Assembly (NCBI GenBank): GCA_964493715.1
Contig: CAZBPC010000048.1
Coordinates: 1-24,485 of the forward strand
Reading direction: 5' to 3'
Origin: an uncultured archaeon
Lineage (GTDB): Archaea; Asgardarchaeota; Lokiarchaeia; Sigyniarchaeales; SOKP01
Length of the DNA stretch: 24,485 bases
Of the stretch, positions 1-24,485 are shown piece after piece (position 1 is the stretch's first letter; each line of letters opens with the position of its first letter). The notes under the pieces were generated by a model. The model searched no databases, was not told the DNA's origin, and saw nothing but the letters and a program-made list of their open reading frames with translations. The position numbers and the translations under genes are program-made.

Positions 1-97
1 TTTGGATATCTTCTCATATTTTAAAAGAAACTCTCAATATTTTTTTTTATTTCGACAAGATAGAAATTTACGATTACAATCAAAAATAAATTCTTGG

Positions 98-130
<33 letters not shown>

Positions 131-190
131 AGGATGATTTTAAGACTTAGGAGGTCCTTCTCGAGGTCTAAGTAAGAAACTAAATACTAA

Positions 191-1420
191 TTACTTAATA
201 TCACCGGTCCATATTTTTAATTTACCATTTTCCCATCTAAAAATAACCTTTTCTTCCCTCGCTAACCAGCCTATTGCCATTAGTAATAAATCTGGTCTAT
301 CTGCATAATTTTTCTTTAGCAGCTCTAAATTAATTTCTTTCTTAGAAGCTATTTTAAAGATTTCTCCAGCAAGGAATCCTATATCCACATCGAAATTGGA
401 TTGGGATTTTATTAATTCTTTTAATAACGTAGTAAGATTAAGTGATACTACAGCTATCCGCTTATCGGCTGCTCCATAATAGATATACAATCTATTCTTG
501 AAAATAGCAGTGCCTGTAGGAAAAACAACATTCCAAACATCGCCCATTTTCTCGTAATCCTCCTTTGGAGAGAAAAGTGGTTTCTTCAACCGACCAATAA
601 CTCTAAAGGGAGGTTCTTTTTCAAGTAAGGCCGCAGAGACGTGATAGATTTGACCTGTATTAGTATCTTCAACTGCGTGATAGATTAAAAGCCAACCTAA
701 TGGTGTATTGATCAGAGGTGCTCCACCTCCTATATGGTGAGACTCGTAACTAAACTCTGGCTCCATCAAGATATGTTGGTCTAATTTTTTTAAATATTCT
801 TCCCAATACTTTAGATTCTTTAATTGATTAAAATCCATGAAATCAATTAATTGAATATCTGGTAAGATCCTATGTATTAAAACAAATTTGTTGTTATATT
901 TTTCAGGGAATAAATAACAATCTTTTTCCCATAAAAGAACGTCTGGAGCGGTAATATCTTTAATATATGATACGAAGAGAAAATATTTCTGTTTCAAATG
1001 CGATTGCTTGAATATATTTTTTGCATCTTCATAACTTATTGAAGGAGTAATTAACCCGTGTTTCTCCCAATTAATCAAATTTTTACTTGTTGCAAATGCA
1101 ACTCTTGCATTTTTTCCATCATATGCTGTATAAAAAAGATAAAAAATCCCATCTAGTGAAACAATCCTAGGATCTTCTACACCGTGGATTTCATAATCAT
1201 GTTCGGGAAAAATAATAGGTTCTTCTTTTTTTTCAATAATATTTAAAGGACCCTCTAATTTAATATATCCAATACTTGAATAATTCCCTTTTCTTACTGC
1301 ACGGTAGAACATATGAAGGGTATTATCTTCTTGGTATATCGTAGGATTTAAAACTGCTTGATTTTCAAATTCTAAATCAGTCGCTTCAAGTAAAATCCCC
1401 TCTCTTTTAATCACTACCAT
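191..1420 (-). CDS. GH130-family glycosidase/phosphorylase with C-terminal DUF2582-like winged-helix domain
   Basis: Beta-propeller GH130 motifs AVLNP, GVEDPRI, YTAYDG, EKD, NVVFPTG, YYGAAD. The last ~65 aa (IGFLAGEIF...LMAIGWLAREEKV) match the DUF2582 wHTH pattern. Confidence 0.85.
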   Translation of the reverse strand: MVVIKREGILLEATDLEFENQAVLNPTIYQEDNTLHMFYRAVRKGNYSSIGYIKLEGPLNIIEKKEEPIIFPEHDYEIHGVEDPRIVSLDGIFYLFYTAYDGKNARVAFATSKNLINWEKHGLITPSISYEDAKNIFKQSHLKQKYFLFVSYIKDITAPDVLLWEKDCYLFPEKYNNKFVLIHRILPDIQLIDFMDFNQLKNLKYWEEYLKKLDQHILMEPEFSYESHHIGGGAPLINTPLGWLLIYHAVEDTNTGQIYHVSAALLEKEPPFRVIGRLKKPLFSPKEDYEKMGDVWNVVFPTGTAIFKNRLYIYYGAADKRIAVVSLNLTTLLKELIKSQSNFDVDIGFLAGEIFKIASKKEINLELLKKNYADRPDLLLMAIGWLAREEKVIFRWENGKLKIWTGDIK

Positions 1421-1629
1421 AAGTAATTTAGATATTTAAAGTTATTAAGTTTTGTTAGTTTTTAATTTTCGACCTAAAAAATATGGACGGAAAAGACATA
1501 TAAACTGGTAGATCTCCACTCTTGGGCAAGGGATACACTTGAGAATGACCTAGTCTTAAGATAATATAATTTAAGAACACATTCTATTAAAGTTTTAGAT
1601 AAATTAATTAAGTATAATGAGGATAATGC

Positions 1630-1926
1630 AATTTTTTCGGAGATGTTTAAAAAAAGTGCATTAGAAATGAACCTATTTAGACTTTTGTTGACATCATTTC
1701 AGAAAATGAATTAATTGAGCTTGAAAAATCTGAAATTAGTAAGAAATTACAATTAAAACTAGGGATAACATAGAAAGAATCAACTTCTGATTATTATATT
1801 AAACTTTTGTTTAACTGGGCACGTAATACTAATCTAAGTCCAGAGATTTATTATAGAAAAAGGGATCCAATAAAAAATAGAGATAATTATATGAATTTTC
1901 TTGATTTTATTAAAGATAAAAAATAA
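1630..1926 (+). pseudogene. Degraded fragment of an unknown, possibly winged-helix-like, protein
   Basis: The frame from 1681 reads TFVDIISENELIELEKSEISKKLQLKLGIT*KESTSDYYIKLLFNWARNTNL...DFIKDKK*, with in-frame TAGs at 1678 and 1771 and a probable frameshift just upstream. The 5' boundary is approximate. Confidence 0.45.
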
Positions 1927-2049
1927 TTTTTTGAAAATTAATAAACTTTTCATTTTGAATCGAGATTTGAACTTAATTTCGTGAAAAATGGAATTAAATG
2001 AGAGATTTTAGTAAATTAAATATATAATTCAATTAAAATAAAATTAAAC

Positions 2050-2470
2050 TCTTTTCTTTTGGAGAGTTGCAAAAAAAAGTTCAAAGTTGCAACTTAAAAT
2101 TCATACAAAAGGAGCGGAGAAGGAGGTTTTTGAGCTACTCCCATCATAAAATATCTCTAATGTGAATATACATTGGTATTCAGGATCAGAACAATTTTTG
2201 AAAGAAAGAATTGAAAGAGGACATTATTTTTCGATAACACCCTAAAAAAATTAAGCTCCACCGGTTAGAAAAACTGTTAAAATGGTTGATATAGATCATA
2301 TGTTATTGGAAAGTGATGGACCAGTTAAATATTCGAGACAGATTGGAACACCCATGATGATAAAAGATGTATTAAAAATCATTGGTGATATAAAAAAGGT
2401 TGATATAATTGAAATGGAAAACCAAATTGAAAGGAATACAATAGAAATATTTCCTAAACTTTTTAATTAA
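2050..2470 (+). pseudogene. tatD: TatD-family nuclease pseudogene (C-terminal half)
   Basis: One frame from 2099 reads IHTKGAEKEVFELLPS*...NIHWYSG...GHYFSITP*KN*APPVRKTVKMVDIDHMLLESDGP. These are TatD motifs (IH, HWYSG, LLESDGP) broken by TAA at 2147, 2243 and 2252. No N-terminal HxH part is recognisable. The 62-aa ORF at 2282 is the tail. Confidence 0.85.
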
Positions 2471-2502
2471 TTCCTTTTTCGATGATTATGCCTAATAAAA
2501 TT

Positions 2503-2970
2503 TCAAGATTGGGTAAAACTTCTTTCCTTATGCTTTAATTCGAAATAAGTCTTATCTCTGAGGATAATATCATATATTTCAGCTAAATATTTGTTTTTCA
2601 AAAGATTATCAAGAAATTTTATAATAGAATCATAATGTTCTTTGATAAAAGTATTTGTTTGAGAAAATTCATAAGAAATATCCTTAATCAAATTAAAATC
2701 AAATTTGATATCAACTGTTTTCATCTCTTCGATTTTTCTCTTTATTCTTCTATCATGATAATTAGTCCATACCGATTCATAAATAAAATAATTAATAAAT
2801 TGAACTGTTTCCGTAATAATTCCGAGAGAAAGTGCAGCTACTAAACTACCTGTAATAATAAAAACAACTAATATTCCAAGAGCGATTGTTATAATTCTGT
2901 AGATAATACTTTTAAATAGACTTTCTTTTAGATTTTCTTTCCAATTAGCAAATTTTTCTTTCTGCGCCAT
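2503..2970 (-). CDS. DUF2061-like small membrane protein with soluble C-terminal extension
   Basis: ESLFKSIIYRII...two hydrophobic helices...YFIYESVW matches the DUF2061 pattern (KsisyR...yyhErvW). Confidence 0.7.
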   Translation of the reverse strand: MAQKEKFANWKENLKESLFKSIIYRIITIALGILVVFIITGSLVAALSLGIITETVQFINYFIYESVWTNYHDRRIKRKIEEMKTVDIKFDFNLIKDISYEFSQTNTFIKEHYDSIIKFLDNLLKNKYLAEIYDIILRDKTYFELKHKERSFTQS

Positions 2971-3200
2971 TATTCAATTATCTCTTTAACCATTAGAGTC
3001 ATTAAGATTTACTTCATTCTATATCAAAATTTTATAGAATTTTTATATTAAATAGATAGGGTAGAACCTTATATTTTTTACATATTTTCAACGTAATAGT
3101 TAAATGAGATTTCCTCTGTAAAATCAATTTCTATTTTGATATTAGAACAATAGGAGGATAAAAATACACATGTAAAATTTCCAATAAATGGTATTAGGAG

Positions 3201-4217
3201 TTAATTTTCTTCATATTTCTTCATTAATTCTAATGCTTCCGCAGGAAATTCTTCTCCTTTATTGATCATTCGTTTGAGCATATCTTTTAATTCTAATATT
3301 GTACTACCATATATATGGAGTGAGTTACTAAAATCTACGTAATGTCCAATCTCAACACCAAGTTCCTCAGCTACATATTTCTGGATCCTAATCATTCCAT
3401 TGACATTTGCTTCCCATGCTCGGAATAAATCCCTACTTCTCCAAGTTGTTTGCATCAATAATTTTCCATCTTTAATTCTCATAAAAATTCTTTGGAGACA
3501 TGGGGGATCAAAGTGAAATGGATCCACTAATGGACGCCACGTTATTGCTTGAGCCCTGCGAGAAAAAGGAGTTTCTTTCAGTTTTCTTATTATATATTCA
3601 ATCTGATTTATTCGAGGAAAATTTATAATTTCTATAGGAATTTTACTTATTCCTACTTGATCAGAAATCTTGGTATTCAAATCAAACTCTACAAGATTCT
3701 TCAATTTCCATATTTCTGAATCTTTTGAGGATGCTATTTTTCCCGCTCTTTTTAATTTTTCATGATTCTTCACAAATTGGTTGCTAAGAATTTCTAAATC
3801 ATAATTAACATAAACCGAATCTTCAAGAGAAAAAGGAGCATAATTATAAACTCGATCATGGTATGAATAAGGAAAACTCGTTCCAGAATCCCAGATATAA
3901 TGATCATTAACACCCTCAAGTATTTCTTCGATGTATCCACCTTGAATTGAACCGATTAAATATGTATCTGCCATGCATCCATAAATTTCATAGGAATTAT
4001 CATATTTGGACTTAATTTTCATTATTTTATCTTTTCTCATAATGGGCGCACTAAATGGTTCTTCTATTTCAACCATAACTGTTGCATCTTTTGATGGGAG
4101 GTCATCGGGCTTATCATATTCTGTTTTAATATCATCTCCTTCATATAACACCTGGATTACGGCAGACAGCCAAGCATCTCTAACATTTTGTTTTGAAACA
4201 TATATCACTTTAGCCAT
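3201..4217 (-). CDS. thyA: Archaeal-type thymidylate synthase with internal insertion
   Basis: Motifs SRRAQAITW, DPPCLQ (catalytic Cys), RSRDLFRAWEAN, SLHIY. Start moved to ATG 4217 (MAKV), which follows an SD-like GAGGTG; the ORF track starts at 4253. Confidence 0.88.
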   Translation of the reverse strand: MAKVIYVSKQNVRDAWLSAVIQVLYEGDDIKTEYDKPDDLPSKDATVMVEIEEPFSAPIMRKDKIMKIKSKYDNSYEIYGCMADTYLIGSIQGGYIEEILEGVNDHYIWDSGTSFPYSYHDRVYNYAPFSLEDSVYVNYDLEILSNQFVKNHEKLKRAGKIASSKDSEIWKLKNLVEFDLNTKISDQVGISKIPIEIINFPRINQIEYIIRKLKETPFSRRAQAITWRPLVDPFHFDPPCLQRIFMRIKDGKLLMQTTWRSRDLFRAWEANVNGMIRIQKYVAEELGVEIGHYVDFSNSLHIYGSTILELKDMLKRMINKGEEFPAEALELMKKYEEN

Positions 4218-4377
4218 TTTAAACACCTCAATAAATCCATGATTTTGTATCATTTCTAATATTATAAACTTCTTGTTAAAACTTTAATATAATTTTATAA
4301 AATAACCAGCAAAATTTTAAATTCGGAATAATATATACATTTTAAAGAGTTTAACCAGTAAAAAATGGACTGTAAAA

Positions 4378-4671
4378 TTGATTTCACTAAAACTACGTTG
4401 GGAACCACCATTTAATGAGATAACTAATACTACAAATGAAATAATTAAGTTAGAAAATGAATTAACTTTGGAGGAATTATTTATCTTTTTTTACGAGAAA
4501 TATGGTCCAAAATTCAAGGATCTATTATGGGATAAGAAAATTAAAGGGGAATTTAGTTCTTTTCTTTCTATCATAATCAATGGGAGGAGTTATCGAGATG
4601 AGAACTTTTTAAAGACCCAAATAAAGGATGGAGATGATATTGCCTTTCTTTATCTCTATTTTGGTGGATAA
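4378..4671 (+). CDS. MoaD/ThiS/SAMP/Urm1-like ubiquitin-like protein
   Basis: Beta-grasp size and pattern, SIIINGR and IKDGDDIAFL motifs, C-terminal Gly-Gly. TTG start. Confidence 0.85.
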   Translation: MISLKLRWEPPFNEITNTTNEIIKLENELTLEELFIFFYEKYGPKFKDLLWDKKIKGEFSSFLSIIINGRSYRDENFLKTQIKDGDDIAFLYLYFGG

Positions 4672-4683
4672 TCTCTTCTAATT

Positions 4684-5721
4684 TCAAATTAGAACGTAGA
4701 TTAACCACATTCCAAAACCCGTTAAAATTGGGTTTAAAATATTATCCGAGATTCGATTTATAAACATGTCAATTAACATGAAGAGAACCATTGCTACGAA
4801 TGCCATTAATAAAATCTTAACAAAATTCAATGGCATCCATTGTTGATATAGACTCATTATCATAATTACGATTAAAAATGTTGAGGACGCACCGGCAATG
4901 AAACCCTCCTTAGTCTTTCCAGAATTTTTTCTTAATGGATGCTTTCCATACTTTTTTCCAATTATGCACGCCAAACCATCTGCTGCAGTTGTGATAAGTG
5001 CAACAGCTCCTAATATCGGGAAAGGTGCAAAAATGAATGGTACAAATGCTAAAACTAAAGGTGTGGATGCTATAAACGTATCTAATTCTTCTGGTCTCAT
5101 TGATAAATACCAATTTCTTGCCCAATTTGGTAGCATATATGATTTATTTAATCGAGCAAGATCAGCAATTTGGAACATTATAACAAATGCAAACCCAACG
5201 GTTATTATCCACCAATACGAAAAACTATAGTTATCTAATCCAACAGTATCTAAATATCCCATTGAATCAAGAATTGTACCAATTGTCCAAAAAACAAAGA
5301 TTACTGCGACAGTGAAGATGTGTAAGATTTTTCTTCCAAACTCACCTTTTAGATCATCAACCCAATTTCGAATTACTTGATCACGAAATATTTTATAATC
5401 CCTTTCTGCCATCAATTTAGGATCTTTTTTTGAAATTAATGCATTATATCCCAATACTACGATCCACACGATCAATTCTAAAACTAAAATTATTGAAGTT
5501 AAAGCCCATAGAGTATTTAAAGAACCCAAAGTCAATCTCGGAGAATTTGTTTGATACAGAAAGGGGAAGGATATGCCAGCATTCATAAATAGAATTACTA
5601 CTAACATTTCATTAATTAATATTTTCTTTTCTATTTTTTCCCTTTTATTAATCAAGACGTAGATGCAAGTTATTACTGAGAATCCAATAAAAATTAAGAT
5701 AGTAGGAATATAAGAGACCAT
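4684..5721 (-). CDS. CTP-dependent polyprenol/diacylglycerol kinase family membrane protein (dolichol kinase/phytol kinase/Dgk1-like)
   Basis: Many TM helices; RKILH, ADGLACIIGKKYG, KTKEG and SDNILNP motifs. Confidence 0.8.
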   Translation of the reverse strand: MVSYIPTILIFIGFSVITCIYVLINKREKIEKKILINEMLVVILFMNAGISFPFLYQTNSPRLTLGSLNTLWALTSIILVLELIVWIVVLGYNALISKKDPKLMAERDYKIFRDQVIRNWVDDLKGEFGRKILHIFTVAVIFVFWTIGTILDSMGYLDTVGLDNYSFSYWWIITVGFAFVIMFQIADLARLNKSYMLPNWARNWYLSMRPEELDTFIASTPLVLAFVPFIFAPFPILGAVALITTAADGLACIIGKKYGKHPLRKNSGKTKEGFIAGASSTFLIVIMIMSLYQQWMPLNFVKILLMAFVAMVLFMLIDMFINRISDNILNPILTGFGMWLIYVLI

Positions 5722-5812
5722 AAGAATATTTATGACAATTTTTTTTTAATTCTAATTTCTATATTTTTGTATTTATTTATTTATTTTGATATGTGGGAGA
5801 AAATTAAGGTTA

Positions 5813-6958
5813 TTACATCCAACTCAAAAATATTGTGAAATAATTAAAATTAAAGAAATATCGAATTAATACGTATATAAGCGCGCAACATATGGGAATC
5901 AATAAATTATCTGAAACGTTGACAGGTTTTTTTGTGAGGACATCAATGATAAAAAAGACTAATGTAAAAATTATTGACCATATCATTCCTGTAAAGAAAA
6001 AACAAATAATAAAACAGGTAATACATCCTGCTAGTGTCCCTTCCCATGATTTGTTACCATTAGTTTTAATTTTTCTTGTTCCATATCGTATACCGATTTG
6101 ACTCGTCATTAAATCGGCTATGGAACTCATTCCCAGGATAGCAAAATATACCATTGGAGGACAGAGGAATGAAGCAAACATTTGTCCCAAAGTAAAATAC
6201 ATATAAGCTCCATAACCTTCTTCTTCATAATCACAAAGATATATAGAACAAATAAAATTGAAAGGGAACGTAAAATATCTCGTTTTTCGGGTGAATTCCA
6301 TTGCAAGCATTAATAATGTAAAGGAATAGAAGAAAAAGAAGAGTAAGTAATAGAACCAACCAAGGGTAAATAACACATCACTCATGCTATTTGGTTCAGT
6401 AAAAATCCTTAGATATAAATAGAACATATTGTTCTCATAAGGAATCATACCTTGGGTAGAACCACTAAAATCTTTTACAACAATAACCCCTATATACCAT
6501 AAGAGAAATAATGCAATAAAGATTAATACATGAGCCAATTTTCTATAGATATCATATCTAATTTTACTCCTTTTAAGCAATCTTCTTGTCATGTTTAGTT
6601 TATATCTTGCAAAAACGTCAGATTTAAATCCAAACTTAATAATTACATACACTAATGACGAGATCAATACGATAATCGAAAATATTATAATTGGTAAGCC
6701 TAATGTCGTCAACCATAATGGTAAAATTGTCTGATGTAATGCTTTATCTTGGAACATTAAAATTAGGAACAGAAGAATGTGAGTTGTAACCATAAAAAGA
6801 GCTCCAAACCCTATGATATTTTCATACAAGACATTCTTATCCGAAAAATGCAAATAAAGGAATAAAATTAAGAAATAAGAAATTAAAAGGACGAAAAACC
6901 ATTCGAAGAAAATTACCATAGAATTGAAACCATTTACTATTTCGTTTAATATAATCAT
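5813..6958 (-). CDS. CTP-dependent polyprenol/diacylglycerol kinase family membrane protein (paralog)
   Basis: Many TM helices; RKLAH, ADLMTSQIGIRYG, KSWEG and SDNLLIP motifs. Confidence 0.8.
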   Translation of the reverse strand: MIILNEIVNGFNSMVIFFEWFFVLLISYFLILFLYLHFSDKNVLYENIIGFGALFMVTTHILLFLILMFQDKALHQTILPLWLTTLGLPIIIFSIIVLISSLVYVIIKFGFKSDVFARYKLNMTRRLLKRSKIRYDIYRKLAHVLIFIALFLLWYIGVIVVKDFSGSTQGMIPYENNMFYLYLRIFTEPNSMSDVLFTLGWFYYLLFFFFYSFTLLMLAMEFTRKTRYFTFPFNFICSIYLCDYEEEGYGAYMYFTLGQMFASFLCPPMVYFAILGMSSIADLMTSQIGIRYGTRKIKTNGNKSWEGTLAGCITCFIICFFFTGMIWSIIFTLVFFIIDVLTKKPVNVSDNLLIPICCALIYVLIRYFFNFNYFTIFLSWM

Positions 6959-7097
6959 TATTAATTATTTGAGGAATATTAAATCCTACGAAATTTGATT
7001 TCATCAATTTTAATGAACTCAATTGAAAAGAAAGATTTAGTATGAAATTCTTCTTTATTGTAAATATCTCAGTAGTAAATAGGTAAAGATATCATAA

Positions 7098-7697
7098 ATG
7101 AAAAAAATTATCTTAGCATCAAAATCACATGACAGGAAGGAGATCCTTGAAAGAGCAGGAATTTATTTCGAAATATTATCAATAAATGTAAAAGAAACTG
7201 AATATAAAAAGAAAATATCAGACCCCATACTCTTAGTGAAAGAATTAGCAAAAGCTAAAGTGATAGAAGCAAAAAAAATGATAAATAATCGTAAGAAAGA
7301 TATTATCATAATTTCCGCAGATACTCTTATTGAATTTCAAGGTCAGATAATAGGGAAGGCTAAAAGTGAGGAGGAGGCATATAAAATGATAAAATCTCTT
7401 AAAAATCAAACCCATAATCTTATAACAGGTTTAGCAATAACCGAAATTGGCAATGAGAAAATAGTTGTTGATTATGATTCTTCCAAGGTATGTTTTTCTG
7501 ATTTATCTGATGAAGAGATCCATTCTTACATCAAAACAGGAGAATGGAAAGGAAGGGCTGGGAGTTATTCAATAAGAGATAAAGCCAGTCTATTTATAAA
7601 GTATATACATGGCTCCTCGTCTAATGTTATAGGTTTACCAATGCATAAAGTATTTGAAATTCTAAAAAATGAATTTAGTCTAAATTTATTAAGATGA
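7098..7697 (+). CDS. maf: Maf-family nucleoside triphosphate pyrophosphatase
   Basis: IILASKS..RKEIL, AKAK, ISADT, IIGK, GRAGSY and NVIGLP motifs. Confidence 0.93.
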   Translation: MKKIILASKSHDRKEILERAGIYFEILSINVKETEYKKKISDPILLVKELAKAKVIEAKKMINNRKKDIIIISADTLIEFQGQIIGKAKSEEEAYKMIKSLKNQTHNLITGLAITEIGNEKIVVDYDSSKVCFSDLSDEEIHSYIKTGEWKGRAGSYSIRDKASLFIKYIHGSSSNVIGLPMHKVFEILKNEFSLNLLR

Positions 7698-7721
7698 TAA
7701 TTCTAATTTTTAAAGAAAATA

Positions 7722-7886
7722 CTAAGAAGTTTCTCTCCATCCTTTTAATCTTTCATAGAATTTTAAGACTCTTTCTAAACTAGAAACTATTTCTTCATAA
7801 TATTTCTTATCAGCATATTGATGAGTAGCTAACCTTTTTGCAATCTCTATATTATTCCGATATCTAATGATTTTATCCTCAATCAC
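7722..7886 (-). CDS. Small 54-aa helical hypothetical protein (below ORF-track cutoff)
   Basis: GTG 7886 to TAG 7722 gives MIEDKIIRYRNNIEIAKRLATHQYADKKYYEEIVSSLERVLKFYERLKGWRETS. It has an amphipathic helical-hairpin pattern and fills the gap convergent with maf. Confidence 0.6.
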   Translation of the reverse strand: MIEDKIIRYRNNIEIAKRLATHQYADKKYYEEIVSSLERVLKFYERLKGWRETS

Positions 7887-8110
7887 ATCCAACTGACAAA
7901 AGTCATTTTATTTAATAAGAAGAAATATCGTGATAATACATTTTGAAATAAAAGAAAAGCATTATTCACCCCTAATAAAGAGGTAAAATGGCATAATAAA
8001 TTGACAATTTAAAAAGCAAATCTATAAAAACCATTATTCAGTAAAGAACTTAATAATTAATTGATGTTCTAAATAAATAATATATAATCAATCAAAATAG
8101 GAGAAATAAA

Positions 8111-8440
8111 ATGAAAACGCATTATAAAAATTACGATATCATGAGGATTTTAACTGTCCTTGGAGGTATTATTGGATTGATCACGATTATCTTAGGGTTT
8201 TTAAATATCCCGAATTATAGCTATATTCATGTAAATATAGGTCTTGAGCCTGTACTTATTTTCATTATTGGTTTAGTAGTTTGTGTGATAACAATATTGG
8301 TAGGGATGAGGGAAATTCTTCCATTCCATTGGCTCACGTTACTCATTCTAGCAATACTTCTAGCAATTTTTAATGCAGGTGTGTGGGCAGTTGTATGTCT
8401 CGTTATCGCATTTTTAATTGGTCTCATTGAAGAATTTTAA
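8111..8440 (+). CDS. Small integral membrane hypothetical protein (3-4 TM)
   Basis: Very hydrophobic 109-aa ORF with an AGGAG SD-like sequence upstream. Confidence 0.7.
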   Translation: MKTHYKNYDIMRILTVLGGIIGLITIILGFLNIPNYSYIHVNIGLEPVLIFIIGLVVCVITILVGMREILPFHWLTLLILAILLAIFNAGVWAVVCLVIAFLIGLIEEF

Positions 8441-8470
8441 ACAAATATCAATTCTTTTTTTGTTTTCTTA

Positions 8471-9340
8471 TTAATTCTTTGCAGTTTTCAGAAAAAAGGA
8501 GACAATTTCTTCAGATAAATTAATATCGGTCACTTTTTGTAAAGCTGTAAATCCAGGGATCGAATTTACTTCTAATACCTGATATCCTTGTTCACTTTCT
8601 ACTATGTCAACTCCGGCGATTTGAGTGTGGGTCACTTCTGCAGCCCTAATAGCCAACTTTTTTAGATCATTCGTCAATTCAAGAGGTTGCATCTTTGCTC
8701 CAGCATGAATATTTGTTTTCCAATTATTACTTACTCGATACATTCCTGCAATCGCTTTGTTTCCTAAGACAAGAATTCTTATATCACGATTATGATGTTC
8801 AATAAATTCTTGAAGATAAAATACGTAATTCAATTGTCCTAAGGAATATATTACATTTTCAGCAAAAGCTTTATCATTTATTCTAATAATACCAATACCT
8901 TTTGAGCCAAAAAGTGGTTTTAATACGACATCGTTGTCTAATTCTTCAAAAGCTTTAAGAGCATCCTCCGTGCCTTCACATACAATAGTTTTAGGAGTAG
9001 GAACATTATTATATTCCAGAAAAAGTGAGGTTAGGAATTTATCGCTAGCAATTTCTAGCGATTCTCTTGAATTGATCAACTGAATACCAATCGCTTCAAT
9101 CGCACTTAAAATATCTAATCTAAAAAATATTTTTTGTGTTGCTGCCGCACCAAATCCTCTTACCAATGCAGCAGGAGGATTAAGATTCTCAAAAGATTTC
9201 TGAAATTTATTGATATTAATTTTGACAGATACTATTGATGGAATGAAATATTTAACACTATAATCTCGATTTTTAAATTCTTGTGATAAAATTTGTACTT
9301 CTGGATCTGATGGATTTGGAGTTATAATCATTGAGTGCAT
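8471..9340 (-). CDS. RimK-family ATP-grasp alpha-L-glutamate ligase (MptN/CofF-like)
   Basis: SDKFLT, VLKPLFGSKGIG, YLQEFI, RDIRILV, WKTNIHAG, AGVDI, EVNSIPGF. The N-terminal IFFRLDIL resembles MptN-type enzymes. Confidence 0.88.
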   Translation of the reverse strand: MHSMIITPNPSDPEVQILSQEFKNRDYSVKYFIPSIVSVKININKFQKSFENLNPPAALVRGFGAAATQKIFFRLDILSAIEAIGIQLINSRESLEIASDKFLTSLFLEYNNVPTPKTIVCEGTEDALKAFEELDNDVVLKPLFGSKGIGIIRINDKAFAENVIYSLGQLNYVFYLQEFIEHHNRDIRILVLGNKAIAGMYRVSNNWKTNIHAGAKMQPLELTNDLKKLAIRAAEVTHTQIAGVDIVESEQGYQVLEVNSIPGFTALQKVTDINLSEEIVSFFLKTAKN

Positions 9341-9414
9341 GTGTGTCCTCTCTTTCTTATTAATTAAATCAAGTCCACTGAATAAATAAATTTAAGTTAT
9401 TTAAATACATAATT

Positions 9415-10011
9415 ATGTCAATGCATTCGAATGAAAAAGATACTAAAAGCCTTACTGAACTCCTTTCAAAATTACAAACTCTATATCATCAGAAAAAGGA
9501 GCAACTAGAAGTGCTCCACCTAGAAATTGAAGAGTTACGTTCAATACTTTCTAGCTTAAATACATTAATTTCTACAAAATCTTTTTTAAGTGCTGACCAG
9601 CTTTATTCGGAAAAAAAAAAAACTTCTGATGACTATTTCAAGGAAGACATCCCCAATGAAGAATTCAAGGGAACAAATATTAAGAGAAAGATATTTTCAG
9701 AAGATAAGAATGAAGAAGAACACCTAATCTGTATACTTAATTTTTATGATTATAAAAAAGTTAGCATTAAATTTATCGATCCCGAAATTCGGGCTATTGG
9801 TGAAACTAATGAAAATTTTATGAATATTTTTTTAAAGGGAGCATTGATAAAAATAAAGGAAACGACTCCAAATCTTAATATTAGTTATGATTTTTATAAG
9901 AATACGAAGTATATAGAATACATTGTTATTAACAATCTTACATCAATTAAAGATTATGATTTAATTACCGAAAAAATTCGAGAAGTATTAACATACCAAA
10001 TGGATAAATAA
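9415..10011 (+). CDS. Hypothetical protein with N-terminal coiled coil
   Basis: 198-aa ORF with heptad Leu repeats at residues ~13-52, then SFLSADQL and a predicted alpha/beta domain. Confidence 0.7.
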   Translation: MSMHSNEKDTKSLTELLSKLQTLYHQKKEQLEVLHLEIEELRSILSSLNTLISTKSFLSADQLYSEKKKTSDDYFKEDIPNEEFKGTNIKRKIFSEDKNEEEHLICILNFYDYKKVSIKFIDPEIRAIGETNENFMNIFLKGALIKIKETTPNLNISYDFYKNTKYIEYIVINNLTSIKDYDLITEKIREVLTYQMDK

Positions 10012-10108
10012 AATAAAATACAAAAAATTAATTATTCAAAATTTTTATTATATTTATTATTATAAGGGAAGTGCAACAAAATTGGCGAAGAAAAAGAAAT
10101 GGCTAATA

Positions 10109-10891
10109 ATGCCAATAGTCCATTCAAAATTTAATGATAAAGAGCTCGAAGATGCTCTTAATGATAAATCAAGAGAATTATTGACAAAAGAACAAGAAGT
10201 CGTACCGTCCTTTATATTTCTTTCAGGAAGTTTTTTTGACATTAAAGGTTTTGCATACACGGGATTAAGAGCTTGGAAAGGTGCCGTGAAACCATCTAGA
10301 ACAGATGAAGGAAGAAGACCTCTGTTAGAAGCTACTTTTGCTTCACTTTCTGTATATTTGAGTTCATTATTAGCACTCCAATCAGATTTTTATTTTGCAT
10401 TTGACGAAATTAAAGAGATATTATTAAATTCAAAACGCGAAGATCTATGGACAATAGTAGCTGAGAAATTACCTTTTGTTTCTTTACCTCCTAAGGAAAT
10501 GTATGGAAATCAGATTTCTCCAATATCCCCATATTTCGTAATAAAACAAGATGAGGACCTTATTTTAGGAGAAATTTATCCATCGGCTTATTTATCTAAA
10601 GTAATTGAATCCATCAAGACAAGATTTTTTGTTTTTTACCAATATCAAGGATATTCTGCCTTTGGCTTTTTTGATTCTTTACCAGATTTATCAAATTTCG
10701 GTTTTGAGCAACAACCAAGGGAATTTAATGAAGAACCTACTCCTCAAAATCTTATAAAATACGCAAGCAAAGCAAAGAATTTAAAAGAAGTTTTAATCGC
10801 ACTCATACATGCTCATAACAACGCATTCCTAGAACAGTTTTTAGTTACTGATTATGAATTATTATTAAATAAGTTATTGGAGGGTGACTGA
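10109..10891 (+). CDS. Hypothetical protein, possible longin/roadblock-like GTPase partner
   Basis: Long ORF (ATG 10109, or TTG 10082). Its TGA overlaps the GTPase ATG (TGATG). The fold guess is inference only. Confidence 0.7.
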   Translation: MPIVHSKFNDKELEDALNDKSRELLTKEQEVVPSFIFLSGSFFDIKGFAYTGLRAWKGAVKPSRTDEGRRPLLEATFASLSVYLSSLLALQSDFYFAFDEIKEILLNSKREDLWTIVAEKLPFVSLPPKEMYGNQISPISPYFVIKQDEDLILGEIYPSAYLSKVIESIKTRFFVFYQYQGYSAFGFFDSLPDLSNFGFEQQPREFNEEPTPQNLIKYASKAKNLKEVLIALIHAHNNAFLEQFLVTDYELLLNKLLEGD

Positions 10892-11526
10892 TGACGAATA
10901 TCGGTTTATTGGGGGATGTTTCAGTAGGAAAAACTTCAATATTACGTCTCTTTGTTAGATATCTTAATAAAGGAGAGATTGAAAATGTAGAAGGAGGACT
11001 GAAATGCAGTATTTTGAAGACAGATTTTAGTGGTGAAGCTACTCTTCCAGGAGGGGAACAATCTGATGCTTTGAATGAAAAAGAAACAAAAACTATTCAT
11101 CCCAATAGGGTAGTTTTTCGAGAAGAGGAAAATGGTAAAGCTCATACGATATTTGCACCAGGAGGCGATAGAAAGCGCGCGGTAGTAAAAATGGGCATTA
11201 TTACCATTTCAAGAATAGCGACTAAAATAATTGCAGTTTTCTCAGCTGAACGAGAATTAGATCCGCAATTTGATTTCTTCAATGATGTTAGGTTTTTTCC
11301 CGATAATATCTTTGTATGCATTAATAAGATTGATTTGCTGGAAGGTGATAAGGAAGCAAAAGTGGAGGAAATCAAATCAAAGATCACGACTTTTTTCAAG
11401 CAACGAAAAATTAATGTAAAAGATTATTTTATCACGTGTGGAGAAACTGTTGATAATTTTGAAGATGTTGAAAAATATAACGATCATGTCGCTTCCATGA
11501 TCTTAAAAATTACTACAACAAATTAA
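10891..11526 (+). CDS. Ras-superfamily small GTPase with atypical G3
   Basis: G1 GDVSVGKTS, G2 Thr (KTIHP), G3 position IFAPGG, G4 NKID, G5-like TCGE. GGAGGG upstream. Confidence 0.85.
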   Translation: MTNIGLLGDVSVGKTSILRLFVRYLNKGEIENVEGGLKCSILKTDFSGEATLPGGEQSDALNEKETKTIHPNRVVFREEENGKAHTIFAPGGDRKRAVVKMGIITISRIATKIIAVFSAERELDPQFDFFNDVRFFPDNIFVCINKIDLLEGDKEAKVEEIKSKITTFFKQRKINVKDYFITCGETVDNFEDVEKYNDHVASMILKITTTN

Positions 11527-11540
11527 CTCTTTTTACTTAA

Positions 11541-12074
11541 TTAATTAATTTTTGAATCCATTTCACTTTTCTTTAAATATAAGTTCAAAATCAATTGATT
11601 TAGGTCTAATTGATAACCAATAAGAGGTGTTAGTCTAATCTCGTTATTATCATAGTCTATTAGTAAATACCCTTTTTTGGACAATTCCTTTAAATCCTCT
11701 GAAAGGTTTTTCTTCTTTCTTAATTTTATGATTTCTTGAATTTGGGTGTATCCGCTATTTTTTAAACAACAGGCTAGGGTGCAAAATAAAGTGGCTGCTA
11801 AACTTGGGTGACCTTCAAATGGATTTGTTTTAAACATATCTGAAATTTCAGAATTAATTGATAAGTACCAATAAGAGTTTAGAGGATTAAAGTTTATATG
11901 ATATCCTAATGGTTTTATATAATTAGATAAATCTATGATTAATTTTTTTAGACATACATGTTTATTTTTCCCTTTAATGTTCAAATATCTGAGAAGCTCA
12001 TCTTCTGTTGCTCCAAATTCATAAAGACTCACTCGTCTGCCTAATAGATGCATTAATATTGATATCTCATTCAT
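11541..12074 (-). CDS. KITE-type SMC accessory subunit (ScpB/Nse1/Nse3-like tandem winged helix)
   Basis: Last gene of the SMC operon. Two WH-like halves: LSNYIKPLGYHI..WYL and LAATLF...EIIKLR...LKELSKKGYL...RLTP. Confidence 0.65.
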   Translation of the reverse strand: MNEISILMHLLGRRVSLYEFGATEDELLRYLNIKGKNKHVCLKKLIIDLSNYIKPLGYHINFNPLNSYWYLSINSEISDMFKTNPFEGHPSLAATLFCTLACCLKNSGYTQIQEIIKLRKKKNLSEDLKELSKKGYLLIDYDNNEIRLTPLIGYQLDLNQLILNLYLKKSEMDSKIN

Positions 12075-12083
12075 TTTTATATT

Positions 12084-12734
12084 TCACTCATATATTATAG
12101 TTGTTGTTTTTTGATACTTGAGTAATCCTATTTGGAGAAGATGTAGAATATAAACGAAAAATTCGTAGACTTCTATTTGATCTTGGATCCCATCAAAAAG
12201 CTCATCAAATTTACATGGTAATTTATTTTTTATGCTGCTATAAAAATCCATCATTTTTTCAGTGAACTTTTGTCGAGGAATCTCCAATAAGAATGAGCCT
12301 CCTATCTGTTCTTTTTTAACATGCTCAATCTTTTCTGTAAATGGGTGATCTTTACTGAAACGTTGGTTGCTCCAAAACATAAATTCAGGTGAAATTGATT
12401 CTAGATGAAATACTTTCCTCCAACAATTTCCTAAAATTTGTTCTATTTCAACATCACTAGGTTTAGATTTCAAGAATTGCATAAAAATTTCATCGTTATC
12501 AAGATGATTTAACAAATTCTTTAGTTCCTCAAATTTTTGAGAAAGTAAGATACAAGCTTTCTCATATGTTTGAGAATAGTTGAAGATATTGTAAATGTTA
12601 AGAGATTCTTTTAATTGTTTGAAAATTGGATTTAATTCCAGTTCTAGTAATGATATCTTACCAGTAACTACATCTTCTTTGATTGTATCAATATATCTTG
12701 TTAACTCTTGTGAAATATCCTCATATCCCATCAT
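12084..12734 (-). CDS. Kleisin (ScpA/Nse4-like)
   Basis: Starts 3 bp after smc. Helical N-domain plus a C-terminal WH motif FDELF...EVYEFFVYILHLLQIG resembling the ScpA 'F.eL...vv..FlalLeL...g' pattern. Confidence 0.7.
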   Translation of the reverse strand: MMGYEDISQELTRYIDTIKEDVVTGKISLLELELNPIFKQLKESLNIYNIFNYSQTYEKACILLSQKFEELKNLLNHLDNDEIFMQFLKSKPSDVEIEQILGNCWRKVFHLESISPEFMFWSNQRFSKDHPFTEKIEHVKKEQIGGSFLLEIPRQKFTEKMMDFYSSIKNKLPCKFDELFDGIQDQIEVYEFFVYILHLLQIGLLKYQKTTTIIYE

Positions 12735-12737
12735 ACT

Positions 12738-15700
12738 TCAATCCGTCATTATAATTTTTGGATGAAAAATTGTTGATAATTCCTTATTACCCACTCTTGC
12801 AACTCCGATTATTTTGTCTGCTAAGGAGAATAATGCATTCGAGGATTTAGGAAGAAACATCATTAATTGGATTGGTAAGTTCTCAAGAGTGGACTTTATC
12901 ATCTCATACGATATCTCTACGTTTTTGTCATCTAAAAACATTGCTGCTTCATCAAACAAGCATAAAGGAGATGGTTTAATTTCTTGTAATGAAAGCATTA
13001 GGCAAATTGAGACCATTGAGATCTGTCCTCCACTTAGTGCAGTGCATGACTTTAATTGATCTTTTGAAACTGCAGCCTTAATTATAATTCCCAAATCCTC
13101 AAAATTACCATTTAATTCCAACGAACAATATGACTTTATACCCGTAGTTTTAAATTTATTATTAATTTTTGATTCTAAATCACTCAACATTCCTTTAAAC
13201 TTAGTATAATAAGTGTTCTCCATTCCATCTTCTGTTTTAATTGCTGCTTTGATATCTTTCTCTAATGAATTCTGATTTGTATTAATTTCTTTTAAACTTG
13301 ATAATAAACGTTCTTTTTCAATAAGTAAAGATTTGTCCACATCAGCATACTTCATCAATTCTTTCTGGGTGTTATATATATCCTCTTTAATTTTCTCGAT
13401 AGGTCTAAGTTCAATTTGCTTTTCCAGTATCGAAGGTTGGATCTCTGAATTAATCCTCTCTATTTCTAACTTTTTTGCATTATATTCTTGATTTATCTCT
13501 TGTAATCGAAAATTTTCTTGACCCAAATTTAGTTTTAAACGATTTTGATCATTTTGTCTATCATCTATTTCTGTGCTATTCCTTCTTTTATCCTCATTTA
13601 ATTGTTGCTCTTCGGAATTGCTAATAATTATTTGTTCTTTTATGGATTCTAAATTCTTGAACATATTAAAAGAATTTTTATCTGATTTCTCAAAATCCTC
13701 ATTCCTTTTAGAATATCTTTCTTTAAGATCTGAGATGAAACTATTAATGGATAGTGCTTTAGATTTCAAATCATTTAGATTGTTGTTTTTTTCTTCTTGA
13801 ATTATATCTAACTTATTCAATTTTTCATTATACTCCTTAAGAATGAGAGGAATCTCTTTAATTCTATCATTCCATTCAATAAACTCTGGTTCTATTTGAG
13901 ATTCTAAAATTTTAATTTGCTTACTTATTTTTTTAATATTTTCCGCAAATATAGATTTTTGATGTTCACATTCATATATCATCTCATAAAATCGATTTCT
14001 TTTCTGATTTAATCGTTCTTGTTGATTAAAATTATAAATTAGATCATTGAAAAGCTCCTTTTTTTCATATAAGTCTCGCTGGATTTTTTCTCGACTTAAT
14101 AGAAAGGATTTTTTATTTGAAATATATTTATTTACGGTTTCAATTTCCTCACTAATAACATCTATCTGTTCCTTTAAAGTGATTGTACTTAAAAATCCTT
14201 TTAATCTTTTTATGAAGGGAGTTTCATAAGTGTATTTATAAGAAACGATTTGTTCTCCCTTGAGAGTTACGCATTTACCTTTAAAACCTGAATTCTCATA
14301 TATACTCTTACTATTACTATATTCCTGAATGACAATACAATTACCTATTTTTGAATAAATTACTTTCTTAATATCTAAATCATCATCTGCAATATTTATT
14401 AGATCTGCAAGATACCCTATAACCCCAGGAGCAATGAATTTTCTTAAAGGAGTAATGACTGCCTCTTTTGATAGGTAAATATTGCAATAAGCATTTAATC
14501 TCTTCTTTAATTGTTTTAGAGTGTTTAGAGTCTCCCAATTATCAGCTACAAAACTAAATAATAATCTCTCTCCTAAAACAGATTCGATAGCATAACTAAG
14601 ATCATCATCATATTTTAAAAATTCAATAATGGGTCCTTTAACTTTTAAATTGTGCTTCTCAATTTCTTCTTTTAATAAAATTATGTTCATTGGAAGAATT
14701 ATTTTACGTTTTTCTAATGATTCTTTCAAAGTACTAAATTTCTTCAGTAACTTTGATTTTTCATATTCATTTTTTTTCAAAATTGACTCAATTTCGAAAA
14801 TTTCCTGAGATAATTTATTAAGATCTTTGTCCAATTTTCTAATTAAATCTTGAGAAGGGTTTTCCACGAACCAGGGGTTACTTTGAAATTTATTTTCTAT
14901 GTCTTGGAGACTTAGGAGAATATCATTTATGTCATGATTAAGATCGTCAATTTCTTTATCTTTTATTTCAATTTTTCTAATATAATCCTTTTGTTCATCT
15001 AAAAGCTTTTCATGCTCTTGGAAAAATATTTCATTTTCTTTAATTTTTACTGTTAAATCATTTTGTTCCGCTATTAATTGGTTTATGTTTTTCGTGATCA
15101 GATTTTTTTCTTTTTTAAGTTTCGTAATATCGTCCTGAATGTTCTTTTCTTGTTGTGTATAACTTTTAGAATCGTGCTCATTTTTCAGAATCTCTTTTTT
15201 TAAAGAGTCCAATTCTGATTTCCTTGTGAGCTTTTCACTCTTCCATATTTCTATTTTTTTTAATATGTCTTTCTTTTTATAATTCAATTCTCCAATTAGT
15301 TTCAAATTATCGTTTAATTGAAATTCAAGTTGTAGTATTATATTTCGTTTCTGCTCAATAATCTTTTTATTTAAATCAACTTTATTATTTAATTCCTTAA
15401 CTCGTGAGTTTATTTCATTTAACTTAGTCTCCAAATTCCCAATGATTTTTAATAAATTTTCCCGATTAGCCCATAAGAGCTCATCATCATATTGTTTTTT
15501 TAAGGTCAATAATGAGTTTTTAATCTCTAATCGTTTTAATTTAGGAAATAATGAATCCAAATTGAAATTTAGCGCATTCTTTCTGCTTTTGAGTGCAAGA
15601 AAATCATTATTCAAGCCCATTAATTTTTGTTTTTGAGCTAAAATTTCCAATCTTAATCCTTTTAGCCCAATTCCTTCTTCCAAGAAAGAGCATAACTCTT

Positions 15701-16163
15701 TTGGTTTTAAATTTTTAATAATATCGATTTTCCCTTGGCTAACAAATGCGAAATGATTATCCGGATTAATATTCAATTGAGATATGAATTCTTGAATATC
15801 TATAGCGGAAATTTTTTTAAATGAATCATCACCATCTTTTTGAATTTCGAAATATGGAGATTTACCTCTAATTACAATCCTTCGAAGTTTGATTAATTCA
15901 TCTTTAAAATGTAAATGGATCTCTACCATAGCATGATTTTGGCCATTATGAATGAAATCATACCATTTTTTATACCGATCATCTCTTTCATTACTTCCCA
16001 AAACAAATTTGATAGCCTGGAATATAGAAGTCTTACCGGACCAATTTGGACCAATTATTAGAATTAAGCGTGGATCAACTTCTTTGGTATCTCCTGAAAA
16101 TTCTACTTCATCCTTTTGAAAAGAGAGGAAATTCTCTAAGATAATTTTCTTAATATAAACCAT
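12738..16163 (-). CDS. smc: SMC-family ATPase, Smc5/6-like
   Basis: LENFLSF, Walker A GPNWSGKTS, Q-loop FVSQG, long coiled coils flanking a hinge (GPII...AIESVLG...VTLKGE), signature LSGGQ, Walker B LFDEAAMFLD. Confidence 0.92.
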   Translation of the reverse strand: MVYIKKIILENFLSFQKDEVEFSGDTKEVDPRLILIIGPNWSGKTSIFQAIKFVLGSNERDDRYKKWYDFIHNGQNHAMVEIHLHFKDELIKLRRIVIRGKSPYFEIQKDGDDSFKKISAIDIQEFISQLNINPDNHFAFVSQGKIDIIKNLKPKELCSFLEEGIGLKGLRLEILAQKQKLMGLNNDFLALKSRKNALNFNLDSLFPKLKRLEIKNSLLTLKKQYDDELLWANRENLLKIIGNLETKLNEINSRVKELNNKVDLNKKIIEQKRNIILQLEFQLNDNLKLIGELNYKKKDILKKIEIWKSEKLTRKSELDSLKKEILKNEHDSKSYTQQEKNIQDDITKLKKEKNLITKNINQLIAEQNDLTVKIKENEIFFQEHEKLLDEQKDYIRKIEIKDKEIDDLNHDINDILLSLQDIENKFQSNPWFVENPSQDLIRKLDKDLNKLSQEIFEIESILKKNEYEKSKLLKKFSTLKESLEKRKIILPMNIILLKEEIEKHNLKVKGPIIEFLKYDDDLSYAIESVLGERLLFSFVADNWETLNTLKQLKKRLNAYCNIYLSKEAVITPLRKFIAPGVIGYLADLINIADDDLDIKKVIYSKIGNCIVIQEYSNSKSIYENSGFKGKCVTLKGEQIVSYKYTYETPFIKRLKGFLSTITLKEQIDVISEEIETVNKYISNKKSFLLSREKIQRDLYEKKELFNDLIYNFNQQERLNQKRNRFYEMIYECEHQKSIFAENIKKISKQIKILESQIEPEFIEWNDRIKEIPLILKEYNEKLNKLDIIQEEKNNNLNDLKSKALSINSFISDLKERYSKRNEDFEKSDKNSFNMFKNLESIKEQIIISNSEEQQLNEDKRRNSTEIDDRQNDQNRLKLNLGQENFRLQEINQEYNAKKLEIERINSEIQPSILEKQIELRPIEKIKEDIYNTQKELMKYADVDKSLLIEKERLLSSLKEINTNQNSLEKDIKAAIKTEDGMENTYYTKFKGMLSDLESKINNKFKTTGIKSYCSLELNGNFEDLGIIIKAAVSKDQLKSCTALSGGQISMVSICLMLSLQEIKPSPLCLFDEAAMFLDDKNVEISYEMIKSTLENLPIQLMMFLPKSSNALFSLADKIIGVARVGNKELSTIFHPKIIMTD

Positions 16164-16220
16164 ATTTTGTCTCTTTTCTAGTGCTTGCGCCTGTATTACC
16201 GTTATTGATCCCCTCTTAAT

Positions 16221-17423
16221 TCATTTTCCAAAGGCTTGCTTAATTTGTTCAATTTTTTTTTTTGCTTTCTCTAAATTTATTTGAGCTTTTTGAGGATTAT
16301 CATTTAAAATGAACGGATACATCGATAATAATTTTAAATCGTTTTCTTCGAGAATTTCTTTTTTATTTAATTTATCTAATATGATCAATAGTTCAGTATA
16401 TCTTTCGGAAGCAGCATTTTCGTAAAATTGATTTAACATAAAATCTGAGATATTTTGATTTTGAATATTAGAAATGATGTTTTTCTGTAATTCTTCGGGA
16501 TCTTTTATCTCATATTTTTGGTTTTTCAAGCCATTTTCAGGATTTATTTGATTATTAATGGAAAAAGAGGGAATATATTCTCCGGATTCGATTAAATCTT
16601 TCAATAGAGGAGTAATTTCATTTGAAATGTCATTAAGTTCTGAGTTTAAATAATGTTTGAAAATTGCTATCTTGATCAAATGAGTTATGTCTCTAATTTC
16701 CCATTTTTTTGTTAAATCTACCATAGTTTTGATGTCAAAAACAATTTTTGGGTACTTTTCAGAAATATTAGAGAAAATTATTTCTCGATCTTCCTGATTT
16801 AATCGATGAATTTTAATAAATATATCAAAAAATTGAAATACTTCTTGAGAATTTTCATTAATTTCATCAACATTATAATTTATCCAAAACAGTAAAGCTT
16901 GTTGATCAATAAAACTATAATCAGAAGATTTTTTTAAGAAATAGTTCAGAAAAAACTTTAAAAAGCTTTTACTTTGTGAATCAAATTCTATTAGTTGCTC
17001 TACTAGCAATATTCGTTTTATTTTATAGACTTCATCGTATTTCTCTGAAACTTCCCCTGTGGCTTCATTGCTTCTCAAGATCTCTTCTATTATTAAATTA
17101 AAATTGGTAAAAAAATCTTGTGGGGTTTCCAAGAGCTTATCAATGTTAAATTGAACAAGATTTAGATTATAGTTTGCAGAGATAAATTTAAAAAAATCGA
17201 GTATATCCGTACCTTTATTGATATGCAACAATAAAGCCCCTTTTGGATGAGAATACTGCTTTATTAACTCGTCATCATCTTTTACTAGTAAAACTCTTAA
17301 ATAATTAACAATCTCGTTATATTTTTCCCTAAAATATATTTGATCTCTATTGATGTTAATTTCAGATGAGGAAATAATTTTATAGTATTTCGAAAAGCTC
17401 ATTTCCTCTCGTGCATCGTTCAT
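16221..17423 (-). CDS. Degenerate, probably inactive, AAA+ ATPase-like protein
   Basis: EIVNYL...PKGALLLHINKGTD at the Walker A position, ILLVEQ at Walker B, and FDIFIKIHRLNQEDREIIF...DIKTMVDLTKKWEIRDI resembling the classical AAA lid region. Confidence 0.65.
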   Translation of the reverse strand: MNDAREEMSFSKYYKIISSSEININRDQIYFREKYNEIVNYLRVLLVKDDDELIKQYSHPKGALLLHINKGTDILDFFKFISANYNLNLVQFNIDKLLETPQDFFTNFNLIIEEILRSNEATGEVSEKYDEVYKIKRILLVEQLIEFDSQSKSFLKFFLNYFLKKSSDYSFIDQQALLFWINYNVDEINENSQEVFQFFDIFIKIHRLNQEDREIIFSNISEKYPKIVFDIKTMVDLTKKWEIRDITHLIKIAIFKHYLNSELNDISNEITPLLKDLIESGEYIPSFSINNQINPENGLKNQKYEIKDPEELQKNIISNIQNQNISDFMLNQFYENAASERYTELLIILDKLNKKEILEENDLKLLSMYPFILNDNPQKAQINLEKAKKKIEQIKQAFGK

Positions 17424-17609
17424 AATTGTCTATCCATTCTAAATTAATTTAAAATAATTTTCAAGGTATTGCATAAAAATTCAAACATAAATAATTAATT
17501 ATATTGGGGAAAGTCGAATTCTAAATTTAAAATATAACTCTCTACTTATAAAGTAAAATAATATAATTTTACACAAGATTCAACTAGATATTATATTTGA
17601 GATTCTACC

Positions 17610-17625
17610 ATCAAATGATCTTGAT
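17610..17625. promoter_or_regulatory. Possible ArsR-type box ATCAA-N6-TTGAT
   Basis: Perfect 5-6-5 palindrome at the arsR 3' end, with the same geometry as the 18106 palindrome. Confidence 0.3.
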
Positions 17626-18026
17626 CATCTCAGGATGGAATCATTAAGAGTTTCTAATTGAATGTTTAGATTTTCTTTTATAAGATGATAATAAGTAAAA
17701 TTTCCCTTTTTATAACCCTCAATTAAACCAGAACTAACGAGTTTTCTTATATGATGAGAAATTGTTGATTGAGACTTATCTAAAACAGCTTCTAGTTCAC
17801 ATACACATCTATCTCTATTTCTTAATAAATGGAGTATTATGAGCCGTTCTTTTGAAGCTAAAGCCATAGTAAAAAGTGGTAATTTATCAAAATTTTTATT
17901 ATTATCTAAATCTAATTTTATTTTCCGTAATTCTTCAAAATAAGAATTTGTTTCATCGCATTCCTTACAAGAACATAGCATGCTTTTAATTTCCTTAACT
18001 CTTTGAGGTTTAATATTAATCACCAA
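17625..18026 (-). CDS. arsR: ArsR/SmtB-family metalloregulator
   Basis: ALASKERLIILHLL, CVCEL metal-binding box, HTH SQSTISHHIRKL...GLI, wing KKGNFTYY. Extra N-terminal CSCKEC. Divergent from acr3. Confidence 0.92.
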   Translation of the reverse strand: MVINIKPQRVKEIKSMLCSCKECDETNSYFEELRKIKLDLDNNKNFDKLPLFTMALASKERLIILHLLRNRDRCVCELEAVLDKSQSTISHHIRKLVSSGLIEGYKKGNFTYYHLIKENLNIQLETLNDSILR

Positions 18027-18105
18027 TTATTATCAACATAATCACAATTATTTAAATACATCGATAAATATAAATGTAAGGTATTTCTAACTTCATATAC
18101 ACCCA

Positions 18106-18123
18106 AATCGATATCTTTCGATT
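18106..18123. promoter_or_regulatory. Putative ArsR operator AATCGA-N6-TCGATT
   Basis: Perfect 6-6-6 inverted repeat between divergent arsR and acr3. A weaker copy, TACATCGA-N6-TAAATGTA, lies at 18057-18078. Confidence 0.6.
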
Positions 18124-18160
18124 AACTTTAAAAACGATCAATAATTTAAAAAGTTTGATA

Positions 18161-19219
18161 ATGAGTGATGACGAAAAAAAAATTGGTTATTTTGAAAAAC
18201 TGTTGCCACTTTGGGTGGCAATATGTATAGTAATTGGGATTGCGTTATCTCAATTGGTACCTCAGATAAGTTTGGCAATAGATTCACTTAAAATTGGACA
18301 AATCTCTATTCCAATAGGGATTTGCCTATTTCTAATGATGTACCCTGCAATGTTAAATCTGAAAGGATCTGAATTAAAAAAATTGGGTAAAAATCCTAAA
18401 CCAATTATTCTGACTCTAATTTCAAATTGGTTAGTTGCTCCATTTGTGGGTTTAGCCATGGTAAAACTTTTTTTACAGGGAAATGAACAATTGTCAGTAG
18501 CAGTCATATTATTATCAAGCTCACCATGCACTGCTATGGTACTTGTATGGGGTTGGATGGCCAAAGGGAATCAAGAACAAAATGTATTAAATACGAGTTT
18601 AAATACCGTAACAATTATTTTCTTATATGTAGGCATGGTTTCATTGCTTACAGGATTGCAGAATATACCAATTGATGTGATGCTGTTAATAATATCACTG
18701 ATCATTTTTATTGGGATTCCCTTATTGTTAGGAATCATTACAAAGAAAGTCATTGTATTATCTAAAGGAGATGAATGGTTTAACAATACTTATCGTCCCT
18801 TTGTTGGGAAAATTTCGATTGGTGCATTATTAGTTACACTAATCGTGCTTTTTTCATTAAATGGAAATGTTTTGATTCATAACCCCGATTTGTTATTATT
18901 GGTTTCAATTCCCTTACTCCTAGGATTTGTCATTGTTGTAGGATATAATGTATTCATTACTAAAATCTTTAAAATGAGATATAAGGAAGCTATAATCACG
19001 GTAATTATCGGATCTTCTAGTCATTTTGAGATTGCAATTGCAACCGCTATCGCGATGTATGGAATAGGCTCCATAGCGGCTTTAGGTACAACAATGGGGC
19101 TGTTTTGGGAAGTGCCTGTAATGCTTTCGATTGTTTATTTAGGGAGGTATTTAGAAAAGCGCGGATTTTGGAAATCAGAAGAAAAGAATTCAAATTTATT
19201 GAATTTTGAGGTACAGTAA
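18161..19219 (+). CDS. acr3: Acr3 arsenite efflux transporter
   Basis: PIGICLFLMMYP, NWLVAP, SPCTAMVLVW, SSHFEIAIATA, WEVPVML; about 10 TM helices. ATG 18161 (alternative TTG 18155). Confidence 0.93.
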   Translation: MSDDEKKIGYFEKLLPLWVAICIVIGIALSQLVPQISLAIDSLKIGQISIPIGICLFLMMYPAMLNLKGSELKKLGKNPKPIILTLISNWLVAPFVGLAMVKLFLQGNEQLSVAVILLSSSPCTAMVLVWGWMAKGNQEQNVLNTSLNTVTIIFLYVGMVSLLTGLQNIPIDVMLLIISLIIFIGIPLLLGIITKKVIVLSKGDEWFNNTYRPFVGKISIGALLVTLIVLFSLNGNVLIHNPDLLLLVSIPLLLGFVIVVGYNVFITKIFKMRYKEAIITVIIGSSSHFEIAIATAIAMYGIGSIAALGTTMGLFWEVPVMLSIVYLGRYLEKRGFWKSEEKNSNLLNFEVQ

Positions 19220-19220
19220 A

Positions 19221-20879
19221 GTGGCAGTCACATATATGCGAAAATTGGAAGAAGAACCTGAAACATATGATTCGAATTTCACCACATTAACCAATGGGAT
19301 AAATCTTGAAGTTCATAATTGGGTACTAAATCACCTCAAAGAAAGTAAAACGATTTTAGAAGTAGGATGCGGAACTGGTATTCTCGCTTCGAAAATGGTC
19401 AAAAATGGTAGAAGTGTGGTTGCTATTGATAAAAATTTTCAGATGATTAATCAAGCAATGATGAATTACCCTTCTAATATCGATGGAACGCTTCTCTATC
19501 AAATAGGATCATTTAAAGATTTACCCGTTCCACCAAATTCTCAAGATGTTATTGTTAGTACTTTCATGTTATCTGAACTTCGACCATTTGAACAGCAAAT
19601 TTTCTTACGTAATTCTTGGTCGGTACTAAAACCAGAAGGTAGATTATTGATAGGTGCTGAGTTCGTTCCATCTGGTTTATGGAAATTAGGTTTTAAATTG
19701 AAAAGATGGAGATTTAAAAAAAAATTAAGAAGACTTCGTTTAGATAATACTTATCTCGTTAAATGGTTCATGAAATATCTAACACCAATTGGATTCAAGA
19801 TAATTGAGAGTAAAAAATGGAAACATGGATCCATTCAAGCATTGGAATTAATAAAAACCAATGAAGATAATCTCGATGAGCCAGGGTATTACATTCCATC
19901 CTCAAAAAAATTTAGTGGGATTGGATCTCAATTCAGAATTTTTAGATGTACTCTAACTGGTCAAGCCGATAGAGTTCCTATTGAGCCGGGGATTTATCGA
20001 TCGGGAAACCCAACGAAAAATTCTCCAATTATAGTCACTTCAAATTATGATTTTACATACATCAAGGTGATGAGAAATTTGCGCCATATCGATGCCTGGG
20101 TTCTATGTGTGGATAGTAATGGCATTAATGTGTGGTGTGCGGCGAGGGGTAATGATTTTGGCAATGAACAAATCCTAGAAGCGGTGGAAGCGACAGGAAT
20201 CCAAAATTTTACAGAACAAAAAACTTTAATTCTCCCTCAACTATCCGCAGGTGGAGTTTCAATACCACAATTACCAAAAAAATCTGAAAAATTTCCTTTT
20301 AAAATTAAATTTGGACCAGTATGGTCTAAACACCTACCACAATACCTTAAAGAAAAACCTAATAAAAAACCAGATTACATGAAATTAGCTAAATTCAGTT
20401 TATCTCATAGAATGAGAGCATGGGTCACGCATACAACATTTTTATTAAGAAAGATATTTTTACTGCCAATCATTGGGTTCTTCATTATTTTTTTATTAAG
20501 CCTACCATGGATAAACAAGCTTACTTGGGTTGCGGAATTAATATCATGGATCATTATATCTAATGCTTTAATAGCAATCTTATTTCCTCTCTCAAGTTTC
20601 ACGAGGAGTTTCATAAAGAAAGGAATGATTTTTGGGTTTCTCACATCATTAGTTCTTGGAGGAATATCATGGTTATTGCATGGCTCGCTCATATTCATTT
20701 TATTGAATGTGATTTTATTCTTTTGGATCGCATTTTTTTCTACGATGTCGTTTAGCGGATATACCATGGCAACCAGTCCAAGAGAAATTCAGGAAGAATA
20801 TTCAAGTTTTAAGAAAATAAATAAATTTTTACTAATTATAGGTATCATTTTATCAATAATTGGAATTATAATCTATTAA
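19221..20879 (+). CDS. Class I SAM methyltransferase fused to an HgcA-like corrinoid domain and C-terminal TM helices
   Basis: N-terminal ILEVGCGTG, VVAIDKN, DVIVSTF, LKPEGRL. Middle IEPGIYRSGNP..SPIIVTSNY, DSNGINVWCAARG, LILPQLSAGGV, FGPV. C-terminal 4-5 TM helices with FSGYT. Likely GTG start at 19221 after GAGGT; the ORF track gives TTG 19206. Confidence 0.88.
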   Translation: MAVTYMRKLEEEPETYDSNFTTLTNGINLEVHNWVLNHLKESKTILEVGCGTGILASKMVKNGRSVVAIDKNFQMINQAMMNYPSNIDGTLLYQIGSFKDLPVPPNSQDVIVSTFMLSELRPFEQQIFLRNSWSVLKPEGRLLIGAEFVPSGLWKLGFKLKRWRFKKKLRRLRLDNTYLVKWFMKYLTPIGFKIIESKKWKHGSIQALELIKTNEDNLDEPGYYIPSSKKFSGIGSQFRIFRCTLTGQADRVPIEPGIYRSGNPTKNSPIIVTSNYDFTYIKVMRNLRHIDAWVLCVDSNGINVWCAARGNDFGNEQILEAVEATGIQNFTEQKTLILPQLSAGGVSIPQLPKKSEKFPFKIKFGPVWSKHLPQYLKEKPNKKPDYMKLAKFSLSHRMRAWVTHTTFLLRKIFLLPIIGFFIIFLLSLPWINKLTWVAELISWIIISNALIAILFPLSSFTRSFIKKGMIFGFLTSLVLGGISWLLHGSLIFILLNVILFFWIAFFSTMSFSGYTMATSPREIQEEYSSFKKINKFLLIIGIILSIIGIIIY

Positions 20880-20940
20880 AAAAACCATAAAAAAATAAAA
20901 ATAAATAATAAATAAAGATAATAAAATAAAGGTGAAATTA

Positions 20941-21261
20941 ATGACAGAATTAAAAAGTGATTCCTGTTGCAGTCCATCAACAAGCCTAACACAATTACCT
21001 AACATCAGAATACTTATTGATCAAAAATTATGTACTGGTTGTGGACTATGTGGAGAAGTATGCCCATTTGGACTCCCTCAACCCATAGAAAATGGGAAAT
21101 ATATAATTTCAGATGTCAATTTATGTACCGAGTGTAGTGCTTGTAAAAGAAATTGCCCAGTTCAAGCCATATCAATGTATGAACAAAAAGGTTGTGGGTG
21201 TTTATGGGATGCAAGGCAGCGAATTAAGAACAAGGGTTCAACGAACTCTTGCTGTAATTAA
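20941..21261 (+). CDS. HgcB-like 2x[4Fe-4S] ferredoxin
   Basis: CTGCGLCGEVCP and CTECSACKRNCP, then GCGC and a C-terminal SCCN; directly downstream of the HgcA-like gene. ATG 20941 (alternative GTG 20932). Confidence 0.85.
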   Translation: MTELKSDSCCSPSTSLTQLPNIRILIDQKLCTGCGLCGEVCPFGLPQPIENGKYIISDVNLCTECSACKRNCPVQAISMYEQKGCGCLWDARQRIKNKGSTNSCCN

Positions 21262-21290
21262 AATAACAAATAAAAGTGAGGATTTAAAAA

Positions 21291-21707
21291 ATGAATGAAA
21301 AAAGCATAAATGATGAAATAAAGGTAGTTAAGGATTCTTGTGGATGTGGGTGTACATGTTCTGAAGCTGAAGTAGAAGAATCAAAGGATGAGAAAGTTTC
21401 AAAATTAGAAGAATTAGAGAATTCAAATGAGAAATTCAATGATTCAAGTAAGTTATATATCGATATTTACGTACCCTTGGATGCGTGCGCATGTGAATGG
21501 TCTCAATTCATGAACTTAATGTTCTCAGCAATTACACCATATATTAAATATATCAAACATGAAACAAAATCACTAAACACTGAGGAAGCCCGTCGGATGA
21601 ACTTGTTCACAAAATGTGCAATCGTGGACGACAAGAAAAAATATACGACATCTGCTGCCTTAAAAAGGGATCTACCAAGACTTTTAGAAGAAAAGGGTTT
21701 AATGTAA
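21291..21707 (+). CDS. Cys-rich protein with possible thioredoxin/ArsD-like fold
   Basis: N-terminal CGCGCTC, acidic linker, then strand-loop IDIYVPLDACACEW and a beta/alpha pattern. GAGGA upstream. Confidence 0.65.
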   Translation: MNEKSINDEIKVVKDSCGCGCTCSEAEVEESKDEKVSKLEELENSNEKFNDSSKLYIDIYVPLDACACEWSQFMNLMFSAITPYIKYIKHETKSLNTEEARRMNLFTKCAIVDDKKKYTTSAALKRDLPRLLEEKGLM

Positions 21708-21719
21708 ATAAAATCTAAG

Positions 21720-22085
21720 TTGTTGGATATGAAAACGATTAAATTTGATATAAGTATTCCAATACAAGGGCTACAAAAGGGGAAAAAATTTACTGTCATT
21801 GTGGATGATGATGCAACGATAATACAAGCATTAGCCATGGTGGATAAACAAGATCAAGAGAATCCAAATGAATCCATTTTTCCGATATATGATGGATACA
21901 TACATAATTATCTTCAAATGTTCGTGAATTTAGAGGATGGATATATCTATAATGACGTTGGAATCTATGCTTATGGTCCCGATGAAAATGAGATCATGCG
22001 AAAATTTAACCCAATTCGAGAAAACATAGATTTTAATCTATATCCCGATAGTTTAATTCAATTACAACCAGATGTTGGGTGCTGA
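21720..22085 (+). CDS. Hypothetical protein, possible beta-grasp/Ubl-like fold ending in Gly-Cys
   Basis: KFTVIVDDDATIIQAL...NLYPDSLIQLQPDVGC* follows the MoaD/ThiS layout but ends GC, not GG. Start TTG 21720 or ATG 21729. Confidence 0.6.
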   Translation: MLDMKTIKFDISIPIQGLQKGKKFTVIVDDDATIIQALAMVDKQDQENPNESIFPIYDGYIHNYLQMFVNLEDGYIYNDVGIYAYGPDENEIMRKFNPIRENIDFNLYPDSLIQLQPDVGC

Positions 22086-22314
22086 TGAGAAAAAGTGAAA
22101 AATAGGCTCAACATCGGTAAATTGAAGTCCATTATCCTTGAAAAATATGGAAAAAACAGTAAAGAATTTTCTCACTATTTTACTCGGAAATCTAAATAAA
22201 TTTTGGATGAAATCTTTCAGAAAAAGCGAGTGAAAGGTTGACATCTGGATGGTCTCCAGAAATTATTTTTTATATAATATGAAAATTAAAAATTTGGTTT
22301 AATTTTATGCAATC

Positions 22315-23274
22315 ATGGATATTTTTACTCATTTTTTAATAGGAATTTTGATCAGTTTTTTTTCTTTGCATTTCCTTGGTCCCACTATGGTCATATATGC
22401 TGCATTTATGGCGATCTTCGCCGATCTAGATGTGTTTTTTTTCCCCATTATTAATAAATTTCTTAAATCTCCACTTTTTTCTCACAAGGGTATATCACAT
22501 TCAATTTTTTTTGCAATTGTACCATCTTTTATTGTAAGTCTTATTATTTTTCCAATTTTAAATGAAAATTTTTTCTTTTTATGGTTTATTGGATGGATGT
22601 TCTATGATTTGCATCTCGTTCTTGACTTTTTAGGTGCTTCTAAAATACCTATCCTATTTCCGTTTTCAAAAAAAAGATATAGATTTTTTGTAGATCGCGC
22701 GATAAATTTTTTTCTCGCATTAATTTCTTCTAGTTTTTTAGGTTTATATTTATTTTTTTACGTCTTTTTCTCTAATCAAATTATTTTATACTTATCCGTA
22801 TTTATTCTTGCTTTTTATATTTTATATTTAACAATGCGCATATTACTAAAATTATCAATCCAATTTACTCTTTCAGAGGATGATCATTACATACCAGGTA
22901 TCTCACCTTTCAATTTTTATATTTATACTCATCATCTCAGTCCAAAATTTCATTTATTCAAATTAATTAAAAAATACATTTTCTCATCAAAAGAAATCTT
23001 GATTATAGAAAATAATGTTGAAATCAACATAATTCAGGGAGAGTTTTATAAAAAATCACTGCAAACCGCTGAAAAATATCCATTTTTTCTTAAATGGGAT
23101 AATATTATTCCAATGATCGAAGACACCGAAGCTCTTTATATCATAACATTATTTCTTGCAGAAAGCTATTTTAAAGGCAGATCTTACACGATTACAATAG
23201 AATTTGATAAGATTTCTAAAAATGAGATTCAAAATTTTGAAGGTTTTAATAAAAAGTTAAAAAATAATGATTAA
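22315..23274 (+). CDS. Membrane-bound metal-dependent hydrolase (YdjM/DUF457-like)
   Basis: MDIFTH, ADLD, HKGISHS, HLVLD, PILFPFS motifs; multiple TM helices. Confidence 0.85.
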   Translation: MDIFTHFLIGILISFFSLHFLGPTMVIYAAFMAIFADLDVFFFPIINKFLKSPLFSHKGISHSIFFAIVPSFIVSLIIFPILNENFFFLWFIGWMFYDLHLVLDFLGASKIPILFPFSKKRYRFFVDRAINFFLALISSSFLGLYLFFYVFFSNQIILYLSVFILAFYILYLTMRILLKLSIQFTLSEDDHYIPGISPFNFYIYTHHLSPKFHLFKLIKKYIFSSKEILIIENNVEINIIQGEFYKKSLQTAEKYPFFLKWDNIIPMIEDTEALYIITLFLAESYFKGRSYTITIEFDKISKNEIQNFEGFNKKLKNND

Positions 23275-23315
23275 ATAAAAAAAGAATCTATTAATATTTT
23301 AGATTATAATTTAAT

Positions 23316-23540
23316 CTAAGGATTAAATCCCCATATGGGGTATGATACTACTGGAGTTTGAAAAATTCCATTGGCTAAACTATTTGTATAAGGATGATCA
23401 TATGCAGGTATACATACTTTAGTACTAACTGCTCCAGCAAGAAGATTTATCGGGTTAATTTTTTCCAATTGTTTTACGATCTTGTCAGCATTGAAGGATT
23501 GCGTTTGATTGATTGCCTACGTATGTTGATAAATAGCATA
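23316..23540 (-). pseudogene. Probable relic C-terminus of an ABC substrate-binding protein
   Basis: Start-less frame YAIYQHT*AINQTQSFNADKIVKQLEKINP...SLANG...PIWGFNP* with TAG at 23517-23519. It resembles the 'aYdA...Ai..aqS.d...i...Le' segment of LivK-type binding proteins. Confidence 0.5.
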
Positions 23541-23687
23541 TAGCTAAGGATATATTGTTTTAAGTGTCAAATTACCTTCTTTATGTAATATTGATCACCA
23601 TAAATACTAAACCTTTATATAGATGTTTATCATCAATAGAAATAGTATTTATAATACTAAATTTAAATAAAAAAGTGACGAAATAAA

Positions 23688-24485
23688 ATGGAACAATTAA
23701 CAAAAAGAATTCTAGCCATCGTATTAATTGCAGTTGTTGGTGTTGGAGTTGGTATTACTGTATGGATTTTTGTCGCTCCTTATTCTTGGGGCGCTAAAGA
23801 CTGTCCAGGTGCTCCAGCAGGAATAACTGAAGATCAAATCATTAAATTTGGTGTACTTGGGGATATTGGAGAAATTCAGGGCGATGGAGCATGGGAAGGT
23901 GCCTATATGGCTGCGAAAGAGATTAATTTGGCAGGAGGTATTGTGATAGATGGAAATAGGTATTATATTGGTGTTACTAAAGAAGATACCGATGAATCGA
24001 ATCCTAATTATGTTACTGCAAGGGGTGTTGCTGCAGCGGAACGAATTATAAACTATAAAAATGTCCAATTTGCGACGGGAGGATTCAGAACTGAGATGTT
24101 ATCAGCATATCTAGAAAATTTCATGGCCGCAAAAATTCCCTTCATAGGTACTGGAGCAGCAACAGATCAATTTTGTAGGAATGTTCGTGGTTTTCCCGAA
24201 AGCAATTATGATAAGTATAAATATTGGTTCAGATGCATGCCTACAAATTCCACTTCACTAGGAACGGAGATATTAGTTTATTTAGCAGGGCAGATTTTAG
24301 CATTGAATGCTACATATCCTTTAGAAGAAGTACGAACCGTCGGTATTCTCGCTGAGAATTTAGATTGGGCTCCACCATTAGTTGAAGCCGTCCAACAAAA
24401 GTTACCATACGTATTATCCGCTGTTTTTCATAAACCTGGATGGGTAACCAATACATCTATTATTGCTAATACGATTTATTATGAT
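23688..24485 (+). CDS. LivK-type (branched-chain amino acid family) ABC substrate-binding protein, 3' partial
   Basis: ATG 23688, open to the window end and missed by the ORF track. N-terminal TM anchor MEQLTKRILAIVLIAVVGVGVG, then IKFGVLG, GAYMAAKEINLAGGI, GGFRTE, KIPFIGTGAAT, YKYWFR. Confidence 0.9.
   Translation, partial: MEQLTKRILAIVLIAVVGVGVGITVWIFVAPYSWGAKDCPGAPAGITEDQIIKFGVLGDIGEIQGDGAWEGAYMAAKEINLAGGIVIDGNRYYIGVTKEDTDESNPNYVTARGVAAAERIINYKNVQFATGGFRTEMLSAYLENFMAAKIPFIGTGAATDQFCRNVRGFPESNYDKYKYWFRCMPTNSTSLGTEILVYLAGQILALNATYPLEEVRTVGILAENLDWAPPLVEAVQQKLPYVLSAVFHKPGWVTNTSIIANTIYYD

What the first reader, a model, noticed from the sequence alone, without database searches (positions are those of the whole stretch)
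17625..22085. Candidate corrinoid-dependent metal(loid) methylation operon under ArsR: acr3, MTase-HgcA-like, HgcB-like, two Cys-bearing accessory proteins
Seen: five tightly spaced co-directional genes (acr3 stop 19219, next start 19221; later gaps about 10-60 bp), divergent from arsR with a palindrome in between. Known: HgcA (corrinoid plus TM) and HgcB (2x[4Fe-4S] with terminal Cys) methylate Hg(II), and some hgcAB loci lie near ars genes; the standard arsenic methylase ArsM is corrinoid-independent. Inference: this is a self-contained module of methyl loader, corrinoid carrier, reductant, chaperones and efflux pump. It could be a B12-dependent route to methylate As/Sb, or an As-induced Hg methylase, in a probable Asgard archaeon. 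No arsC or arsM appears in the window.
Basis: partly seen in the sequence, partly recalled or inferred. Interest (0 to 1): 0.92.

Follow-up and report, generated by a model that had tools for sequence, protein, structure and literature searches.

The report
Arsenic operon with B12 methylase paralog
A Lokiarchaeon's only arsenic-resistance operon carries, right behind the arsenite pump, a relative of the mercury-methylating HgcAB enzyme fused to its own methyl-loading domain, which makes a vitamin-B12-dependent route of metalloid methylation a testable idea but not yet a shown one.

Summary
A divergent arsR is followed by acr3, an MTase-HgcA-like fusion, an HgcB-like ferredoxin and two small Cys proteins, spaced by 1, 61, 29 and 21 nt. 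The organism is a Lokiarchaeon/Promethearchaeote.

The fusion is not canonical HgcA. Its cap helix reads NVWCAARG, it scores below every NCBIfam equivalog cut-off, and it sits in its own Asgard clade (98/93), apart from canonical HgcA (100/99) and the HgcAB-like clade (99/98). Its N-terminal domain is CpaM-type. Split, double and triple fusions of these parts occur in many phyla.

The HgcB-like protein keeps the HgcB-type Cys tail. ArsR keeps the Cys32/Cys34 equivalents. This locus holds the genome's only ACR3 hit, and no ArsM, ArsC or ArsD passes a cut-off.

Synteny is partial. acr3 lies within 150 nt in 43 of 109 class genomes: 8 of 17 genera, 29 of 32 in the window's own genus, but 5 of 45 in a sister genus.

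Best reading (about 0.45): an As(III)-inducible, SAM-loaded, corrinoid-dependent methyl transfer to a thiol-bound soft metal(loid). The function is untested. Prior work partly anticipates it (the hgcAB-ars link, and CpaM in NCBIfam).

The parts
17625..18026 (-). arsR: an ArsR/SmtB metalloregulator, divergent from the operon. It has CVC at residues 74-76 and an N-terminal C18/C20/C23 cluster.
   Evidence: PF01022 1.1e-15 and NF033788 71.5 bits, above the cut-off of 55. NF007528 aligns residues 50-115 to model positions 8-73, so C74 and C76 fall at positions 32 and 34. Those are the EcArsR As(III) ligands Cys32 and Cys34 (PMC13236881 passage). The motif CVCE occurs in the arsR-like ORF with the best tblastn match beside Asgard MT-HgcA in 24 of 27 such ORFs.
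18027..18154 (.). Divergent promoter/operator spacer. It holds ATCGAT cores at 18060-18065 and 18107-18112, AATCGA-N6-TCGATT at 18106-18123, and A/T-rich TATA-like tracts.
   Evidence: Inverted repeats. The boxes 'ATCGATAAATATAAAT' and 'CAAATCGATA' are conserved in the homologous spacers of L013, L018-L022, L024 and L025. The operator role is inferred.
18155..19219 (+). acr3: ACR3-family arsenite efflux permease (ATG at 18161; about 10 hydrophobic segments).
   Evidence: TIGR00832 270 bits, E 2.9e-80, model positions 2-325 of 327; the cut-off is 282.8, so it falls just under. PF01758 3e-37. It is the only ACR3 hit in the genome.
19221..19880 (+). N-terminal CpaM-type class I SAM methyltransferase domain of the fusion protein. 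The likely start is GTG 19221, 1 nt after the acr3 stop.
   Evidence: NF043040 CpaM 128.6 bits (cut-off 180), model positions 3-213 of 216. The next best MTase family scores 46 bits. G44, G46, D65, D104 and E142 are invariant in 24 fused homologs. The only Cys sits in the GCGTG motif, so there is no ArsM-like Cys triad (read from the translation).
19980..20450 (+). HgcA-like corrinoid-binding domain. The cap helix is GINVWCAARGN, and the Cys is residue 301 of the 547-aa numbering (nt 20136-20138).
   Evidence: NF040863 175.7 bits (cut-off 275), NF043039 180.1 bits (cut-off 285) and PF03599 3.3e-14. N298, W300 and C301 are invariant. The closest solved structure is the C-terminal domain of the CFeSP large subunit, E 2.4e-8.
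20451..20879 (+). C-terminal membrane domain of the fusion, with five hydrophobic segments.
   Evidence: Kyte-Doolittle peaks at residues 412-430, 437-455, 468-486, 488-506 and 533-551 of the 552-aa protein.
20941..21261 (+). HgcB-like 2x[4Fe-4S] ferredoxin with an N-terminal CC, a GCGC after the second cluster motif, and a C-terminal SCCN.
   Evidence: NF040864 52.9 bits (cut-off 99) and Fer4 families. The tail '...GCGCLW[DN].R...' ending in two or more further Cys, mostly an adjacent CC, is present in all 31 Lokiarchaeal loci whose HgcB-like ORF is complete (of 32). The canonical HgcB tails printed read 'GVGC...', most ending in CC or other paired Cys.
21291..21707 (+). orf138: an Asgard-only small protein with a Cys-rich variable N-tail (CGCGCTC here) and a conserved core with an invariant CxC (C66, C68) and a near-invariant C109.
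   Evidence: No Pfam or NCBIfam hit. 96 homologs; every named one is Asgard. Alignment A2. In L050 a homolog sits in an arsR-orf138-DGC-domain gene row. The metallochaperone role is inferred.
21729..22085 (+). orf121: an Asgard-only small protein ending in an invariant D-x-G-C at the very C-terminus.
   Evidence: No family hit. 106 homologs; every named one is Asgard. D118, G120 and C121 are invariant in 36 sequences. The fold is unknown.

Best explanation
This is the sole recognisable arsenic-resistance locus of a Lokiarchaeon (Promethearchaeota). A Cys32/Cys34-type ArsR sits divergently from an operon of acr3, MT-HgcA, hgcB-like, orf138 and orf121.

Shown by sequence:
- The gene order and the tight spacing.
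- The domain families.
- A conserved cap-helix Cys.
- Five TM segments.
- An HgcB-type Cys tail.
- Placement of the corrinoid domain in an Asgard-specific clade that is neither canonical HgcA nor the HgcAB-like fusion clade.

Inferred mechanism:
1. As(III), or another thiophilic metal(loid), releases ArsR.
2. Acr3 pumps As(III) out.
3. The fused CpaM-type domain uses SAM to methylate the Co(I) corrinoid held Cys-on by the HgcA-like domain. This resembles SAM-dependent reductive remethylation in MetH (recalled).
4. The HgcB-like ferredoxin supplies the electrons and, with its C-terminal Cys pair, presents a thiol-bound soft metal(loid) to the methyl-corrinoid. The two small Cys proteins may help.
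5. The methyl group passes to that metal(loid), most likely As(III) or Sb(III), giving a methylated and possibly volatile product.

So the locus works like HgcAB with a built-in methyl loader, but it is a paralog whose substrate is unknown.
For: Architecture and spacing. SD-like GAGGT, GGTGA and GAGGA motifs lie before the internal cistrons (read). No T5+ run occurs in the four internal spacers, and the first intergenic one is at 22266 (weak evidence in an AT-rich genome).

Families.

Rosetta-stone support for an MTase-corrinoid-ferredoxin partnership:
- The genome's own second locus has a bona fide CpaM (247.8 bits, above the cut-off of 180) next to an HgcAB-like fusion.
- MT+HgcA fusions, and MT+HgcA+ferredoxin triple fusions, occur among the 150 listed representatives and in Thorarchaeota, Chloroflexota, Poribacteria, Desulfobacteraceae, Hydrothermarchaeota and Myxococcota.

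Thiophilic-substrate signature: cap-helix Cys, HgcB-type Cys tail in 31 of 31 complete Lokiarchaeal HgcB-like ORFs, and invariant Cys motifs in orf138 and orf121.

Arsenic link:
- ArsR C74 and C76 fall at positions 32 and 34, and CVCE is conserved.
- The only ACR3 hit in the genome is here, and no ArsM, ArsC or ArsD passes a cut-off.
- acr3 lies within 150 nt of MT-HgcA in 43 of 109 genomes, covering 8 of 17 genera and two families.
- The same order, arsR-acr3-hgcA-hgcB, recurs independently with canonical hgcAB in two Bacillota loci (L088, L099).
- Published work links hgcAB to ars genes: McDaniel 2020 passages and the Gionfriddo 2022 abstract.

Chemistry: methylcobalamin methylates As(III) with thiols (review passage).
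Against: There is no expression or activity data. No RNA holder was listed.

acr3 is not adjacent in 60 of 109 genomes with the ortholog, including 40 of 45 in genus g22. One such locus has a MarR-family neighbour instead, and another has MTHFR genes beside it. None of 25 non-Asgard MT-fused or CpaM+HgcAB-like loci, and none of 3 Thorarchaeota loci, had acr3 by tblastn. The core system is therefore not tied to arsenic efflux in general.

Every equivalog cut-off is missed. The only HgcA relatives outside the canonical clade that have been tested, fused HgcAB such as that of P. furiosus, did not methylate Hg.

Methylating As(III) gives MAs(III), which is more toxic (recalled). The operon carries Acr3 rather than a known MAs(III) exporter.

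CobS was not found in the genome, so the corrinoid would have to be imported.

The ND132 abstract reports an arsenic link but no arsenic methylation by HgcAB.
Confidence: 0.45

Rival explanations
1. The MT-HgcA/HgcB-like pair serves a function unrelated to arsenic. Candidates are a corrinoid-dependent methyl transfer or a reductive reaction on a non-metal substrate, for instance one-carbon metabolism, a small thiol, or a halomethane. On this view acr3 merely landed beside it, under a shared regulator, in some Lokiarchaeal lineages.
For: acr3 adjacency is missing in 60 of 109 genomes, and in 40 of 45 of genus g22. Other neighbours seen are a MarR-family regulator (L048) and MTHFR genes (L050). 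None of 25 non-Asgard MT-type loci shows acr3 or arsR by tblastn. HgcAB-like fusions in the sister clade lack the HgcB Cys tail (C53 protein; L064, L071 and L105 tails). A 2026 preprint reports halomethane dechlorination by HgcAB (abstract and passages).
Against: The Lokiarchaeal HgcB-like proteins keep the Cys tail whether or not acr3 is adjacent (L044-L052). Among the Lokiarchaeal loci without acr3 (8 of 12), only two (L042, L045) have a divergent CVCE ArsR next to the gene, and a third (L050) has an ArsR without CVCE 4 kb away; Thorarchaeota have a co-directional CVCE ArsR in 2 of 3 loci. Direct coupling, with spacers of 20-125 nt, is kept in 8 genera of two families and recurs with canonical hgcAB in Bacillota. 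The two extra Cys proteins are hard to explain for a non-metal substrate.
Confidence: 0.3
2. It is a genuine mercury methylase (functional HgcAB) with a fused methyl donor domain, expressed under ArsR control as in Pseudodesulfovibrio mercurii.
For: The cap-helix Cys, 5 TM segments, an adjacent ferredoxin with a C-terminal Cys pair, and an ArsR-family regulator are all present. ArsR control of hgcAB is documented for ND132 (abstract). Asgardarchaeota are listed among putative methylators in marine sediments (passage).
Against: The cap helix NVWCAARG is none of the six high-stringency motifs (Capo 2022 passage). The score is 175.7 bits against a cut-off of 275. The protein lies outside the canonical clade, which has 100/99 support. 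All 79 canonical-motif representatives of 300 aa or more carry the G-K that is replaced here by R-G. Tested non-canonical relatives were negative for Hg methylation.
Confidence: 0.12
3. The system runs in the opposite direction. It would be a corrinoid-dependent demethylase for methylated arsenicals, or it would serve only in thiol-metalloid binding and sequestration without any methyl transfer.
For: Anaerobic arsenic demethylation has no assigned enzyme; a 2026 preprint seen only in a search listing says its mechanisms remain comparatively less resolved. Corrinoid proteins can accept methyl groups. Many Cys motifs are present.
Against: A SAM-dependent class I MTase domain with intact cofactor motifs is fused to the corrinoid domain, which points to methyl donation. 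No methyl acceptor module, such as a THF- or CoM-type methyltransferase, is in the operon.
Confidence: 0.05

Closest known systems
HgcA/HgcB mercury methylation system (NF040863 and NF040864; model organism Pseudodesulfovibrio mercurii ND132)
   Same: Both have a corrinoid-binding domain homologous to CFeSP with a cap-helix NVWC cysteine, a C-terminal 5-TM domain, and an adjacent 2x[4Fe-4S] ferredoxin with a Cys after the second cluster and a C-terminal Cys pair. Both are often next to an ArsR-family regulator and sometimes next to acr3.
   Different: The cap helix is NVWCAARG, not N(V/I)WCA(A/G)GK. Scores are 175.7 and 52.9 bits, below the cut-offs of 275 and 99. The clade is separate. An N-terminal SAM MTase domain is fused on. 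GCGC replaces GVGC in the ferredoxin tail. Two extra Cys proteins are present, and the Hg methylation capacity is unknown.
[quoted passage not shown]
   Same: A CpaM-type MTase is partnered with a non-canonical HgcA-like corrinoid/TM protein and a 2x[4Fe-4S] module. The same genome carries a bona fide copy on contig C53.
   Different: Here the MTase, not the ferredoxin, is fused to HgcA. The ferredoxin is separate and keeps the HgcB Cys tail, which the printed fused forms lack (C53, L064, L105). The corrinoid domain falls in a different clade, 98/93 against 99/98. Both cut-offs are missed. The acr3/arsR linkage was not seen in the 25 non-Asgard loci of that kind.
ArsM/AS3MT, the SAM-dependent As(III) S-adenosylmethionine methyltransferase
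   Same: A class I SAM MTase fold encoded in an ars operon. The proposed outcome, a methylated arsenical, would be the same.
   Different: Only the generic MTase core matches (about 40 bits against cut-offs of 263-575). The MTase domain has no As(III)-binding cysteines. The methyl group would pass through a corrinoid. No ArsM passes the cut-off in this genome.
Corrinoid iron-sulfur protein (AcsC/CdhE) of the acetyl-CoA pathway, and SAM-dependent reductive remethylation of cobalamin in MetH (the latter recalled)
   Same: CFeSP is the closest solved homolog of the corrinoid domain (2h9a, E 2.4e-8). Both analogues share the logic of a reductant, a methyl donor and Co(I).
   Different: CFeSP is soluble, has its own [4Fe-4S] domain, takes its methyl group from methyl-THF, and has no Cys ligand. 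The MetH activation domain is unrelated in sequence.
arsR-acr3-hgcA-hgcB loci of Bacillota (L088 Desulfitobacterium sp., L099 Peptococcaceae), and the hgcAB-ars neighbourhoods of McDaniel et al. 2020
   Same: The gene order is the same: regulator, ACR3 pump, corrinoid protein, ferredoxin.
   Different: Those carry canonical-clade hgcA without an MTase domain, and arsR is co-directional. They have no orf138 or orf121 by tblastn.

Membership tests
HgcA (NF040863, mercury methylation corrinoid protein) | Score at or above the curated equivalog cut-off (275 bits) | tested here: not met
   175.7 bits; 177.3 bits in the genome search.
HgcA (NF040863, mercury methylation corrinoid protein) | Cap-helix motif N(V/I)WCA(A/G)GK, or one of the six high-stringency variants | tested here: not met
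   The window reads NVWCAARG. The motif list comes from Capo 2022 and PMC10349881 passages. The Cys itself is present.
HgcA (NF040863, mercury methylation corrinoid protein) | At least four transmembrane helices C-terminal to the corrinoid domain | tested here: met
   Five hydrophobic segments by Kyte-Doolittle. No dedicated TM predictor was run.
HgcA (NF040863, mercury methylation corrinoid protein) | Placement inside the canonical HgcA clade | tested here: not met
   The canonical clade has 100/99 support. The window sits in a separate Asgard clade with 98/93 support (careful tree, 51 rows). The quick tree of 99 rows agrees.
HgcA (NF040863, mercury methylation corrinoid protein) | Hg(II) methylation activity | not testable with these tools
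   Needs an anoxic MeHg assay.
HgcAB-like fusion protein (NF043039) | Score at or above 285 bits, and a ferredoxin fused at the C-terminus | tested here: not met
   180.1 bits. There is no CX2CX2CX3CP motif in the fusion protein, and the ferredoxin is a separate gene. The tree places the window outside that clade.
CpaM (NF043040, corrinoid protein-associated methyltransferase) | Score at or above 180 bits | tested here: not met
   128.6 bits over model positions 3-213 of 216. It is the best MTase family by more than 80 bits. The genome's C53 copy scores 247.8 bits.
CpaM (NF043040, corrinoid protein-associated methyltransferase) | Encoded with an HgcA-like corrinoid protein | tested here: met
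   It is fused in one ORF.
HgcB (NF040864, mercury methylation ferredoxin) | Score at or above 99 bits | tested here: not met
   52.9 bits.
HgcB (NF040864, mercury methylation ferredoxin) | Two CX2CX2CX3CP motifs, a Cys after the second motif, and a C-terminal Cys pair | tested here: met
   Read from the translation and conserved in 31 of 31 complete Lokiarchaeal orthologs. That these cysteines matter for Hg methylation is recalled, not tested.
ACR3 arsenite efflux (TIGR00832) | Score at or above 282.8 bits over the full length | tested here: inconclusive
   270 bits over model positions 2-325 of 327, E 2.9e-80. This is just under the cut-off. The next family (bile acid symporters) scores 33.7 bits.
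ArsR, As(III)-responsive type (EcArsR-like site) | ArsR/SmtB fold with Cys at positions equivalent to 32, 34 and 37 | tested here: inconclusive
   NF033788 scores 71.5 bits, above the cut-off of 55. C74 and C76 fall at positions 32 and 34 by the NF007528 coordinates. Position 37 is Glu. An extra N-terminal C18/C20/C23 cluster is present. Metalloid binding was not tested.
ArsM (NF008823 and relatives) | Score at or above the cut-off, and As(III)-binding cysteines in the MTase | tested here: not met
   40.4 bits against 263. The only Cys in the MTase domain is in the GCGTG motif. The best genome-wide hit scores 50.2 bits.

The most novel reading that the evidence does not exclude
The Asgard MT-HgcA/HgcB-like module is a cobalamin-dependent arsenite (or antimonite) methyltransferase. 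That would be an ArsM-independent enzymatic route, giving an enzyme to the methylcobalamin-dependent arsenic methylation reported for anaerobes. It would also imply that metalloid detoxification, rather than mercury methylation, is the native role of the wider HgcAB superfamily. On this reading orf138 and orf121 would be new thiol metallochaperones.
Probability: 0.3. Interest if true: 0.9.

Novelty: new variant of a known kind. Interest (0 to 1): 0.72.

Why it matters
Two open questions meet at this locus.

First, why does the HgcAB family exist at all? Mercury methylation is regarded as co-metabolic, and an arsenic link has been proposed for it but not explained.

Second, is there an enzyme behind corrinoid-dependent arsenic methylation in anoxic habitats?

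This operon offers a compact test object of five genes. The methyl donor domain is already fused to the corrinoid protein, the pump and a Cys-type ArsR are attached, and no ArsM in the same genome would confound the result.

If the module methylates As or Sb, three things follow. Arsenic-cycling gene surveys would be missing a pathway in abundant sediment archaea. hgcA-based surveys would need to treat 'hgcA-like' hits as a different function. And the origin of Hg methylation could be read as an offshoot of metalloid handling.

If it does not, the recurrent acr3/arsR linkage still needs an explanation.

Tried and rejected
Steps that were closed or gave nothing:
- The ESM Atlas did not hold the window's two small proteins. 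A stored orf121 homolog, P0166, had only a poor model (pLDDT 0.38) and no usable hit.
- Profile searches of orf138 (A2) and orf121 (A1) against PDB sequences gave nothing or chance saposin hits at E 0.7.
- Pfam scans of all alignment members gave only scattered sub-threshold hits.
- Complex prediction (HgcA-like domain, HgcB-like, orf121 as partner) gave no verdict. It counts neither for nor against binding.
- The look-up of sequencing runs listed no RNA holder, so read laying was not used and co-transcription is untested.
- The careful tree of 99 rows did not finish in three resumed runs. I report the quick tree and a finished careful tree of 51 rows that I picked by hand to cover every group.

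Ideas I dropped:
- From the C-terminal pattern I guessed that orf121 is a MoaD/ThiS-like beta-grasp ending in GC instead of GG. A profile comparison with three ThiS-family ORFs of the same genome gave probability 1.4%, so I dropped it.
- I also suspected that orf138 is ArsD-like or thioredoxin-like. PF06953 finds nothing in the genome, and only single members touch thioredoxin families at E of about 0.05. That idea is unsupported.

Literature:
- One search on 'CpaM' was swamped by unrelated acronyms.
- Searches found no paper describing an MTase-HgcA fusion or an Asgard acr3-hgcA-like operon. The supplementary trees and tables of Lin 2023, McDaniel 2020 and the cold-seep study may already contain these sequences.

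Limits of the counts:
- The neighbourhood counts rest on tblastn with the window's own proteins at E <= 1e-3, so divergent ArsR or Acr3 proteins in distant phyla could be missed.
- For one search I left out acr3 rows of genomes without an MT-HgcA match. Six acr3 matches were not listed.

Full report
**1. What is in the sequence**

The region 17625-22085 holds six genes.
- arsR lies on the minus strand at 17625-18026.
- On the plus strand follow acr3 (18155/18161-19219), a 552-aa three-part protein (19221-20879), a 106-aa ferredoxin (20941-21261), orf138 (21291-21707) and orf121 (21729-22085).

The acr3 stop codon is TAA at 19217-19219. The in-frame GTG at 19221 gives MAVTYMRKLEEEP. That N-terminus fits the M[SA]x[IV][YF]M starts of many fused homologs and the 552-aa length of most close orthologs. 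GAGGT lies 8 nt upstream.

SD-like GGTGA and GAGGA motifs precede the next two cistrons. None of the four internal spacers has a run of five or more T. The first intergenic one lies at 22266, after orf121. In a 30% GC genome this is only weak support for a single transcript.

The 128-nt arsR-acr3 spacer carries ATCGAT palindromes and AATCGA-N6-TCGATT. The boxes ATCGATAAATATAAAT and CAAATCGATA recur in the homologous spacers of eight related loci whose ArsR proteins are 50-77% identical to the window's. They are good operator and promoter candidates.

The rest of the window encodes unrelated housekeeping genes and no ars gene.

**2. Families**

- ArsR passes the ArsR/SmtB subfamily cut-off (71.5 bits against 55).
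- Acr3 scores 270 bits against TIGR00832 (cut-off 282.8) over the whole model.
- The large protein combines three parts. The N-terminal class I SAM methyltransferase has NCBIfam CpaM ('corrinoid protein-associated methyltransferase') as by far its best family: 128.6 bits against a cut-off of 180, with the next family at 46 bits. An HgcA-like corrinoid domain follows (HgcA 175.7 bits against 275; HgcAB-like 180.1 against 285; Pfam CdhD). A hydrophobic tail with five segments ends it.
- The ferredoxin is HgcB-like (52.9 bits against 99).
- orf138 and orf121 hit nothing.

The closest solved structure for the corrinoid domain is the CFeSP large subunit (E 2.4e-8). No HgcA structure turned up by sequence.

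**3. Is it HgcA? No, it is a paralog**

The field filters HgcA by the cap-helix motif N(V/I)WCA(A/G)GK and close variants (passages). The window reads NVWCAARG.

Of the 150 best cluster representatives from 1.84 billion proteins, I classified those of 300 aa or more with a cap-helix match. Of these, 79 have a canonical N[VI]WC[ASG][AG]GK motif about 80-200 residues from the N-terminus. Representatives with the motif near residue 300, meaning an N-terminal MTase is present, read AARG, AAGGGHFT and the like.

A finished careful tree of the corrinoid domain gives three well-supported groups (51 rows chosen by hand to represent each group; CdhE as outgroup):
- canonical HgcA (100/99);
- an Asgard MT-fused clade (98/93) made of Lokiarchaeal (100/98) and Thorarchaeotal (100/100) sequences, which holds the window protein;
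- a clade (99/98) of HgcAB-like fusions, triple fusions and Chloroflexota MT-fusions, which holds the genome's second paralog.

The backbone between the three is unresolved. The quick tree of 99 rows agrees.

Lin et al. 2023 placed Asgard sequences in the fused-HgcAB subtree and removed the first 327 alignment columns (passages). The clade described here is not mentioned in the passages I read.

**4. The MTase-corrinoid-ferredoxin partnership is general**

The same genome has, on contig C53, a bona fide CpaM (247.8 bits) directly followed by a 366-aa HgcAB-like fusion.

Among the representatives and the GTDB loci I found three arrangements:
- CpaM as a separate upstream gene (L084, L105, L112, L115);
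- MT+HgcA fusions (Promethearchaeota, Thorarchaeota, Chloroflexota, Poribacteria and others);
- MT+HgcA+ferredoxin triple fusions (for example Desulfobacteraceae, Hydrothermarchaeota, Myxococcota).

Such fusions argue that the three parts act together. The SAM-binding residues (GxGxG and acidic residues) are invariant in 24 fused homologs. The MTase domain has no cysteine beyond the GCGTG motif, so it is unlikely to bind As(III) itself as ArsM does. The simplest role is loading a methyl group from SAM onto the corrinoid. This is inference.

**5. Signs of a thiophilic substrate**

The cap-helix Cys is invariant.

Every complete Lokiarchaeal HgcB-like ORF (31 of 31; one further ORF is cut by a contig end) carries '...GCGCLW[DN].R...' followed by two or more further Cys at or near the C-terminus, mostly an adjacent CC. 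The canonical HgcB tails printed carry 'GVGC...', most ending in CC or other paired Cys. The fused forms whose tails were printed (C53, L064, L105) and the separate ferredoxin of L071 lack such a tail.

orf138 has 96 homologs, and every named one is Asgard. It has an invariant CxC, a near-invariant third Cys and a Cys-rich N-tail. In L050 a homolog sits in an arsR-orf138-DGC-domain gene row away from hgcA.

orf121 has 106 homologs, and every named one is Asgard. It ends in an invariant D-x-G-C.

The folds of both small proteins remain unknown. See Tried and rejected.

**6. The arsenic link**

NF007528 aligns ArsR residues 50-115 to model positions 8-73. C74 and C76 therefore sit at positions 32 and 34, two of the three As(III) ligands of EcArsR (passage). 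Position 37 is Glu. The CVCE motif is kept in 24 of the 27 best-matching arsR-like ORFs beside Asgard MT-HgcA genes, Thorarchaeota included. It is absent from the ArsR-like genes next to six canonical hgcA loci.

The genome is estimated to be 100% complete, in 160 contigs. Within it:
- the window's acr3 is the only ACR3 hit;
- no ArsM (best 50 bits), ArsC, ArsD or ArsA reaches a cut-off.

This agrees with a cold-seep survey that found acr3 but no arsC in Asgard lineages (passages).

**7. How far the synteny goes**

In 20 loci from the same order, tblastn found HgcB-like in 20, arsR in 17 (a further weak 62-residue match in L026 is not counted), acr3 in 16, orf121 in 13 and orf138 in 12. The two small genes were found only in the window's genus.

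Across 159 genomes of the class, 109 have the ortholog at E <= 1e-60 and 141 have acr3. acr3 lies within 150 nt in 43 of the 109 and within 5 kb in 49.

| Genus | acr3 within 5 kb / genomes with the ortholog |
|---|---|
| g1 (the window's own) | 29 / 32 |
| g9 | 4 / 4 |
| g21 | 3 / 3 |
| g23 | 4 / 6 |
| g15 | 2 / 5 |
| g17 | 1 / 1 |
| g8 | 1 / 2 |
| g22 | 5 / 45 |

The other nine genera have no adjacency. Related genomes are not independent samples, and contig breaks lower these counts.

Elsewhere:
- 4 of 12 Promethearchaeota loci have acr3;
- 2 of 3 Thorarchaeota loci have a co-directional ArsR and no acr3;
- none of 25 non-Asgard MT-type loci has either gene;
- of the 40 remaining loci, where only the HgcA-like domain matched, 8 have an ArsR-like gene and 2 (both Bacillota) have arsR-acr3-hgcA-hgcB in the window's order.

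One Lokiarchaeal locus without acr3 has a MarR-family gene upstream.

Taken together, the core is MT-HgcA plus HgcB-like, in most loci examined with a winged-helix regulator gene nearby (ArsR-family, or MarR in L048; four of the 12 loci were not examined beyond tblastn). acr3 joined it in part of the Lokiarchaeia. The two small genes joined mainly in the window's genus, with a few loci outside the 20 (L043, L053) that I could not assign to a genus. The recurrence of the acr3 link in two unrelated HgcA clades argues for a functional reason. Its absence from many lineages argues that arsenic efflux is not integral to the core reaction.

**8. Mechanism and rivals**

My preferred reading (about 0.45) is an As(III)-inducible operon with two arms. 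Acr3 exports arsenite. The MT-HgcA/HgcB-like machine transfers a SAM-derived methyl group, via Cys-on methyl-corrinoid, to a thiol-bound soft metal(loid). As(III) and Sb(III) are the obvious candidates. The chemistry is plausible because methylcobalamin methylates As(III) in the presence of thiols (review passage).

Rivals:
- A function unrelated to arsenic, with acr3 as a lineage-specific neighbour (0.3).
- True Hg methylation (0.12). This is weakened by the motif, the scores, the tree and the negative tests of other non-canonical relatives.
- A reverse or purely binding role (0.05).

Points against my reading: no expression or activity data, incomplete synteny, the higher toxicity of MAs(III) (recalled), the lack of a known MAs(III) exporter, and no CobS hit.

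**9. Novelty**

The hgcAB-arsenic connection is published, and NCBIfam curators have already named CpaM and HgcAB-like. I did not find, in six searches, any of the following:
- the Asgard MT-HgcA clade;
- its direct coupling to the genome's only acr3 under a Cys-type ArsR;
- the retained HgcB Cys tail in this clade;
- the two Asgard-only Cys proteins.

I rate it a new variant of a known kind, with interest 0.72. It makes two open questions directly testable, but its function is not shown.

Noticed in passing
G000 contig C53 (locus L041: 6944-7603, 7628-8728, 8760-9056 on the minus strand, 5605-5997 on the minus strand): The same genome carries a second, split system. A bona fide CpaM (247.8 bits) is followed by a 366-aa HgcAB-like fusion (cap helix GINVWCGACGDD, no Cys tail). 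A 98-aa protein with a CAKCC motif is encoded convergently just downstream, and a 130-aa ORF that looks like an HTH regulator to my eye lies upstream. Neither small ORF was scanned against any family library.
   Followed up: partly
L025/L047 (G016:C78), locus coordinates 2309-3362 and 6854-6922; also G137:C46: In two genomes of the same genus, about 3.6 kb separates acr3 from MT-HgcA. In L025 and L047 a 23-residue copy of the acr3 3' end lies directly before MT-HgcA. It looks as if something was inserted into the acr3/MT-HgcA junction.
   Followed up: no
L053:7001-7396: An extra MTase-like ORF (34% identical to residues 12-139 of the fusion protein) lies between acr3 and MT-HgcA in one Promethearchaeota genome.
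   Followed up: no
L050:4881-6509 and 12702-13783: In another Promethearchaeia genome, MT-HgcA is flanked by MTHFR and the MTHFR C-terminal domain gene. An arsR-orf138 homolog-DGC domain row lies 4 kb downstream, and further DGC-domain genes and a GCV_H fusion lie between.
   Followed up: partly
L091:7001-7288: A canonical-motif hgcA in a Bacteroidaceae MAG has an MTase-like stretch directly upstream (29% identical to residues 40-139). It is the only one of the 40 HgcA-domain-only loci with such a neighbour by tblastn.
   Followed up: no
L099:6191-6856: A Peptococcaceae hgcA lies inside the canonical clade and sits in an arsR-acr3-hgcA row, but its cap helix is NVWCAAGA (Lys replaced by Ala). 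It is sister to a Desulfitobacterium copy with the normal motif.
   Followed up: no
G000 whole genome versus relatives: With the fusion protein as query, most relatives give a weak match in an open frame of about 480-510 aa; the three such frames I fetched begin like CdhE/AcsC. The window's own genome gave none. CobS was also not found in it. The acetyl-CoA pathway corrinoid protein and late cobalamin synthesis may be missing here, or simply unassembled.
   Followed up: no
window:4417-4668 (+): A ThiS/MoaD-family small protein ending in GG (PF02597, 24.2 bits) lies upstream in the same window. It is unrelated to the operon.
   Followed up: no
window:12738-17423 (-): An SMC-like 1141-aa protein and a 400-aa protein without any family hit lie next to arsR. 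The pair keeps its position beside the operon throughout the genus, so synteny within the genus extends beyond the ars module.
   Followed up: partly

What the first reader, a model, noticed from the sequence alone, without database searches (positions are those of the whole stretch)
19221..20879. SAM-methyltransferase fused N-terminally to an HgcA-like protein
Seen: a ~210-aa class I MTase (GCGTG motif I) in the same ORF as a full HgcA-like corrinoid domain and TM anchor. Canonical HgcA has no such domain. The MTase lacks the ArsM As-binding cysteines (STFMLSEL where ArsM has SNCVINL). Its start, YMRKLEEEPETYD, recalls the stand-alone corrinoid-protein-associated MTases (CpaM-like; from memory, unverified). 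Inference: a Rosetta-stone fusion in which the MTase moves methyl from SAM to cob(I)alamin, either catalytically or for reactivation, pointing to the methyl-loading partner of HgcA-like proteins.
Basis: partly seen in the sequence, partly recalled or inferred. Interest (0 to 1): 0.85.

Follow-up and report, generated by a model that had tools for sequence, protein, structure and literature searches.

The report
Methyltransferase-fused HgcA relative in arsenic operon
This Asgard archaeon has a real, widely conserved gene that joins a SAM methyltransferase to a membrane-bound vitamin-B12 protein related to (but distinct from) the mercury-methylating enzyme HgcA, and it sits with its ferredoxin partner in the genome's only arsenite-pump operon, so it probably methylates an arsenic-like element, though nobody has tested this.

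Summary
Window 19221-20879 (+) is one open frame of 552 aa. It has a class I SAM methyltransferase domain, an HgcA-like corrinoid domain with the cap-helix Cys (NVWCAARG), and five transmembrane helices.

It is neither an artefact nor unique. All 120 best database homologs carry both domains. Full-length copies occur across Asgard archaea, and fused forms also occur in Bacteria.

The N-domain is a diverged CpaM: 128.6 bits against a cut-off of 180, and profile-profile E 4.7e-45 against stand-alone CpaMs.

The HgcA part lies on the "HgcAB-like" side of the family tree, not among true HgcA. None of 59 true HgcA representatives carries the domain. The same genome also holds an unfused CpaM + HgcAB-like pair.

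The partner ferredoxin keeps the HgcB-type Cys (about 12 residues after cluster 2) and the C-terminal Cys pair. The operon is arsR (CVC motif) - acr3 - fusion - hgcB-like.

Best reading: methyl passes from SAM to Co(I), forming Cys-ligated methyl-Co(III), and then to a thiophilic metal(loid), arsenic being most likely here. This chemistry is inferred, not shown.

Novelty is moderate. NCBI already catalogues the CpaM/HgcAB-like pair, SAM is already the published donor for true HgcAB (2024), and this scan has met the same fusion in other genomes.

The parts
17625..18026 (-). ArsR/SmtB-family metalloregulator, divergent from the operon. It carries C-V-C (RCVCELE) in the DNA-binding helix region and an N-terminal LCSCKEC.
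   Evidence: Pfam HTH_5 E 1.1e-15. NCBIfam NF033788 71.5 bits, above the cut-off of 55. The CVC motif is seen in 23 of the 24 fusion loci that have an ArsR hit.
18155..19219 (+). ACR3-family arsenite efflux permease. It is the only acr3 found in the genome, and its stop lies 1 nt before the fusion's GTG start.
   Evidence: TIGR00832 270 bits against a cut-off of 282.8, covering 2-325 of 327. Single match in the genome. Junction sequence.
19221..20879 (+). The 552-aa fusion protein: CpaM-like SAM methyltransferase, HgcA-like corrinoid-binding domain and five-helix transmembrane domain.
   Evidence: AlphaFold2 mean pLDDT 91.7, pTM 0.86.
19221..19865 (+). Class I (Rossmann) SAM methyltransferase domain, aa 1-215. 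It has N-terminal helices with invariant M6, L9, E10, Y16; motif I G49/G51/G53 (19359-19379); D70; and an S118-E119-L120 signature.
   Evidence: hhalign against stand-alone CpaM: probability 100, E 4.7e-45 over 210 columns. Nearest solved folds are PmtA, Coq5, UbiG and other class I methyltransferases.
19956..20399 (+). HgcA-like corrinoid-binding domain, aa about 246-393. The cap helix NVWCAARG is at 20127-20150 and the invariant Cys306 codon at 20136-20138.
   Evidence: PF03599. Best PDB sequence match is CFeSP gamma 2h9a, E 2.4e-08. Best fold match is the deposited HgcAB model 9a0b_A, E 9.9e-13. Cap-helix counts.
20433..20876 (+). Transmembrane domain with five long helices (model helices 394-426, 430-458, 464-487, 490-514, 520-551).
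   Evidence: Hydropathy. DSSP on the model.
20932..21261 (+). HgcB-like 2x[4Fe-4S] ferredoxin. It has a GCGC starting 12 residues after the CP of the second cluster motif and a C-terminal SCCN. The likely start is the ATG at 20941.
   Evidence: NF040864 52.9 bits against a cut-off of 99. In 42 separate partners: 42 have two cluster motifs, 42 have GC[GR]C, and 38 have >=2 Cys in the last 10 aa. Offset measured.
21291..21707 (+). Conserved Cys-rich small protein (CGCGCTC; DACAC). It has no family; a thioredoxin-like fold is only a weak lead.
   Evidence: No Pfam or NCBIfam hit. Atlas lead scores 0.86. Found downstream of hgcB-like mostly in acr3-bearing loci.
21720..22085 (+). Conserved small protein of unknown family, the last gene of the compact operon.
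   Evidence: No family. Syntenic in related loci.

Best explanation
The gene encodes a self-charging corrinoid methyltransferase.

Proposed mechanism:
1. The N-terminal CpaM-type domain binds SAM and passes its methyl to Co(I) of a cobalamin held in the HgcA-like domain. This gives methyl-Co(III) with the cap-helix Cys306 as axial ligand.
2. The adjacent HgcB-like ferredoxin supplies low-potential electrons to make or regenerate Co(I).
3. The ferredoxin's extra cysteines (the GCGC after cluster 2 and the C-terminal Cys pair) present a thiophilic metal(loid), which receives the methyl at the membrane.

In this genome the system is the second and third gene of an arsR(CVC)-acr3 operon, so arsenite (or antimonite) is the most likely substrate or inducer.

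Shown: the domain architecture, its conservation, the obligatory M-A-B linkage, the clade placement, the operon context, and a predicted interdomain interface.

Inferred: methyl transfer from SAM to Co, the role of the Cys residues, and the identity of the substrate.
For: Architecture and purifying selection on both halves:
- 39 invariant residues, including G49/G51/G53, E119, C306 and R397, in 44 sequences at about 30-100% identity.
- The pattern persists in the 54-sequence alignment A1.

Not an artefact:
- 1071 homologs at E<=1e-3. All of the 120 best are 521-578 aa and carry both Pfam domain types, on independent contigs.
- 201 of 398 Asgard genomes match at E<=1e-20, including 107 of 132 in the window's own family. 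This count includes weaker hits to the paralogous CpaM/HgcAB-like system.

The N-domain is a CpaM relative.

CpaM is always with an HgcA(B)-like protein:
- Of the 30 best CpaM loci, 22 are adjacent, 7 are fused and 1 is cut by a contig end.
- Triple fusions fall at two or more places in the tree.
- Fused forms occur in Anaerolineae and Abyssubacteria too.

The ferredoxin is directly downstream on the same strand in 42 of 42 loci and fused in 2 more. It has HgcB-type Cys features in 42/42 and 38/42. These features are absent from all 21 HgcAB-like and triple-fusion tails examined.

Published precedent:
- HgcB Cys73 lies about 12 residues after cluster 2, and the C-terminal Cys pair is needed for Hg methylation (Cooper 2020, PMC7305189, passages; Zheng 2024, PMC11588087, introduction).
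- SAM methylates Co(I) of true HgcAB with Cys thiolate ligation (Zheng 2024, abstract and discussion).

Structure:
- Complex prediction of the MT domain against the corrinoid domain scores 0.71, with the best of 3 controls at 0.45. That mark was reached by 116 of 157 solved complexes and 2 of 215 mismatched pairs. Contacts agree >=91% between runs and partner pLDDT is >=85.
- Interface residues include the conserved P122 and P256/G257/Y259.
- The whole-chain model has pTM 0.86.

Arsenic link:
- acr3 lies upstream on the same strand in 15 of 44 unique loci, and within <=79 nt in 13 of those 15.
- ArsR with CVC occurs in 23 loci, including distant families where it sits 42-60 nt from the fusion.
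- This is the only acr3 in the genome, and no ArsM was found at E<=1e-15 in a genome rated 100% complete.
- True hgcAB is also flanked by ars genes (McDaniel 2020, PMC7438021, passages). In ND132 it is controlled by an ArsR that responds to arsenic and SAH (Gionfriddo 2022 preprint, abstract).
- Methylcobalamin methylates As(III) chemically (review PMC6950371, passages).
Against: - No biochemistry exists for any member of this clade.
- True HgcAB uses SAM without a methyltransferase domain (Zheng 2024), so the domain may do something other than load cobalt.
- Its closest solved folds are lipid and quinone methyltransferases (PmtA, Coq5, UbiG), so a non-corrinoid methyl acceptor is not excluded.
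- The domain scores below the CpaM cut-off.
- acr3 linkage is limited to 15 of 44 loci, all in the window's own order. Distant families have only ArsR or unrelated neighbours.
- No ArsP organoarsenical exporter was found in the genome.
- The FMN reductases next to some copies are not ArsH.
- One complex control reached 0.45, and the confident contacts stop at residue 300, just before the cap helix at 303-310.
- I chose the loci for spread and contig length, not at random.
Confidence: 0.5

Rival explanations
1. It is a functional mercury methylase, an HgcAB variant with a built-in SAM domain. The ars context would reflect regulation only, as in some true hgcAB loci.
For: - The cap-helix Cys is invariant.
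- The ferredoxin keeps the Cys73-equivalent and the C-terminal Cys pair that Hg methylation requires (Cooper 2020 passages).
- True hgcAB is also flanked by arsR and acr3 (McDaniel 2020 passages).
- Published surveys list Asgard archaea as putative methylators (PMC12484752 and PMC10083202, passages).
Against: - It scores 175.7 against a cut-off of 275 on the HgcA model.
- It lies on the other side of a branch with 100% SH-aLRT support from all 59 true HgcA.
- The cap helix lacks the GK seen in true HgcA: K at position 8 in 55 of 59 true HgcA, against 0 of 26 window-type sequences.
- The only tested member of the sister clade (P. furiosus fused HgcAB) did not methylate Hg (cited in Lin 2023).
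- No mer genes were seen in the window.
Confidence: 0.15
2. The methyltransferase domain serves only for reductive reactivation (as with SAM in methionine synthase). The catalytic methyl donor would be another compound, such as methyl-tetrahydrofolate or a methylated substrate.
For:
- A ferredoxin partner is present for Co(II) reduction.
- One locus (L067) has MTHFR genes directly upstream.
Against: - No second methyltransferase or pterin-binding protein is conserved near the 44 loci.
- SAM is the catalytic donor in true HgcAB (Zheng 2024).
- The MT domain is fused or adjacent across the whole clade.
Confidence: 0.12
3. The target is not a metal(loid) but an organic or lipid molecule at the membrane. 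The methyltransferase might even act on that molecule directly, and the arsR-acr3 linkage would be incidental.
For: - The nearest solved folds are the membrane-peripheral lipid and quinone methyltransferases PmtA, Coq5 and UbiG.
- Stand-alone CpaM also hits the PmtA model at E 1.4e-15.
- Neighbours outside the acr3 subset are heterogeneous.
- Earlier scan notes place some CpaM/HgcAB-like pairs in biosynthetic clusters (not checked here).
Against: - CVC-type ArsR regulators recur next to the fusion in distant families.
- The window-type ferredoxin keeps the metal-handling Cys motifs that HgcAB-like forms lack.
- The gene is translationally coupled to acr3.
Confidence: 0.15
4. The fusion is an assembly or gene-calling artefact.
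For: None was found. The window comes from a metagenome-type assembly of 160 contigs.
Against: - The same single frame without stops occurs on very many independent contigs and in closed single-contig genomes.
- The linker region itself is conserved.
- The model is confident through the junction: the 10-residue pLDDT blocks covering residues 201-250 read 93, 80, 93, 94 and 83.
Confidence: 0.01

Closest known systems
CpaM (NCBIfam NF043040, corrinoid protein-associated methyltransferase) together with the HgcAB-like fusion protein (NF043039), the 'fused HgcAB' paralogs of the mercury literature
   Same: - The same three modules: SAM methyltransferase, HgcA-like corrinoid and membrane domain, and 2x[4Fe-4S] ferredoxin.
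- The same side of the family tree.
- Full-length homology of the MT domain.
- The same genome holds a textbook copy on contig C53, scoring 247.8 and 377.2 bits, both above cut-off.
- Function is untested in both.
   Different: - The fusion point differs: here M is fused to A and B is a separate gene.
- All three model scores are below the curated cut-offs.
- The cap helix is NVWCAARG.
- The ferredoxin carries a GCGC and a C-terminal Cys pair, which are absent from all 21 HgcAB-like and triple-fusion tails examined.
- It sits in an arsR-acr3 operon.
HgcA/HgcB mercury methylation pair (NF040863/NF040864; Pseudodesulfovibrio mercurii ND132)
   Same: - A corrinoid domain with a cap-helix Cys, five transmembrane helices, and a separate HgcB-type ferredoxin with a Cys about 12 residues after cluster 2 and C-terminal cysteines.
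- SAM as the likely methyl source.
- ArsR and ars-gene neighbourhoods.
   Different: - Not a member: it scores 175.7 against 275 and 52.9 against 99, and it is separated from true HgcA by a fully supported branch.
- The cap helix lacks GK.
- It carries an N-terminal SAM methyltransferase domain that none of the 59 true HgcA representatives has.
- True HgcA was found in only 1 of 398 Asgard genomes.
ArsM / AS3MT arsenite S-adenosylmethionine methyltransferase
   Same: A class I SAM methyltransferase fold, found in an arsenic operon context.
   Different: - The ArsM model scores 40.4 bits against a cut-off of 263.
- There are no conserved cysteines in the MT domain apart from a non-invariant one inside motif I.
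- The proposed route goes through cobalamin rather than directly to arsenic.
Corrinoid iron-sulfur protein (CFeSP, AcsC/CdhE) of the Wood-Ljungdahl pathway
   Same: Homologous corrinoid-binding domain. The best solved sequence match is 2h9a, E 2.4e-08.
   Different: It is soluble, has no cap-helix Cys, takes its methyl from methyl-tetrahydrofolate through a TIM-barrel methyltransferase, and has no SAM domain.

Membership tests
HgcA (NF040863, mercury methylation corrinoid protein) | Score at or above the curated cut-off (275 bits) | tested here: not met
   175.7 bits. True members score 310-494 bits.
HgcA (NF040863, mercury methylation corrinoid protein) | Placement inside the HgcA clade | tested here: not met
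   All 59 true HgcA rows are separated from the window's side by a branch with 100% SH-aLRT support (quick IQ-TREE search, no bootstrap).
HgcA (NF040863, mercury methylation corrinoid protein) | Cap helix NVWCA(A/G)GK with the axial Cys | tested here: inconclusive
   The Cys is present and invariant. However, the motif is NVWCAARG. NVWCAAGK occurs in 50 of 59 true HgcA and in 0 of 26 window-type sequences.
HgcA (NF040863, mercury methylation corrinoid protein) | C-terminal five-helix membrane domain and an adjacent HgcB ferredoxin | tested here: met
   Five helices. An HgcB-like gene starts 52 nt downstream.
HgcA (NF040863, mercury methylation corrinoid protein) | Methylates Hg(II) | not testable with these tools
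   This needs an assay.
HgcAB-like fusion protein (NF043039) | Score at or above the cut-off (285 bits), with the HgcB-like tail in the same chain | tested here: not met
   180.1 bits, covering profile positions 14-269 only. The ferredoxin is a separate gene.
HgcAB-like fusion protein (NF043039) | Same clade as HgcAB-like proteins and partnered with CpaM | tested here: met
   It falls in the 53-row side holding all AB-like, M-A and M-A-B forms. A CpaM-type domain is fused to it.
CpaM (NF043040) | Score at or above the cut-off (180 bits) | tested here: not met
   128.6 bits and 131.7 bits.
CpaM (NF043040) | Full-length homology including the N-terminal Y-M-x-x-L-E-x-x-P-x-x-Y-D helices and the S-E-L signature | tested here: met
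   Profile coverage 3-213 of 216. hhalign probability 100, E 4.7e-45 over 210 columns. M6, E10, Y16, the motif I glycines, D70, M75 and S-E-L are shared.
CpaM (NF043040) | Genomic association with an HgcA-family corrinoid protein | tested here: met
   It is covalently fused here. In the 30 best CpaM loci, 22 are adjacent, 7 are fused and 1 is cut.
CpaM (NF043040) | Transfers methyl from SAM to the corrinoid | not testable with these tools
   No member has been characterised. No paper holds 'CpaM' together with 'corrinoid'.
ArsM | Model score and conserved As(III)-binding cysteines | tested here: not met
   40.4 bits against a cut-off of 263. There is no invariant Cys in the MT domain.

The most novel reading that the evidence does not exclude
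Asgard archaea (and some Bacteria) may possess an ArsM-independent, cobalamin-dependent route for methylating arsenite or a related metalloid. SAM would charge a Cys-ligated corrinoid through a dedicated CpaM domain. The methyl would then pass to As(III) held by the HgcB-like cysteine tail at the membrane, co-expressed with the Acr3 pump. If so, metalloid methylation would be the native function of the whole HgcAB superfamily, and mercury methylation by true HgcAB would be a side branch of it.
Probability: 0.3. Interest if true: 0.85.

Novelty: new variant of a known kind. Interest (0 to 1): 0.55.

Why it matters
Why microbes carry HgcAB at all is a long-standing open question, and the function of the large 'fused HgcAB' sister clade is unknown.

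This variant offers three things:
- It gives that clade an explicit SAM-binding module. [quoted passage not shown]
- It places the module in an arsenite sensor/pump operon in a genome where no ArsM was found. That yields a concrete, testable substrate hypothesis.
- It is a caution for surveys. True HgcA was found in only 1 of 398 Asgard genomes, while 201 matched the fusion query at E<=1e-20, a count that includes weaker hits to the paralogous CpaM/HgcAB-like system. Asgard 'putative mercury methylators' in metagenomic surveys may therefore mostly be these paralogs.

Two closed single-contig genomes in the same order also carry arsR-acr3-fusion-hgcB (L068, L070), so the question may be open to experiment.

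Tried and rejected
- **Read laying:** Nothing was laid, so read-level coverage of the domain junction was not examined. Conservation across independent contigs replaces that check.
- **The look-up of sequencing runs:** 24 DNA runs hold all or part of the stretch. No RNA holder is listed, so nothing can be said about expression.
- **Structure prediction:** It was accepted.
- **Selenocysteine reading in a relative:** the two in-frame TGAs between CpaM and HgcAB-like are ordinary stops in the spacer.
- **ArsH hypothesis:** rejected for the FMN reductases directly upstream of the fusion in L053 and L061. There is no ArsH model hit; the best hits are weak WrbA/SsuE-type matches.
- **N-terminal extensions of long true HgcA representatives:** 9 such proteins, scanned together with 3 HgcAB-like/Fer4-bearing ones, have no methyltransferase domain; one has a GNAT domain.
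- **ORF5 and ORF6:** no family in Pfam or NCBIfam even at loose thresholds. The Atlas gives only weak thioredoxin-like and ThiS-like leads.
- **The search for related loci:** returned only 6 loci, so the genome search and the fetch from genomes were used instead.
- **Literature searches that found no description of the MT-HgcA fusion:**
  - 'CpaM' + 'corrinoid': 0 papers.
  - hgcA + methyltransferase + fusion + paralog: 2 papers listed, neither opened.
  - hgcA + Asgard.
  - 'HgcAB-like'.
  - hgcAB + fused + Pyrococcus furiosus + methyltransferase.
  - Lokiarchaeota + arsenic + acr3 + methyltransferase.
- **Lin et al. 2023:** they placed Asgard sequences in the fused-HgcAB clade after removing the first 327 alignment columns, and do not mention the domain (passages only).
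- Supplements of these papers were not read and may list such sequences.
Full report
**1. Observation**

Window 19206-20879 (+) is a single open frame. Three start codons are possible:
- TTG 19206, which overlaps the end of the upstream acr3 gene.
- GTG 19221, 1 nt after the acr3 stop (TAA 19217-19219) and 8 nt after a GAGGT.
- ATG 19236.

I number residues from it. Searches used the TTG start, which adds 5.

Domain hits:
- Pfam finds class I methyltransferase families (Methyltransf_11, E 3.2e-15) and PF03599 CdhD (E 3.3e-14).
- NCBIfam finds CpaM NF043040 at 128.6 bits (cut-off 180), covering 3-213 of 216 positions.
- NCBIfam also finds HgcAB-like NF043039 at 180.1 bits (cut-off 285) and HgcA NF040863 at 175.7 bits (cut-off 275).

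An AlphaFold2 model built on 54 homologs is confident throughout: mean pLDDT 91.7, pTM 0.86, and no segment below 50. It shows:
- a seven-stranded methyltransferase with three N-terminal helices;
- a linker;
- a Rossmann-like corrinoid domain with a short cap helix at 304-309;
- five long membrane helices (394-551), in agreement with hydropathy.

Foldseek's best match is the deposited integrative model of HgcA in the HgcAB complex (9a0b_A, E 9.9e-13). Ordinary class I SAM methyltransferases follow, led by bacterial phosphatidylethanolamine N-methyltransferase, Coq5 and UbiG.

**2. Not an artefact, not unique**

A word-indexed search of 5.8 billion proteins gave 1071 homologs at E<=1e-3 among the 8000 candidates scored. 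All 120 listed are 521-578 aa, 63-91% identical, and carry both methyltransferase families and PF03599. Where named, they come from Loki-/Promethearchaeota, Hermod-, Hod-, Heimdall- and Odinarchaeota MAGs, annotated only as 'methyltransferase domain-containing protein'.

A six-frame scan of 398 genomes of the window's phylum found a match at E<=1e-20 in 201, including 107 of 132 in the window's own family. The 201 include weaker hits to the paralogous system described in section 4. By my reading of the table (not machine counted):
- about 100 listed matches at 42-100% identity cover essentially the whole query in one stop-free frame of 550-600 aa;
- about 35 more do so at 28-35% identity in other families.

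In an alignment of 44 such proteins (the window plus 43 loci; L003 was dropped because it is the same contig as L056), 39 residues are invariant and spread over both halves:
- Methyltransferase half: M6, L9, E10, Y16, G49, G51, G53, M75, S118, E119, G140.
- Corrinoid and membrane half: P256, G257, N275, Y276, the cap helix N303-V304-W305-C306, P339-Q340-L341, K383, R397, P456, G513.

D70 and D109 are kept in 42 of 44. The only invariant cysteine is C306.

Fused forms are not confined to Archaea. Cluster members are named from Anaerolineae and Candidatus Abyssubacteria. NCBI already names some 548-aa Hodarchaeales fusions 'corrinoid protein-associated methyltransferase CpaM'.

**3. Family placement**

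I searched 1.84 billion cluster representatives with the HgcA-like part. This gave 946 hits at E<=1e-3. I then scanned 82 of the 150 listed, the longer ones, against NCBIfam:
- 53 score above the HgcA cut-off.
- 13 score above the HgcAB-like cut-off.
- 15 carry an N-terminal CpaM match.
- 1 fits nothing.

Of the 15 with a CpaM match:
- 8 are window-type, with all scores below cut-off.
- 5 are M-A forms with CpaM above cut-off.
- 2 are triple M-A-B fusions above both cut-offs.

None of the 53 true HgcA carries a CpaM match at E<=1e-25. The same holds for 6 further true HgcA at E<=1e-10. Nine long true HgcA with N-terminal extensions, scanned with 3 HgcAB-like/Fer4-bearing proteins, have no methyltransferase domain there.

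A maximum-likelihood tree of 112 HgcA-type domains (quick IQ-TREE search, LG+C20, SH-aLRT only) separates the 59 true HgcA from the other 53 rows by a branch with 100% support. The window sits in a fully supported clade of 15 M-A proteins from its own order. That clade is next to an M-A clade of another family (support 82). HgcAB-like proteins, triple fusions (at two or more places) and the remaining M-A forms make up the neighbouring clade (support 95).

Cap helices agree with this split. NVWCAAGK occurs in 50 of 59 true HgcA. NVWCAARG occurs in 19 of 26 window-type sequences and in 4 of 17 HgcAB-like proteins. None of the latter two groups has GK.

A profile of 35 fusion MT domains matches a profile of 23 stand-alone CpaMs with probability 100 and E 4.7e-45 over 210 columns. 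The match includes the N-terminal helices and the S-E-L signature.

The protein is therefore a diverged member of the CpaM/HgcAB-like system, not an HgcA.

**4. The linkage of the three modules**

The window's own genome (3.68 Mb, 160 contigs, rated 100% complete) also has a textbook unfused copy on contig C53. It is a 219-aa CpaM (247.8 bits) followed 24 nt later by a 366-aa HgcAB-like fusion (377.2 bits).

Across the phylum, CpaM above cut-off occurs in 86 of 398 genomes. Open frames run about 220-250 aa (stand-alone), 551-555 aa (M-A), 597-611 aa and 645-672 aa (M-A-B). In the 30 best-scoring loci:
- the CpaM gene is followed directly, on the same strand, by an HgcA-type gene in 22;
- it is fused to one in 7;
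- it is cut by the contig end in 1.

In one relative the two genes lie in the same frame, separated only by two stop codons.

For the window-type fusion, an HgcB-like ferredoxin gene follows on the same strand within about 114 nt in 42 of 42 unique loci. It is fused in frame in the 2 triple fusions.

This recurrent shuffling of fusion points among M, A and B is the strongest evidence that the three act together.

**5. The ferredoxin differs from the HgcAB-like tail and resembles true HgcB**

All 42 separate partners have two CxxCxxCxxxC motifs and a GC[GR]C followed by a hydrophobic residue. Of these, 38 have two or more Cys in the last ten residues, and 33 have an adjacent CC. The exceptions are one sequence cut by the locus end, one with the CC 12 residues from the end, and two with a single terminal Cys.

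In the window the first of these cysteines lies 12 residues after the CP of the second cluster motif. Cooper et al. [quoted passage not shown] They also describe C-terminal cysteines needed for full activity (PMC7305189, passages). Zheng et al. 2024 list C93 of HgcA and C73/C94/C95 of HgcB as crucial (PMC11588087, introduction).

By contrast, all 21 HgcAB-like and triple-fusion proteins I examined end 8-46 residues after the last motif the pattern found. They have no GCGC and no terminal Cys pair.

The window type thus combines a CpaM-charged, HgcAB-like corrinoid protein with a ferredoxin that has kept the thiol 'hand' associated with soft-metal handling.

**6. Context**

The gene order is:
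- arsR (17625-18026, minus strand);
- a 128-nt divergent intergenic region;
- acr3 (18155-19219);
- the fusion (19221-20879);
- hgcB-like (20932-21261);
- two small conserved genes without family (21291-21707, Cys-rich; 21720-22085).

Gaps between the plus-strand genes are 1-52 nt. The acr3 is the only one in the genome. No ArsM was found at E<=1e-15, and no ArsP at E<=1e-5.

The ArsR has C-V-C in the DNA-binding helix region plus N-terminal cysteines. This is the arrangement of thiophilic metal(loid) sensors of the family (that attribution is from my own knowledge).

Among 44 unique loci (window included; I chose them for spread of identity and long contigs, not at random):
- acr3 lies upstream on the same strand in 15, all from the window's own order, and within 79 nt or less in 13 of those 15;
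- an ArsR homolog is present in 24, and 23 of those have the CVC motif;
- these include four loci of a distant family where ArsR sits 42-60 nt from the fusion.

Pfam on 121 neighbouring ORFs of 15 loci without acr3 showed no other common partner. The neighbours include FMN reductases, flavin reductases, an EamA transporter, MTHFR, glutaredoxin with ferredoxin-thioredoxin reductase, and B12-radical SAM enzymes. The FMN reductases are not ArsH.

**7. Mechanism**

Zheng et al. (2024) showed with purified ND132 HgcAB that SAM methylates Co(I), giving a Cys-ligated methyl-Co(III) that then methylates Hg. No separate methyltransferase is needed (abstract and discussion read). A search of that paper found 'methyltransferase domain', 'fusion' and 'fused' nowhere.

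Gionfriddo et al. found that the ArsR upstream of ND132 hgcAB responds to arsenic and to S-adenosylhomocysteine (preprint abstract). McDaniel et al. noted acr3, arsC, arsM and arsR next to hgcAB in diverse methylators (passages). A review records that methylcobalamin methylates As(III) chemically in the presence of glutathione (passages).

Against this background the most economical reading is: SAM, then the CpaM domain, then Co(I)/methyl-Co(III) with Cys306 on cobalt, then a thiol-bound metal(loid). The ferredoxin would provide electrons and the substrate-carrying cysteines. In this operon arsenite is the likeliest substrate.

A complex prediction of the MT domain (1-232) against the corrinoid domain (240-395), with SAM riding along, reached 0.71 (runs 0.71, 0.72, 0.67). 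The best of three controls was 0.45, and the other two were 0.00. That mark was reached by 116 of 157 solved complexes and 2 of 215 mismatched pairs. The runs share at least 91% of contacts and the partner's pLDDT is at least 85. The tool notes that its counts hold only roughly here, because my own alignment and a ligand were used.

The confident contacts join MT residues 121-130 and 223-231 to corrinoid-domain residues 254-260, 297-300 and 320-329. The first MT stretch is the helix right after the invariant S-E-L. The corrinoid contacts involve conserved positions (P122; P256, G257, Y259). They end just before the cap helix rather than on it. This supports a fixed interdomain arrangement but does not show chemistry.

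**8. What weighs against this**

- Nothing in this clade has been assayed.
- True HgcAB manages without the domain.
- The nearest solved methyltransferases act on lipids and quinones.
- The acr3 link covers only a third of the sampled loci and only one order.
- No organoarsenical exporter was found.
- The one tested member of the sister clade did not methylate mercury (Podar 2015, as cited by Lin et al. 2023; passages).

I therefore hold the overall mechanism at about 0.5. Arsenic as the specific substrate stands at about 0.3.

**9. Novelty**

NCBI curators have already catalogued the module and its pairing (NF043040/NF043039). Many fused proteins are in public databases. The SAM-donor idea is published for true HgcAB.

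Notes of this scan describe the same fusion in arsenic operons in six other genomes, and CpaM/HgcAB-like cassettes elsewhere. I read these after forming my own reading, and they agree with it.

I found no paper describing the methyltransferase fusion, its spread in Asgard archaea or its ars-operon setting. Lin et al. 2023 placed Asgard sequences in the fused-HgcAB clade after trimming the first 327 alignment columns.

One practical point follows. True HgcA was found in only 1 of 398 Asgard genomes, so 'Asgard mercury methylators' in surveys may largely be these paralogs.

Verdict: this is a real, conserved variant of a known but uncharacterised kind, of moderate interest.

Noticed in passing
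L007 (own genome contig C53:17446-21090), ORFs 1498-2157 and 2182-3282: The same genome has a second, unfused paralogous system: stand-alone CpaM (247.8 bits) followed by an HgcAB-like fusion (377.2 bits; cap helix NVWCGACG). A DtxR/MntR-looking regulator (my impression from its sequence; no family scan was run on it) lies upstream, and a small Cys-containing thioredoxin-like ORF lies downstream. Both systems also coexist in many related genomes.
   Followed up: partly
L089, L090 and L108, L115-L118, L121, L122: Single-chain triple fusions (methyltransferase, HgcA-like and ferredoxin) of 597-652 aa. One search lists further frames of 645-672 aa in two other families. In the tree the triple fusions fall at two or more separate places among HgcAB-like proteins.
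   Followed up: partly
window 21291-21707 and 21720-22085: Two small conserved genes end the operon. The first is Cys-rich (CGCGCTC, DACAC) with only a weak thioredoxin-like lead. The second has no family. They travel mainly with the acr3-bearing loci. In L067 a copy of the first sits beside an ArsR gene, away from the fusion.
   Followed up: partly
phylum scan, (G395:C110:1082-2017): Only 1 of 398 Asgard genomes, one with 9% contamination, has an HgcA above the curated cut-off. Most 'Asgard hgcA' may therefore be CpaM-linked paralogs.
   Followed up: partly
window 18050-18075 and 18106-18127: Imperfect palindromes built around ATCGAT/TCGAT lie in the 128-nt arsR-acr3 intergenic region. They are candidate ArsR operators, but such repeats are common in DNA this AT-rich.
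   Followed up: no
window 16221-17423 (-): A 400-aa protein with no Pfam family is conserved (40-56% identity) next to arsR in many related loci. It is probably plain synteny.
   Followed up: no
L124 (G261:C14:25800-28600), 560-2356: In a congeneric genome CpaM and the HgcAB-like gene lie in the same reading frame, separated only by a short spacer with two TGA stops. This is a plausible starting point for fusion.
   Followed up: yes
L054:5280-5675; L053:7719-8285; L061:7896-8480; L060: Variations at the acr3 position. L054 has an extra methyltransferase-like ORF between acr3 and the fusion. L053 and L061 have a flavodoxin-like FMN reductase (not ArsH) in place of acr3. L060 has a 3.7-kb insertion splitting acr3 from the fusion.
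   Followed up: partly
window 191-16163: The rest of the window holds housekeeping genes: a GH130 phosphorylase with a wHTH tail, a thymidylate synthase-like protein, Maf, a RimK-type ATP-grasp enzyme and an SMC protein. Several ORFs have no Pfam family.
   Followed up: partly
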